Of a DNA stretch of 64,000 nucleotides, positions 1 through 64,000 are shown piece by piece (within the stretch, counting starts at the first letter, position 1; every line of letters begins with the position of its first letter). The DNA comes from Alphaproteobacteria bacterium (GTDB lineage: Bacteria; Pseudomonadota; Alphaproteobacteria; UBA828). The notes beneath the pieces are model-generated. The model was not told the DNA's origin. It searched no databases and saw nothing but the letters and a program-made list of their open reading frames with translations. A program made the position numbers and the translations under genes. The DNA lies in contig CBDCCI010000002.1 in NCBI GenBank assembly GCA_965214705.1, forward strand, positions 832,001 to 896,000, read 5' to 3'.

Positions 1-1007
1 GCGTTGTCGGCGTGGAACATGGCCCGGTCGCAGACGGCCATGGAGAGATCGGCCGAGTAGCCGCAGCGGGCGTTGAGCGCGCCGTCGACCGCCAGCAGCC
101 TGCCCGTCTCATCGCAGCCGTAGCTGTAATCGACCCTGAAGTCGTGGCGCTTGCCGGTCATGATCATGTCGTCGTCGCGGTCGAGGCGGAGCTTGGCGGC
201 CGAGCCGGTCACGCTGGCTGCGAGCGCGGCGAGGCAGGCCCATTGCGCCGCCTGGCTTTCCTTGCCGCCGAAGGCGCCGCCCATGCGCCGGCATTCGCAC
301 ACCACGTCCGAATCCGGCTTGCCCAGCATGGCGGCCACGAGGTGTTGGATCTCCGAGGGATGCTGCGTCGACGAGACAACGTGCATCGCACCGCCCTCGC
401 CGGGCAGCGCCAGGGCGACTTGCCCCTCGAGATAGAAGTGCTCCTGACCGCCGACGTGGAGTGAGCCCGACCCCGTATGTGGGGCCTGCTTCATGTCCGC
501 ACCCGGCTCGCCGCGCAGGAACTGATAGTCGGGAACCACCGTTTCGCCCGAGGCGAGACCGGCCTCGACCGAGACGCGCGGCTCCTCCTCGTCGACCGTG
601 ATGCGGGCCAGGCGGCTGGCGCGGCGGGCCTCGTCCCGGCTCAGCGCCACCACCGCGAAGACCACTTGGCCGTGAAACGCGATGCGGCCGTCGGCGAGGA
701 TCGGGTCGTCGCCGAAGACCGGGCTGCAATCGTTCTTGCCGGAGATGTCGGCGGCGGTCAGAACCGCGACGACGCCCGGCGCGGCCCGGACCGCATCGAG
801 GTCGAGCGCGGTGATCCGGCCACGCGCGGCATCGTTGGCATATCCGGGCGCGACGTGCACCAGCGCCGCCGGCTCGGGCACGTCGTCGATGAAGCGCGCC
901 GTGCCCTGGACGTGCCCGCCCGCGCTGTCGTGGGCGAGCGCTCGCCCGACTGCGCCGTTGCCGTCGCCGGGCGCGGTCCGCTCCGCTTGAAGAACCTCAG
1001 GCGGCAC
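1..1007 (-). CDS. xdhB: xanthine dehydrogenase molybdopterin-binding subunit (5' part; runs off window edge)
   Basis: Absent from the ORF track (no stop in window). Manual translation from GTG at 1007 (GAGGAGG upstream) gives MPPEVLQ...AHDSAGGHVQGTARFIDDVPEP...GQEHFYLEGQ...STQHPSEIQH...RRMGGAFGGKESQ, the XdhB motifs. Overlaps the xdhA stop. Confidence 0.93.
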   Translation of the reverse strand, partial: MPPEVLQAERTAPGDGNGAVGRALAHDSAGGHVQGTARFIDDVPEPAALVHVAPGYANDAARGRITALDLDAVRAAPGVVAVLTAADISGKNDCSPVFGDDPILADGRIAFHGQVVFAVVALSRDEARRASRLARITVDEEEPRVSVEAGLASGETVVPDYQFLRGEPGADMKQAPHTGSGSLHVGGQEHFYLEGQVALALPGEGGAMHVVSSTQHPSEIQHLVAAMLGKPDSDVVCECRRMGGAFGGKESQAAQWACLAALAASVTGSAAKLRLDRDDDMIMTGKRHDFRVDYSYGCDETGRLLAVDGALNARCGYSADLSMAVCDRAMFHADN

Positions 1008-2484
1008 GTTCCGCCTCCTCCGGCCGCAGGCCCACGAGCCGGGTCGCGGTGCTCGCCTCCCCGCCCGCCTCGTGCAGGGCCTTCTGCAGGAGCGCCCGCG
1101 CCGTTTCCAGCCGATACCGGGCGCTGGCCCGCATGTCGTCGATGGGCTGGAAGTCCGATGCCAGGGCCTCGCGAGCGGCGTCCCAGTCGCGGTGGTCCTC
1201 AAGCTGCACGCCCCCGAGGGCGGCTTCCGTCGCGGCGGCCCGCTTCGGCGTGGCCGCCATGCCGCCGAAGGCGACACGCGCGTGCGTGACGCGGCGCCCC
1301 TCGACGGTGAACCTGAAGGCACCCAGGACGCCAGAAATGTCCTGATCGAAGCGCTTGGAAATCTTGTAGCAGCGGAAGACGTGGTCGGACTCGAGGCGTG
1401 GCACGTCGATCCCGGTCACGAACTCGCCGGCCGCCCGGTCCTGCTTGCCGTAGTCGATGAAGAAGTCTTCGAGCGGCATGGACCGCGCGGCCTCGCCCCG
1501 GCGCAGGTGCAGCGTCGTGCCAAGCGCGATCAGCGCAGGCATTGAATCGCCGATCGGGGAGCCGTTGGCGATGTTCCCGCCAAGCGTCCCCACTGCGCGG
1601 ACCTGCTTGCCGCCGAAACGACGCAACAGCTCGACGAGATCGGGATCGATCGCCGCCATGGCGGGTTCCGCCTGCGCATGAGTGACGCCCGCTCCAAAAT
1701 AGAAGCCCTGCTCGGTCTCGCGCATCTCCGCCAGACCGGCCACCCGCCCCAGGAGGATGACCTTCGGCAGGGCCCGAAGCTGCTTGGTGATCCACAACCC
1801 GACATCCGTGGCGCCCGCGACCAGCGTGGCCTCCGGGTGCCGTGCGTAGAGGCGAGCGAGCGCATCGACCGTGGCCGGTGCCGCCAGGAACCCCGTCGCC
1901 TCGTCGCCGATGAAGAGGTCCTCGCCGTCGTCGAGCGCCGCCAGGCCTTCGACGGTGGCGGCACGGTGCGCCGCGAACGCGTCGCGCGGCGTTCCGGCGC
2001 ATGCTTCCAGCGCGGCATCCACGATGGGCCGGTAGCCGGTGCAGCGGCACAGATTGCCGGCGAGCGCGTCGTTCACCGCCTGCCGGTCGCAGCGCCCGCC
2101 TCCGTGATAGAGCGTGAAGAGACTCATCACGATGCCCGGCGTACAGAAGCCGCACTGGTTGCCATGATGCCTGAGCACCGCGTCCTGCACCGGGTGCAGT
2201 GCGCCGTCCGGCCCCACTAGGTCTTCGACGGCGACCAGCTCCTTGCCGTCGATCATGCCCAGCAGGCAGATGCAGGCGTTGACCGGCGCGTACTCCAGCC
2301 TGCCGTCCTGCAGGGTGCCGAGCGCCACAGTGCAGGCGCCGCAGTCACCCTCGGCGCAACCCTCCTTGGTGCCGCAGGCGTGGCGGCGCAGTCGCAGATA
2401 GTCGAGCAGGGTCTCGTTCGCGCCCACATCGGTCAGCGAGACGACCTCGCCGCGGTGGAGAAACCGGACCGACGCGCGCGTCAT
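997..2484 (-). CDS. xdhA: xanthine dehydrogenase small subunit (2x[2Fe-2S] + FAD)
   Basis: GTKEGCAEGDCGACTV, QCGFCTPG, GNLCRCTGY, AGATDVGLW, YKISKRFDQDIS. Confidence 0.95.
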   Translation of the reverse strand: MTRASVRFLHRGEVVSLTDVGANETLLDYLRLRRHACGTKEGCAEGDCGACTVALGTLQDGRLEYAPVNACICLLGMIDGKELVAVEDLVGPDGALHPVQDAVLRHHGNQCGFCTPGIVMSLFTLYHGGGRCDRQAVNDALAGNLCRCTGYRPIVDAALEACAGTPRDAFAAHRAATVEGLAALDDGEDLFIGDEATGFLAAPATVDALARLYARHPEATLVAGATDVGLWITKQLRALPKVILLGRVAGLAEMRETEQGFYFGAGVTHAQAEPAMAAIDPDLVELLRRFGGKQVRAVGTLGGNIANGSPIGDSMPALIALGTTLHLRRGEAARSMPLEDFFIDYGKQDRAAGEFVTGIDVPRLESDHVFRCYKISKRFDQDISGVLGAFRFTVEGRRVTHARVAFGGMAATPKRAAATEAALGGVQLEDHRDWDAAREALASDFQPIDDMRASARYRLETARALLQKALHEAGGEASTATRLVGLRPEEAERAA

Positions 2485-2487
2485 GCG

Positions 2488-2841
2488 TCAACTGCCGCGA
2501 TAGGTGGAGTAGCCATACGCGGAAAGTAGCAGCGGGACGTGGTAGTGGCCTTGCGGATCCGCGACGCCAAAGCGCACTGGCACGACATCGAGGAACGGCG
2601 GTTCGGGAAGCGGCCCGCCCGCGCGCCTTCGATAATCGCCCGCCATGAAGCGCAATTCGTAGGTGCCGGCGGCAAACGCCTCTCCTTCCAGCAAAGCGCC
2701 CTCGACCCGGCCGTCGTCGTTCGTCACGTCGGTCTTGAGGCGTTCTGCCGCCGCGCCGTCCAGGCGCCAGAGCTCCAGCGTCAATCCTCGCGCCGGCGTG
2801 CCCAGCGTCAAATCAAGGACATGCGTCGTCAACCGCCCGAT
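2488..2841 (-). CDS. uraH: 5-hydroxyisourate hydrolase (transthyretin-like)
   Basis: GRLTTHVLD N-terminus, HYHVPLL and C-terminal YRGS signature. Start is ATC at 2841 or TTG at 2832 (see findings). Confidence 0.93.
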   Translation of the reverse strand: MGRLTTHVLDLTLGTPARGLTLELWRLDGAAAERLKTDVTNDDGRVEGALLEGEAFAAGTYELRFMAGDYRRRAGGPLPEPPFLDVVPVRFGVADPQGHYHVPLLLSAYGYSTYRGS

Positions 2842-2911
2842 GGGTCTTCACTCCTCGGCTGCCGATTGCGTTTTGTCGTCTCTTCAAAACAACCGGCGAT
2901 TGTCTACGAAA

Positions 2912-2927
2912 TTTTGAGATCGCAAAA
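2912..2927. promoter_or_regulatory. candidate operator upstream of uraH-xdhAB
   Basis: TTTTGAGATCGCAAAA, a 16-bp palindrome with one mismatched pair, in an AT-rich intergenic patch. Confidence 0.4.
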
Positions 2928-3067
2928 GAACGGTATTTCGTGAATTGGCACTCGGGATGGACTGCTAAGCGCGCTGTTCTGCGGTCGGGCCGGCGCCATG
3001 CCGTTCTGCCGCTCTCGGTGCGTTCGCTGCCGTCCGCGCCAGCACGGCGCACCGATGTCAGCGCGAC

Positions 3068-4090
3068 TCAGGTAGTGACGACGATCTTGCCGCGCTGCAC
3101 GTTGGATTCCATGTAGCGATGGGCGTCCACGATCTGCTCGAGCGGGAAGGTCCGGTCGATGATCGGCCTCAACGCGCCCGAGGCCACCTCGTCGTGCACG
3201 AAGGCGAAGCAGGCGGCGCGCTTCTCCGGCAGGCGCATCGTGTCATACAGGCTGTGGAACTTGAAGAAGAGCCGCTTGGCGAGCATCGGCAGGACGGGGA
3301 TGTCGATCGGCTCGGTGCGGAGATTGCCGTAGTTGACGATGAGCCCATAGGGCTGCACCGCCGCGACGAGATCGCCAATGAAGGCACCGCCCACCGGGTC
3401 GTAGGCGATGGTGAAGCCCTGGCCGCCGGTAATCTCCTTCACGCGGGTCTCCAGGTCCTCCTCCTCGGTGGCGACGACGTGATCGGCGCCCGCGCCGAGC
3501 AGGAAATCAGCCTTATCGGACCTGCGTGTGGCCGCGATAACCGTGGCCCCGGCATTCTTCGCGATCTGCAACCCGGCAAGCGCGGCGCTGCTGCTCGCCG
3601 CCGTAACCAGAACGATGTCATCGGACGACACGCCGGCGTGGTCGACGAGCCCGCCCCACGCGGTGCCGTACTGGCACCAGATTGCGCCGGCCTCGACTAC
3701 CGAAATGCCGTCGGGATTGCGGGCGACGCAGAACGCGGGCACCACCGCGCTCTCGCCGTAGAGGCCGTACCTGTTGACCGAATCGTTGGTCCAGTTGCCC
3801 CACTGGTCCCACGAATTGAAGGGAACGGCACCTGCGCGCTCGCCGATGGAGAGACCCGAGACGCCGGGGCCCAGCGCATCGATCACGCCGCTTGCCTCGA
3901 TCCCGATGCGGGAAGGGAAGGTGGGGTTGGAGACGTAGGCGCCGTTCCGCAACATGATCTCCGCCCGGTTGAGTCCGATCGCTTCGATCTTGAGGCGAAC
4001 CTCGCCCTCCCCCGGCTCCTCGAGCGGCTCCTCCCGAACCTCCAGGACCTCCGGGCCGCCGTGTCTGGCAAATCGAACGATGCGTGGCAT
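3068..4090 (-). CDS. MDR-superfamily NADPH:quinone oxidoreductase-like / zinc-binding ADH family protein
   Basis: GGPEVL, AIGLNRAE, GIEASG, VTAASS, AHRYMESN..GKIVV; no Zn-binding Cys cluster. Confidence 0.85.
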   Translation of the reverse strand: MPRIVRFARHGGPEVLEVREEPLEEPGEGEVRLKIEAIGLNRAEIMLRNGAYVSNPTFPSRIGIEASGVIDALGPGVSGLSIGERAGAVPFNSWDQWGNWTNDSVNRYGLYGESAVVPAFCVARNPDGISVVEAGAIWCQYGTAWGGLVDHAGVSSDDIVLVTAASSSAALAGLQIAKNAGATVIAATRRSDKADFLLGAGADHVVATEEEDLETRVKEITGGQGFTIAYDPVGGAFIGDLVAAVQPYGLIVNYGNLRTEPIDIPVLPMLAKRLFFKFHSLYDTMRLPEKRAACFAFVHDEVASGALRPIIDRTFPLEQIVDAHRYMESNVQRGKIVVTT

Positions 4091-4280
4091 GCGATTGACC
4101 TCTCCCCGTCTCGGAAACTCTGTCGAACGTTTGGATGATAAGGCTTGAGAACAGCCGAGTGGAGCCCTAGCCCGGTCGAAAACGCCCGCACCACGCCCGC
4201 GGGCACACGATTTCGAGAAGGCGCCATAATTCCGTCGTATTCCCGTGAGATCGTCGCCTCAACGGCCGGGGTGACTGCTG

Positions 4281-5102
4281 TTGCGGCTTCTTCACAGGGG
4301 ACGATGGTTCGGAGGTCGCCCGCTCCGCTCTCGGTGGGCGCTCGTCGTGGGCTGCGCCATGGTCCTGATCGGCTCCGTGACGGCGGTCGCCCCGGCTGAC
4401 CCGGCTGAGTCCGACGAAACAACCCTTTTGCACCCGTCTCCCTGGGAAGCGGCCGACGCCGAAGCGCAATTCCTGGCCGACCGCATTCTTCGAAGGAGCG
4501 GCGACGGCTTGCTGTTGGGCAACGAGCGCCAGCGCGCACTCGGTCACGACGTCAAGCAGGCACTGTCGCTTATTCGCCGCGCGTATCCGGCGATGACGGA
4601 CATTCGCGTGCGAGAGGAATACAGGCCGGGGAGGATCATACTTGGCCTCGAGGGTGATCTAAAAGACACCGTCGTCGGCATGTGGAACGATGAGACCGCG
4701 CTCGCCCCACCGCCCACCGGGCACGCGGCCTTCGATGCCTTGAATGCGAAGTTGGGGCTCAAGGCTGCGGAAACGCTCCGCCATGGCGGTTACGCTTTTC
4801 TGGACGTGGACGAGCGCGTGGACGTGATAGAGGCGGCTTTTGCCTATTTCACGATCGATGGCGTCGACTACGCCCGGCCCGAGTGGATGGTAGGGGGTAG
4901 CCCCGATGTCGATGCGGCCAAGGTGCAGGGTACCTGGCACTTCGTCTTTCGCAACGCGTGGGGCGATTGCCCGGCCGGTTGCATCCACAGCGAGCTCTCG
5001 TTCTTCATTGTTGCAAACGGTGAGGTCCAGCGGATCGGGCGCGCAGAGGCGCGCAGCATGGACCCCTTCGCGACGCTTCTCGCAGACAGGGGCTGGCGCT
5101 AA
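4281..5102 (+). CDS. hypothetical exported protein with C-terminal WGDCPAGC motif
   Basis: 273-aa ORF filling the gap, natural composition, hydrophobic N-terminal segment; start uncertain (TTG 4281 or a later ATG). Confidence 0.7.
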   Translation: MRLLHRGRWFGGRPLRSRWALVVGCAMVLIGSVTAVAPADPAESDETTLLHPSPWEAADAEAQFLADRILRRSGDGLLLGNERQRALGHDVKQALSLIRRAYPAMTDIRVREEYRPGRIILGLEGDLKDTVVGMWNDETALAPPPTGHAAFDALNAKLGLKAAETLRHGGYAFLDVDERVDVIEAAFAYFTIDGVDYARPEWMVGGSPDVDAAKVQGTWHFVFRNAWGDCPAGCIHSELSFFIVANGEVQRIGRAEARSMDPFATLLADRGWR

Positions 5103-5129
5103 TCGGGATGGAGGCGGACCTGCGCCCGT

Positions 5130-6242
5130 TCAAGCGGTTGGCAGGTCGAAGTTGTAGAAGCGGGCGCAGTTGTTGAAGGTGATGTCCCGGCGCGTCTCCT
5201 CGTCCAGATGGCCGAAGACACGCTCGATCACCGCCATCGTATTCGGATACGTGCAGCGTGCGTGGGGAAAGTCCGAGCCCCACATGATGGTCTTCGGGTC
5301 GATCACGTCCAGCACCTTGTCGAGATAGGGATCGTCGATCAGCCCGTGATAGATCTGGCCCATGTACTCCTCGATCGGCCGCTTGATCTTGGGGATGTCC
5401 AGCGCCGGGCCAAAGTCGTCCTGAATCTGCTTGGCGCGGAACAGCCAGTAGGGCAGCCAGCAGACCTCGTACTCCGAGAGCACAAGCTTGAGGTTCTCGA
5501 AGCGGTCGAGGACGCCGCCGAAAATGAACTCGTTGGCGAGCACGGGTCCGGCCTCCGCCAAGACGCCGATGCAGGTGCGCGGCACGTTGATGCGCTCAGG
5601 CCCGTGCAGGACGAAGGGGTCGACCTCGTTGCCGGTGATGATGTGGAGAGTCACCGGCTGGTCCAGCTCCTGCGCGAGCGCCCAGAAGGGGTCGTAGTGC
5701 TTGTCCTGGAACGGCGGCCACTCGGGGCGGGAGTCGCAGTTGATGATCACGCTCTTCAACCCGCGCTTCGCGGTCCTCTCCAGCTCTTTGCAGGCCCAGT
5801 CGATGTCCGCCATGTGGATCATCGAGGTGCCGTACAGCTGCTTCGGCGCGTGGCTGCAGTATTCGGCGAGCCAGTCGTTGAACACCCTGCACAGGTCCTC
5901 GACCAGCCGGTCGTCCCGCGCGCGCATCGCATAGAGCATCCAGGTGGAGTTCACGATCTCGCCGACGACACCGTCCTCTTTCATGCACTCCAGCCGGATC
6001 GCGGGGTCGGTGCCCGAGCCCACGAGCTTCCGCTGCAGCTCCTCGTCGCCCTCCACGATCTCGTCCACGCGGACGTATTCGAACCCGGTGAAGAAGTGGT
6101 CGCCCTCGACGCCGGCATGCTCGGACACCATGCGCGGCACGGCATCGCCGTAGCGCGCGCCGAGCGGCTTCGACCACAGGTCCGCCGGCTCAATAACGTG
6201 GGAATCGCCCGAGATAACGGGCAGTTGTCCGTTCTCAGCCAT
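5130..6242 (-). CDS. amidohydrolase family 2 protein
   Basis: ISGDSHVIEP, vTLHI, MWGSDFPH, NCARFY. Confidence 0.88.
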   Translation of the reverse strand: MAENGQLPVISGDSHVIEPADLWSKPLGARYGDAVPRMVSEHAGVEGDHFFTGFEYVRVDEIVEGDEELQRKLVGSGTDPAIRLECMKEDGVVGEIVNSTWMLYAMRARDDRLVEDLCRVFNDWLAEYCSHAPKQLYGTSMIHMADIDWACKELERTAKRGLKSVIINCDSRPEWPPFQDKHYDPFWALAQELDQPVTLHIITGNEVDPFVLHGPERINVPRTCIGVLAEAGPVLANEFIFGGVLDRFENLKLVLSEYEVCWLPYWLFRAKQIQDDFGPALDIPKIKRPIEEYMGQIYHGLIDDPYLDKVLDVIDPKTIMWGSDFPHARCTYPNTMAVIERVFGHLDEETRRDITFNNCARFYNFDLPTA

Positions 6243-6272
6243 CGCTAACTTCTGAGCCCTGGTTTTGGAGAA

Positions 6273-7298
6273 CTAGTCTCTCAGCATGAGCAGCAGCTTC
6301 TGCCGGTAGTTGTCGGCGATCACCGCGAGGATGAGCAGGATGCCGATCACCACCAGCTGCATGTATGAGCTGATGCGCAGCAGATTCATGCCGTTCTGCA
6401 CGAGGATGATGAAGATGGCGCCGAGCACCACGTTGGGCAGCCGCCCGGTGCCGCCGAAGAGGCTGACACCGCCGATCACGCAGGCCGCGATGGAGAGCAG
6501 CGGGTACTCCTTGCCGATGTTGCCCTCGCCACTCTCCAGCCGGGCGGTCAGCATGATCGCGCCGATGGTCGTGATCGCGGCGGTCACGACGTAGGCCATG
6601 AACAGGTAGAAGCGCGTGCTGATGCCCGAGAGCTGCGAGGCCTTGAGGTTGCCGCCGAGAGCGTAGAGATAGCGCCCCATTCGGGTCCAGTTGAGGAATA
6701 CGTACATCAGGATGATGAACCCGATGGTGATCCAGATCGGGATCGGGACACCGATTCCCCTGCCGTAGCCGAGGACGTTCGCGAAGTTGTCCGGCATGCC
6801 GTAGATCGGCGTGCCGCCTGTAATCATGAGCGCGATGCCGAAGACGATGGACGACATCGCGAGAGTCATCATGAAGGGCGGCACCCGGAAGACCGCGACG
6901 CCGATACCGTTGACCACGCCGATGCCGGTGCCGGCGCCGAAGCCGGCGAGGCAGCCGATGAGGATCGCGGCCGTGGTGGCCTCGCCGCCGTCCCACACGC
7001 CCACCATGGTCATGGATGTGATGACCGAGACCAGGGCGAACATGACACCCACCGAGAGATCGAGGCCTGCGGTCAGCAGCACGACCATCTGGCCCATGGA
7101 GACCATGATCAGGTAGGTGGACTGGCGCGCGACCTGCATCAGGTTGCGGCTGCTGAAGAAGTTGTCCGTGGTGATCGCGAAGACGACGATCGCGATGAGG
7201 AGGAACCAGGGAAGCACGCCGGCACGGACGAAGATGAGCGTTGCGAAATACTCCGCTCTCTCCATCCACGTCCGCCGCTCCTGGGCGATATCGGCCAT
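6273..7298 (-). CDS. ABC transporter permease (RbsC/CUT2 type)
   Basis: Polytopic; GLDLSVG, GRYLYALGGN, IGGVSLFGGTG. Confidence 0.92.
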   Translation of the reverse strand: MADIAQERRTWMERAEYFATLIFVRAGVLPWFLLIAIVVFAITTDNFFSSRNLMQVARQSTYLIMVSMGQMVVLLTAGLDLSVGVMFALVSVITSMTMVGVWDGGEATTAAILIGCLAGFGAGTGIGVVNGIGVAVFRVPPFMMTLAMSSIVFGIALMITGGTPIYGMPDNFANVLGYGRGIGVPIPIWITIGFIILMYVFLNWTRMGRYLYALGGNLKASQLSGISTRFYLFMAYVVTAAITTIGAIMLTARLESGEGNIGKEYPLLSIAACVIGGVSLFGGTGRLPNVVLGAIFIILVQNGMNLLRISSYMQLVVIGILLILAVIADNYRQKLLLMLRD

Positions 7299-7314
7299 TA
7301 AGTCTCCCTCCGGG

Positions 7315-8889
7315 TCACGCCTCGTCCTCCTTCTCGAAGAAGTGGTGCAGCACCGTTTCCTCCGAGATTTCGGATTGATCGAGCTCGGCGCGCAGTTCGC
7401 CGCGGTACATCACGTAGGTGCGGTGTACGAGGTGCAGGATCTCCGGCAGGTCCGAGGAGATCAGGAGAACGCCCGCGCCCGCCTCGCAGAGATCGCGGAT
7501 GAACTCGTAGATCGCCACCCGCGCACCGACGTCGACGCCGACCGTCGGCTCGTCGAAGACGAAGAGCTTCACGTCGCGCACCAGCGACTTGCCCACCAGC
7601 ACCTTCTGCTGGTTGCCGCCGGAGAAGTGCTCCAGGTCGCGCTCGATGTTGAGCGGCATCAGGTCCAGCTTCTGCGCGATATCGCGCACGACCTTGCGCT
7701 CGTTGTTGCGGCGCAGGAACAGGCGGTTCGAGAACTTGCCCAGCCCGAGCGAGGGCAGTGACACGTTCTCCCGCACGTTCTGCATCATCACCAGGCCCTC
7801 TTGGCGGCGGTCCGAGGGCAGGTAGTAGAGGCCGCGGTCGAGCATCCGGCGGGTCCCAAGCTTGTTCACGTGCCTGGCCCGGTCGTAGACGACATCGCCG
7901 TCGAAGGTGATCTTGCCCGCCATGATCCGCTCGAGGCCGAAGCAGGCGCGGCCCAGGTCGGACTTGCCCGAGCCCACCAGGCCGGCGAGGCCGACCACCT
8001 CGCCGCGCCGCACGTTGATCGAGACGTCGTTCACGAAGTGCTTGGCGGTGACGAGGTTCTCGACCTCCAGCAGGGTTTCGGCCGGGTTGCGTTTGATATC
8101 CGGGAAGATCTGCTCGATGACGCGGCCGGTCATCAGCTCGACGAGCTTCTGGTCGGTGGCCTCCTCGACGGGGATCGTGTCGATATGCACCCCGTCGCGC
8201 AGCACGGTTATGCGGTCGCCGATCCGCTTGATCTCGTTCATCCGGTGGGTGATGTAGATGATGCCGATGCCTTCGGCCTTGATCTGCTCGATCAGGCCGA
8301 ACAGCCGGTCGGTCTCGCGTTCCGTGAGCGAGGCGGTCGGCTCGTCGAAGATCATGATGTTCGGCCGGGTGCGGAAGGCCTTGGCGATCTCCACCATCTG
8401 CTGTTCGGCGCGGGAGAGATACATCACCTCGTCGCGCGGCCTGAGCGGGAAGCCGAGGCGGTCGAGCGTCTCGCGCGCCTGCCTGGCGAGCGCCCGCTTG
8501 TTGAGCAGGCCCCCGCGCGTCAGCTCGTCGCCGAGAAACAGGTTCTCCTCGACCGTGAGGTGCGGCACCAGCGAGAATTCCTGGAAGACCGCGCTCACGC
8601 CGAGCTGACGCGCGTGGTGCACCGAGTGAATGACGGTCGGCTCGCCGCGCAGGTGGATGGTCCCGCCGGACGGCCTGTGCACGCCGGCAACGATCTGGAT
8701 CAGCGTCGACTTTCCCGCGCCGTTCTCGCCGAACAGCACGTGCACCTCGCCGGCCTGCACGTCGAAATTAACGCGATCCAGCGCGAGCGTGCCGGGAAAT
8801 TGCTTAGAGAGATTTTCTAATCTGAGAAGAGTGTCCCCGGAGCCCTGAGGCTCCGGGGACTCGTCAAACACTGCTGATGGTTCTGCCAC
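7315..8889 (-). CDS. ABC transporter ATP-binding protein (RbsA-type, two NBDs)
   Basis: GENGAGKS, FDEPT, SGGNQQK, DEPTVGVDVGA; GGAGG upstream of GTG. Confidence 0.93.
   Translation of the reverse strand: MAEPSAVFDESPEPQGSGDTLLRLENLSKQFPGTLALDRVNFDVQAGEVHVLFGENGAGKSTLIQIVAGVHRPSGGTIHLRGEPTVIHSVHHARQLGVSAVFQEFSLVPHLTVEENLFLGDELTRGGLLNKRALARQARETLDRLGFPLRPRDEVMYLSRAEQQMVEIAKAFRTRPNIMIFDEPTASLTERETDRLFGLIEQIKAEGIGIIYITHRMNEIKRIGDRITVLRDGVHIDTIPVEEATDQKLVELMTGRVIEQIFPDIKRNPAETLLEVENLVTAKHFVNDVSINVRRGEVVGLAGLVGSGKSDLGRACFGLERIMAGKITFDGDVVYDRARHVNKLGTRRMLDRGLYYLPSDRRQEGLVMMQNVRENVSLPSLGLGKFSNRLFLRRNNERKVVRDIAQKLDLMPLNIERDLEHFSGGNQQKVLVGKSLVRDVKLFVFDEPTVGVDVGARVAIYEFIRDLCEAGAGVLLISSDLPEILHLVHRTYVMYRGELRAELDQSEISEETVLHHFFEKEDEA
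8833..8860. repeat. perfect 12-bp inverted repeat within 5' end of the ATPase gene
   Basis: GTCCCCGGAGCC-CTGA-GGCTCCGGGGAC. Confidence 0.8.
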
Positions 8890-8936
8890 TTGCAGGGGCC
8901 TCCATCAGTCCCTTGTCTGTGGCGATCCGATCACGC

Positions 8937-10115
8937 CTAGTCGGTGCTGAACACGGGTGTCCAGCCCTTGGGCGCAAGCGTCGTGGTGGTGTCGAAGTCC
9001 GCGTGATTCTCCGGCGTCACCATGATCGCCAGCGGCTGCACATGCTCGATCATCCGGCCGGTGTCGTTGAACTCGGGCCGGCCGCCGGTGGCCGAGGGCT
9101 TGCCCTCGAGAATGCGGACCGCCTGGTCGATGGAGATCCGCGCCTGGATGATCATCTGATCGGTCGGCGCCATGGCGACACTGCCGCGGCCGACGAATTG
9201 ATGCATGCCGGGCGTGTAGTAGTAGGAGACGAGCTTGACCTCGTCCTGCAGACCCAGGTCACGGAGCGCAGCCATGCCGCCCTCGACCGCCGGCGCCACG
9301 CCAACGATGTAGTCGAGATCGACATCGCTACCCGAGGTCTGCGCCTGGATCACGTTCTCGACGAGGCTGAGCTGGGCCTCCTTGCTGGTCTGGGCCCACT
9401 TGGTCGAGATGACCTCGGCGTCGGAGCCGACGACCGCATCGTGACAGCCCTGGTTGCCGGCCACCGACCAGCTGGCTCCGGGCGGGCCCGGGAACCAGGC
9501 GATCTTGACGTTGCCGCTGCCTTCGGGGTGCTGGTCGGCGACCCACTTGCAGGCGATCCGGCCCATGCTGTAGTAGCTCTCCAGCGACTTGGCATCGACC
9601 TCGGTGTTGATCCCGTTGATCAGGTCGACAACCGGGATGCCCCTGGCACGCAGTTCATTGACCTGCTTGATGTTGCCCTCTGCCGAGATCGCCGAAAGCA
9701 CGAGAATCTCGGCGCCGTTCGCGATGCAGTCCTCGACCTGCGAGAGCTGCTTCTCCAGCTTGTCGTAGCCGCCGGCCTCGATCAGGGAGATCTTCTGGCC
9801 GAGGCGCTTGCCTTCCTCGATGATCCCGTAGGCCGCGCCGACCCAGTAGGAGTCCACGAGGTGGGGGAAGGACACGCAGATGTGGTGCTTCGCGTCTACC
9901 TCATCCGGCATCAGCGGTACGTAGTCGACGATCTCGAGATTCTGGTTGGCGGGATCGGTCCAGCATGCCGGATCGCCGTCCGTGCATGACGGGTTGTAAA
10001 TCTCGACTTGCGCCGGCCACCAGACGCCGTCGTCCTCTGCCTGCACGTCGGACGCGGCAAAGCCGGTGATGGCCATGCCCGCCGCGACGGCGGCGCCTAG
10101 AGTCAGTTTCCACAT
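8937..10115 (-). CDS. TorT-like periplasmic binding protein (class I SBP) of the ABC importer
   Basis: Signal peptide; ICVSFPHLVDSYW...YG..EE...EAGGY..LEKQLSQVEDC resembles the TorT pattern (LC..YP.LKDSYW...EAGGY..L..Q...C); directly upstream of ATPase and permease. Confidence 0.8.
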   Translation of the reverse strand: MWKLTLGAAVAAGMAITGFAASDVQAEDDGVWWPAQVEIYNPSCTDGDPACWTDPANQNLEIVDYVPLMPDEVDAKHHICVSFPHLVDSYWVGAAYGIIEEGKRLGQKISLIEAGGYDKLEKQLSQVEDCIANGAEILVLSAISAEGNIKQVNELRARGIPVVDLINGINTEVDAKSLESYYSMGRIACKWVADQHPEGSGNVKIAWFPGPPGASWSVAGNQGCHDAVVGSDAEVISTKWAQTSKEAQLSLVENVIQAQTSGSDVDLDYIVGVAPAVEGGMAALRDLGLQDEVKLVSYYYTPGMHQFVGRGSVAMAPTDQMIIQARISIDQAVRILEGKPSATGGRPEFNDTGRMIEHVQPLAIMVTPENHADFDTTTTLAPKGWTPVFSTD

Positions 10116-10149
10116 GGTCGTCTCTCCCTCTGGTCATGGACCTGTATCG

Positions 10150-10183
10150 GTGAGGGCGCCGGTACTGTCACCGGCGCCCTCAC
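10150..10183. repeat. perfect 14-bp inverted repeat in the leader of the SBP gene
   Basis: GTGAGGGCGCCGGT-ACTGTC-ACCGGCGCCCTCAC; no U-tract. Confidence 0.8.
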
Positions 10184-10260
10184 AATCACGTCTCCGTGTG
10201 GAGGGCATATTACGGTCACGCGACGAAAGCGCAAATGCCCTTTGCCCTCCATTTGGCTGG

Positions 10261-11301
10261 TCAGTGGGCGGGTGCCCGCATGTCCTCCGGCACCACCGCG
10301 CCGTTCTCCACGATCAGCTCGTCGTCGAGCCAGAGCGAGCAGCCCTGCATCGGCAGATCGAGGTGGCAGGGGGTGTCGTTCTCGCCGCCGAACTCGGTGT
10401 CAGGGCCCAGCGAGAACAGCACGTTGCCGTAGTGCGCGCGGCCGTCCATGCCGATGCCCGGCAGATCAGGCCGCCAGATGCAGTGATGGTTGAGTCCCCA
10501 GCCGATGTGCGAGACCGCATAGGCGCGCGGGTCGTTGTAGCCTTCGATGAAGCCCCGCAGGTGGTCGGCGCGGGCGCCGCCCGAGATCTCCGTCACCATG
10601 CCGTCGCTGATGTCGAAGGCGATGCGCTCGCCGGTGAACTCGCGCAGCGGGAAGACGATGTCGTCCGCCTCCATCACCACCCGCCCGTTCACGCCTTGCT
10701 CGGCAGCGAGAGTGGCGAGGAAGCCCCCCGGCCAGTGGTCCCAGCGGCCGGGCTCGGTGGTAAAGCCGTATTCCGTCAAGATGAACTTGTCGCCCAGCGT
10801 GTAAGTGACGTCCGTGCCGGCGTCGTTGGTGAAGCGCAGGCTCTGCGCCGCCTTTAGTCTCTGCTCCCCGGCTTCGACGCGCGTGCGCATCTCGGCGGTC
10901 GGGAACAGACGCTCCAGAATCTCCTCGGGCTCGACGACGAGCAGGATTCGGCTGCCCGCCTCCTGCATCGCGATCTGCTCGTGGGAGAAGAGCAGGAGCA
11001 TGTGGTCAACGACCATGTCGGCGTCCTTGCAGGTCTGCATCGCCTCCGGGTGCTTGCTCAGCGCGTTCTGCCCGATGTTGGCGATCCTGACCGCCGGGTC
11101 CTCCGCACCGTCCGAGGGGAGGTGCACGTCGGCCACGTCTGCGCCGAGGTCGCGCGCCGCCGCGAGCGACGCCTGCCTGTAGTTCCCGAGCTGATCGCCT
11201 TCCGAGAGGACGGCCACCGTCTCCCCCGGCCCCACCTCGCAAAGCTCGAGATTCTTGCGGAACAACTCGGTCAGTCGTGCCTGATTCTGCTGTGTGCCCA
11301 T
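10261..11301 (-). CDS. NicX-like 2,5-dihydroxypyridine 5,6-dioxygenase family (M29-like fold)
   Basis: RILLVVEP.E.L.R, TEYGF..EPGRWDHWP.GF, SHIGWGL, MDGRA.YGN.LFS.GP.TE.GG...TPCHLD follow Pseudomonas NicX as recalled, including the His/His/Asp Fe ligands. Confidence 0.82.
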   Translation of the reverse strand: MGTQQNQARLTELFRKNLELCEVGPGETVAVLSEGDQLGNYRQASLAAARDLGADVADVHLPSDGAEDPAVRIANIGQNALSKHPEAMQTCKDADMVVDHMLLLFSHEQIAMQEAGSRILLVVEPEEILERLFPTAEMRTRVEAGEQRLKAAQSLRFTNDAGTDVTYTLGDKFILTEYGFTTEPGRWDHWPGGFLATLAAEQGVNGRVVMEADDIVFPLREFTGERIAFDISDGMVTEISGGARADHLRGFIEGYNDPRAYAVSHIGWGLNHHCIWRPDLPGIGMDGRAHYGNVLFSLGPDTEFGGENDTPCHLDLPMQGCSLWLDDELIVENGAVVPEDMRAPAH

Positions 11302-11312
11302 GATTCCGGCTC

Positions 11313-12581
11313 CTATTCCGCCGCGCTCACCAGTGCGGTGTAGCCGCCGTCGCGCGGCACCCGGTTGCGCGAGGCGCTCTCGCGCAGCGCGTCCTCGCCG
11401 TCCTGGCGGCGCCTGTCGCGGGCCTCGTCGTCCTCGCTCAAGAGCTTATCGAGATAGTAGTTGAGAAGGTGGTGGATGGCGCGCTCCAGCCTCGCGGTCG
11501 GCCCCGGCCGGAAGGCGCGCGAGCCGACCCCGTTCTGCAGCGATTCCAGCATGGCCCGGTCCTCGTTCGCGACCAGCCGGATGAAGTCGGCATAGATCTG
11601 GTTCTTCTCCTCGAAGGCGGGCGCGTCGAAATACTCGTCCGGCAGCTGCGTGTAGATGATAATCCGGGTGGTGCCGTGGTCGATCGGATGCGCCACCCAG
11701 GGCTGGATCATGTCGTGGCGGCCGAAGATGTTCATGGTCGGCCTAATCCAGGTGGTGCAGGCGAACTTGTCGGTCACCTTGCCCTTGAGCCAAGGCATGG
11801 TGTCGAAGAGCGTCGCTCCCCTCGGCGCCATTGTGTAGCTCTCGTAGGCGGCGTTGTAGCCGTTCTTCTGCAGGTTGAAGCGGAAGTCGCTGACCGGGAA
11901 GTGGCCGCCGAAGGACTCCTTGTGGATCACACCCACGTGGTAGATGTCCATCAGGTTCTCGGGGATGAACTTCCAATTGCAGGGCACGTCGAAGACGTAC
12001 TTGTCCGACGTGCGCGTGTTCTCCGGTTGGAGGAAGGCGGCGAACTCCCTGACTCCGTCCTCGTCGAGGCAATCCGCGAGGCTGCGGCAATCCGGGTCGA
12101 AATTGACGAAGATGTAGCCGCCCCAGGTGTCGAGATTGACCCGGGGCAGCGCGCAGGTCGAAAAGTCGAAGCTCTCGACCTCCTTCGTGTGCGGCGCGCC
12201 CAGCAGCTTGCCCTCCAGGTCGTAGACCCAGGCGTGATAGGGGCAGCGGAAGCTCTTCAGGTTGCCTTCGCCGGTCGTGACCTCGACGCCCCGGTGCTGG
12301 CACACATTGCTGAAGGCGTTGAGCCGGCCCGCACCGTCACGACAGATCAGGAGCGGCTCGCCCGCGATGCGGATGGCCCGATAGTCACCCTCGTTCTCGA
12401 ACTCCTCCACCCGACCGACGCAGAGCCACTCCTTCATGAAGATGGCATCGACCTCGTAGTCGAAGATCTCCGGTGCCGTGTAGAGGAAGCCCGGCAGATG
12501 CCGCGCTTGGCCGAGGCCCCGGCGCGTCTTCCTGATCTCTTCGAGAATGCTCTCGTCGAGCGCTATGCCCCGATGCTGCAT
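11313..12581 (-). CDS. Rieske non-heme iron oxygenase alpha subunit
   Basis: CQHRG...CPYHAW Rieske motif; NWKFIPENLMDIYHVGVIH and ED...E..Q mononuclear Fe site. Confidence 0.92.
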   Translation of the reverse strand: MQHRGIALDESILEEIRKTRRGLGQARHLPGFLYTAPEIFDYEVDAIFMKEWLCVGRVEEFENEGDYRAIRIAGEPLLICRDGAGRLNAFSNVCQHRGVEVTTGEGNLKSFRCPYHAWVYDLEGKLLGAPHTKEVESFDFSTCALPRVNLDTWGGYIFVNFDPDCRSLADCLDEDGVREFAAFLQPENTRTSDKYVFDVPCNWKFIPENLMDIYHVGVIHKESFGGHFPVSDFRFNLQKNGYNAAYESYTMAPRGATLFDTMPWLKGKVTDKFACTTWIRPTMNIFGRHDMIQPWVAHPIDHGTTRIIIYTQLPDEYFDAPAFEEKNQIYADFIRLVANEDRAMLESLQNGVGSRAFRPGPTARLERAIHHLLNYYLDKLLSEDDEARDRRRQDGEDALRESASRNRVPRDGGYTALVSAAE

Positions 12582-12680
12582 CGCTCAACGCCCCCCTTGT
12601 TTGTCGATCACACCAGTATAGCGGCCCGCCTCCGGCGAGTCCGCAGGCAGCGATCACTATTCGACCCGCGCCGGGGCCGT

Positions 12681-13244
12681 TTACAGGTAGAACGCGCGCC
12701 CCTGGACGATGTCGGATTCCCCGCTGTCGAGGTGGTGTGGCCCGCTCACCCGGAACCAGTACTCGATCGTGCCGCCGAAATAGACCTCGTAGCAGTTGGT
12801 CTCTTGCACCGTGGCCCATCGGCCCGAATAGAGCGGGCCGTCATAGTGGTCGTATCCACGGCGCTTCCGCAGTTCGTGCACGGTGACGCAGCGGGTGCCA
12901 TCGTCGTTCACGGTCCACGTGCCGTCCGAGCGGTATTGTCCCTTCAGGGTCGTGAGCTGGGCCTTGATCGTTCCGTCGGGAAGGTAATACGTAACGAAGG
13001 TGCCGCCGCCGCCCGACATGGAGGTGGTATTGCCCGTCAACGTGGCGATGACCTCCTCGGCGGTAGCCGGGCGCAGGCCGCGCTCCTCCAGGGATTCCCG
13101 CAGCTGCTCGGTCACGCGCGCTTCCATTTCGACCAGGTTCGCTTGCACGACCTGGGCCTCTTCCGGGGTCAGCGGCTCGCCTCTCGGCATGCACGCGGCC
13201 AGCAGTGCGGCCGTGGCCAGCGCGATAACTATGCCGCCGCGCAC
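12681..13244 (-). CDS. hypothetical lipoprotein
   Basis: GTG at 13244 after GAGGG; VRGGIVIALATAALLAAC lipobox; beta-rich body with GTWTV..DG..C. Confidence 0.65.
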   Translation of the reverse strand: MRGGIVIALATAALLAACMPRGEPLTPEEAQVVQANLVEMEARVTEQLRESLEERGLRPATAEEVIATLTGNTTSMSGGGGTFVTYYLPDGTIKAQLTTLKGQYRSDGTWTVNDDGTRCVTVHELRKRRGYDHYDGPLYSGRWATVQETNCYEVYFGGTIEYWFRVSGPHHLDSGESDIVQGRAFYL

Positions 13245-13251
13245 GACGCCC

Positions 13252-14568
13252 TCACACCGGGCAGCGGGTGAGCAGGCGGCCCTCGTCGTCGAAGCGGAGC
13301 GCCTCGGCCTCGCCCAGCACCTCGCCTGCGCCATTCAGCTCCGCCGCGAGCGGCGGCGAGACCAGGACGGTATCGAGGTGCAGGGTCGAGCGGATCAGGC
13401 AGAGCCGCGCGTCCGCCCCGTCGAGGTGCCAGGACGTGCCGACGGCAGCCTGCAGCGCCGCCTTGTCGGTGGCGAGCACGGCGGGGATGCGCACCCGCTC
13501 GGTGAAGGTCGCCGTGCAGGCGTTCATGTACATGGCGTAGAGGTCTAGGTTGTCGGCGACTTCCTTGGTCGTGTAGTCGGCGTTGCCGACGCCGAGTCCG
13601 TTGCCGTGGGTCTCCGGTGTCAGCCCCAGCACCACCAGCTTGCTGATCACCGGCGCTGGCGGGTTCGGGCGCCCGCGGATGTCGAAGCGCGCGGTGACCG
13701 CCGGGTCCATGCCGGTGCCGGAGATGTTCTTGCCCAGCCTCTCCACCGCGAGCACGTCGATCTGCTCGAAGGGCAGTTTGGGAACGCAGCCCTTGGCGGT
13801 CTTCAGCAGGCGGGCGTCGGTCTCGTAGAAGGCCTCCGGCTCGGCGCCCTCGATGATCGCGGCCTCGCGCGCCGCGTTTTCGACGATGGCGATGCCGTAG
13901 GTGACCGGCGCCTCGCGAATGGCGATTGCCGCCCATTCGGGCAGCACCTCCATGTAGCCGCGCACGCCGAGGCGGTGCACGAAGCGCGCGCCCTCCGCCT
14001 TGCCGAGGCCGATGGCGGTCATCTTGGTGAGCCCGCTTTCCACCTCGCGATCGAACGACGTGTGGGACTTGACGCGGCCCACCACCAGCACCGCATCGGC
14101 CTCGAAGGCGTAGCGGTCGAAATGGACCCCGACGCCGGCTCTCGTCTCTCCCAGCCGCACCACCTCCATGCTGGCCTGGATGGGGCAGCCCATGGTCTCC
14201 TCGGTGAAGCCGAGCTCGGCCAGCAGCGTCACCTGGCTCGAAGCGACGGCGCCGCCGTGACTGCCCATCGCGGGCACGATGAAGGGGTCGAGTCCGCGCT
14301 CCTTGAGCCACGCGACCGCCGCCTCGACCACCGCGGGTTTGCTCCTGATGCCCCGGCTGCCGCAGGTGATCGCGACGCGAGAGCCCGCCGCAAGCTGAGT
14401 GAGTTGCCGCGATTCATCGAGCGCCGCACGCGTGGCGGCGGCGACATCGGGGAGCGCCGGCACGTCGGGATGGCGCAGCGCCACCGGCATCACTGGCGGC
14501 AGCCGCTCGTTCTCGAACTGCGGCAGCGCGATGGCTGGGAAGGTGGGGCTCGGCGTGTTCTGGGTCAT
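13252..14568 (-). CDS. lactate racemase (LarA)-like / DUF362-related protein
   Basis: VAITCGSRGI, PAMGSHGG, RVKSHT.F..ESGL.KM.AIGLGK, GKNISGTGMD, GNGLGVG.AD. Confidence 0.8.
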   Translation of the reverse strand: MTQNTPSPTFPAIALPQFENERLPPVMPVALRHPDVPALPDVAAATRAALDESRQLTQLAAGSRVAITCGSRGIRSKPAVVEAAVAWLKERGLDPFIVPAMGSHGGAVASSQVTLLAELGFTEETMGCPIQASMEVVRLGETRAGVGVHFDRYAFEADAVLVVGRVKSHTSFDREVESGLTKMTAIGLGKAEGARFVHRLGVRGYMEVLPEWAAIAIREAPVTYGIAIVENAAREAAIIEGAEPEAFYETDARLLKTAKGCVPKLPFEQIDVLAVERLGKNISGTGMDPAVTARFDIRGRPNPPAPVISKLVVLGLTPETHGNGLGVGNADYTTKEVADNLDLYAMYMNACTATFTERVRIPAVLATDKAALQAAVGTSWHLDGADARLCLIRSTLHLDTVLVSPPLAAELNGAGEVLGEAEALRFDDEGRLLTRCPV

Positions 14569-14617
14569 GATGGCACGATACACCAGAGGTTGGCCGGGCA
14601 GAACGCCGCGTTGTGGA

Positions 14618-15046
14618 TCAGTGCAGCGGTCCCGGCGGGCGTTCGCTGGTGTCGGGCGTCGGCTGGCGCTGGGCGGCCGGCCCGGCCTGATGGTGGACCA
14701 TGCGCCAGCCGCCCTCTTCGCGCGCGAAGACGTTGGTGGCGATCAGCCAACCCTGTTGCTCCAGCACCTCGCGGCAGATCACGAAGGCGCTCGGGCCGAG
14801 CACGAAAGCCCGCGGCCTCTCGCAGCGGATCTGCGGCGCGCCAGGGCCACCGAGGATCGCGGCCCAGCTTTCCATCACCGCTTCGCGCCCGACCAGCGCG
14901 TCCCAACCCGGATGGATGCAGGCGACCGTTGTCTCCGTGGCCCAGAGCGCATCCATCGCCGCGAGATCGCGGGCGGCGAAGGCCCGGTAGAACTCCTCGT
15001 TCGCGGCGAGCACCGCGTCCTCGTCCGACATGGCCCGCTCCGGCAT
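14618..15046 (-). CDS. SnoaL-like / NTF2 family protein
   Basis: AANEEFYRAF...AMDALW...CIHPGW..L.GRE.V..SW...ATNVF..E.G.W..VHHQA. Confidence 0.88.
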   Translation of the reverse strand: MPERAMSDEDAVLAANEEFYRAFAARDLAAMDALWATETTVACIHPGWDALVGREAVMESWAAILGGPGAPQIRCERPRAFVLGPSAFVICREVLEQQGWLIATNVFAREEGGWRMVHHQAGPAAQRQPTPDTSERPPGPLH

Positions 15047-15066
15047 GGCCGCTCCTCCCGCGCCGC

Positions 15067-16692
15067 TCAGCCGCGCAGCGCCTCGTATTGCTCGATGTAG
15101 GCCTCCGGATCGACCGTCACGTCGACCAATACCGGCCCGTCGTGCGCGAAGGCCTCCGTCAGCGCCGGCGTCAGCGGCTCGGTGGCGCCCACACGCCGGC
15201 CGCGGCAGCCCAAGCCGTCCGCAACGGCCGCGTGATCTATCTCACTGAAACGCACCCCCCGGCTCTCCCGCTGCTGCCGTTGTTGCTTGATGTCGATGAG
15301 GGAAAGCCGGGAATCGTTGAACACCACGACGGCGATGCGGCAGCCGAGGCGGGCCGCCGTCGCAAGCTCCGCAAGGCACATGTGCAGGCCGCCGTCGCCG
15401 GTCATGGCGATCACCGGGCGCGCCGGCTCCTCCAGCGCGGCGGCGATGGCCGCAGGCAGGGCAAAGCCCATGGTGGAGAGACCGTTCGACTTCAGCACGT
15501 CGTTGGGTTCCTCGGCCTGCCAGAGTCCCATGGCCGAGAACATGTGCGCGCCGGAATCCACCGTGAGTCGCGCCCGCGCGGGCGCTGCGTGGCGCACCGC
15601 GCTCACAACGTCCTCGGCCGTGCGCTGGCCCAGGCCGATCATCGCGAAACCGGAGCGAAGCCGGCTGCGCAGTGCAGCAATCTCAAGCTCCGACCAGCCC
15701 GCCGGCAGCGCGTCTTCCATGAGCGCCACGGCGGAGCGGTCGAGGGCACCGGTCAGCACTGCCGTCGGCGCGGCCGGATAGTCGTAGCCGTCGTGGGCCG
15801 CCAGCGCGAGGATCGGCCCCTCGAAGCGCCACGGGCCGGGCAGCAGCTCCACCGGATCGAGGCCGAAGAAAATGAGCAGGTCGGCTTTGTCGAGGCAGCG
15901 CGCGTCGGCCGAGGCTCCGGTGAAGCACCCGACCACCAGCGGGTCGGCGTCCGCGACCGCGCCCTTGGCCTTGTAGGTGGTCATCACCGGGCAGCCGAGC
16001 GACTGCACCAGCACCCTGAGCGCCGCGCTCGCCGCGCGGCCGCGCGCCTCCATGCCGGCGACGATGAGCGGGCGCTGGGCCTGGGCGAGCAGCCCGCGCG
16101 CCTCGGCCAGCGCGATCAGGTCGAAGTCCTTAGGCGCTTTCGTCGCCGTTCTCCGCCTCCGGGCTTCGGGCGCGGCGGTGCCCGTGGCGGGCGCAGTGGC
16201 TGCTGCCGACGTGAGGTCGAGCTGCACCGGCCCCGCTGGGTGGGCCATGGCCGTCTCGAGCAGCGTGCCAACCTCGCTGAGCCCTTCGCCCGGCTCGGGC
16301 CTGGCATAGCCCTTGACCAGCGGCGCGAAGAGGGCGCGCTGGTCGAAGCGCTGGTGCAGCGCGTGGTGGCCCGGCGCCGCCTCCGCCAGTGCATCGGTGA
16401 CGAGCAGCACGGGCGCCCGCTCCAGCGCGGCATAGGCGATGCCGTTGACGGCGCTGGCCGCGCCCGGCCCCACGCCCGTCACCACCACGCCGGGCGCGCC
16501 GCCGAGCTCGGCGGTGACCGCCGCCATCAGGGTGGCGGCGGTCTCGCCGTGGGTGAGCACGAAGTCGATACCTTCCGCCGCGAACGCGTCGATGACATCG
16601 AGGCTGCTGGCCCCGCCCGGCACGCCGAAAGTGCGGCGCACGCCCCGCTCCCGGCACGCCGCCGCGAGGCCCTGGGCGAGGGTTTCAGCCAT
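15067..16692 (-). CDS. thiamine pyrophosphate-binding enzyme (acetolactate synthase-like)
   Basis: FGVPGG, HGE, GPG, SNGLSTMGFALPAA, GDGG...VFND TPP motif. Confidence 0.88.
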   Translation of the reverse strand: MAETLAQGLAAACRERGVRRTFGVPGGASSLDVIDAFAAEGIDFVLTHGETAATLMAAVTAELGGAPGVVVTGVGPGAASAVNGIAYAALERAPVLLVTDALAEAAPGHHALHQRFDQRALFAPLVKGYARPEPGEGLSEVGTLLETAMAHPAGPVQLDLTSAAATAPATGTAAPEARRRRTATKAPKDFDLIALAEARGLLAQAQRPLIVAGMEARGRAASAALRVLVQSLGCPVMTTYKAKGAVADADPLVVGCFTGASADARCLDKADLLIFFGLDPVELLPGPWRFEGPILALAAHDGYDYPAAPTAVLTGALDRSAVALMEDALPAGWSELEIAALRSRLRSGFAMIGLGQRTAEDVVSAVRHAAPARARLTVDSGAHMFSAMGLWQAEEPNDVLKSNGLSTMGFALPAAIAAALEEPARPVIAMTGDGGLHMCLAELATAARLGCRIAVVVFNDSRLSLIDIKQQRQQRESRGVRFSEIDHAAVADGLGCRGRRVGATEPLTPALTEAFAHDGPVLVDVTVDPEAYIEQYEALRG

Positions 16693-16725
16693 GCGGGCCG
16701 CCGCCGTTACCTCCGAGCCGCGCCG

Positions 16726-17769
16726 CTACGGGATCAGCACCGCGCGCCCCTTGACCGTCCCGGCATGGAGGTCGTGCAGCGCCCGGTTGGCGTCGGCGAG
16801 CGCGTATTCGCGGGTCGCGAGCGTCACTAGCCCCCGGTCCGCGAGCGCCATCAGCTCCACCAGCTCGGCATAGGTGCCCACCAGATTGCCGACGATGGTC
16901 TTCTCCGAGACGATCATGTCGATCGCCGGGATCTGGACGCGCCCGCCGTAGCCGACGATGTAGTAGAAGCCGTCGTTGCGGGTCATGGCGAGGCCCTTGT
17001 CGATGGCATCGCCCTCACCGACGAAGTCGATCACCGCCTCCGCGCCGTGCCCGCCGGTAAGCGAGAGCACCTCATCGACCGCGCCGTCACCCCCGCGCAC
17101 CACGTGGTGGGCGCCGCATTCCTTGGCGAGCCCGAGCGCCAGGTCGGAATAGTCGATCACGATAATCTCCGCCGCGCACAGCGCCGCCAGCGACTGGATG
17201 CCGATATGGCCGAGCCCGCCGGCGCCGATGATCACGGCGTACTCGCCCGGCACCAGGTGGCCGGCAGCCTTCTTGGCGACGCGGTAGGCGGTGAGGCCTG
17301 CGTCGGTGTAGGGCGCCACGTCCTTGGGTGCGAGGCTCTGGGGCAGCTTGATCAGCGCACGCTCCCCGGTGTGCAGGTAGTCGGCATAGCCGCCGGCCGC
17401 GTTGATACCGGGAAAGCTGCTCTCGCCCGCGTGCATGTCGTTGCCGCGCCGGCAGGCGAGGCAGTGGCCGCTGGTCACCAGCGGGTGGCAGATCACCGGG
17501 TCGCCGACCTCGACGCTCTCCACGCCGCTGCCGACCTCCTCCACCCAGCCCGCGTTCTCGTGGCCCATGATGTGGGGGAAGGCCACATCCACATGCCCCT
17601 TCCACACGCCCTCGATGATGTGGAGATCGGTGCGGCAGACGCCAGCACCGCCGATGCGGACGATCACGTCCGTGGGCTTCGTGATCTTGGGATCGTCCAC
17701 CTCCTCGTAGGTCACGAATTCGGGGCTGGTGAGAGCCTCGTCGTAGCCGTGGAGCGTCGCTGCCTTCAT
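16726..17769 (-). CDS. Zn-dependent NAD(P) alcohol dehydrogenase
   Basis: GVCRTDLH, GHENAG, CLACRRG, GAGGLG, GRAVLIP. Confidence 0.92.
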   Translation of the reverse strand: MKAATLHGYDEALTSPEFVTYEEVDDPKITKPTDVIVRIGGAGVCRTDLHIIEGVWKGHVDVAFPHIMGHENAGWVEEVGSGVESVEVGDPVICHPLVTSGHCLACRRGNDMHAGESSFPGINAAGGYADYLHTGERALIKLPQSLAPKDVAPYTDAGLTAYRVAKKAAGHLVPGEYAVIIGAGGLGHIGIQSLAALCAAEIIVIDYSDLALGLAKECGAHHVVRGGDGAVDEVLSLTGGHGAEAVIDFVGEGDAIDKGLAMTRNDGFYYIVGYGGRVQIPAIDMIVSEKTIVGNLVGTYAELVELMALADRGLVTLATREYALADANRALHDLHAGTVKGRAVLIP

Positions 17770-17789
17770 GGGGTCCTCCGGTGATTGGT

Positions 17790-18845
17790 TCAGTTCAGTC
17801 GTTGTCCGGTCTCGGGGTCGAACAAGTGCACGGCGCCCGCGCGGGGGCCGAGCGCCAGCGTCTCGCCCTCGTGGACCGCGGTGTAGCGTGGCAGGCGGAC
17901 CGTGAGCTCCTGGCCTTCGTCGGTGGTGCAGAAGACCAGCGTGTCCGCGCCCATGGGCTCGACCAGCGTGACCAGCGCGCTGAGCCTGCCCCGGCCTTGA
18001 GCGCCGTCGGGCAGCAGGTCCTCGGGCCGGATACCGACGGTGACTGGCCCGCTCGCCGCGCCCGCGGCAGCCGTCTCGGTCTCGCCGACGCGCACGATGC
18101 CATCCGCCGCCGTGCCTTGCAGGAAGTTCATCGCCGGCGAGCCGATGAAGCCCGCGACGAACTCGTTGACCGGCCGCTCGTAGAGCTCGTCGGGGTCGCC
18201 GATCTGCTCGATCCGCCCGTCGCGCAGCACCACCACGCGGTCCGCCAGCGTCATGGCCTCGACCTGGTCATGGGTGACGTAGACCGAGGTGCGCCGCATC
18301 TCCTGGTGCAGCCGCTTGATCACCGTGCGCAGCCGCACGCGCAGCTCGGCGTCAAGGTTGGAGAGCGGCTCGTCGAACAGGAAGATGCGCGGGTCCCGCA
18401 CCAGCGCCCGGCCGATGGCGACCCGCTGGCGCTGGCCGCCCGACATCTGGCGCGGGCGGCGGCGCAGCAGCTCGGTGATCTCCAGCCGCCCGGCCACCTC
18501 GCGCACCTTGCGGTCCACGGTCTTGCGGTCCACGCCGCGGATGCGCTGGTTGAAGGCGAGGTTGTCGAACACGTTCATGTGCGGGTAGAGGGCGTGGCTC
18601 TGGAACACCATCGCCACGTCTCGGTCCTTGGGCGCGATGCCGGCCATGTCCTTGCCGTCGATGGAGACCGAGCCCTCGCTCTGGCGCTCCAGCCCGGCGA
18701 CGATCCTGAGCAGCGTGGACTTGCCGCTGCCCGACGGCCCCACCAGCACCACGAACTCGTTGTCGTGGACCGTGAGGTCGATCTCCTGCAGCGCCGCGAC
18801 CGGGCCGAAGCGCTTGAAGACGCCGCTGACTACGACTTCCGCCAC
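17790..18845 (-). CDS. carbohydrate ABC transporter ATP-binding protein (MalK/UgpC type)
   Basis: GPSGSGKS, SGGQRQR, DEPLSNLDA, YVTHDQVEAMT, FIGSP.MN. Confidence 0.93.
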   Translation of the reverse strand: MAEVVVSGVFKRFGPVAALQEIDLTVHDNEFVVLVGPSGSGKSTLLRIVAGLERQSEGSVSIDGKDMAGIAPKDRDVAMVFQSHALYPHMNVFDNLAFNQRIRGVDRKTVDRKVREVAGRLEITELLRRRPRQMSGGQRQRVAIGRALVRDPRIFLFDEPLSNLDAELRVRLRTVIKRLHQEMRRTSVYVTHDQVEAMTLADRVVVLRDGRIEQIGDPDELYERPVNEFVAGFIGSPAMNFLQGTAADGIVRVGETETAAAGAASGPVTVGIRPEDLLPDGAQGRGRLSALVTLVEPMGADTLVFCTTDEGQELTVRLPRYTAVHEGETLALGPRAGAVHLFDPETGQRLN

Positions 18846-18849
18846 GGGC

Positions 18850-19758
18850 CTACTCCCGGATCACGCCGGCGAGCGTGCCGCGCGCCAGGTAGCGCTCCAG
18901 CACGAACGCGATGATGACCAGCGGCAGCACCGAGACCAGCGCGGACGCGCTCAGGCTCCACCACGGCACCTTGTTGGAATTGAGGATTACGATGGTGGGC
19001 GGCAGCAGCTGCACCTTGGCGAAGGTGAGCGTGAGCGCGAAGAAGAAGTCGCTCCATGAGAAGATGATGCAGAGCAGCGTCGCCACCACCATGCCCGGTG
19101 CGCAGTTGGGCAGGATGATGCGGTAGAACGCCTGGATCGGGTTGCAGCCGTCGATCAGCGCCGCCTCGTCGAGCTCGATGGGCACGGTGTTGAAGAAATC
19201 CACCATCACCCAGACCACGATGGGCAGCAGCATCGCGACGTAGACCAGGATCAGCCCAAGGTGGGTGTCCAGCAGGCCGGTGAAGCGCAGCAGCAGGAAG
19301 TAGGGGATCGCCAGCACCGCCGGCGGCATGATGCGCTGGGAGATGAAGAAGAAGGTGATATCGTTGTTGCCCAAGGGGCCTGCGCGGAAAGTAAAGCGCG
19401 AGAGCCCGTAGGCCGCGAGCGTGCCGAGGAAGAGCGCGATCGAGGTCGAGATCAGGCTCACCACCAGGCTCGAGAGGTAGGGTCCCTGCATGCTGATGCC
19501 GCCGGAGCTGGTATCGCGGAAGAGCGCGGTCCAGCCGTCCACGGTTGGCTCGTATTCGAGGAAGGGGATGTAGGTCGCGCCGCCGACCACGCCGGGGTCG
19601 CTCTTGAACGAGGTCGACAGCGCCCAGAGGAAGGGCGCCACCACGAAGATCGCCCAGGCGATCAGCGCGGCGTACTTGAGCACGCGGTAGAGGTCCGCCT
19701 TGAACCCGCTCATGGCGATGCCGCGCACGCGCTCCTGCGCTGGCTCGTGCGCGCTCAT
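18850..19758 (-). CDS. carbohydrate ABC transporter permease (MalG type)
   Basis: ATG at 19758 overlapping the upstream stop (ATGA); ELDEAALIDG EAA loop; the track ORF is over-extended. Confidence 0.9.
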   Translation of the reverse strand: MSAHEPAQERVRGIAMSGFKADLYRVLKYAALIAWAIFVVAPFLWALSTSFKSDPGVVGGATYIPFLEYEPTVDGWTALFRDTSSGGISMQGPYLSSLVVSLISTSIALFLGTLAAYGLSRFTFRAGPLGNNDITFFFISQRIMPPAVLAIPYFLLLRFTGLLDTHLGLILVYVAMLLPIVVWVMVDFFNTVPIELDEAALIDGCNPIQAFYRIILPNCAPGMVVATLLCIIFSWSDFFFALTLTFAKVQLLPPTIVILNSNKVPWWSLSASALVSVLPLVIIAFVLERYLARGTLAGVIRE

Positions 19759-20639
19759 ACCCGCACCGGCCCCTGCCGCCCGATCATCAGCCGGCTCAGG
19801 CTGCGGGCGAAGATGGTGAGCGCGATGATCATGATCGCGAGATAGATGATCGAGAGCGAGGCGGTGTAGCCGATCTGAAATTCGCGCAAGCCCCTGATAT
19901 AGAGAAGATAGCTTGTGGTCTCGGTGGACGAGCCGGGGCCGCCGGAGGTGAGCGCGTAGATCGTCTCCATCAGCTTGGAGGATTCGATCAGGCGGATGAT
20001 CAGCGCGCCCAGCGTGATCGGCGCCATCAGCGGGAAGGTGACGTGGACGAAGGTGCGGATCGGCCCGGCGCCGTCGATCTGGGCCGCCTCGTAGGGCTCG
20101 CGCGGCAGCGACATGAGCCCCGCCAGCAGCAGGATGAACATGAAGGAGGTCCACTGCCAGACGTCGATGATGACCACCGCGGCGAAGGCGGGGCCGGACT
20201 TGCTCAGCCACGGCACGCCTGGGATGCCGAACCAGCTCAGCACGTCGTTCAGCGGCCCTAGAGTCTCGTGGAAGATGGTGCGCCAGACCACGGCCATCAC
20301 CACCGGCGTCACGCACATCGGCACGATGAAGAGCACGCGGAAGAAGCGACCGGCGCGCACGTCCTTCCACAGCATGAGCGCCAGCGCGAAGCCCAGCAGG
20401 TACTCGAAGACGACGCAGAAGAGCACCATCAGGTAGAGGGTGCCCATGGAATCCCAGAAGCGCCCGTCGGTGATGGCGCGGGCGTAGTTGTCCCAACCGA
20501 TATAGTCGAGCTCGGGGAAGTTCACGTCCCAGCCGGAGAGGCTGAGGCGCACGGTGTAGATCAGCGGAAAGATGATGATCGCGACCAGCGCGAGCAGCGC
20601 CGGAAGCAGAAAGATGTGCTTGTAGCGCGAGTCCAGCAT
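19755..20639 (-). CDS. carbohydrate ABC transporter permease (MalF type)
   Basis: DVWQWT.F, YEAAQIDGA, LT.GGPG. Confidence 0.92.
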   Translation of the reverse strand: MLDSRYKHIFLLPALLALVAIIIFPLIYTVRLSLSGWDVNFPELDYIGWDNYARAITDGRFWDSMGTLYLMVLFCVVFEYLLGFALALMLWKDVRAGRFFRVLFIVPMCVTPVVMAVVWRTIFHETLGPLNDVLSWFGIPGVPWLSKSGPAFAAVVIIDVWQWTSFMFILLLAGLMSLPREPYEAAQIDGAGPIRTFVHVTFPLMAPITLGALIIRLIESSKLMETIYALTSGGPGSSTETTSYLLYIRGLREFQIGYTASLSIIYLAIMIIALTIFARSLSRLMIGRQGPVRV

Positions 20640-20654
20640 GGCCGTGCGAAGAAT

Positions 20655-20680
20655 GACCGGCGGGCTTCAGCCCGCCGGTC
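20655..20680. repeat. REP-like perfect 12-bp hairpin between SBP and permease genes
   Basis: GACCGGCGGGCT-TC-AGCCCGCCGGTC. Confidence 0.8.
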
Positions 20681-20721
20681 TCTTCAAGCGAGGTCTAACG
20701 CTATTCCGGATTCCGCCGGTC

Positions 20722-22296
20722 CTATTGGACCTGATCCAGCGAGACGTTGTCCTCGAGCGCGACCACGTTCTTGTAGGCCTCGCGGATCGCGTCGACGCCG
20801 ATCCGGTCGGCGATGCGGGTCCATTCCTCGGCGACCTCGTCGAGCGCGGCCTGGGCCGTCATCTCGCCCGCCATCGCCTTGGCGACACCTGCCATCATGG
20901 CGGTGTAGAACTGGTTGACGCCGGGCACGCGCAGGTCGAAGACCCGGTTGGTGCTCGTGTCCATGCCCCGCAGCATGTCGGTGAAGCTCACCGCCACCGC
21001 GCGATCCCAGCCGGCTTCCTGCTCCCAGTAGTCGGGATCCATGTGGCTGGTGCGGAAGGGATTGACGCCGAAGCGGCCGATCAGCAGGTCGTGGTTGGTG
21101 TTGGCGTAGTTCGAGAAGAAGCAGAACCAGTCGAACGCCATCTCCTGCTCTTCGCTGTACCTGGAGACGCCGGCGCCCCAGCCCCAGGTCACGTAAGGCG
21201 CGACCGAGGGGGTCTCGAACTCGTCCCACTGGCCGCTGACCCGGTTCCATACCTTGTGCGAGCCCATGGAGGGGCCGTACTGGGTGCCGACGCGGATCTT
21301 GTTGCGGATCGGCGAATCCGGCTGCATCGCCTGGATGAAGGCATCGTCCCAGGTGACGCTCATCAGCGACTCACCGCCGCCCCAGGAGAAGATCTCGTCG
21401 CCGATGCCGAAGTTGATCCCGCCGGGCGGCATGTAGCGGAGCGCGTCCATCCACATCTCCAGCCCCTTGACGAAGCCCGGATTGTTGACCTGCGGGGTCA
21501 TGGTCTCGAGATCGAACCAGAAGCCACCGGTCACGTTCGGGTTCTTGGCGTAGGAGGCGACGCGGGTGATGAAGTTGGCGAAGGCCACGTCGTCGCGCTT
21601 GACGATCTCGGTCGAGCCGTACTCCAGCTCGCCGTCGCCGTCCCAGTCCCAGCCGCTGAAGAAGGTGGCGACCTCGGCGTATTCCTCCCAGGTCGTCGGG
21701 ATGGCGAGATCGCGGCCGTACTCGGCCTTGAACTTGGCCTGGTTATCCGCGTCCTCGAAGGGCGGCAGGATGTACTTGAAGTAGTTCCGGTCGCCGTCGA
21801 AGGTGTACTGCAGGCGCTCGCCGTTCCAGCTGGCGACACCCTGATAGGCCGGCGTAATGTCCTTCATCTCGTCGGTGTCGAGATACTTCTGGGGCACGGC
21901 TGCCAGGTGCGGCGCCCAGTCGCCGATCCAGTAGGAGCCGCCGTAGACGATGTCATAGACGTGCTGGCCGGTCTGGAACGGGATCATCACCTTCTGGTAG
22001 AGCTCGCCGAAGGGGGCGTGCACCACGTTCACCGTGCCGCCGGTCAGCTCCTCGAACTGCTTGGAGTGCAGCGCCACCGGCTCGCCCATCACGGGCACGG
22101 CGTGGGTCAGGATGGTGATCTCGTGCCCGGTGTAGTCCTTCGCGTCGGTGGACGCGTAGGAGCAGATGCCCGGATGGTCTTCCTTGATCCCGTACTTCGC
22201 GACGTAGTCGGTCTCCGCGAAGGCGGGCATCGTCAAGGCCACGCCGACCGTGCCGAGCACGCCGGCCGCCAGAACGGTTCTCGGATGCATTGTCAT
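20722..22296 (-). CDS. extracellular solute-binding protein (CUT1 type)
   Basis: Signal peptide (..MPAFA); P.TWEEY motif; first gene of the ABC cluster; start may be 22290. Confidence 0.88.
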   Translation of the reverse strand: MTMHPRTVLAAGVLGTVGVALTMPAFAETDYVAKYGIKEDHPGICSYASTDAKDYTGHEITILTHAVPVMGEPVALHSKQFEELTGGTVNVVHAPFGELYQKVMIPFQTGQHVYDIVYGGSYWIGDWAPHLAAVPQKYLDTDEMKDITPAYQGVASWNGERLQYTFDGDRNYFKYILPPFEDADNQAKFKAEYGRDLAIPTTWEEYAEVATFFSGWDWDGDGELEYGSTEIVKRDDVAFANFITRVASYAKNPNVTGGFWFDLETMTPQVNNPGFVKGLEMWMDALRYMPPGGINFGIGDEIFSWGGGESLMSVTWDDAFIQAMQPDSPIRNKIRVGTQYGPSMGSHKVWNRVSGQWDEFETPSVAPYVTWGWGAGVSRYSEEQEMAFDWFCFFSNYANTNHDLLIGRFGVNPFRTSHMDPDYWEQEAGWDRAVAVSFTDMLRGMDTSTNRVFDLRVPGVNQFYTAMMAGVAKAMAGEMTAQAALDEVAEEWTRIADRIGVDAIREAYKNVVALEDNVSLDQVQ

Positions 22297-22445
22297 CTCC
22301 CTGAGTGGCTTGCGGAACGCCGCACGGCGCCGTTGCCGCGGCGGCGTCGGCTCACGGCCGGCGAGTATGCGTCATCGCCCGCGGGCCAAGCAAGGAGTGG
22401 CCCGCAGTGTGCCGTGCAGATCGTGACCGCGGCTAAAATCGCCGG

Positions 22446-24110
22446 CTAAATCTTGCCCTCGACCGCCGCCTCGATCAGGTAGGGGGCGCCCGAGGCGAGA
22501 CCATCCTTCACTGCCTGGGCCAGCTCGTCCGGCTCGGTGACGCGGGTGCCGGCGACGCCCATCCCGGCTGCCATCTCGACGAAGCCCAGAGGCGGATCGA
22601 CCAGGTCCATCTGTACGTAAGGGTGGTTGGAGCCCACGCCGAAGCGCTTCCGGTAGATGTCGAGGTTGTGCTTGAGGATGCGGTATTCGGCGTTGGCAAG
22701 GATGACGAAGACGATGGGCAGCCGGTGGTGCGCCGCGGTCCAGAGCGCCTGGATGCTGTACATCGCCGAGCCGTCGCCCGAGAGGCAGACCATCGGGCGC
22801 TCCGGCATCGCCAGATTGACGCCGAGCGCGCCCGCGATCCCCTGGCCGATGCCGCCGCCGCGGCCGCAGAAGTAGTCGCCATGCCCGCCGAAGCTGAAGG
22901 CCTTGGGAATCTCGGGGCTGCCAGTGATCGCCTCCTCGACGATGATCACGTCCTCCGGCACCGCCGTCGCCAGCGCCTCGAGCATGATCGGCACCGGCAT
23001 GGGCCGCCGCTCGCGCATGCCGTTGAGGCGGGTAAGCCTGTCCCCCCGCTCCTTCTCGGCGAAGCCGGCCAGCACCCGGTTCCGCTCCGCGGCCTCGGCG
23101 ACGTAGGCGTCCGAGCGTTCCATCTCCACCTGGGCGCAGAGCGCCTCCAGCGTAGGCCTCAGGCCCGCGATCAGGCCCGCATCGAGGCCGTGGTTGCGGG
23201 CGAGCCGCTCGGTCGATTCCTCGATGTGCAGCACCTTGGCTCCGGGCGGGAACGGCCCGCTGGGCGCGTACCACACCTCCTCGAAGAAGGGGCCGCCCAC
23301 CATGAGCACCGCGTCCGCCCCGCCGAAGGTCTTCGCGATGGTGGCGGGGTCGGTAGGAATGCGGCCCCGGTAGTTGGGGTGCATGTTGGGGACCGGCTGG
23401 TGCTGGTGGATCAGCTCGGTCCAGATGCCGGCGCCGGTCGCCTCGGCCAGCGCAACCAGCGCCTCGCCCGCTCCGCTGCGCGCGACATCGTCGCCGATCA
23501 TGATGGCGGGCTCGCTCGCGGCCAGCAGCAGCCGGACCATGGCGGCGACGCCCTCCGGGTCCGGCGGGGGCGCGCGCCAGAGCGGGCCGGCGGCGCGGGC
23601 CTCGACCTCGGTCTGCTGCTCCATCACGTTGATCGGCAGCGCGACGAAGACCGGGCCGGACGGCGCATCGTGCGCGATCTTGAAGGCACGCCGCACGATG
23701 GGCGCGATCTCGTCCGCGCTTTCCGCCTGCACGCTCCACTTCACCACCGGCGCCGCCATGGCCACCAGGTCGTGGCCGAGGATGGGATCGCGCAGGCGGA
23801 GCCGCGTGTCCTGCTGGCCGGCGGTGACCACCATGGGCGAGTTGGTGCGGAGCGCGCCGAAGATCATGCCGATGGCGTTACCGAGGCCGGGCGCCACGTG
23901 CAGATTCACCACGCCGGCGCGGCCGCAGGCCTGGGCGTAGTAGCTCGCGGCCCCGATGGCGACGCCCTCGTGCAGCGCGAGCACGTACTCGATGCCCTGA
24001 TAGCGCGCGAGGCTGTCGATCAGCGGGCTCTCGGTGGTGCCGGGGTTGCCGAACATGTGCTGGACCCCGTGCGCCAGCAGGCTCTCCATGAAGACGTCGC
24101 GCCCGTACAT
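22446..24110 (-). CDS. TPP-dependent decarboxylase (benzoylformate decarboxylase-like)
   Basis: FGNPGTTE, LHE, NLHVAPGLGNA, GDGSAMYSIQALWTAA..N; start at MYGRDVF. Confidence 0.88.
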   Translation of the reverse strand: MYGRDVFMESLLAHGVQHMFGNPGTTESPLIDSLARYQGIEYVLALHEGVAIGAASYYAQACGRAGVVNLHVAPGLGNAIGMIFGALRTNSPMVVTAGQQDTRLRLRDPILGHDLVAMAAPVVKWSVQAESADEIAPIVRRAFKIAHDAPSGPVFVALPINVMEQQTEVEARAAGPLWRAPPPDPEGVAAMVRLLLAASEPAIMIGDDVARSGAGEALVALAEATGAGIWTELIHQHQPVPNMHPNYRGRIPTDPATIAKTFGGADAVLMVGGPFFEEVWYAPSGPFPPGAKVLHIEESTERLARNHGLDAGLIAGLRPTLEALCAQVEMERSDAYVAEAAERNRVLAGFAEKERGDRLTRLNGMRERRPMPVPIMLEALATAVPEDVIIVEEAITGSPEIPKAFSFGGHGDYFCGRGGGIGQGIAGALGVNLAMPERPMVCLSGDGSAMYSIQALWTAAHHRLPIVFVILANAEYRILKHNLDIYRKRFGVGSNHPYVQMDLVDPPLGFVEMAAGMGVAGTRVTEPDELAQAVKDGLASGAPYLIEAAVEGKI

Positions 24111-24208
24111 GTCTCTCGTCCGTTGCTGGGAAACCGCCCGCTGCGGCCGGAGCCGCTCAGGCGCGCATCCTGCCAGAAAGCGCGCCGCCCGGCACCCCGC
24201 CTCGCCGC

Positions 24209-25990
24209 TCAGGCCGAGGCGCGGAGGAGGCGGGTGCGCTCCTCGTCCACGACGATGTCGATGCCGTTGGCGGCGCGGACCAGGGCGACCCGGTAGACAC
24301 TGACCGCGCGCTCGATGCTGAGCCAGCCGCGCGCGACGTCTTCGGCGACGGCCGCAGGGTCCCGTTCGGTCGGATCGCCGTAGCCGCCGCCGGCGACGGT
24401 GCGGTAGTGCATCGCCTCGCCGGGTGCGAGCCGCTCCTCGTGGAACGAGGGGAGAGTGTGCAAGCTGCCGTCCGCCTCCCGCTTCCGGTTGAGCGAGGGC
24501 GCGCCTGCCGCGCCGCCGAGCACGCCCTGCGCCGGGTTCAGGTCGCCGTCGCTGCAATAGAAGACCGAGACCGGACCTGCGAGCGAGCGGTATGCGCCCT
24601 GCGTCGCCGGCGCGCCGTTCCAGCGTCCCGCGCCCATGGTATCCATGGCAATGCGGCGCTCCTCCATCAGGATCGAATACTGCGCCTCGTCGATCTCGAT
24701 CGAATCGATCACCAGCACGCCGCCGCCGTCCGGCGCCTCGTAGGTGAGCCAGCCGTCGTGGCCGTGGGTGCCGGGGCCGCCGGAGAGGCCGACGCAGAAC
24801 TGGTTCACGTAGGGCACCGCCTCACCGTCCCGGTCGTCCAGCCCTGAGACCACGCCGAGGCCGGCTGACATGTTACCGCCGCCTTCCGCCAGCCCGTGGG
24901 GCGCGCCGATCTGCGCGAAGCAGCACTGCACGGCGTTGATGAGGCGGTCGTTGACGTTGGTGGTGGCGACCGAGGTGCCCGCCGGGAAGCTCGGCCGGCC
25001 CACGACGCAGCCGTCCCTGAGCTTCACCCTGATGCGGCTCGCGCTGCCCTCGTTGTGCGGGATCGTCGGGTCGAGGTTGTAGAAGACGCCGATCCGGCAC
25101 GAGCCCGCGGCGCAGGCCTCGGAGAGGTTGACCCCGCCGGGCACGCAGTCCGGATTGTCGCGGAGGTCCACGGTGATGACGCCCTCCTCGGGCTCGACCG
25201 TGACCTCGGCGGTGATCGGGATGCCGTCGTCGGCGACCCCGGGGATCGGGTCGTGGCTGCAGGTGTAGCGCCAGGTGCCGGCGGGGAGCGCGCGGATCGC
25301 CGCCGCCGCGCGCCGCGAACCGTAGTCCATCCAGGCTTCCACGAAGGAGCGCACGGTCTCGATGCCGTAGTGCGCGACCAGCGCCTTTAGCCTGCGCTCG
25401 CCGATGCGGCAGGCGCCCACTTGCGCGCGGTAGTCGCCGTACCAGACGTGCGGCGCGCGGATCTTCTGCAGGCCGATGCGCACGATGTCCGCCTTGTCCT
25501 CGCGCCCCTCCTGAATCCGCACGCAGGGGAAGTGAACGCCCTCCTGATAGAGCGTCGCGGCATAGGGCAGGTAGGTGGTGGGCTCCGGCGCGCCGACATC
25601 GGCGTGGTGCGAGCGCGAGAGCACCCAGAAGAGCGGCTCGCCGTCGGCGAAGACCGGCACGCAGAGCGTCATGTCGGCGTGGTGCGTGACCCCGTGATAG
25701 GGGCTGTTGTTGAAGAAGGCGTCGCCCTCCTTCACGTCGTCGAAGAGCGCGGTGATCGGCTGGGTCGTGAGCTCCAGCGCGCTGACGTGAATCGGCATCG
25801 CCTCCTCGACGCAGATCAGCCGATGGTCGTAGGTGAGGATGCCGCAGGACATGTCGCGCGCGTTGGTGATGACCGCCGAGCGCGAGGCGCGCATCACCGT
25901 GTTGCTCATCTCGCGGATGATCGCCTCCAGCCGGCGGGAGAGCACCGCCATCAGCAGCGGGTCGAAGCGTTCGGGCGTCGTTTCTGCCAT
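24209..25990 (-). CDS. hydantoinase B / oxoprolinase family protein
   Basis: EM...R.S.S, PIH, NNSPY.G.THHAD, HHADVG, EG, GGGYGDP.ER. Confidence 0.9.
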   Translation of the reverse strand: MAETTPERFDPLLMAVLSRRLEAIIREMSNTVMRASRSAVITNARDMSCGILTYDHRLICVEEAMPIHVSALELTTQPITALFDDVKEGDAFFNNSPYHGVTHHADMTLCVPVFADGEPLFWVLSRSHHADVGAPEPTTYLPYAATLYQEGVHFPCVRIQEGREDKADIVRIGLQKIRAPHVWYGDYRAQVGACRIGERRLKALVAHYGIETVRSFVEAWMDYGSRRAAAAIRALPAGTWRYTCSHDPIPGVADDGIPITAEVTVEPEEGVITVDLRDNPDCVPGGVNLSEACAAGSCRIGVFYNLDPTIPHNEGSASRIRVKLRDGCVVGRPSFPAGTSVATTNVNDRLINAVQCCFAQIGAPHGLAEGGGNMSAGLGVVSGLDDRDGEAVPYVNQFCVGLSGGPGTHGHDGWLTYEAPDGGGVLVIDSIEIDEAQYSILMEERRIAMDTMGAGRWNGAPATQGAYRSLAGPVSVFYCSDGDLNPAQGVLGGAAGAPSLNRKREADGSLHTLPSFHEERLAPGEAMHYRTVAGGGYGDPTERDPAAVAEDVARGWLSIERAVSVYRVALVRAANGIDIVVDEERTRLLRASA

Positions 25991-26000
25991 GTCGGTGCCC

Positions 26001-28064
26001 TCAGCCACTTGTGTCGATGTGGAAGTTGCCGCCCGCGTCCGTGCGCGCCCGTTGGCCCGCGAGCAGCAGAATGGTGGTCGTGTCGCTGTCGATCAGCGCG
26101 GGGCCTACGATCTCGGCGCCCGCAGGCGGCGCGTTGCCGTCGTAGGCGGGAAGCTGGCGGAAGGCCCGCTCCTCGCCCAGGTAGACCGCGCGCTGGCCCC
26201 GCTCTGGCAGGCGCCCGCCGGCGTGCATGGCGTCCCGGTCTACTCCGGCTGCGGCGCTGCTGCCCGTGCCGATGGCGCGCACGGTCCAGGTGGTGAACTC
26301 GACCTCGCCGTCGTCCTCCCGGATGGTATGGATGCGCTCGTGCATGGCGTGGAACGCGTCCGAGAGCGCGAGCACGTCGGCCTCGCCAAGCGCCCCATCC
26401 GTCGGCGCGAAGGGCGCCTCGATCTCCCACGACTGGTACTTGTAGCGGGCCTGGAAGGCGTATTCGTAGCGGCGCTCCGCCTCCGGCACGCCGGCGCGCT
26501 CGAGGAAGCGCCGCGCCCGCTTGTGGAGCGCCGCGAGCGTGCGGTTCACGGCGTCGAGCGCGAAGTGGCGGTTGCTGGTGTGGAGCGTCGCGGTCTCCTC
26601 GCCTCGGATATCCGTGACCAGCCCGCCGAAGGCGCTCAGACCCGCCGCCACCCCCGGCACCATGAAGCGCCCGATGCCCAGCGCTTGCGCCATCTCGCCG
26701 ATGTGGCAGGCGGTGGCGCCGCCGCCCGCCACCAGGAAGCTATCACGCGGGTCGATGCCCTCGTTGACGGTGATGTCCTCGATCGCCGCGATCATGTTCT
26801 CGTTGCTGGTGACGTGGATCGCGTAGGCCGCCTCGGCCAGCTCCAGCCCGAGCGCGTCAGCCACCGTGGCGACGGCCCGGTGCGCGGCGTCGGTATCCAG
26901 GGGCAGGCGACCGCCCAGGAAGTAAGCGGGGTCGAGCAGCCCCAGCACCAGGTTGGCGTCGGTCACCGTGGGCCGCGTGCCGCCCCGCCCGTAGGCCGCA
27001 GGGCCCGGATCGGCGCCCGCGCTCACCGGACCCACCCGCAGCAGGCCGCCGGAATCGACCCAGGCGATGCTGCCGCCGCCCGCGCCCACCGAGCGCACGT
27101 CGATCTTGGGCAGCCCCAGCAGGTCGTCCACGATCGGCGCCTCGGTGGTGCGGATCAGCGCGCGGTCGCGGATGGCCGAGACGTCGAAGGTGGTGCCGCC
27201 CATGTCGATGACGACGATGTCGGGCTCGTCCGAGAGCGCGAGCGCGGCGATGGGGGCGAGAGTCGGCCCGCTCATCACCGCGTGGATCGGGCGCGCGGCG
27301 ATCTCGCCCACGGTCATCATGCCGCCCTGGCAGTTGGCGACCAGCAGCGTGCCCTGGAAGCCGGCCTCGCGCACCGCGCTATCCAGTCGGCCGAGATAGG
27401 CGGGCACGATGGCGTGCAGCGCGGCGTCGATGGCGGTGGCAATGGTGCGGCGATACTCGCGCGGAATCGGGTTGAGCGCGTGGCTGAGGGTCACCGGCAC
27501 CTCGGGCCAGAGCTCGCCCACGATCTCGCCCACGCGGCGCTCGTGCGCGGGCTCCACCACGGACCAGAGCAGGCTGACTGCGATGGCATCCACCGGGCAG
27601 CGCCTGAAGTGGTCCACGGCCGCGCGCACGTCCTCTTCGGCGAGCGGCGCGATCTCGTTGCCGCGCGCGTCGATCCGGCCGCGCACCTCGCAGGTGCGGT
27701 TGCGGGGGACGAAAGGCCGGGGATAGTCGAGCCGCCAGTCGAAGGCGCGCTTGCGCGGCGCCTCGCGCAGGGTCAGCACGTCCGGGTGGCCGGCGGTGCA
27801 GATCAGCCCGACCGCGCCGGTGCGCCCCTCCACCAGCGCGTTGGTGGCGACCGTGGTGCCGTGAACGATGCGCGCCGTCCGGGCGAGGAAGCCGGGCAGG
27901 TCGCAGTCGAAGGCCTGGGCGGCGAGCTCCAGCGCGTCCATGAAGCCCCGCTCGAACGCGGGCGGGGTCGACGGCGCCTTGACCACCGCGCGCCGGCTCC
28001 CGTCCGAGACCACGCAGTCGGTGAAGGTCCCGCCAATGTCGATCGAGACCTGATATTGGCTCAC
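26001..28064 (-). CDS. hydantoinase A / oxoprolinase family ATP-binding subunit
   Basis: DIGGTFTD, HGTTVATNAL, DMGGTTFD, GAGGGSIA, SAGADPGP, TDANL; GTG at 28064 with GGAGG. Confidence 0.92.
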   Translation of the reverse strand: MSQYQVSIDIGGTFTDCVVSDGSRRAVVKAPSTPPAFERGFMDALELAAQAFDCDLPGFLARTARIVHGTTVATNALVEGRTGAVGLICTAGHPDVLTLREAPRKRAFDWRLDYPRPFVPRNRTCEVRGRIDARGNEIAPLAEEDVRAAVDHFRRCPVDAIAVSLLWSVVEPAHERRVGEIVGELWPEVPVTLSHALNPIPREYRRTIATAIDAALHAIVPAYLGRLDSAVREAGFQGTLLVANCQGGMMTVGEIAARPIHAVMSGPTLAPIAALALSDEPDIVVIDMGGTTFDVSAIRDRALIRTTEAPIVDDLLGLPKIDVRSVGAGGGSIAWVDSGGLLRVGPVSAGADPGPAAYGRGGTRPTVTDANLVLGLLDPAYFLGGRLPLDTDAAHRAVATVADALGLELAEAAYAIHVTSNENMIAAIEDITVNEGIDPRDSFLVAGGGATACHIGEMAQALGIGRFMVPGVAAGLSAFGGLVTDIRGEETATLHTSNRHFALDAVNRTLAALHKRARRFLERAGVPEAERRYEYAFQARYKYQSWEIEAPFAPTDGALGEADVLALSDAFHAMHERIHTIREDDGEVEFTTWTVRAIGTGSSAAAGVDRDAMHAGGRLPERGQRAVYLGEERAFRQLPAYDGNAPPAGAEIVGPALIDSDTTTILLLAGQRARTDAGGNFHIDTSG

Positions 28065-28209
28065 CCGCCCTCCACGCCGCTTGCTCACCTGCGCGCGCAT
28101 CCTCGCAACGCGTGCACCGGCGGCGCAAGAGCCGGGCCAGCGGCAGTGTCATCGGCCGCTGCACGCGCCCGCGCGGGGGTGGGGTCGGTGTGCGATCTGT
28201 ACTATGATC

Positions 28210-28225
28210 TGCCAATTAATGGGCA
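28210..28225. promoter_or_regulatory. candidate operator in the divergent hydantoinase / SH3-MORN intergenic region
   Basis: TGCCAATTAATGGGCA, a 16-bp palindrome with one mismatched pair. Confidence 0.4.
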
Positions 28226-28289
28226 CAAGCCCAAGGCAGGGTGCGGGCAAAGAAAGCGCCAAATAAGCAAGGCGCGCTCGGGGGGAGAC

Positions 28290-29081
28290 ATGAGAGCCAT
28301 CGCGACACTGGCCGTGGCGCTTGCCGCGGCTATCGTCTGGACCGTGGGTTCGGCCAGCGCCTATACCGTGGATTCGGCTAACGCCTACGTCGTCGATACT
28401 TTCAACCGGGTGATGGAAGTGGTCAAGGCGGCAAACGTGCGGGCCGGCCCGAGCACCGAGTACGACGTGCGCGTCATCCTGCACGAAGGAGCGACCGTGC
28501 GCGTGACCGGCGCCGTTCTGGGCCGCGACTGGATGCGGGTCGACCTGCGCGGGGACGGCGACGAGTCTTTCATCTACGCGCCGCTCTTGAGGGAGACCGG
28601 TGCCGCGGCAGGCCTCCGGCCCGTCGGCCCCAACTGGTCTGTCACCCAAAACCAGCCTTGCCACGTGTGGAACGATGGCCAGCGCGGTCAAGAGCCGTTC
28701 ATTTGGTGGGGGGACTGTGTGGACGGCAAGGCCTCGGGCGAGGGACGGCTCATCTGGCATACCCGCTACGGCAGGCACGTTTACGAAGGCAACATGGTGG
28801 CCGGCAAGCAACACGGACATGGGACTCTGCTGCGCAGCGATGCCGCCCGCTACGAAGGCGAATGGCAGGAAGGCAAGAGGCACGGGATCGGCATCTACAC
28901 CTGGGCTGCCGGCCATCGCTACGAGGGCGGCTGGCGCGACGACAGGCCGCACGGCTTCGGCACCGCGACGTTTGCCGATGGCGACGTCCACCAGGGCGAG
29001 TGGCGCCGGGGTTGCTACGGGGAGCGGGACGGAATCTGGTCGGCCCTGATCGCCACCGTGGAAGACTGCGGTTTCAATTAA
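28290..29081 (+). CDS. secreted SH3b + MORN-repeat protein
   Basis: GGGGGAG RBS; signal peptide ending ASA; ANVRAGPST..W.RV..F (SH3b); repeats YEG....GK.HG.G (MORN). Confidence 0.85.
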   Translation: MRAIATLAVALAAAIVWTVGSASAYTVDSANAYVVDTFNRVMEVVKAANVRAGPSTEYDVRVILHEGATVRVTGAVLGRDWMRVDLRGDGDESFIYAPLLRETGAAAGLRPVGPNWSVTQNQPCHVWNDGQRGQEPFIWWGDCVDGKASGEGRLIWHTRYGRHVYEGNMVAGKQHGHGTLLRSDAARYEGEWQEGKRHGIGIYTWAAGHRYEGGWRDDRPHGFGTATFADGDVHQGEWRRGCYGERDGIWSALIATVEDCGFN

Positions 29082-29186
29082 CCGGCCCGCATCGCTTCAT
29101 AACCTGGCGGCAACCGCCGAACGCCTCACTCGGCGCGGCGAAACCTGCTATGCCTGCGCGCAGTTGACGTTGAGGCGGGCGGTCGG

Positions 29187-30035
29187 ATGCCGAAGCGACT
29201 GAGCGAGACGGAGCGGCGCGGGTTTCACGAGCAGGGCTACTTCGGGCCGTTCCGCGTTATGAGCGTGGGCGAGGCGCAGCACTACCGCGCGGAGCTGGAA
29301 CGCTTCGAGCGGCGCTGGCCGGATGAGCGGCACATGCTCGACCAGGGCGCCTCCTTGCTTTGCCCCTGGATCGACGAATTCACCCGCCATCCCGGCCTGC
29401 TCGACCCGATGGAGGACCTGCTCGGGCCCAATCTTCTGGTCTGGGGCGTCTCGCTCAGGCTCAAGGAAGCGGACGGCAGGACCTTCGCCGGCTGGCATCA
29501 GGACACCGCCTACTGCGACATCAAGCCGATTGTGGTGATCGCCGCTTTAGCGCTCTCGGACTGCGGCGAGGACGCAGGGTGCCTCCGCGTGATTCCCGGC
29601 TCCCATCGCGAGGCGCTGCTGCCGCACCGCGAGCACTTCGGCACCGACAGCCTGCTCACCCGCGAGCAGCAGATCGACGCGCCTCTCGATGAGAGCGCCG
29701 CGGTCTCGCTGCCGATGGCGGCGGGCGAGGCGGTCTTCTTCAACAACGCGATCTGCCACTCCTCTGGTCCCAATCGGAGCGACGACCGGCGCATCGTCTT
29801 CCTGATCGAATACGTGCCGACGCACGCCTGGCAGCACGAGCCGCGCGAATCCGCGATGCTGGTGCGGGGCGTTGATCGCTTCCGCCATTTCGATGCCGAC
29901 CCGCGCCCGGTCCAGGAGATGAGCCCGGCGGCGCGCACGGCGTGGCGGCGCAAAGTCGAGGTGCAGGCAGAGGTGCTCTATCGCGGCGCCGCGCATCCGA
30001 CGCGCGCGCTGGCATCGGGAAACCGAACGGCATGA
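29187..30035 (+). CDS. phytanoyl-CoA dioxygenase (PhyH) family Fe(II)/2OG dioxygenase
   Basis: WHQD, GCLRVIPGSH, H.S.PN.S..RR. Confidence 0.9.
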   Translation: MPKRLSETERRGFHEQGYFGPFRVMSVGEAQHYRAELERFERRWPDERHMLDQGASLLCPWIDEFTRHPGLLDPMEDLLGPNLLVWGVSLRLKEADGRTFAGWHQDTAYCDIKPIVVIAALALSDCGEDAGCLRVIPGSHREALLPHREHFGTDSLLTREQQIDAPLDESAAVSLPMAAGEAVFFNNAICHSSGPNRSDDRRIVFLIEYVPTHAWQHEPRESAMLVRGVDRFRHFDADPRPVQEMSPAARTAWRRKVEVQAEVLYRGAAHPTRALASGNRTA

Positions 30036-30057
30036 CAGACGCGCGGGCGGAGGGCGG

Positions 30058-31728
30058 CTACCCCTCGCTCTGAGCGCCCGGCAGAGCGTCCTCGGGTAGC
30101 GCCTGGGTGCCCGAGTCCGTCGCGGTAGGGAATCCAGCGACCACCGCCTCCGCCGCGATGGCGCGGGCGGCGGCGGGGACTGCGGTGCAGAGCGCCATGC
30201 GCACCACCTTGGTCGGGTCCACGATTCCTGCACGGGAGAGGTCGCCGTAGCGCTGCCGGTCCGCATTGAAGCCCCAGCGCGGGTTGTCCTGTGCCAGCGC
30301 GCGGGCGATGGCGTAGGAGCCCTCGCCCCCGGCGTTCTCCACGATCCGCCGCATCGGCGCCTTGAGCGCGGCCGCCAGCGCGCTCACGCCCATGGCCTCG
30401 TCGTCGGTGCAGCCGGCGCGGACGGCGCCGAGCGCGCGCGATGCCTGCATTAGCGCCACGCCGCCGCCGGGCACCACGCCTTCGGCCGCCGCCGCGCGCG
30501 CCGCGTTCAGCGCATCGGTGGCGCGCTCCTTGCGGGCGCGCAGCTCCGCCTCGGTCGCGCCGCCCAGGCGCAGGTGCGCGATGCCGGCGGCAAGGCGGGC
30601 GAGGCGCTCCTGCAGCTTCTCGCGGTCGAAGCTCAGGTATTTCTCCGCCTTGGCTTCGCGGCGCAGCATGGTGCAGCGCTGCGCGATCTCCTGCGCATCG
30701 CCGGCGCCTTCCACGATGGTGGTGCGGTCGCGGGCGACGTGGACGCGCTTCGCCGCGCCCATCATCGCGGGCTTCAGGTTCTCCAGCTTGTTGCCGAGCT
30801 CGTCGGTGACGATCTGGCCGCCGGTCGCGACCGCGATGTCTTCCAGCATCGGCTTGCGCCAGCGCCCGAACCCCGGCGCCTTGACCGCGGCGACGCGGAG
30901 CCCGCCCTGCTGCTTATTCACGGTGAGCGTCGCCAGCGCCTCGCCGACCACGTCCTCGGCGACGATGAGCAGCGCATGCGAGGACTTAGCGAAGGCGCGG
31001 AGCGCCGGCACGATGGCGTCGACACTGGAGATCGTCTGCTCGTGCATCAGCACGTAGGCGTCCTCCAGCGTGACCGTCATGTCGTCGGGGTCGGTGACGA
31101 AGGCGGTAGACACGTAGCCCTTGTCGAAGCTCATGCCCTGGTGCACCGAAAGCTCGCTCTCGATGCCCCTGGCCTCCTCGATGGTGACGACCCCGTCGGG
31201 GCCGACCTGCGCGATGGCGTCCGCGAGGTGCCGGGCGACGTCCTCGTCGCCGCCGGAAGCCAAACGGGCCACACGCTCCAGCCCGCCCTGCGCAGGCAGC
31301 GGGCGGGATTGGCGATCGAGCGCCGCCGTGACCGCGACGAGCCCCCGCTCGATCCCACGCAAAACGCTCATGGGATGGGCACCCGCCGTAGTGGCACGGT
31401 GGCCCTCCGCCATCAGCGCGGCGGCCAGCACCATCGCGGTGGTGGAGCCGTCGCCCACCTCGTCGGTCACCTTCGAGCCCACGTGGCGGATCAGGCGCCC
31501 GCCGATATCCTCGAAGCGGTCTTCGAGGTCGATGTGGCGCGCGATGGTGTAGCCGTCGGTCGAGACCCAGGGCTGGGCGTGGCGGCGCTCGATCAGCACC
31601 GCGCGCCCGCCGGGGCCGAGGGTGGTGCCGACGATTTGGCCGACGGTGGCAGCGCCCCGCAGCAGCGCGGCCTTGGCCTCGGGCCCGGTGCCGATGCGCT
31701 TCGGCCCCGGAATGCCGCCGATCATCAT
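30058..31728 (-). CDS. groL: divergent group I chaperonin (GroEL paralog)
   Basis: TLGP.G, GDGSTTA, FDKGY.S, AEDV.GEALATL, AVKAPGFG, REKLQERLA.L, DALNA, EGVVPGGG, GIVDPTKV; no GGM tail. Confidence 0.88.
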   Translation of the reverse strand: MMIGGIPGPKRIGTGPEAKAALLRGAATVGQIVGTTLGPGGRAVLIERRHAQPWVSTDGYTIARHIDLEDRFEDIGGRLIRHVGSKVTDEVGDGSTTAMVLAAALMAEGHRATTAGAHPMSVLRGIERGLVAVTAALDRQSRPLPAQGGLERVARLASGGDEDVARHLADAIAQVGPDGVVTIEEARGIESELSVHQGMSFDKGYVSTAFVTDPDDMTVTLEDAYVLMHEQTISSVDAIVPALRAFAKSSHALLIVAEDVVGEALATLTVNKQQGGLRVAAVKAPGFGRWRKPMLEDIAVATGGQIVTDELGNKLENLKPAMMGAAKRVHVARDRTTIVEGAGDAQEIAQRCTMLRREAKAEKYLSFDREKLQERLARLAAGIAHLRLGGATEAELRARKERATDALNAARAAAAEGVVPGGGVALMQASRALGAVRAGCTDDEAMGVSALAAALKAPMRRIVENAGGEGSYAIARALAQDNPRWGFNADRQRYGDLSRAGIVDPTKVVRMALCTAVPAAARAIAAEAVVAGFPTATDSGTQALPEDALPGAQSEG

Positions 31729-31791
31729 GGCGTGCGTGCCCGCTGCGGCCGGCCGCTACCGAAAACCCGTGCGGCGCGTGCGGCCTGCGGC

Positions 31792-32736
31792 TCAGCCCTC
31801 GTAGTCGATCGGGGTGGCCTCGCGGTCGTCCTCGTGCCGCACCCAGTAGAGATCGCGCAGCCGCTCGGTCACCGGGCCGGTGGCGCCGTCGCCCACCGGC
31901 TCGTGGTCGATCTTCGTGACCGGCAGGATGCCGCCCGCCGTGCTGGTGACGAAGACCTCGTCGGCACCGCGCAGATCGTCCGGCGAGACGGCGCCGACCT
32001 CGCCCTTGACGTTGAGCTCGCCCAGCAGGTCGAGCGCGGTGCGCCGGGTGATGCCCTCCAGGCAGGTGCCGCCCGGCGTGGTCGCGGTGCCGCCCTTCAC
32101 GGCGAAGACGTTGAAGCCCGGCCCCTCGGCGATGTTGCCGTCGAGGTCCACCACCACCGGCATGTCGCAGCCGCGCTCGTAGCTCTCGAACAGCGCGCGG
32201 ATCATGTCGCCCCAGTGGAAGTTCTTGGCGGTGGGGTCGACCGAGCCCGGCGGAATGCGCAGGTAGGAGCTCAGGTGCAGGTTGATGCCGCGCGCGCGCA
32301 TCTCCTCGTCCGCGATCCAGACGAAGGGGATGGCGAAGGCGATGAAGCGGTTCTCGCAGGCGCGGGGGTCGCGGGTGCCCTTGGGCGGCATGCCGCGGGT
32401 GCAGAGCACCTCCACGTAGGCGTCGCGCAGCTGGCTGAGGCGCATGAGCCGCATCAGGATCGCCACCACCTCGTCGCGGGCGTGGGGGATGGACATGCGG
32501 ACGCTGGCGAGGCTCTTCTCGAAGCGGTCGAGATGGTGATCGAGGCGGAAGAACTTGCCGCCCCAGACGTGGACCACGTCGTAGGTGACATCGGAGCGGG
32601 TGAAGCCCCAGTCGAGGATCGGTATCCGCGCCTCGGCGATGGGCACGTAGGCGCCCTCGATGAAGGCGGCGCCATCGGCAAAGCGGTTCTCCAGTCGCAC
32701 CACGCCGTCGGCCGTCGCTTCCGTGACCCGTGTCAT
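31792..32736 (-). CDS. class IV PLP aminotransferase, (R)-amine transaminase-like
   Basis: GFTRSDVTYDVVHVW, HLDRF, YVEV, KNFHWGD, EGPGFN, LEGITR, TSTAGG. Confidence 0.88.
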   Translation of the reverse strand: MTRVTEATADGVVRLENRFADGAAFIEGAYVPIAEARIPILDWGFTRSDVTYDVVHVWGGKFFRLDHHLDRFEKSLASVRMSIPHARDEVVAILMRLMRLSQLRDAYVEVLCTRGMPPKGTRDPRACENRFIAFAIPFVWIADEEMRARGINLHLSSYLRIPPGSVDPTAKNFHWGDMIRALFESYERGCDMPVVVDLDGNIAEGPGFNVFAVKGGTATTPGGTCLEGITRRTALDLLGELNVKGEVGAVSPDDLRGADEVFVTSTAGGILPVTKIDHEPVGDGATGPVTERLRDLYWVRHEDDREATPIDYEG

Positions 32737-32820
32737 CAGCGGTCTCCCCGGTTCGCACATCCAGATCGGGCGACAGTGTGCCGCATCGTGCCGACTAGCG
32801 CGACTGTCGGCAGGTGATAG

Positions 32821-33660
32821 CTACACCGGCACCGTTCCCTCGATGAGGATGCGGAGCAGCCGGCGCGGGTGGTCGCCCTCGTGGGGCGAGGCCCTGTGCA
32901 TCGTGCAGCGATTGTCCCAGATCACGATGTCGTCCGGTTGCCATGCGTGGACATGGACGAACGCCGGCTGCGTGGCGTGCCCTATGAGCTTGTCGAGGAG
33001 GGCGTCGCCGTCCGCGAGCGGCAGGTCCGCGATCCGGTCGATGCGGTTGGGGTTGATGTAGAGCGCTTTGCGGCCGGTCTCCGGATGGGTGCGCACCAGC
33101 GGGTGCGTCACCGGCGGGGTGCGTGCCTCCTCCTCGGGCGTGCGCTCGGGCACCGGCGAGCGGTTGCGGCGGGACTGATACATATGCACGGCCTTGAGCC
33201 CGGCGATGCGGGTCTTGGTTTCGTCCGGTAATGCCTCGTAGGCCAGGTGCATATTGGTGAACGACGTATCGCCGCCCTTTGGCGGCACCACCTCGCCGTA
33301 GAGCATTGTCACCGCGCACGGCACGGCCATGTAGGAATCGTCGGTGTGCCACTGGCCGCCGAAGGTCGCCGCCTTGCCGGTGGCGGTGCTGATCCCCTGG
33401 CGGCGCTCGATCAGCGAAATCTCGGGGTACCCCGTGTCGCGCAGAACGCCCATCAACTCCCGCTGGGGCGTGCCAAAGATTCGGGCGAGGCGCGGGAATG
33501 TCTCGGGCGTCGCCCCGCCGCTGCGGATGCAGAGCATCGGGCTTTCCCGAAAGGCGCGGCGCAGCGCCTCGCATTCCTCGGGCGCCGGCGACTCGAGATC
33601 GAACCCGGTCACCACAGCACCCAGCCCTGCCTTGGTGGGGTCCGTCACGGCTATGCCCAC
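32821..33660 (-). CDS. TauD/TfdA family Fe(II)/2OG dioxygenase
   Basis: WHTD, GGDT.F, HPLVRTHPETGRKALY, WDNRCTMHR; GTG start at 33660. Confidence 0.9.
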   Translation of the reverse strand: MGIAVTDPTKAGLGAVVTGFDLESPAPEECEALRRAFRESPMLCIRSGGATPETFPRLARIFGTPQRELMGVLRDTGYPEISLIERRQGISTATGKAATFGGQWHTDDSYMAVPCAVTMLYGEVVPPKGGDTSFTNMHLAYEALPDETKTRIAGLKAVHMYQSRRNRSPVPERTPEEEARTPPVTHPLVRTHPETGRKALYINPNRIDRIADLPLADGDALLDKLIGHATQPAFVHVHAWQPDDIVIWDNRCTMHRASPHEGDHPRRLLRILIEGTVPV

Positions 33661-33909
33661 CGCGCGCCTCGTCCGTTGCCGCCGCCCGCTCGTGCCTCGC
33701 TCTTGGGACGCTTGCATATCGCCCCGACTCGGGCAAACGACGGCGGCATGGCGCGGCCGAGAGCGCCGGTTTTCGCGCCGAAGCGTGGGAGCGGAAATCG
33801 AAATCCGGCACCAATTGTAACGAAGCCGCGATCCGCCCGGCATATGCGTTGCCCGCACATGGATTTGGGCCTATGTTTCGGGCGCTTTTCTGGCCAGGAG
33901 TACGAATCC

Positions 33910-34476
33910 ATGGTTCCGAGGAAGTTGGTGAGTGCGCTCGCCAAGACGGGCGCGCTCGGGCTCGTCTTGATCGCGTTGGCCGGCTGCCCGCCCATGCAAC
34001 AGGGCGGCGAAGGCGGCGAGGCCGGCGGCGGCGACATGCTGATGTCGATCCTGCCGCTCATTCTGATTTTCGTGGTGTTCTACTTCCTGCTGATTCGCCC
34101 GCAGCAGAGGAAGCAGAAGGCCCACCGCGAAATGCTGCAGAACGTGAACCGGGGCGACGACATCGTCACCAACGGCGGCTTGGTCGGGAACGTCGTCAAG
34201 GTCGGCCGCGGCGACAGCGTTCTCGTGGAGATCGCGCCCGACGTCAGGGTCCGGGTCATGCGCAACATGATCTCGCAGATCATGCCGCGCCATGAACAGT
34301 ACGAGGAAGACGACGAGGACGAAGACGAAGAGGACGAGCGCGAGGACGAGACCCTCGAGGACGAGGTCGACGACGAAGACGAGGACGAGGACGAGGACTA
34401 CGAGGACCTCGACGAGGAAGACGAAGACGAGGAGGAAGAGGAGGAGGACGACAGGCGGAGAAGGCGCAGGCGCTGA
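33910..34476 (+). CDS. yajC: preprotein translocase subunit YajC with N-terminal lipobox and acidic C-terminal tail
   Basis: FYFLLIRPQQRK, GDDIVTNGG.VG.V; directly upstream of secD; CAGGAG upstream of ATG 33910. Confidence 0.92.
   Translation: MVPRKLVSALAKTGALGLVLIALAGCPPMQQGGEGGEAGGGDMLMSILPLILIFVVFYFLLIRPQQRKQKAHREMLQNVNRGDDIVTNGGLVGNVVKVGRGDSVLVEIAPDVRVRVMRNMISQIMPRHEQYEEDDEDEDEEDEREDETLEDEVDDEDEDEDEDYEDLDEEDEDEEEEEEDDRRRRRRR
34294..34452 (+). repeat. low-complexity GAC/GAG/GAA codon tract (Asp/Glu tail of YajC)
   Basis: 53 codons, 45 encoding D or E. Confidence 0.9.
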
Positions 34477-34503
34477 TCGGGCCGTTCCTCTCCCGTATAG
34501 CCG

Positions 34504-36081
34504 ATGCTCCGTACCCGTCTCTGGCAAGTCGCTGTCGTCGCGGTGATCATCGCCGCGGCGATCGTCTTCGCCGTGCCCAACCTGTTCAGCCGCGTCTCGC
34601 TCGAGAGCTATCCCACGTGGCTGCCTTCGAGCCAGGTCAACCTCGGCCTCGATCTCCAGGGCGGCTCTCATCTTCTGCTCGAGGTGCAGGTCGCCGACAT
34701 CCTGCGCGAGCGGATCACGACATTGGTCGATGACACGCGCGTGGAACTCAGGCGCAACGGCATCAAGTACACCGGGCTGAAGGCGGCGCGGGACCGCGTC
34801 GTCTTCCAGCTCATCGATCCCGGCCAGATCGACGTAGCCGCCGAGGCGGTGGAAGATCTCGACCCCGAGGCCGAGATCGACAGCGACTCCGGCGGGGCCT
34901 TCCAGATCGTGCTCACCGAGGAGGCGGTGGAGGGCCGTCGCCTCGCCGCGGTGAACCAGTCGATCGAGATCATCCGCCGCCGCATCGACGAGACCGGCGT
35001 GCGGGAGCCCACCATTCAGCGCCAGGGCGAGGACCGCATCCTCGTCCAGCTGCCCGGCGTGGACGATCCCGAGCGCATCAAGCGCCTGCTGGGCCGGACG
35101 GCGAAGCTCACCTTCCACCTGCTGGACGAGAACGTGACCGCGCAGGACCGGCGCTCAGGCCGCGTGCCGCTAGGCTCGCTGCGGCTTCCCAGCGACGAGG
35201 TGGGCGAGGACGGCGAAGAGACATTTTACATCATCCGCAAGCGAGTCATGGTGAGCGGCGATTCGCTGGTCGATGCAGCGACCACGCGCGACCAGACCGG
35301 GCAGTGGGCGGTGAGCTTCCGCTTCGATTCCACCGGTGCGCGGAAGTTCGGCGACGTGACCACCGAGAATGTCGGAAGGCCCTTCGCCATCGTGCTGGAC
35401 GGCCGGGTCATCAGCGCGCCGGTGATCCGCGAACCCATCGTCGGCGGCAACGGGCAGATCACCGGCAACTTCACCGTGGAGGAGGCCAACGACCTCTCGC
35501 TCCTGCTGCGCGCGGGTGCGCTGCCCGCGCCGATGAAGATTCTGGAGGAGCGCACGGTCGGGCCCGATCTCGGCGCCGATTCCATCGAGGCCGGCAAGAT
35601 CGCCTGCATCATCGGGCTCGCGGCGGTGATCGTGTTCATGGTGCTCTACTACGGCCTGTTCGGTCTGGTCGCGGATCTCGCGCTGATCCTCAACCTGATC
35701 ATCATGCTGGGCGTGCTGTCGCTGCTGCAGGCGACGCTGACGCTGCCCGGCATCGCCGGCATCGTGCTCACCATCGGCATGGCGGTAGACGCCAACGTGC
35801 TGATCTTCGAGCGAATACGCGAGGAGGCGAAAGCGGGCCGGGCGCCGTTCTCGGCCATGGAGGCCGGCTATCGCCGTGCCTTCACCACCATTATCGACTC
35901 CAACCTGACGACGCTGATTGCCGCTATCATCCTCTTCATCATCGGCACCGGGCCGGTGAAGGGCTTCGCCGTCACGCTCGGAATCGGGATCGCCACTTCC
36001 ATGTTCACCGCCATGCTGGTGAGCCGGATCATCCTGGTCGCCTGGCTGCGCCAGCGCCGGCCCGCAGCGCTGCCGCTTTAG
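34504..36081 (+). CDS. secD: protein translocase subunit SecD
   Basis: LGLDLQGG, RRID..GV.EP, LRAGALPAP, GMAVDANVLIFERIREE. Confidence 0.96.
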   Translation: MLRTRLWQVAVVAVIIAAAIVFAVPNLFSRVSLESYPTWLPSSQVNLGLDLQGGSHLLLEVQVADILRERITTLVDDTRVELRRNGIKYTGLKAARDRVVFQLIDPGQIDVAAEAVEDLDPEAEIDSDSGGAFQIVLTEEAVEGRRLAAVNQSIEIIRRRIDETGVREPTIQRQGEDRILVQLPGVDDPERIKRLLGRTAKLTFHLLDENVTAQDRRSGRVPLGSLRLPSDEVGEDGEETFYIIRKRVMVSGDSLVDAATTRDQTGQWAVSFRFDSTGARKFGDVTTENVGRPFAIVLDGRVISAPVIREPIVGGNGQITGNFTVEEANDLSLLLRAGALPAPMKILEERTVGPDLGADSIEAGKIACIIGLAAVIVFMVLYYGLFGLVADLALILNLIIMLGVLSLLQATLTLPGIAGIVLTIGMAVDANVLIFERIREEAKAGRAPFSAMEAGYRRAFTTIIDSNLTTLIAAIILFIIGTGPVKGFAVTLGIGIATSMFTAMLVSRIILVAWLRQRRPAALPL

Positions 36082-36090
36082 GCCCTTATC

Positions 36091-37275
36091 ATGTGGCGTT
36101 TCCGGCTCATCCCCGACAACACGAAGGTGCCGTTCCTGCGGCTGCGCCGCACCTTCTTCATCGTCTCCATCGTGCTGGCGGTGCTGTCGGTCGCGGTCCT
36201 GCTGGGCCGCGGGCTCAACTTCGGGATCGACTTCGCCGGCGGCATCCTGATCGAGGTGGGCACCGAGCGGGAAGCCGATATCGGACAGATGCGGAGCGCG
36301 CTCACCGGCCTCGGCCTCGGCGAGATCGCGCTGCAGGAGTTCGGCTCGCCCAACGAAGTCCTGATCCGCATCGAACGCCAGCCGGGCGACGCGGGCGCTC
36401 AGCAGGTCGCCGTCACCGCCGTGCGCGAGGCCCTGAGCGCGAACTACAGCGATACGCTGAGCTACCGCCGGGTCGAGACCGTGGGGCCGAAGGTCGGCGG
36501 CGAACTGATCCAGGCCGGCATCATCGCGGTGGTGGTCTCGGTCTTCCTGATGCTGGTCTACATTTGGTTCCGGTTCGAGCTGCCCTTCGCCATCGGCGCG
36601 GTGATCGCGCTGCTTCACGACGTGCTGCTCTCGCTCGGAATCTTTGCGGCGCTCGGGCTGGAATTCAATTTGCCCATTGTCGCCGCGATTCTGCTCATCG
36701 TCGGCTATTCGATGAACGACACCGTGGTCGTGTACGACCGCGTGCGCGAGAATTTGCGCAAATACAAGACGTTGCCGCTGCTCGAGTTGCTCAACAAGAG
36801 CGTCAACGAGACCCTCGCGCGCACCGTCATCACCTCGGCGACGACAATGCTCGCCCTGCTTGCCCTGCTCATCTTCGGCGGTGCTGTCATCCGCGATTTC
36901 AGCTTCGCGATGATCTGGGGCGTGATCGTCGGCACCTACTCGTCGATCTTCATTGCAGGCGCGCTCTTGCTCTACGTGCAGCCGCAGCGGGGCGGCCAGA
37001 AGAAGACCGTGGGCCAGGCCGAGCGAACCGCCGCCCTCGACGAGGACCTGCCGCCTGCACGGTTTGCCGCCGAGCCCGAGCCCGCGGGCGCGCTGCCGGA
37101 GCCGGAAACGCCGGTGGCCAGCGTGGCCGACATCGCTCGGGCCGCCGACGCAGCCGAGGCGGCCCTCGCCCAGGAGGGCGAGGAGGAGCCCGAGCCCACC
37201 GGCTCGCGCAAGCAGCGCCGCGCGAGCTCGTCACGGGAGCGCAAGCGCCGGCGACGCAAGCGCGGCAAGCGCTAA
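36091..37275 (+). CDS. secF: protein translocase subunit SecF with long C-terminal extension
   Basis: GIDFAGG, VGP.VG.EL, LHD, GYSMNDTVVVYDRVRE, GTYSSIFIA. Confidence 0.96.
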   Translation: MWRFRLIPDNTKVPFLRLRRTFFIVSIVLAVLSVAVLLGRGLNFGIDFAGGILIEVGTEREADIGQMRSALTGLGLGEIALQEFGSPNEVLIRIERQPGDAGAQQVAVTAVREALSANYSDTLSYRRVETVGPKVGGELIQAGIIAVVVSVFLMLVYIWFRFELPFAIGAVIALLHDVLLSLGIFAALGLEFNLPIVAAILLIVGYSMNDTVVVYDRVRENLRKYKTLPLLELLNKSVNETLARTVITSATTMLALLALLIFGGAVIRDFSFAMIWGVIVGTYSSIFIAGALLLYVQPQRGGQKKTVGQAERTAALDEDLPPARFAAEPEPAGALPEPETPVASVADIARAADAAEAALAQEGEEEPEPTGSRKQRRASSSRERKRRRRKRGKR

Positions 37276-37284
37276 GAGCGCACC

Positions 37285-37668
37285 GTGGACATCACGCCGC
37301 TCGTCCCCGAAGGCCGGCAGATCGTCGAGAGCTACGGCAACGACGGCTTCAGGATTAGCGGCGAGCGTTATCCGGGCCCGGTCATCGTCTGGCCCGAGGG
37401 CGTGGTTCCCTGGCGGGTCTCGGGTATCGCGTCGGCCGCGATCGAGACGCTCGATGCCGTGTTCTCCGCCGAGCCCCCGGTCGAGATTCTGCTGATCGGC
37501 AGCGGTGCCGCGTTCGAGATGGCGCCGGCGCCGTTGCGCGCGGCGCTCGGCAAGCGCGGCCTCTCCGTCGAGAGCATGGACACCGGCGCCGCCTGCCGCA
37601 CCTACAACGTGCTGATGGCCGAGGACCGGCGCGTCGCCGCCGCCCTCATCCCCGCGCGAATGGACTGA
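37285..37668 (+). CDS. Mth938-like domain protein (NDUFAF3 homolog)
   Basis: YG..GF, ILLIG.G, E.MDTGAACRTYNVL..E.R.VAAAL. Confidence 0.92.
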   Translation: MDITPLVPEGRQIVESYGNDGFRISGERYPGPVIVWPEGVVPWRVSGIASAAIETLDAVFSAEPPVEILLIGSGAAFEMAPAPLRAALGKRGLSVESMDTGAACRTYNVLMAEDRRVAAALIPARMD

Positions 37669-37680
37669 CCGCCTCCTTTT

Positions 37681-38268
37681 TCAACTCAGCGGGATGTCGC
37701 TGTCGTCCTTCGACCCCTGGTACGCTGACGAGAGCTCGTTGTAGAGCGTGCGAAGGTGGGAGATTTGGTCCTTTAGGTCCCTGCTTTCGCTGCCGATCAG
37801 GTCGTCGACGGACCGGCATCGCCAGAACGCGTTCTCGCGGGCGTAGTCGCCGTTCTCGATGCGGAAGACCTCGCTCAGAATCCGCAGGTCATGGGGGATG
37901 TTGAAGGCGTCGCGGGTGTCCACGTAGCCGAAGAGGTAGTGGAAGTTGTCGAACCCGGCCCAGGTGATCGCGGACAGGCACAGCGAGCAGGGCTCGTGGG
38001 TCGAGAGGAACAGGCAATCCTCGGGCGCAGGGCGCTCGGCTGCGCCCAGCGCGAAGAACGCGTTGAGCGTCGAGATTTCGCCGTGGAACAGCGGGTTCTC
38101 GGTCTCGCGGTTGGTTGCGGCGATGACCAGCGACAGGTCCGACTTGCGGAGGATCGCGCCGCCGAACACCTTGTCGCCACGCGCAACGCCCGCCCGAGTC
38201 AGCGGAACGATGTCGTGCTCGATCACATCCAGGAAGCGGCTGGCCAGCGCGCGGTCCGAGTGGGTCAT
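37681..38268 (-). CDS. cytidine-deaminase-fold nucleoside/nucleobase deaminase (guanine deaminase-like)
   Basis: FGGAIL, HGE, THEPCSLC..AI.W Zn motif; ATG 38268 overlaps the upstream stop. Confidence 0.85.
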   Translation of the reverse strand: MTHSDRALASRFLDVIEHDIVPLTRAGVARGDKVFGGAILRKSDLSLVIAATNRETENPLFHGEISTLNAFFALGAAERPAPEDCLFLSTHEPCSLCLSAITWAGFDNFHYLFGYVDTRDAFNIPHDLRILSEVFRIENGDYARENAFWRCRSVDDLIGSESRDLKDQISHLRTLYNELSSAYQGSKDDSDIPLS

Positions 38269-39287
38269 AGTCCGGCATCCGCCGCCGCATAGCCCTCCAG
38301 CCGGCTGAGCAGGGCACGCTTCTCCTCCGGAGGCAGCCAGCTTGCCTCGAAGGCGTTGGCGGCGAGCCGTACCACCTGATCCCGGCTCAGATCGGCCTCC
38401 TCCTGGGTCGCGACCAGATTCTCGTGGATGTAGCCCAGGAAGTACGCGGGATCGTCGGAGTTGACGGTCGCGCGCATGCCCTTCTCCAGCATGCGCCGAA
38501 CCTCCAGCGCCTTGAGGCTGCCGGTAATGCACTTGTTGGAGATCGGGCAGACCGTGAGCGCCAGGCCCCTGCGCACGATCTCGTCGCAGAGCGCCTCGTC
38601 CTCCAGCGAGTTGACGCCGTGGTCGATTCTGTCGACCCCGATGTCGTCGAGGGTCTGCCAGAGATGCAGGGTCGAGTTCTCCTGATCCACGTCGCAGTGC
38701 ATAGTGAGCCGGTAGCCCTCGGCGCGCGCCCGGGCGAACACCTCCTTGAACTTCACCGGCGGATTGCCCTTCTCGTCGGAGTCGAGACCCACGCCGACGA
38801 TCCAGTCCCTGTACGGCAGGGATTGTTCCAGCGTCGCCATTGCGGATTCGGCACTCATGTCCCGCAGGAAACACATGATGAGCTGGGTGCGGATGCCGAG
38901 CCTGGCCTGCGCGTCCTCCAGCGCCCGGCGAATGCCGCGAATCACGGTGTCGTAGGCGATGCCGCGCGCGGTGTGAGCCTGGGGGTCGAAGAACATCTCG
39001 GCGTAGATCACGCCCTGGGAATGCGCCTTGGTCAGGTAGGCGGTGGCCAGATCGTAGAGGTCCTGCTCCGTCACCAGGACGCCCATGCCCTCGTAGTACA
39101 TCTTGAGGAACGACGGCAGGTCGTCGAAGTCGTAAGCGGCCCGCATCTCCTCGACCGACTCGTACGGCAGCTCGATGCCGTTGCGGCGGGCGAGGTCGAA
39201 CTTCAACTCCGGCTCGAGCGTCCCCTCCACGTGGACGTGCAACTCGGCCTTCGGCATGTCTTCGATGAAGCGTCTCATGTCCGTCAT
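38265..39287 (-). CDS. adenine/adenosine deaminase
   Basis: PKAELHVHVEGT, FFDPQAH, GLDSDE, RIDHG, TVCPISN, NSDDPAYF. Confidence 0.92.
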   Translation of the reverse strand: MTDMRRFIEDMPKAELHVHVEGTLEPELKFDLARRNGIELPYESVEEMRAAYDFDDLPSFLKMYYEGMGVLVTEQDLYDLATAYLTKAHSQGVIYAEMFFDPQAHTARGIAYDTVIRGIRRALEDAQARLGIRTQLIMCFLRDMSAESAMATLEQSLPYRDWIVGVGLDSDEKGNPPVKFKEVFARARAEGYRLTMHCDVDQENSTLHLWQTLDDIGVDRIDHGVNSLEDEALCDEIVRRGLALTVCPISNKCITGSLKALEVRRMLEKGMRATVNSDDPAYFLGYIHENLVATQEEADLSRDQVVRLAANAFEASWLPPEEKRALLSRLEGYAAADAGL

Positions 39288-39402
39288 GGCTTCAAGCCCG
39301 TGGTTCGGCGTGAATTAATCGCCTCTCGGATACGCCAGAAATCGACAGGTTGCCATAGCGATCTGCGCCCAGCCAGCGCGCCCAACGATGAACCGAGCCG
39401 CG

Positions 39403-39445
39403 AATTGCCGGCGACAATTGCAACCGCCCGTCAAGGCACTATGCT
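39403..39445 (+). promoter_or_regulatory. candidate sigma70 promoter with overlapping palindrome upstream of sORF-puuD
   Basis: TTGCAA(39418)-N16-TATGCT(39440); near-palindrome AATTGCCGGCGACAATT at 39403-39419. Confidence 0.4.
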
Positions 39446-39482
39446 AAGCGCTGGCGATTCGTGATTGCAGGGGGCACAAGAA

Positions 39483-39575
39483 ATGACCAACCCGCTGACA
39501 TCGCTTGGCAAAACCGTGATCATGGGGGTCATTATGACCGTGATCATCGTCGCCATCCTCTATGGCATAAGCTGA
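39483..39575 (+). CDS. 30-aa single-TM small protein, in frame with downstream puuD-like gene
   Basis: MTNPLTSLGKTVIMGVIMTVIIVAILYGIS*; AGGGGG upstream; below the ORF-track cutoff. Confidence 0.65.
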   Translation: MTNPLTSLGKTVIMGVIMTVIIVAILYGIS

Positions 39576-39590
39576 CGGGGAGGCGAGGCG

Positions 39591-40121
39591 ATGGACATTC
39601 CATTGGTCGACTACCATTGGTGGACATTCTTCTTCCGCTGGACCCACGTGCTCGCGGGCGTGATGTGGATCGGGCTGCTCTGGTACTTCAACTTCGTCCA
39701 GATCCCGAACATGCCGAAGATCCCGGACGACCAAAAACCCGCGATCGGCAAGGTGATCGCGCCGGCGGCGCTCTTCTGGTTCCGCTGGGCGGCGCTCGCC
39801 ACGGTGGCGACCGGCATCGTGCTCGCGCTGATGAACGAGTATTTCTCGGATGCTATCACCTTCGGCATTCTCGGCGCGGCCACCGACGGGCACGTGCTGA
39901 GACACACCGCCATCGGCATCGGGATGTGGCTCGGCATCATCATGATGCTGAACGTCTGGCTCATCATCTGGCCGAACCAGAAGCGGGCGCTCGGCATCGT
40001 GGAGGTCGAGGCCGATCGCAAGGCGCGATCGGCGCGCTACGCCATGCTGGCATCGCGCACCAACACGATGCTGTCGATCCCGATGCTCTACTCCATGGTT
40101 TCGGCGCAGAACGTCTACTGA
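39591..40121 (+). CDS. urate hydroxylase PuuD-family membrane domain (no cytochrome c domain)
   Basis: RWTHVLAGVMWIGLLWYFNFVQ, WFRWAA, NVWLIIWPNQKR, ASRTNT.LSIPML; no CxxCH. Confidence 0.82.
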   Translation: MDIPLVDYHWWTFFFRWTHVLAGVMWIGLLWYFNFVQIPNMPKIPDDQKPAIGKVIAPAALFWFRWAALATVATGIVLALMNEYFSDAITFGILGAATDGHVLRHTAIGIGMWLGIIMMLNVWLIIWPNQKRALGIVEVEADRKARSARYAMLASRTNTMLSIPMLYSMVSAQNVY

Positions 40122-40139
40122 CGCGATAGCGCATACGCA

Positions 40140-40175
40140 CCCGCCCGGCCGCCGCACCATTCGGCGTCGGGCGGG
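40140..40175. terminator. GC-rich hairpin between convergent puuD and hpnE
   Basis: CCCGCCCGG-C-CGCCG/CACCATT/CGGCG-TCGGGCGGG; weak U-tract. Confidence 0.45.
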
Positions 40176-40189
40176 GCAGTTTCCCCGGA

Positions 40190-41464
40190 TCAGGTAGCGG
40201 CGAGCGCCCGCAGGGCGTGCTGCGCCGCGGTGACGCCCGAGCGCACCGCCCCTTCGATGGTGGCGGGCAGCCCGGTCGCGGTCCAGTCCCCGGCGAGGAA
40301 GAGGTTGCGCAGGTGGGTCTCGGCCGGCGGGCGCAGCGGCAGGGCGGCCGGTATCTGGGCGAAGGTCGCGCGCTTCTCCTTCACGATGCGAACCGCCGGG
40401 GTGGCGGGCGGCCGATAGTCGAGCGCCTGCGAAACATCGTTCCAGAGCATCTCGGCGATCTCCGCCGCCGGGCGCTCGGCCAGCGCACCCGCCGCGCTCA
40501 CGGTGACCGACGCGATGTCGCCGCGGGCGAAGACCCACTGCGCCGTGCCACCCACCACGCCAAGGATCGCGCTGCCGCCCGGCATCGGCACCGGCCGGTC
40601 GAGCCGGAAGTGGGCGTTGACGATGGGCCGGGTCTCCAGCGGCGCCGGAACCTCGGGCAGGAGCTGGGTGCAGACCTGCGGCGTCACCGCGAGCACGGCG
40701 ACATCGCCCGGCGCGAACGCCGCCGCGTCGCCACCATTGCCGGCGAAGTCGAGGCCCGTGACCGCGCGCCCGTCGTGCCGGATGGCGCGGAGCCGGCGGT
40801 TGTAGTGCAGCAGGCCGCCGCCGCGTTCCACGTAGCGCATGCCCGGCTCCACCAGATTCGGGCCGAGGCCCTTGCGGGTGAGATAGGCGCGGCAGGCCGC
40901 CTCGCCCTGGCCGAAGGTGAGGCGCACCACCGGCCAGAGCAGGCGCGCGGCAGCCTCCTCCACCGAGGCATTCAGCACCGCCACGGTGAGCGGCTCCCAC
41001 AGCCGCTCCAGCAGCGGCCCCGTGCCCCGCAGCCGCTCGGCGGCGGTGTCGCCATCGCGCGCGCGGGCGAGCGCGAGGCCCGCCAGATAGTGGCGCGCGC
41101 GGCTGCCCGGCACGCGGCGCCCCGGCGCCATGATCCACCAGGGCACAGGCCCGGCATTGGGGCGCACGGTCCAGCGCTCGCCCGAGCGCAGGTCGACGAA
41201 GGGGAAGGCCGCGCGCTCATGGCCGATCAGGCCGTCCCGCGCGCCGATGGTCTCCAAATAGCCGAACACAGCGGGATTGGCGCCCAGGATCAGGTGGTTG
41301 CCATTGTCGATGGTCCGGTCCAGGGTGGCATCGTGGAACGAACGGCAGCGGCCGCCCGCGTGCGCCGCCGCCTCCCAAAGGACGACGCGCTGCCTCGCCT
41401 TCACCAGCTCCACGGCGCAGGAAAGACCCGCCATGCCGGCGCCGATCACGTGAACGGTCGCCAT
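40190..41464 (-). CDS. hpnE: hydroxysqualene dehydroxylase HpnE (FAD)
   Basis: VIGAGMAGL, GGRCRSF.D...IDNGNHL, NAHF, KEKRATF, AGDWTATGLPATIEGAVRSG. Confidence 0.88.
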   Translation of the reverse strand: MATVHVIGAGMAGLSCAVELVKARQRVVLWEAAAHAGGRCRSFHDATLDRTIDNGNHLILGANPAVFGYLETIGARDGLIGHERAAFPFVDLRSGERWTVRPNAGPVPWWIMAPGRRVPGSRARHYLAGLALARARDGDTAAERLRGTGPLLERLWEPLTVAVLNASVEEAAARLLWPVVRLTFGQGEAACRAYLTRKGLGPNLVEPGMRYVERGGGLLHYNRRLRAIRHDGRAVTGLDFAGNGGDAAAFAPGDVAVLAVTPQVCTQLLPEVPAPLETRPIVNAHFRLDRPVPMPGGSAILGVVGGTAQWVFARGDIASVTVSAAGALAERPAAEIAEMLWNDVSQALDYRPPATPAVRIVKEKRATFAQIPAALPLRPPAETHLRNLFLAGDWTATGLPATIEGAVRSGVTAAQHALRALAAT

Positions 41465-41558
41465 GCTCCCTCGCATTCCTCCCGCCGGAACCACACCAAG
41501 GGTGTATAGGGCAGGGCCGGCGCGAGGCAAACGCGCTGCGGGGCGGGGCGGGGCCTGA

Positions 41559-42404
41559 GTGGCGCCGTCGCTCTCCGCCGTCGGCGCACTCGCGCGTGCC
41601 GCCGACTACGACCGCTATCTCTCCGCCGTGTTCGCGCCGGCCGGCCGGCGCGAGGCACTGTTCGCGCTGATCGCCTTCAACCACGAGATCGCGCGCATTC
41701 CCGAGGCCGTGAGCGAGCCGATGCTGGGCCGCATCCGGCTGCAATGGTGGCGCGAGGTGCTCGACGCAGCCTATGCGAGCGAGCCCACCCGGCGCCATGA
41801 GGTGGCGCTACCGCTGGCGGACACGATTCGAGCGTGCGCGCTGGGCCGCGCCCCATTCGACGCGCTGCTGAAGGCGCGGGAGGCCGACCTCGAAGAAGGC
41901 GGCCCGGCCGATTTAGCGGCGCTGGAGCGCTATGCGGCGGGCACAGGAGGAGCGCTGACGGAACTCATGGTGGCGACTTCCGGCGCGGAGGGCCGCCCGG
42001 CGCTGGAGGCCGGGAGGCAGGTCGGCACGGCCTGGGCCTTGGTCGGTACGCTTCGGGCGGCGCCCCACGCGGCGGCGCAGGGCCGGGTCACGCTCCCGGC
42101 CGACCTTCTCACGCAAACGGGGATCACCGCCGACGATCTGCGGGCAGGCCGGGCGTTCGAGCGTTTCACTGCCGTCGCCGAACCGGTGGCAGGCCGCGCC
42201 GCCGAATTGCTCCAAGCCGCGCGGCAGGACCGGCGTGCGGTGCCCCGGCAGGCCCGCGGCGTGCTTCTGATCGCCCGCCTCGCCGATCTCTATCGTGCGC
42301 GCCTGCACCGCGCCGCTTGGGACCCCCGCGATCCACGTCTCGCCATCGGGCCGCTCCGCAAGCAGGCGGCGATGTTGGCGGGCGCAGTATTCGGCCGCTA
42401 CTGA
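41559..42404 (+). CDS. squalene/phytoene synthase-like protein (NDUFAF6 homolog)
   Basis: DYDRYL..FAP, AFNHEIARI.E.VSEPMLGRIRLQWW; lacks DDxxD. Confidence 0.85.
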   Translation: MAPSLSAVGALARAADYDRYLSAVFAPAGRREALFALIAFNHEIARIPEAVSEPMLGRIRLQWWREVLDAAYASEPTRRHEVALPLADTIRACALGRAPFDALLKAREADLEEGGPADLAALERYAAGTGGALTELMVATSGAEGRPALEAGRQVGTAWALVGTLRAAPHAAAQGRVTLPADLLTQTGITADDLRAGRAFERFTAVAEPVAGRAAELLQAARQDRRAVPRQARGVLLIARLADLYRARLHRAAWDPRDPRLAIGPLRKQAAMLAGAVFGRY

Positions 42405-42413
42405 CGCCTTTGC

Positions 42414-43769
42414 TCAGGCCGCCGCGGCGCGGCCCTCGCCCAGCCAGCGGCCGAAATCGGCCCGCGCGCGTTCCACCATCGCGGCTTTGCGCACGCGCTT
42501 GGGCACGCGGCCCGCGAGCGGCGGGAACAGGCCGAAGTTGACGTTCATCGGCTGGAAGGTCCCGCCTGCGCCCAGGTGCCCGCCGGTGATGTGGCTGAGC
42601 AGCGCACCGAACGCAGTGGTCGGCGGCGGGGGCGGCGCAGTGGCGCCCGCGACCTCCGCGGCAGCGAAGCGCCCGGCGAGCAGGCCGATCGCCGCGCTCT
42701 CGACATACCCCTCGACGCCGGTGATCTGGCCCGCGAAGCGCACGTGCGGCGCCCGGCGCAGGCGCAGCTCCGCATCCAGCTGGACCGGGCTGTTGATGAA
42801 GGTGTTGCGATGAATGCCGCCGAGCCTGGCGAAACTGGCCTGCTCCAGCCCCGGAATCAGGCGGAAGACCCGCTTCTGCGCGCCGTGCGTGAGCTTGGTC
42901 TGGAAGCCCACCATGTTGAAGAGGGTGCCGAGCGCGTTGTCCTGGCGCAGCTGCACCACCGCGTGGGGGCGGGCGCCGGTGGCGGGGTCGGTGAGGCCCA
43001 CGGGCTTCATCGGGCCGAAGCGGAGCGTGTCGCGCCCGCGCGAGGCCATCACCTCGATGGGCAGGCAGCCCTCGAAGTAGGGCGTGTCGCGCTCCCAGTC
43101 CCGGAAAGGGATCGTGTCGGCGGCGAGCAGCGCGTCGATGAAGGCCTCGTAGCGCTCGCGGTCCAGCGGGCAGTTGATGTAGGCCGCGCGGTCGCCGCCG
43201 GGCCCGGCCTTGTCGTAACGGGACTGGAACCAGGCCCGCTCGAAGTCGATGCTGTCGCGGTGTACGATGGGCGCGAGCGCGTCGAAGAAGGCTAGGTGCT
43301 CTTCGCCGGTGGCGTCCAGGATCGCCTGGCTTAGCCCCGGTGCGGTGAGGGGGCCGGTGGCGACGATGGCCGGGCCCTCCGCCGCATCCGGCAGGCCTCG
43401 GGCTTCCGCGCGGCACACCTGGATGGCGGGGTCGTCCTCGATCGCCTGCTGCACCGCGTCGGCGAAGCCCGTGCGGTCCACCGCCAGCGCCTGGCCGGCC
43501 GGCACCTTGTGGCGGTCGGCGGCGGCCATGATCAGCGAGTCCGCGCGCCGCATCTCCTCGTGCAGGAGGCCGACGACGTTGCGCTCGGCATCGTCGGAGC
43601 GGAAGGAGTTGGAGCAGACCAGCTCCGCGAGCCGGTCCGTGACGTGCGCCTCGGTGGCGCGCACCGGGCGCATCTCCCAGAGCTCGACCGCCCCGCCCCG
43701 GCGCGCGATCTGCCACGCCGCCTCGCAGCCGGCGAGGCCGCCGCCGACGATGCGGATTCGCTGATCCAC
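42414..43769 (-). CDS. trmFO: tRNA m5U54 methyltransferase TrmFO
   Basis: [54 protein letters not shown]. Confidence 0.96.
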
Positions 43770-43799
43770 CCCTGCGTGCTCCGCGCTGCGCCGCCGGGC

Positions 43800-46691
<2,892 letters not shown>

Positions 46692-46859
46692 GGGCGCGGA
46701 CGAAACGGTTCGGGGATCGACTCTGGAATATAGGAGCTTCGCCCGGCGAAGGCGAGAGCCGCCGGTATGCGTAGCCGGCATACGGGGCCGGTTTGAGGCG
46801 GCTCTGGCTATAGGCTAAGAATCGCCAAGGTAGCCTGCGTGTACAGAGGAGGTTCAGTT

Positions 46860-47321
46860 ATGGCGGGTAGCGTCAACAAGGTCATTCTGGTCGGCAACCT
46901 GGGACGCGACCCGGAAACCCGTCAGACTCAGGACGGCAGGCCCATCGTCAACATGTCGGTCGCCACCAGCGAGAACTGGCGGGACCGTCAGACCGGGGAG
47001 CGCCGCGAGCGCACCGAGTGGCACCGCGTCGTGATCTTCAACGAGCGCTTGGCCGAGGTCGCGCAGAACTACCTGCGCAAGGGCTCCAAGGTCTATCTCG
47101 AAGGCCAGCTGCAGACCCGCAAGTGGACCGACCAGTCGGGGCAGGAGCGCTACACCACCGAGGTGGTGCTCGGGCGCTTTCGGGGCGAGCTCACGATGCT
47201 GGACAGCCGCGCCGATAGCGGCGGCGGGCGTGACTACGGCGGCGAGCCGGCCGGCGCCCCGGCCACGGCCCGCGACAGCGGCCCATCATCCACCGACCTG
47301 GACGACGATATTCCGTTCTAA
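46860..47321 (+). CDS. ssb: single-stranded DNA-binding protein
   Basis: [22 protein letters not shown]-terminal DDDIPF; GAGGAGG RBS. Confidence 0.98.
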
Positions 47322-47459
47322 TTGTGAGGAGAATTGCACCCAACAACGCGGTTCGCGGCGTTGTGAATCAGGGGTGTTTCCTGTAGTCTCTTCGGTATGA
47401 GGAGCGAGTCGCAGCGCGCGGCCTAATTCCTTGTCCCTCAATAATCTTTTCGGTCATCG

Positions 47460-50163
<2,704 letters not shown>

Positions 50164-50171
<8 letters not shown>

Positions 50172-50670
50172 GCGGGTCGGCCTCTATCCCGGAACCTTCG
50201 ACCCGATCACCACGGGCCATCAGGACATCATCAGGCGCGCGCTCCGGGTGGTCGACAGGCTGGTGGTGGCAGTCGCCGTCAACGCGGGCAAGAACCCGCT
50301 GTTCGACGTGGACGAGCGGGTGGCGCTTACCGCGCAGGATCTCGCAGCGCTCGGGCTCGAGCCGCCGCAGCTGGAAGTGCGCAGTTTCGACAGCCTGCTC
50401 ATGCATTTCGTCCACGAGGTGAACGCCACGGTGATCGTGCGCGGGCTCCGGGCCGTTTCCGACTTTGAGTACGAGTTCCAGATGGCGGGCATGAACGCCA
50501 GGCTCGACCAGGGTGTCGAGACCGTGTTCCTGATGGCCTCGGAGCGGCACCACTTCATCTCCTCGAAGCTGGTCAAGGAGATCGCCTCCCTCGGCGGCGA
50601 CGTGTCGAGCTTCGTCTCGCCGCTCATTGCCCAGCGCCTCGCCGAGCGGTTCGGGACGCCGCCTCCCTGA
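50164..50670 (+). CDS. coaD: phosphopantetheine adenylyltransferase
   Basis: [30 protein letters not shown]. Confidence 0.96.
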
Positions 50671-50694
50671 GGCCGGCGGCGCCGGCGACCATCG

Positions 50695-52805
<2,111 letters not shown>

Positions 52806-52847
52806 GTAGGAGACGGGGACGCTGGGGAAGACGACTGACCGGAGAGG

Positions 52848-53603
52848 TCAGTCGCCGAAGCCCTTCACCCGCTCGGCGGTCTCGGGGTCGAGGAAGCGCC
52901 GCACGGTCGCCTCGGTCTCCAGCGCCAACGCGCCCTCGATATCGAAGCCGCCCGCCCGGTTGAGCACCCGCTTGAGCTCGCACACCGCTCCTTGAGGCAG
53001 GGCGGCGATGCGCGCGGCCGTCTCGTGCGCCGTCTCGAACACCTGATCGTCTGGCACCACGCGCCAGGCGAGGCCCATCTCGTGCGCTTCCGCGGCGCTG
53101 AAGGTTTCGCCGAGCAACAGCAGTTCGCGGGTCTTCGCCAGCCCCACGATGCGCGGCAGGATCGCCGTCACGCCGCCGGTCGGGAACATGCCCCACTTGA
53201 TCTCGGGGAAGAAGCACTTGGTGCCTTCGCCAAAGACGGCGAGATCGCAGTTGATCGCCCATTCCAGCCCGCCGCCCACGGCCCAGCCATGAATGGCGCC
53301 GACCACCACCTTGTCGCCCAGAACCAAGCGGCGCGAAACCTCCTGGATCGCCTCGATGAAGGCCCGGGTCTCCGCCTCGCCGGCGGTCTGGTTCTCGATG
53401 TCCTTGAGGTCGTCGCCGGAGCAGAAGGCACGCCCTGCGCCGCGCAGGACCAGCGCGCCCACCCCATCGTCGGCAAGCACGTCGTCTAGTGCTGCACAGA
53501 GATCGGCGAGCAGTGTGGCGTTGAGCGCGTTGAGCCGCTCCGGCCGGTTGAGCGTGAGCGTGGCGACGCCCGCCGTCACGCCGGTGAGGACGGTACCCGC
53601 CAT
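52848..53603 (-). CDS. enoyl-CoA hydratase/isomerase family protein
   Basis: TLNRPERLNAL, AFCSGDDL, AVGGGLE, FFPE; ATG at 53603. Confidence 0.88.
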   Translation of the reverse strand: MAGTVLTGVTAGVATLTLNRPERLNALNATLLADLCAALDDVLADDGVGALVLRGAGRAFCSGDDLKDIENQTAGEAETRAFIEAIQEVSRRLVLGDKVVVGAIHGWAVGGGLEWAINCDLAVFGEGTKCFFPEIKWGMFPTGGVTAILPRIVGLAKTRELLLLGETFSAAEAHEMGLAWRVVPDDQVFETAHETAARIAALPQGAVCELKRVLNRAGGFDIEGALALETEATVRRFLDPETAERVKGFGD

Positions 53604-54904
53604 CTTCGATCCTCCCTGATCAGTCGCTGCGTCTTGCCGCCGGTGCGTGGCAGCGAGCCGGGCGGCAGCAGGTTCACGATGGCCGAAGCCCGAAGTGCGG
53701 CCTTGATTGCCTCTTCCACGCGCGCAGCCAGCGCTTCCGTGCCCTCTGCGTCCGGCGCCAGCTCGGCCTCCACCGGCAGGCGGTCGTACGGGCCGTCGCC
53801 CTTGAGCCGGATTCGGAACTCGCCCGAGAGCACGTCGAAGCCGGCGATCACGCCGCCGACGGCGGTCGGGAAGATGTTGACGCCGCGCACCACCACCATG
53901 TCGTCGCTGCGGCCAAGCACCCTGAAGCGGGTCGCCGCGCGCCCGCAGGTGCACATGCCTGTGCCCGTGATGGCGATCACGTCGTTGGTGCGGAAGCGCA
54001 CCAGCGGTTGCGCCTCGCGCTTCAGGTGCGTCAACACCAGCTCGCCGCTTGCGCCCTCCCGCCACGCCACCGGATCGCCGCTCTCCGGCTCGATCAGCTC
54101 CGGGTAGAGCACGTCCTCGCCCAGGAAGTGCAGGTCGTTGCTGGCCCAGCACTGGCTCGCGAAATTGCTGAACACGTCTGAGACGCCGTAGTTGGCGTTG
54201 CGCGCGGTAAAGCCCCAGACGCTCTCAAGACGCCCACGAAAGCTCGGGTCGTCCAGCCCCGCCTCGCCGCCGAAGAGGCCAAGCGTGAGTCCCAGGTCGC
54301 GCGGCGCGAGGCCCGGGAAGTGTTCCGCGATCGTCTGCTCCAGGGCGGCGGGGTAGGAGGGTGTGCAATGGATCACCCGGACCTTCAGGTCGAGGATCGT
54401 GCGTATCAGGAGCTGGCTCTCGCCTGCGCCGAAGGGAATCACGGTCGCGCCTGCGGCTTCGAGGGAGAGGTGGTCGCTCACCCCTCCCATCCACATCCGG
54501 TAGTTGAGGCAGTGCACCGTGAGCGTACCGGTGGTGAGCCCGGCGGCCTGAAAGCAGCGCGCGCCGACCTCGGCCGTCTGTGCTGCGTCGGCCTCCGTCT
54601 GGGCGATGTTCATGGCCTGGCCGGTGGTGCCGGAGGTTCGATGCAGGCGGATGACGAACTCACGCACGGCCGCGAGGTAGTCGCCGAAGGGTGGGTGCGT
54701 GGCCTGGGATTCCCGCAGCATCGCCTTGTCGCAGAGGGGGAGCGCGGGCAGGTCCTCCAGCCGCTCCGGCACGTGCCGGCCGGCCCACAGCCGGGCGAAG
54801 AAGGGCGATTGTGAGATGACATAGGCCCGCTGGGCACGCCAACGCTCTTGCTGGAGCGCGGCAATCTCCTCAGGCGGCCGAAGCGCCTCGCTTACAGGGC
54901 TCAT
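53576..54904 (-). CDS. phenylacetate-CoA ligase (PaaK)-family adenylate-forming enzyme
   Basis: HRTSGTTG, GGE, NYG.S, RFRTND, GRSDDM..VRGVN.FP, GK. Confidence 0.85.
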   Translation of the reverse strand: MSPVSEALRPPEEIAALQQERWRAQRAYVISQSPFFARLWAGRHVPERLEDLPALPLCDKAMLRESQATHPPFGDYLAAVREFVIRLHRTSGTTGQAMNIAQTEADAAQTAEVGARCFQAAGLTTGTLTVHCLNYRMWMGGVSDHLSLEAAGATVIPFGAGESQLLIRTILDLKVRVIHCTPSYPAALEQTIAEHFPGLAPRDLGLTLGLFGGEAGLDDPSFRGRLESVWGFTARNANYGVSDVFSNFASQCWASNDLHFLGEDVLYPELIEPESGDPVAWREGASGELVLTHLKREAQPLVRFRTNDVIAITGTGMCTCGRAATRFRVLGRSDDMVVVRGVNIFPTAVGGVIAGFDVLSGEFRIRLKGDGPYDRLPVEAELAPDAEGTEALAARVEEAIKAALRASAIVNLLPPGSLPRTGGKTQRLIREDRRWRVPSSPA

Positions 54905-54944
54905 GCGGTGCGCCCGCACGCTTGCGGCCGTGTCCGAGACCGGC

Positions 54945-57900
54945 TCAGGCGATCTCGGCTTGCGCCTCGTCGACCAGCGGGTGGGACAGGCGGGAAATCA
55001 TCTCCCGCGGGCAGATCTGCCAGAAGTTGCCGATCTCCAGGGTCCAGTCGGCGAGTAGGCGTTCGCTGTAGCGCGAGCGGGTCTCGGCATGGTGCTCCTC
55101 GACCAGAGCACGGCACTCGCGCTCCCAGTAAGCGCTGGCGATCCGTTGCCAGACCACCGTGTCAGCGTTGACGCGCCGTTCGAAGGTGGCGTCGGGGTCG
55201 TAGACGAAGGCCATGCCGCCGGTCATGCCGGCGGCGAAGTTGTCGCCCACGGGCCCCAGGATGACCGCAATGCCGCCGGTCATGTATTCGCACCCGTTCG
55301 ATCCGCAGCCCTCGACCACAGCGCGCGCGCCCGAGTTGCGTACGCAGAAGCGCTCGCCCGCCTGGCCGGCGGCGAACAGCTTTCCGCTGGTGGCACCGTA
55401 GAGGACGACATTGCCGATGATCGTGTTCTCGTTGGAGGCGAGCGGGCTCGAGGTCGGCAGGCGCAAGACGATAGTGCCGCCGGAGAGCCCCTTGCCCACA
55501 TAGTCATTGGCGTCGCCGCTCACCACGATCTTGAGGCCCTGGACGGCCCAAGCGCCCAGCGATTGTCCGGCGGAACCGCGCAGGCTCACCGTGAAGTAGT
55601 CGGGCGGCAGCCCCGACATGCCGAAGCGGCGGGTCAGGTGGGAAGAGAGCTTGGCCCCGATCGTGCGGTGCGTGTTGCTCATCGTGTAGGCGAGCTGCAT
55701 CTTCTCCGGCACTTCCAGCGCGTCGTCGGCGTCGCTGATGATCTGCTCGTCGAGGGTGCCGGGCACCTCGATCCGTCCCTTGCGCGTGGAGTGGCGGGGG
55801 TGGCCGCCGGGGTCCGCCTGGGCGAGCAGCGGGTTGAGGTCGAGATCGTCGAGATCGGCGCTGCCGCGGCTGACCTGGCGTAGCAGGTCGGTGCGGCCGA
55901 CAATCTCGTGAAGCGTCGCCACCCCGAGCGACGCCAGAATCTCGCGCACCTCCTCGCCGATGAAGGTGAACAGGTTGACCACCTTCTCCGGCGTGCCCTC
56001 GAACTTGGCGCGGAGCGCCGGGTCCTGCGTACAAACGCCGACCGGGCAGGTGTTGCTGTGGCACTGGCGCACCAGGATGCAGCCCATCGCGACCAGCGAG
56101 GTCGTGCCGATGCCGAATTCCTCGGCCCCCAGCATAGCGGCGGTGACCACGTCGCGGCCGGTCTTGATGCCGCCGTCGACCCGGAGCGTCACGGTGTGGC
56201 GCAGGCGGTTGAGAGTCAGGACCTGATGCACCTCGGCGAGACCCATCTCCCAGGGCACGCCGGCATATTTCACACTGCTCTGGGGCGAGGCGCCGGTGCC
56301 GCCGTCGTGGCCCGAGACCAGAACCACGTCGGCCTTCGCCTTGGCGACGCCGGCGGCGATGGTGCCGATGCCGGCCTCGGCCACGAGCTTGACCGTGACT
56401 CTGGCGTTCGGGTTGATCTGCTTCAGGTCGTAGATCAACTGGGCCAGGTCCTCGATCGAGTAGATGTCGTGGTGCGGCGGCGGCGAAATCAGCGTCACCC
56501 CCGGCGTCGAATGGCGCAGCTTGGCGATCTCCTCCGACACCTTGAAGCCCGGAAGCTGGCCGCCTTCGCCCGGCTTCGCCCCTTGCGCCATCTTGATTTC
56601 GATCTCGCGGCAGTGGTTCAGATACTCCGCGGTCACGCCGAAGCGCGCCGACGCGATCTGCTTGGTCGCCGACGACGCGTTGTCGCCGTTGTCGCGCGGC
56701 TCGAAGCGCTCGCGTGCCTCACCGCCCTCGCCGCTGCAGGACGCAGCCCCAATGCGGTTCATGGCGATCGCCAGCGTCTCGTGCGCCTCCTTGGAGAGCG
56801 CGCCGTGCGACATGCTTCCGCTGCTGAAGCGCTTGCGGATCTGAGTGATCGATTCCACTTCGTCGAGACCGATCTCCGGCCTGTCGGACTCGAAGCCCAG
56901 GAGGTTACGGATCTGGATCGGCGGCAGCGCGTACACGCCCTCGGCATACTTCTTGTAGGTCGCGTAAGAGTCGGCTGCGAGCGCCGACTGGAGCATATGG
57001 ATGAGCGGTCCGTCGAAGGCGTGGAGCTCGCCCGAGCGGCGGTACTTGAGGAGGCCGCCGACCGGCAGCACCACGGGGCTCTCCTCGTAGGACTTGCGGT
57101 GCTGGCGCAGCACGCGGCGCTTGATGCCGCTGAGCCCGATGCCGGAGAGCCGCGCCGTCATGCCGGGGAAGAAATCGGCGACCAGCGCCCGGCTGAGTCC
57201 GACGGACTCGAAGTTGTAGCCGCTCCGGTATGAGCTCAGCACTGAAATGCCCATCTTGGAGAGGATCTTGAGCAGCCCCGCATCCACCGCGCGGCGGTAG
57301 CGGTCCTCGCAGTCCGCCAGGCTGCGGTTGCCGAAGAGTCCCCGCTCCTGCCTGTCGGCCAGACTTTCGAGCGCGAGATAAGGGTTGATCGAAGTCGCGC
57401 CCACCCCGATCAGGACGGCGAAATAGTGGACGTCGAGGCACTCGGCGGCGCGCACGTTGATCGAGGTGAAGGTCCTGAGCCGCTGACGCACCAGATGGCT
57501 GTGCACCCCGCCGGCCGCGAGGATCATGGGGATCGGTGCGCGCTCTTCCGAGACATGCTCGTCGGTCAGGATCAGGTGGGTTGCGCCGCCGCGCACGGCT
57601 TCCTCCGCCTGCGCGCGGATGCGCTCCATTGCCGCAGTGAGTCGACCGCGGCCAGGGGACGCGTCGAAGCTGCAGTCGATCCACACCGCCTTGTCGCCCA
57701 GAAGCTCGGTCAGGCCTTTGAATTCGCCGTTGGTGAGGACCGGCGAATCCAGTTGCAACAGCGCGGTCTGCTCGGGCTCGCCGGCGAAGATGTTGCCCAT
57801 GTTGCCGAGCCGGGTGAGCAGACTCATGACGCTGTATTCGCGCAGGGAATCGATCGGCGGGTTGGTCACCTGCGCGAACATCTGGCGGAAGTAGTGGTGC

Positions 57901-59459
57901 AGGCCCCGATACTGGCCCGAGAGCACGGCGAGCGGCGTGTCGTCGCCCATTGAGCCCGTCGGCTCCTTGCCGTCGTCCACCATGGGATGGAGCACCAATT
58001 CGAGCTCCTCCATGGAATAGCCCACCATGCGCTGGCGCAGCCGGAGCTCGTCGCGCGAGAACATGCGGGGTGCCGCCGTGCCGGAGACCAGCGCGCTCGC
58101 GTCGACCACGTCTGCGACCCATGCCGCGTATGGCTTGGCCTCGGCCAGCATGTCCTTCATCTCGCGGTCGTGATAGAGGCGGCCTTCGGAGAGATCGACG
58201 CAGATCATCTGACCGGGGCCGAGGCGCCCGTTCTCGGTAATCCGCTCAGGCGCGATGGGGACCATGCCGGCTTCGGAGCCGACCACGAGCATCCCGTCGG
58301 CGGTGACGCTGTAGCGCATGGGGCGAAGCCCGTTGCGATCCATGCCGGCGAGAATCCAGGTGCCGTCCGTCGCGGCGATGGCCGCCGGGCCGTCCCACGG
58401 CTCCATCACGCAGTTGCAGAAGTTGTAGAAGGCGCGGTGGTGGGCCGGCATGTCCTGCTTCTTGGACCAGGCGTCGGGGATCAGCAGGCTGTGGGCCGCC
58501 GGCACCGAGCGCCCGGCCCGCACCACGCCCTCGAGCACGGCGTCGAGCGCCATGGAATCCGACGAGTCCGGCTCGATCAGCGGAAAGAGCTCGCTGTTAT
58601 GGGCGCCGAAGACGTCGCTCGCAGCGCGCGTCTCGTGATTCGCCATCCAGTTCTTGTTGCCACGAATCGTGTTGATCTCGCCGTTGTGGGCGAGCATGCG
58701 GAAGGGCTGCGCCAGCCGCCACGTGGGGAAGGTGTTGGTCGAATAGCGCTGGTGGAAGATCGCGAAGCGTGACACGAAGCGCTCGTCGAGCAGGTCCGGA
58801 TAGAACGCCGTGAGCTGCTCGGCCAGGAACATGCCTTTGTAGATGAGCGAGCGGCACGAGAGAGAGCAGATGTAGAAGCCTGTGATGTGACGGTCGAGAA
58901 CTTGCTTCTCGATGCGCCGGCGGATGATGTAGAGGTCGATCTCGAACTGGTCGTCGTCAACGCCGCGCCGGTTGACGATCATTACCTGCTCGATCTCGGG
59001 CCGGGCAGCGTTCGCCTTCTCCCCGATCACCGACGAATCGATCGGCACCTGGCGCCAGCCCACGATGCCGTGGCCGAAGCGGAGGATCTCGGTCTCGACG
59101 ATGCTGCGGCAAAGGTCCTGCGCGCCGAGATCGGTCTTGGGCAGGAACACCATGCCGACGGCCAACCGCCCGCCTTTGGGGCTCTGACCCGTCGCCTCTA
59201 TATGCTCCCGGAAGAAATCCTGCGGAATCTCGACGTGGATGCCGGCGCCGTCGCCGGTCATGCCGTCGGCGTCGACCGCGCCCCGATGCCACACGGCCTT
59301 GAGTGCCGCGATGCCCGCCTCGACCACGTCGCGCCGCGGCGTGCCGTCAAGCGCGGCGATCAGCCCGACCCCGCAGGAATCGTGCTCGAAAGAGGGGTCG
59401 TAGAGGCCGAAGCCCTGACCGGGCTCAGCGGCATGGGGATGGTGCTCACGCTCCTTCAT
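54945..59459 (-). CDS. gltB: glutamate synthase large subunit
   Basis: EHDSCGVG, HQRYSTNT, EPWDGPA, EIKMAQGAKPGEGGQL, C..RQCH.NTCP.G. Confidence 0.98.
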   Translation of the reverse strand: MKEREHHPHAAEPGQGFGLYDPSFEHDSCGVGLIAALDGTPRRDVVEAGIAALKAVWHRGAVDADGMTGDGAGIHVEIPQDFFREHIEATGQSPKGGRLAVGMVFLPKTDLGAQDLCRSIVETEILRFGHGIVGWRQVPIDSSVIGEKANAARPEIEQVMIVNRRGVDDDQFEIDLYIIRRRIEKQVLDRHITGFYICSLSCRSLIYKGMFLAEQLTAFYPDLLDERFVSRFAIFHQRYSTNTFPTWRLAQPFRMLAHNGEINTIRGNKNWMANHETRAASDVFGAHNSELFPLIEPDSSDSMALDAVLEGVVRAGRSVPAAHSLLIPDAWSKKQDMPAHHRAFYNFCNCVMEPWDGPAAIAATDGTWILAGMDRNGLRPMRYSVTADGMLVVGSEAGMVPIAPERITENGRLGPGQMICVDLSEGRLYHDREMKDMLAEAKPYAAWVADVVDASALVSGTAAPRMFSRDELRLRQRMVGYSMEELELVLHPMVDDGKEPTGSMGDDTPLAVLSGQYRGLHHYFRQMFAQVTNPPIDSLREYSVMSLLTRLGNMGNIFAGEPEQTALLQLDSPVLTNGEFKGLTELLGDKAVWIDCSFDASPGRGRLTAAMERIRAQAEEAVRGGATHLILTDEHVSEERAPIPMILAAGGVHSHLVRQRLRTFTSINVRAAECLDVHYFAVLIGVGATSINPYLALESLADRQERGLFGNRSLADCEDRYRRAVDAGLLKILSKMGISVLSSYRSGYNFESVGLSRALVADFFPGMTARLSGIGLSGIKRRVLRQHRKSYEESPVVLPVGGLLKYRRSGELHAFDGPLIHMLQSALAADSYATYKKYAEGVYALPPIQIRNLLGFESDRPEIGLDEVESITQIRKRFSSGSMSHGALSKEAHETLAIAMNRIGAASCSGEGGEARERFEPRDNGDNASSATKQIASARFGVTAEYLNHCREIEIKMAQGAKPGEGGQLPGFKVSEEIAKLRHSTPGVTLISPPPHHDIYSIEDLAQLIYDLKQINPNARVTVKLVAEAGIGTIAAGVAKAKADVVLVSGHDGGTGASPQSSVKYAGVPWEMGLAEVHQVLTLNRLRHTVTLRVDGGIKTGRDVVTAAMLGAEEFGIGTTSLVAMGCILVRQCHSNTCPVGVCTQDPALRAKFEGTPEKVVNLFTFIGEEVREILASLGVATLHEIVGRTDLLRQVSRGSADLDDLDLNPLLAQADPGGHPRHSTRKGRIEVPGTLDEQIISDADDALEVPEKMQLAYTMSNTHRTIGAKLSSHLTRRFGMSGLPPDYFTVSLRGSAGQSLGAWAVQGLKIVVSGDANDYVGKGLSGGTIVLRLPTSSPLASNENTIIGNVVLYGATSGKLFAAGQAGERFCVRNSGARAVVEGCGSNGCEYMTGGIAVILGPVGDNFAAGMTGGMAFVYDPDATFERRVNADTVVWQRIASAYWERECRALVEEHHAETRSRYSERLLADWTLEIGNFWQICPREMISRLSHPLVDEAQAEIA

Positions 59460-60904
59460 GCGGCTGCCTCCCTCATGCCATCGCGTTCGTCCGCGTTCGC
59501 CTGGATGTAGCGGTGAATGGAGCGCGCGGCGTCGCGCCCGTCCTTGATCGCCCACACCACCAGCGAGGCGCCGCGCACGATGTCGCCGATGGCGAAGACG
59601 CCGTCGAGGCTCGTCATCATGGTGCGCCAGTCGATCAGCAGCGTACCCCAGCGCGTCGTCTTCAGTGTGGGCTCGCCGAAGAAGGTCGGCAGGTCCTCGG
59701 GGTCGAAGCCCAAAGCCTTGATGAGCAGGTCGGCATCGATGGAGTAGCTCGAGCCGGGGATGGGCTGGGGCGTCTGCCGCCCGCTCGCATCGGCGACGCC
59801 GAGGTGAATGCGCACCGCGCGCACGCCCTGGACCGTCGTATCGCCGAGCACGGCCTCGGGCGCAGAGAGCCAGACGAACTCGACGCCTTCCTCTTCGGCG
59901 TGACGTACCTCCTGCATCGAGCCCGGCATGTTCACGCGGTCCCGCCGGTAGAGGCAGCGCACCGAGCGCGCGCCCTGGCGCACCGCCGTGCGCACGCAGT
60001 CCATCGCCGTGTCGCCGCCGCCGACGACCACGACATTCTTACCGCTGGCGTCCAGCGTGCCGTCGTCGAAGGCCGGCACCGCATCGCCCAAGCCCTTGCG
60101 GTTGCTGGCGGTGAGGTAATCCATCGCCTGGAAGATGTTGCCAAGGCCGATCCCCGGCAGGGACACATCACGCGCCTTGTAGGCGCCGGTCGCGATCACC
60201 ACCGCATCGTGCTGCGCGCGCAGCTCCGCGAGCGAACAATCGCGCCCGACCTCGACGTTGAGGTGCATGTGCACGCCGCCCTCGATGAGCAGGTCGGCCC
60301 GGCGCTGAACGATGGACTTCTCCAGCTTGAAGTTCGGAATTCCGTAAATCAGTAGCCCGCCGACCCGGTCGTAACGGTCGTAGATATGGGCCTGATAGCC
60401 CATACGGCGCAGCTCCTCGGCGACCGTCAGGCCACCGGGGCCGGCACCGACGATGCCCACCGACTGCGGGCGCTCCGCCCTGGGTTTCGGCGGTTTGACC
60501 CAGCCGTTGCGGAAGGCGGTGTCGGTGATGTAGCGCTCCACGGCGCCGATGGTGACCGACTCGAAGCCCTTTTCGATCACGCAGTTGCCTTCGCAGAGGC
60601 GGTCCTGCGGGCAGATGCGGCCGCAGATCTCGGGCATGTTGTTGGTCGCCGACGAAATCTCGTAAGCCTCTTCCAATCGCCCTTCGGCCGTCAGCATCAG
60701 CCAGTCGGGGATGTTGTTCGAGACCGGGCAGTGAATCTGACAAAAGGGCACCCCGCACTGGGAGCAGCGCGCGGCTTGGTCGGCCGCCGCCTCGGGCCGG
60801 AAGTCCTCATAGACCTCGCCCCAGTCGCGGCGGCGGAGCGCCGGCGCCCGCTTGTCCGGGTGCTCTTGCTCCAGCGTCACGAATTTGAGCATTTCTGCGC
60901 CCAC
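59456..60904 (-). CDS. gltD: glutamate synthase small subunit
   Basis: RCSQCGVPFCQIHCP, GRICPQDRLCEGNC, GAGPGG, GGGDTAMDC, GASLVVWAI.DGR. Confidence 0.97.
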   Translation of the reverse strand: MGAEMLKFVTLEQEHPDKRAPALRRRDWGEVYEDFRPEAAADQAARCSQCGVPFCQIHCPVSNNIPDWLMLTAEGRLEEAYEISSATNNMPEICGRICPQDRLCEGNCVIEKGFESVTIGAVERYITDTAFRNGWVKPPKPRAERPQSVGIVGAGPGGLTVAEELRRMGYQAHIYDRYDRVGGLLIYGIPNFKLEKSIVQRRADLLIEGGVHMHLNVEVGRDCSLAELRAQHDAVVIATGAYKARDVSLPGIGLGNIFQAMDYLTASNRKGLGDAVPAFDDGTLDASGKNVVVVGGGDTAMDCVRTAVRQGARSVRCLYRRDRVNMPGSMQEVRHAEEEGVEFVWLSAPEAVLGDTTVQGVRAVRIHLGVADASGRQTPQPIPGSSYSIDADLLIKALGFDPEDLPTFFGEPTLKTTRWGTLLIDWRTMMTSLDGVFAIGDIVRGASLVVWAIKDGRDAARSIHRYIQANADERDGMREAAA

Positions 60905-61020
60905 GCGCTCTCTCCACAAGGTTTCGGCGTGGCGGCCGCTGCCGGCACCGGTCTTGCGCTGTTGCCCCTGCGTACTATAGCGGCAAGCCAGTACACGTGC
61001 CAGACAATTCAGCACTTATA

Positions 61021-61037
61021 AGACAGTATAGCTGTCT
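61021..61037. promoter_or_regulatory. palindromic candidate operator upstream of gltDB
   Basis: AGACAG-TATAG-CTGTCT in an AT-rich patch. Confidence 0.55.
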
Positions 61038-61216
61038 AAAACGCGCGGGTGACATCGAGTCGAATTTCAAGTCGACCGGTCCGACCAAAGTTTCGGAGAA
61101 TTTTAGTGCCGATACGCGACGATATGTCGCGAGCGGCGCATCGTGCCTGATCGGGCCAGCGATGGTATAAGCGCGCCGCGGCCCGAGTCGGTCGACACTG
61201 AGGCAGCAGCACGCCC

Positions 61217-62026
61217 GTGCCGTTCCTTCATATCGTCGTCATCACGATCATTCAGGGCATCACCGAGTTTTTGCCCGTGAGCTCGTCCGGGCATCTGGTG
61301 CTCGTGCCATTCGTCACCGGATGGCAGGACCAGGGGCTGGTCATGGACGTGGCGGTCCATGTCGGCACGCTGGCGGCGGTGCTGGTCTACTTCTGGCGTG
61401 ATCTCGGGCAGATCACCCTCGGCTGGATCGGCGGGCTTTGGCGGCGGCGGGACCGGCGCCTCGGCCGCGCGCTCGGCTTCTACGTGGTGGTTTCGGCGGT
61501 CCCCGTAATCCTCGTGGGCGGCGCGATCTACGTGCTGGGGCACGAGATGCTGCGCAACCCGGAAGTTGTCGCCTGGGCCACGATCAGCTTCGGCATCCTG
61601 CTCTATCTCGCCGATCGCATCGGGATCACCGTGCGAGAGGTCGAGCACATGACGCTCGGCCACGCGGTCTTCATCGGGCTTGCTCAGGTGCTCGCGCTCA
61701 TTCCCGGCGCGAGCCGCTCGGGCGTCACCATGACGGCGGCGCGCTGGCTCGGCTACGAGCGGCCAGAGGCGGCCCGCTTCGCGATGCTCATGTCGATCCC
61801 CGTGATCGCGGCGAGCGGCGCGGTAGCCGGATACGAGGTCTGGCAGCAGGGCGACCCGATCGTTATCGGGAGCGCGGCGCTGGCCGCGGCGCTCTCCTTC
61901 GTGGTGGCGCTGCTCGCGATCGCGCTGCTGCTCGCCCTGCTGCGGCGCGTGAGCTTCACGCCGTTCGTGATCTATCGCCTGCTGCTGGGCGGTGCGGTGC
62001 TCGTCTGGCTTTACTACGTGGCCTAA
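61217..62026 (+). CDS. uppP: undecaprenyl-diphosphate phosphatase
   Basis: QGITEFLPVSSSGH, H.GTL.A, ALIPGASRSG.T, F..YR. Confidence 0.95.
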   Translation: MPFLHIVVITIIQGITEFLPVSSSGHLVLVPFVTGWQDQGLVMDVAVHVGTLAAVLVYFWRDLGQITLGWIGGLWRRRDRRLGRALGFYVVVSAVPVILVGGAIYVLGHEMLRNPEVVAWATISFGILLYLADRIGITVREVEHMTLGHAVFIGLAQVLALIPGASRSGVTMTAARWLGYERPEAARFAMLMSIPVIAASGAVAGYEVWQQGDPIVIGSAALAAALSFVVALLAIALLLALLRRVSFTPFVIYRLLLGGAVLVWLYYVA

Positions 62027-62052
62027 CGCGCCGGGCGGAGGAGAGAGACGGC

Positions 62053-63054
62053 TCAGGTTTCTCCCACCGGAGACGATTCGGTGTTGCCGCGGCGGTAATC
62101 GCGCAGATAGGTCGGCAGAATCAGCTCGGCCGCCGTCGCGTCGACCCCGAGGTCGGCGAGCCCCAGCGCGTCCGGGGCAACGACGTTGTCGATCCTGAGC
62201 AGCTTGACCTGGTCCGGCGTCAGCGGCGGGATCGGCGCGAACTGCAGAAACTTCGCCATCACCGCCGCCGCGAAGAATGGCACGGGCACGTAGAGCGCAG
62301 CGCGGCCTGTTTCGGAGGCGACCAGCGCCATCAGCTCGGCGTAGCTGTAAATCGAGGGCCCGCCGAGCTCGTAGGTCTTGCCCTGCGCTGCGTCGCTGCT
62401 CAGCGCCCGCTGGGTGGCCTCGGCGATGTCGCCAACGAAGACCGGCTGGAACCGCGTGGTGCCCGCCTCGAACTCGGGCGTGAGGAACAGCCCGTCGAGC
62501 TTCATCTTCGGCATGCCGTCGAAGAACAGCGGCAGCGCCGGGACCAGACGCACCATGGACGCGAAGCGGTTGAAGAAGTCGTCCTCCGGCCCGAACACTA
62601 GGCTCGGCCTGAAGATGGTGGTGTCGGGGAACGCCTCCCTGACCGCCGCCTCGCCGGCGGCCTTGGAGCGCGCGTAGTCCGAGGGCGAGGTCGCATCGGC
62701 GCCGATCGCCGAAATGTGAAGCACATGCACGACGCCAGCCTCCGCCGCCGCGCGCGCGATGCGGTCGGCCGACGCCACGTGGACGGCGTAGAAGTTCTGC
62801 CGGCCGCGTTCGTAGAGGATGCCGGTCAGATTGATGACGGCATCTGCCCCTGCGACGGCACGCCGGACCGAGTCCTCGTTGCGCACGTTGGCCTGAACCG
62901 GGACGACCTGGCCGACATCGCCGCACGGGCGCAGGAATCCGGCCAGCTCCGGCCGCCGCGTCGCAATACGGATGCCGTAGCCCTCCTGCGCGAGCCGTTG
63001 GACAATGTGGCGCCCGAGAAACCCGGTCCCACCGAAGATTGTGACGATTTGCAA
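62053..63054 (-). CDS. complex I NDUFA9-family atypical SDR
   Basis: VTIFGGTGFLGR, GDVGQV, SAIGAD, YARSK..GE, RPS.VFG.ED.F.NRF; probable TTG start 63054. Confidence 0.9.
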   Translation of the reverse strand: MQIVTIFGGTGFLGRHIVQRLAQEGYGIRIATRRPELAGFLRPCGDVGQVVPVQANVRNEDSVRRAVAGADAVINLTGILYERGRQNFYAVHVASADRIARAAAEAGVVHVLHISAIGADATSPSDYARSKAAGEAAVREAFPDTTIFRPSLVFGPEDDFFNRFASMVRLVPALPLFFDGMPKMKLDGLFLTPEFEAGTTRFQPVFVGDIAEATQRALSSDAAQGKTYELGGPSIYSYAELMALVASETGRAALYVPVPFFAAAVMAKFLQFAPIPPLTPDQVKLLRIDNVVAPDALGLADLGVDATAAELILPTYLRDYRRGNTESSPVGET

Positions 63055-63181
63055 GTCGGCCCCGCTCGCTCGTCCCTGCCGTTGACGCGCCCCGACTATT
63101 AGCCCGGATGTCTCACCGATGTCACGGCCTGCGTCGCGCAGGCGTTGACCCTGGTGAGAGTTCCGGGCTAGGCAGCACGCC

Positions 63182-63799
63182 ATGGCTCAGCACCTCCATC
63201 GCGGCGACCTGCCGCCGGGGCTCACCTTCGGCGATTCGGTGGCGATCGACACCGAGACGATGGGCCTCAACCCGCATCGGGATCGGCTCTGCCTGGTGCA
63301 GCTCTCGCGCGGCGACGGCGACTGCCATCTCGTGCAGTTCCCGCCGGGCGAGCCCGTCGACGCGCCCAATCTGGCGGCGCTGCTGGCCGACGAGGCGGTG
63401 CTGAAAATCTTCCACTTTGCCCGCTTCGACATCGCGGTGCTGGAGCACGCGCTCGGGGTCTGCTGCGCGCCAGTCTATTGCACGAAGATCGCCTCGCGCC
63501 TTTCGCGCACCTTCACCGACCGCCACGGCCTCAAGGACCTTTGCCGCGACCTGCTGGGCGTCGAGATATCCAAGCAGCAGCAATCATCCGACTGGGGTGC
63601 AGACCAGCTCTCCTCGAACCAGCTCGACTACGCCGCGAACGACGTCCTCCACCTGCACCCGCTCAAGGAGAAGCTCGACGAGATGCTCGCCCGCGAGGGA
63701 CGCGCCGAGCTCGCCGAGGCCTGCTTCGCCTTTCTGCCCTACCGCGCCCGCCTCGATCTCCAGGGCTGGCCCGAGGTGGACATCTTCGCTCACGATTAG
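63182..63799 (+). CDS. rnd: ribonuclease D (stand-alone 3'-5' exonuclease domain)
   Basis: AIDTETMGL...RLCLVQL, FHFARFD, SKQQQSSDWG, YAANDV. Confidence 0.92.
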   Translation: MAQHLHRGDLPPGLTFGDSVAIDTETMGLNPHRDRLCLVQLSRGDGDCHLVQFPPGEPVDAPNLAALLADEAVLKIFHFARFDIAVLEHALGVCCAPVYCTKIASRLSRTFTDRHGLKDLCRDLLGVEISKQQQSSDWGADQLSSNQLDYAANDVLHLHPLKEKLDEMLAREGRAELAEACFAFLPYRARLDLQGWPEVDIFAHD

Positions 63800-63936
63800 C
63801 CTGGTTGTTTCACCGGACCCCCGCCCGCCTGCCGCAGACGGCGGGGAGAACGACGGGCCCATCGTAAGCCTTGGCAATGCTTCTCTGCCAGCGCTAGCCT
63901 TGTTCATCCACCGGGCTGATCGACGGGGGCCGCGCC

Positions 63937-64000
63937 ATGTACGACGCAATCGTTGTGGGGGCGCGGTGTGCCGGCGCCTCTCTTGCGATGCTTCTCTCCC
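63937..64000 (+). CDS. FAD-dependent oxidoreductase, N-terminus only (truncated by window end)
   Basis: MYDAIVVGARCAGASLAMLLS Rossmann start; GGGGG upstream. Confidence 0.75.
   Translation, partial: MYDAIVVGARCAGASLAMLLS

Follow-up and report, generated by a model that had tools for sequence, protein, structure and literature searches.

The question raised by this locus is whether six adjacent genes at positions 5130–12581 of the window (the whole stretch of 64 000 nucleotides that was analysed) form a single new catabolic unit, as proposed in a first-pass annotation. With a confidence slightly better than even, we favour the view that the region joins two separately inherited catabolic modules, a ring-opening module A and a module B that would combine an importer with an enzyme resembling the amidohydrolase-related dinuclear oxygenases (AROs). 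The relevant features are as follows.

13252–14583, minus strand: nickel-pincer-cofactor-dependent isomerase (NF052515), upstream neighbour
11313–12581, minus strand: protein with Rieske and Ring_hydroxyl_A domains, 422 aa (module A)
10261–11301, minus strand: NicX homologue, 346 aa (module A)
10116–10260, minus strand: spacer of 145 nt at the border of modules A and B
8937–10115, minus strand: protein matching Peripla_BP_4 and a TorT model, 392 aa (module B)
7315–8889, minus strand: double ABC ATPase, 524 aa (module B)
6273–7298, minus strand: BPD_transp_2 permease, 341 aa (module B)
5130–6242, minus strand: Amidohydro_2 protein, here AH2, 370 aa (module B)

Layout of the six genes and the spacer

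All six open reading frames are present, co-oriented and separated by short gaps, as the first-pass annotation had described. The gaps computed from the gene coordinates are, from the Rieske gene to the AH2 gene, 11, 145, 47, 16 and 30 nt and, hence, the 11 nt given earlier for the distance between the Rieske and NicX-like genes is right. The GC3 of all six genes (0.89–0.93) is typical of real genes in a genome of 67 % GC. Their shared orientation is not special in this region, as the minus strand carries every confident gene between approximately position 28100 and the start of the window, as well as those in approximately 10 kb past that start.

The largest gap, of 145 nt, coincides exactly with the border between the two modules. 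When the spacers of the window and 13 relatives were aligned, all 14 sequences were found to share a motif made up of TTTGC and, approximately 22 nt further downstream, TAATAT or a close variant of it. The sequence CACGGAGACGTG in the spacer is exact in the window and nine relatives and varies in the remaining four (L013, L015, L017 and L018). Upstream of the binding-protein gene, the spacer also includes a short palindrome and a GC-rich hairpin, the latter kept as well, while the stretch just past the NicX stop codon is variable and includes insertions. TTTGC...TATTAT also precedes the binding-protein gene in genome G048, where module B stands alone. The motif was not flagged by a consensus promoter scanner and, thus, a promoter at this position is something that we infer.

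Metatranscriptome contigs from four runs (three studies) match the region, with one run covering 30 of the 30 bins of 4000–15000, including all six genes, and a contig at 11190–11719 spanning the Rieske/NicX junction. The deepest contigs fall in the binding-protein gene in three of the four runs, though contig depth cannot rank genes. These are short assembled contigs that carry neither strand nor transcript ends and may include DNA carry-over, and what they establish is the presence of the region in RNA libraries.

The Rieske–NicX pair

The protein encoded at 10261–11301 matches none of the Pfam and NCBIfam models searched, but it aligns over residues 7–343 with NicX (PDB 7CN3; phmmer E 6.6e-81). 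The available text of PMC7910607 describes NicX of Pseudomonas putida KT2440 as a 2,5-dihydroxypyridine 5,6-dioxygenase with the iron ligands His265, Ser302, His318 and Asp320, in which Glu177 and His189 hold N1 and O1 of the dihydroxypyridine and, together with His105, make up the hydrogen-bond network to the substrate. All four ligands align to identical residues in the window protein, and they are invariant, as His265, Ser297, His313 and Asp315, in 19 Rieske-paired orthologues, as are Glu177 and His189 (NicX numbering). The protein is a true NicX homologue whose active site is intact and is predicted to be the second enzyme of module A, and the NicX-like assignment made earlier stands. Two positions differ from NicX, namely Phe for His105, which is fixed across the Rieske-paired clade, and Ile for Cys76. 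According to the same text (PMC7910607), His105 is among the residues that set specificity, the H105F variant still makes product, H105A loses activity, and C76Q and C76E are inactive.

The product of the adjacent gene, at 11313–12581, includes both domains of a Rieske oxygenase alpha subunit (PF00355, 4e-22; PF00848, 2.5e-22) and its best solved relative is CntA (6y9c, 5e-40), while classical dioxygenase alpha subunits match only the N-terminal half. The Rieske residues Cys94, His96, Cys113 and His116, the bridging Asp212 and the iron ligands His215 and His220 are invariant in 19 orthologues. No gene for a beta subunit, ferredoxin or reductase was found beside the Rieske gene or in the scanned flanks; reductase and ferredoxin genes are absent from the window region, and NAD_binding_1 has a single match genome-wide. 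By its residues and gene context, this protein is taken to be an alpha-only Rieske non-haem iron oxygenase and the first enzyme of module A. Membership of the quaternary-amine group V was considered and rejected. Group V enzymes have, in the available text of PMC7948474, a cation-pi residue that is aromatic in clade Va (Tyr203 of CntA) and Asn in clade Vb, whereas the equivalent is Leu210 here and in all 19 orthologues. An N-methyl or N-oxide substrate thereby loses one of the arguments in its favour, and the earlier suggestion of an N-oxide-type substrate is weakened to that extent.

The pair itself is found well outside the window lineage. Among 80 NicX-like loci spanning Alpha- and Gammaproteobacteria, Binatia and Myxococcota, 51 have a Rieske gene immediately before the NicX-like gene and in the same orientation; in the other 29 it is elsewhere in the locus (11) or missing (18, three of which have no upstream DNA). 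Below 80 % NicX identity the proportion is 33/62, and in genus g3 the two homologues are non-adjacent. Among the distant loci, 24 include a NicD-like alpha/beta hydrolase and nine a maleate-isomerase-like gene, and in relatives 66–69 % identical both genes are directly downstream. The three gammaproteobacterial maps shown in which both downstream genes occur (L026, L028 and L040) have them within approximately 900 nt after the NicX gene. These downstream genes make N-formylmaleamate a fitting product. A literature search found no description of an alpha-only Rieske oxygenase paired with NicX; the pair is widespread and unstudied, and its probable role is the opening of pyridine-type rings.

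The flanks of the pair in the window genome are different. No NicD- or NicE-like gene was found in the flanks, to 26008 upstream and approximately 10.7 kb past the window start, and no match in the genome was obtained with a gammaproteobacterial maleate-isomerase-like query; a single match to the Amdase family was obtained, on a different contig, and the isochorismatase family has 22 matches elsewhere in the genome. The molybdenum hydroxylase (997–2484 and onward) that lies 2.6 kb downstream of the six genes is not NicAB. It scores 603 bits with the XdhA model TIGR02963 (cut-off 467) and is a true xanthine dehydrogenase, with XdhAB located in a purine cluster together with HIU hydrolase, XdhC, OHCU decarboxylase and guanine deaminase. 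The linked upstream neighbour of module A is instead the nickel-pincer isomerase, a member of LarA family group 22 (NF052515, 471.6 bits; cut-off 400). Of the 18 close loci, 16 have a homologue upstream of their Rieske gene, 72 nt away in L004, as against none of 62 distant loci, so this linkage is confined to the window lineage. A LarC-type nickel insertion gene is found elsewhere in the genome.

The importer genes and AH2

The first gene of module B encodes a protein that matches PF13407 (2.4e-24) and exceeds the cut-off of the NCBIfam TorT model NF008185 (283 bits; cut-off 200) but not that of TIGR02955 (211 bits; cut-off 310). The structure model (pLDDT 88) has 4yhs as its best match (Z 41.9, 43 % identity), ahead of TorT 3o1i/3o1h (Z 35, 31–32 % identity). 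The ABC ATPase, in which PF00005 is found twice, resembles AraG/XylG/RbsA (about 1e-125 to 1e-140) and the permease (PF02653, 4e-26) resembles RbsC/AlsC/AraH (about 1e-57), in each case under the curated cut-offs. Together, these matches assign the three genes to a CUT2-type ABC importer, the periplasmic substrate-binding protein of which (8937–10115) is TorT-like.

AH2 (PF04909, 3e-21) is most similar among PDB entries to the diiron oxygenases PtmU3 (6omp, 1.1e-38 over residues 9–363) and DitZ (4e-19), whereas solved decarboxylases (LigW and ACMSD) match at 6e-12 or weaker. Judged by the solved decarboxylases and by the description of PicC, AH2 appears unlike a PicC-type decarboxylase. The ARO motifs given in the available text of PMC13154177 are an N-terminal D-x-H and a C-terminal D-x-P-H-x-D/E. 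AH2 includes the former, as D-S-H at residues 13–15, and departs from the latter at the sixth position, where D-F-P-H-A-R (residues 324–329) ends in Arg. Among 31 homologue rows of at least 42 % identity, D-S-H is kept in 30 (L125 has G-S-H) and the Arg in all 31, while homologues with no more than 34 % identity have Asp, Glu or Asn at the Arg position. In the best 150 cluster representatives the motif was readable in 114, with Arg in 20, of which 17 rank within the top 28, and Asp or Glu in 59. AH2 would, thus, belong to an Arg-variant clade next to the AROs. As the last position of the signature is Arg and not Asp/Glu, the metal site may differ from that of known AROs, and AH2 may not be an oxygenase at all.

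Electron-supply genes (Rieske ferredoxin or reductase) were not found beside the window copy in the scanned flanks. Paralogues of AH2 from another family, at 53–56 % identity, have a Fer2 + NAD_binding_1 reductase gene nearby, adjoining in L118 and three genes away in L121, and one of these reductase-neighbouring paralogues sits inside a CUT2 ABC operon.

Two modules or one pathway, and known systems

The conservation of the gene neighbourhood separates the two modules. Though the Rieske–NicX pair is co-conserved, as the first-pass annotation would predict, this is not so for all six genes. In the 18 close relatives (loci with NicX identity of at least 81 %), the ABC and AH2 genes are found behind the pair in 13 (four are without them and one further contig breaks off within the gene for the binding protein), so that these 13 species-level relatives share the six-gene order, down to 81 % NicX identity. 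None of the 62 distant loci has the ABC and AH2 genes. In G048 the pair is at C1:1035380–1037693, while the binding protein, ATPase, permease and AH2 genes (86–91 % identity) are at about C1:2171900–2176900, 1.14 Mb from the pair. In G403 the four genes of module B (81–87 % identity) are on contig C7 in the same order, and the contig of L022 bears the pair (74 % and 69 % identity). Compared with the window proteins, AH2 has 82 % identity in G403 and NicX 69 %, a difference suggestive of separate histories. Two further genomes (G222 and G351) have the ABC genes (68–78 % identity) next to an operon with genes for alpha/beta hydrolase, RidA, Amidohydro_1, AH2 and EamA, with NicX and Rieske homologues elsewhere in the genome. 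The six genes are, thus, two separately inherited modules and not one co-inherited unit, and the earlier reading of a single new unit is supported only in part.

In the arrangement that we favour, the Rieske oxygenase of module A would take electrons from a reductase encoded elsewhere and hydroxylate a pyridine or pyridone, perhaps removing a carboxyl group as well. The product would be 2,5-dihydroxypyridine or something very similar, whose C5–C6 bond would then be cleaved by the NicX-type Fe(II) dioxygenase, with a product of the N-formylmaleamate type. Module B would be transcribed from its own promoter; its TorT-like binding protein and CUT2 ABC transporter would import a small polar compound on which AH2 may act. 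The chemistry of AH2 would most likely be redox, by way of hydroxylation or oxidative demethylation, and neither hydrolytic nor decarboxylating. That module B feeds module A in the window lineage is a tentative proposition, which we would sooner doubt than accept, and the six-gene order in the 13 relatives could reflect selection for joint function, beyond shared ancestry.

A single pathway, in which the ABC system imports an N-heterocycle, AH2 and the Rieske enzyme turn this into 2,5-dihydroxypyridine (either by PicB/PicC-like logic or by stripping off an N-methyl or N-oxide group oxidatively) and NicX opens the ring, appears unlikely. The order shared by 13 of the 18 close relatives, the co-orientation and short gaps, the RNA-library contigs over all six genes in one run and the presence of both modules somewhere in four of four sampled genomes of the window family are consistent with it, as are Rieske- and AH2-family paralogues within approximately 3 kb of each other in L120 (another family) and approximately 8 kb in L125, and canonical ARO-type Amidohydro_2 genes a few kb from Rieske–NicX pairs at 13 loci in Binatia. 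However, module B stands apart from the pair in both G048 and G403, the latter with the unequal identities noted above, no homologue of AH2 was found at E ≤ 1e-30 in two gammaproteobacterial genomes bearing the pair, and G367 and G006 combine AH2 at 62–67 % identity with NicX homologues of only 41 % and 36 %. The 145-nt gap with its conserved promoter-like motif at the module border, and an AH2 that is not decarboxylase-like, also argue against a single pathway.

We regard it as distinctly improbable that the Phe105-clade enzyme opens some other Rieske-made ring (a substituted pyridinediol or other heteroaromatic diol) and not 2,5-dihydroxypyridine, in which case module A would represent a novel chemistry of ring cleavage instead of varying the maleamate route. 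The invariant Phe at a specificity position, the Ile for Cys76, the lack of a NicD/NicF/NicE set near the pair in the window genome and a linked neighbour that is a nickel-pincer isomerase and not a deformylase would fit such a substrate, but the invariant iron ligands and Glu177/His189, the activity retained by NicX H105F and the NicD-like and maleate-isomerase-like genes directly after the pair in the 66–69 % identical relatives point back to the dihydroxypyridine ring of the favoured reading.

The cluster maps onto neither the nic nor the pic pathway. NicX of P. putida shares full-length homology with the window protein but is fed by NicAB and NicC, whereas the window homologue would be fed by a Rieske oxygenase; NicAB, NicC and NicD/NicF/NicE have no counterparts in the unit or the scanned flanks, as the first-pass annotation had remarked. 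The combination of Rieske oxygenase, Amidohydro_2 protein and NicX-type dioxygenase is shared with the pic cluster of Alcaligenes faecalis JQ135, which converts picolinate to fumarate (bioRxiv 10.1101/530550). In the available text of that source, PicB, the 6-hydroxypicolinate monooxygenase, has four components (large and small oxygenase subunits, ferredoxin and reductase), the first three being fused into one large protein in Alphaproteobacteria. Compared with these descriptions, the window has a lone 422-aa alpha subunit, an ARO-like AH2 in place of the decarboxylase PicC, and no counterparts of PicA, PicE, PicF and PicG in the six-gene unit. The alpha-only architecture is that of CntA and the group V oxygenases, with Asp212 as the bridging carboxylate and not Glu (Glu205 in CntA). 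The binding protein shares its subfamily fold with TorT, the TMAO-binding protein of the TorS/TorR system (PDB 3O1H/3O1I), but TorT partners the TorS kinase whereas the genes next to that of the window protein are for an ABC ATPase and a permease, with no kinase, and the window protein is nearer to 4YHS, the binding protein of a Bradyrhizobium ABC transporter. AH2 shares the PF04909 fold, D-x-H and D-x-P-H with the AROs PtmU3, DitZ, SfbO and AibH2 (as described in the available text of PMC13154177), and its paralogues neighbour a ferredoxin-reductase-type gene; it differs from the AROs in the Arg that marks a discrete clade and in the position of its gene as the last of an ABC importer operon.

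Six genes in a long co-oriented stretch

Six minus-strand ORFs occupy 5130–12581, as described in the first-pass annotation, separated by gaps of 11, 145, 47, 16 and 30 nt and with GC3 values of 0.89–0.93. These and the gene preceding them are as follows; assignments are from family scans except where stated.

13252–14583, upstream of the Rieske gene: nickel-pincer-cofactor-dependent isomerase, LarA family group 22 (471.6 bits against a cut-off of 400)
11313–12581, minus strand: Rieske protein (Rieske and Ring_hydroxyl_A)
10261–11301, minus strand: NicX-like protein (no family match in the Pfam and NCBIfam copies scanned)
8937–10115, minus strand: binding protein (Peripla_BP_4/TorT)
7315–8889, minus strand: double ABC ATPase
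6273–7298, minus strand: BPD_transp_2 permease
5130–6242, minus strand: Amidohydro_2 protein

The window is C3:832001–896000 of the host genome, which is 7.9 Mb in three contigs of near-identical composition (tetranucleotide r = 0.9988–0.9998), and its nearest relatives among public genomes are MAGs of uncultured Alphaproteobacteria and Rhodospirillales. The RNA runs that contain parts of the region are labelled as sponge, marine or coral metagenomes, and the lineage is a sponge-associated alphaproteobacterial one. Contigs of four metatranscriptome runs from three studies fall on the region; contigs assembled from RNA libraries show presence, not strand, transcript ends or level, and uncovered stretches in runs X2, X3 and X6 carry no meaning. 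One run covers every bin of 4000–15000 and includes a contig that crosses from the Rieske gene into the NicX-like gene. Contig depth, which cannot rank genes, was higher on the binding protein gene in three runs.

Every confident gene from approximately 28100 to past the window start lies on the same strand and, hence, the co-orientation of the six genes adds little by itself. The long co-oriented array upstream (14618–26008) encodes a SnoaL protein, an acetolactate-synthase-like TPP enzyme, a Zn-ADH, a second ABC transporter whose SBP_bac_8-type binding protein is unusually long (524 aa), a further TPP enzyme and hydantoinase B. Of 18 close relatives, 16 have the LarA-group isomerase gene immediately upstream of the Rieske gene, an arrangement that none of the distant loci shares; the genome also has a LarC-type gene for nickel insertion at another site (C1:2543686–2544804). 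An insertion of ~585 nt (12681–13244, minus strand) separates the isomerase and Rieske genes in the window; the small protein that it encodes bears a lipoprotein-type signal (LAAC) and matches DUF995 weakly. The insertion is missing from the 99 % identical locus L004, where the gap is 72 nt, is found in loci L005, L007 and L008, and is omitted by an RNA-library contig that links 12648 to 13259. At the other end, a putative plus-strand gene (4281–5102, 273 aa) with a lower GC3 of 0.77 converges on the Amidohydro_2 gene; it had no family match, and homologous ORFs are present in seven related loci.

Also on the minus strand, what looks like a complete gene cluster for purine breakdown occupies 1–4090 and about 10.7 kb past the window start (9300–20000 of locus L084), and includes HIU hydrolase, XdhA, XdhB, XdhC, a BMP-type ABC system, OHCU decarboxylase and guanine deaminase, with a quinone oxidoreductase. 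As its XdhA scored 603 bits against a cut-off of 467 and lies in this setting, the nearby molybdenum enzyme is xanthine dehydrogenase (XdhAB), and it was ruled out as the missing NicAB or PicA.

The Rieske–NicX pair

The NicX-like protein matches the solved NicX of Pseudomonas putida over residues 7–343 (E = 6.6e-81). In the accessible part of PMC7910607, the NicX iron ligands are His265, Ser302, His318 and Asp320 and the substrate is contacted by Glu177, His189 and His105, with Leu104 and Cys76 close by. The iron ligands, Glu177 and His189 are all kept, and are invariant in 19 orthologues with a Rieske gene upstream, while His105 is replaced by an invariant Phe and Cys76 by Ile. Since these ligands and contacts are retained and, according to the same portion of that source, the H105F variant of NicX is active (H105A is dead), the Phe105 clade has probably retained the ability to cleave 2,5-dihydroxypyridine or something very similar.

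We examined 80 loci encoding NicX-like relatives at 57–99 % identity, using tblastn to count adjacent Rieske genes. A Rieske homologue lies directly upstream on the same strand, with gaps of approximately 3–87 nt, in 51 of the 80 loci and elsewhere in the locus in a further 11; the remaining 18 include none, though three of these lack upstream sequence. The arrangement persists in more distant relatives, with Rieske directly upstream in 33 of the 62 loci below 80 % NicX identity. In gammaproteobacterial loci, the pair belongs to a longer array that begins with CoxG and the FAD, FeS and MoCo subunits, continues with another Rieske paralogue, an SDR and DUF3891, and after the pair ends with a NicD-like alpha/beta hydrolase and a maleate-isomerase-like protein, an arrangement consistent with N-formylmaleamate as the product. 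In the host genome, homologues of the second Rieske protein, DUF3891 and the Mo subunits are scattered, the NicD-like hydrolase has only 26–30 % matches and the gammaproteobacterial maleate-isomerase-like query had no match. Elsewhere in that genome, family searches identified a single gene of the Amdase family and 22 of the isochorismatase family. Among possible lower-pathway candidates, an isochorismatase and an alpha/beta hydrolase gene lie beside a RidA gene at C3:1.83 Mb, a set reminiscent of the Rut pyrimidine pathway. One complex prediction for the Rieske and NicX-like proteins scored 0.00 and was uninformative either way.

The best solved relative of the Rieske protein is the alpha-only carnitine oxygenase CntA (5e-40), and classical dioxygenase alpha subunits match its N-terminal half only. 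Asp212 stands in place of the bridging Glu205 of CntA, and an invariant Leu is found where group V proteins have a cation-pi Tyr or Phe (Asn in clade Vb). As these residues replace the group V markers, the sequence does not point to a quaternary-amine substrate, and this possibility was dropped. The host genome has a single NAD_binding_1 protein, at C2:357739. Genome G006 includes 13 matches to the Rieske family at about 40 % identity, a large paralogue expansion, and some of the paralogue matches in G006 and the Binatia genome G405 were reported with one in-frame stop codon.

Literature searches on dihydroxypyridine and Rieske, some of them extended to NicX or hydroxynicotinate, turned up the NicX structure paper and the pic preprint, and apart from these only unrelated papers. 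The Rieske–NicX pair is the novel element of the region.

The importer and Amidohydro_2 set

The six genes had been interpreted as a candidate N-heterocycle catabolic unit, and this is partly right. The importer and Amidohydro_2 genes form a separate module, distributed differently from the pair and preceded by a conserved motif of their own. Among 18 close relatives, 13 carry the four genes behind the pair, four lack them and one has a contig that breaks off within the binding protein gene; all 62 distant loci lack them. In G048, a member of the same family assembled as one 3.3-Mb contig, the pair is at 1.035–1.038 Mb and the module, at 86–91 % identity and in unchanged order, is at ~2.172–2.177 Mb. 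In G403, the genome of locus L022, the module (81–87 % identity, same order) is on contig C7 and the pair (74 and 69 %) is on another contig. The ABC genes of G222 and G351 (68–78 %) adjoin an operon of alpha/beta hydrolase, RidA, Amidohydro_1, Amidohydro_2 and EamA genes, and the NicX and Rieske homologues are located elsewhere and are not adjacent to one another. Two gammaproteobacterial genomes with the pair include no Amidohydro_2 homologue at E ≤ 1e-30, and G367 and G006 include the Amidohydro_2 gene (62–67 % identity) with only distant NicX homologues. In the host genome, orthologues of the alpha/beta hydrolase and Amidohydro_1 genes (66–74 % identity), which in genus g3 form one operon with the Amidohydro_2 gene, are found at C1:2170352–2172571 and, as the Amidohydro_2 gene is on C3, the set is split over two contigs.

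In the 145-nt spacer at the module border, a TTTGC...TAATAT motif is kept in the window and 13 relatives, and a palindrome is exact in the window and nine of these 13. The spacer also carries a hairpin, and the sequence just past the NicX stop codon is variable. The motif also precedes the stand-alone module in G048, and we infer that it may be the module's own promoter; a consensus promoter and terminator scan made no call in this spacer or ahead of the Rieske gene.

The predicted structure of the binding protein (pLDDT 88) most resembles 4YHS, a Bradyrhizobium protein of the ABC binding type (Z 41.9, 43 % identity), followed by TorT (Z 35, 31–32 % identity), and the protein passes one of two TorT models. 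The gene for the binding protein neighbours transporter genes and not a kinase gene. More than 1200 homologues were found at E ≤ 1e-20, many labelled "protein TorT" at source, and a literature search on the code 4YHS found nothing.

Among solved structures, the Amidohydro_2 protein is closest to PtmU3 (1.1e-38, over almost its full length) and then DitZ (4e-19). Decarboxylases such as LigW and ACMSD match at 6e-12 or weaker. Amidohydrolase-related dinuclear oxygenases (AROs) are defined, in the available text of PMC13154177 (2026), by an N-terminal D-x-H and a C-terminal D-x-P-H-x-D/E motif, the latter being absent, as far as that text goes, from characterized hydrolases and decarboxylases of the same fold. 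The corresponding motifs here are D-S-H and D-F-P-H-A-R. The protein is probably an oxygenase-like variant, not a PicC-like decarboxylase. All 31 homologue rows of at least 42 % identity retain the Arg, with Asp, Glu or Asn in homologues at 34 % or less. A search of 1.84 billion cluster representatives gave 208 matches at E ≤ 1e-30, and among the best 150 of these the motif was readable in 114, with Arg in 20 (17 within the top 28 ranks) and Asp or Glu in 59. This concentration of Arg in the top-ranked representatives indicates a discrete Arg-variant clade beside the known oxygenases.

Neighbours of the paralogues in another family (53–56 % identity) are alpha/beta hydrolases, Amidohydro_1, an SDR and a Fer2 plus NAD_binding_1 reductase with a DmmA-like N-terminal domain, and one paralogue belongs to a CUT2 ABC operon. 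This association with a reductase favours redox chemistry, though no reductase gene of this type lies beside the copy in the window. The clade might itself be a new functional class of AROs that works with ABC importers and ferredoxin-reductase partners, although we regard this as unlikely. The metal-binding signature by which this oxygenase superfamily was recently defined is mostly conserved in the clade, and the replacement of one carboxylate by Arg offers a ready test of that position. The Binatia genome G405 includes 27 ARO-like Amidohydro_2 matches, also a large paralogue expansion.

A possible joint pathway and the known routes

It is conceivable, though we consider it unlikely, that this lineage combines the two modules in a new pathway whose substrate is a small charged pyridine compound, for example a pyridine carboxylate that is N-methylated or N-oxidized. 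The TorT-like protein would capture the compound, the Arg-variant ARO-like enzyme would, as a new type of metallo-oxygenase, remove or oxidize the N-substituent or a side group, the Rieske protein would make a pyridinediol and NicX would open the ring. The homarine/trigonelline route was rejected, as the homABCDER operon and TgnAB are, in the accessible part of PMC13236597, flavin-type and without Rieske or NicX. Annotating these genes as "TorT" and "amidohydrolase" is probably misleading, and long strings of co-oriented genes should not be read as one pathway without a check on how their parts travel.

Pyridine rings, including nicotinate, picolinate and the plant and animal pyridine betaines, are common nitrogen-rich nutrients, and the known routes rely on molybdenum, flavin or multi-component oxygenases to reach 2,5-dihydroxypyridine. 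With a fixed place beside NicX in many uncultured bacteria (marine, sponge-associated and groundwater), a single-subunit Rieske oxygenase would offer an entry to the 2,5-dihydroxypyridine pathway that is unstudied and apparently common. In the picolinate pathway, PicB is a four-component enzyme, or in Alphaproteobacteria a fused one, according to the available part of the preprint (bioRxiv 10.1101/530550), whereas the Rieske protein here is a lone one, with no small subunit, ferredoxin or reductase gene near its gene.
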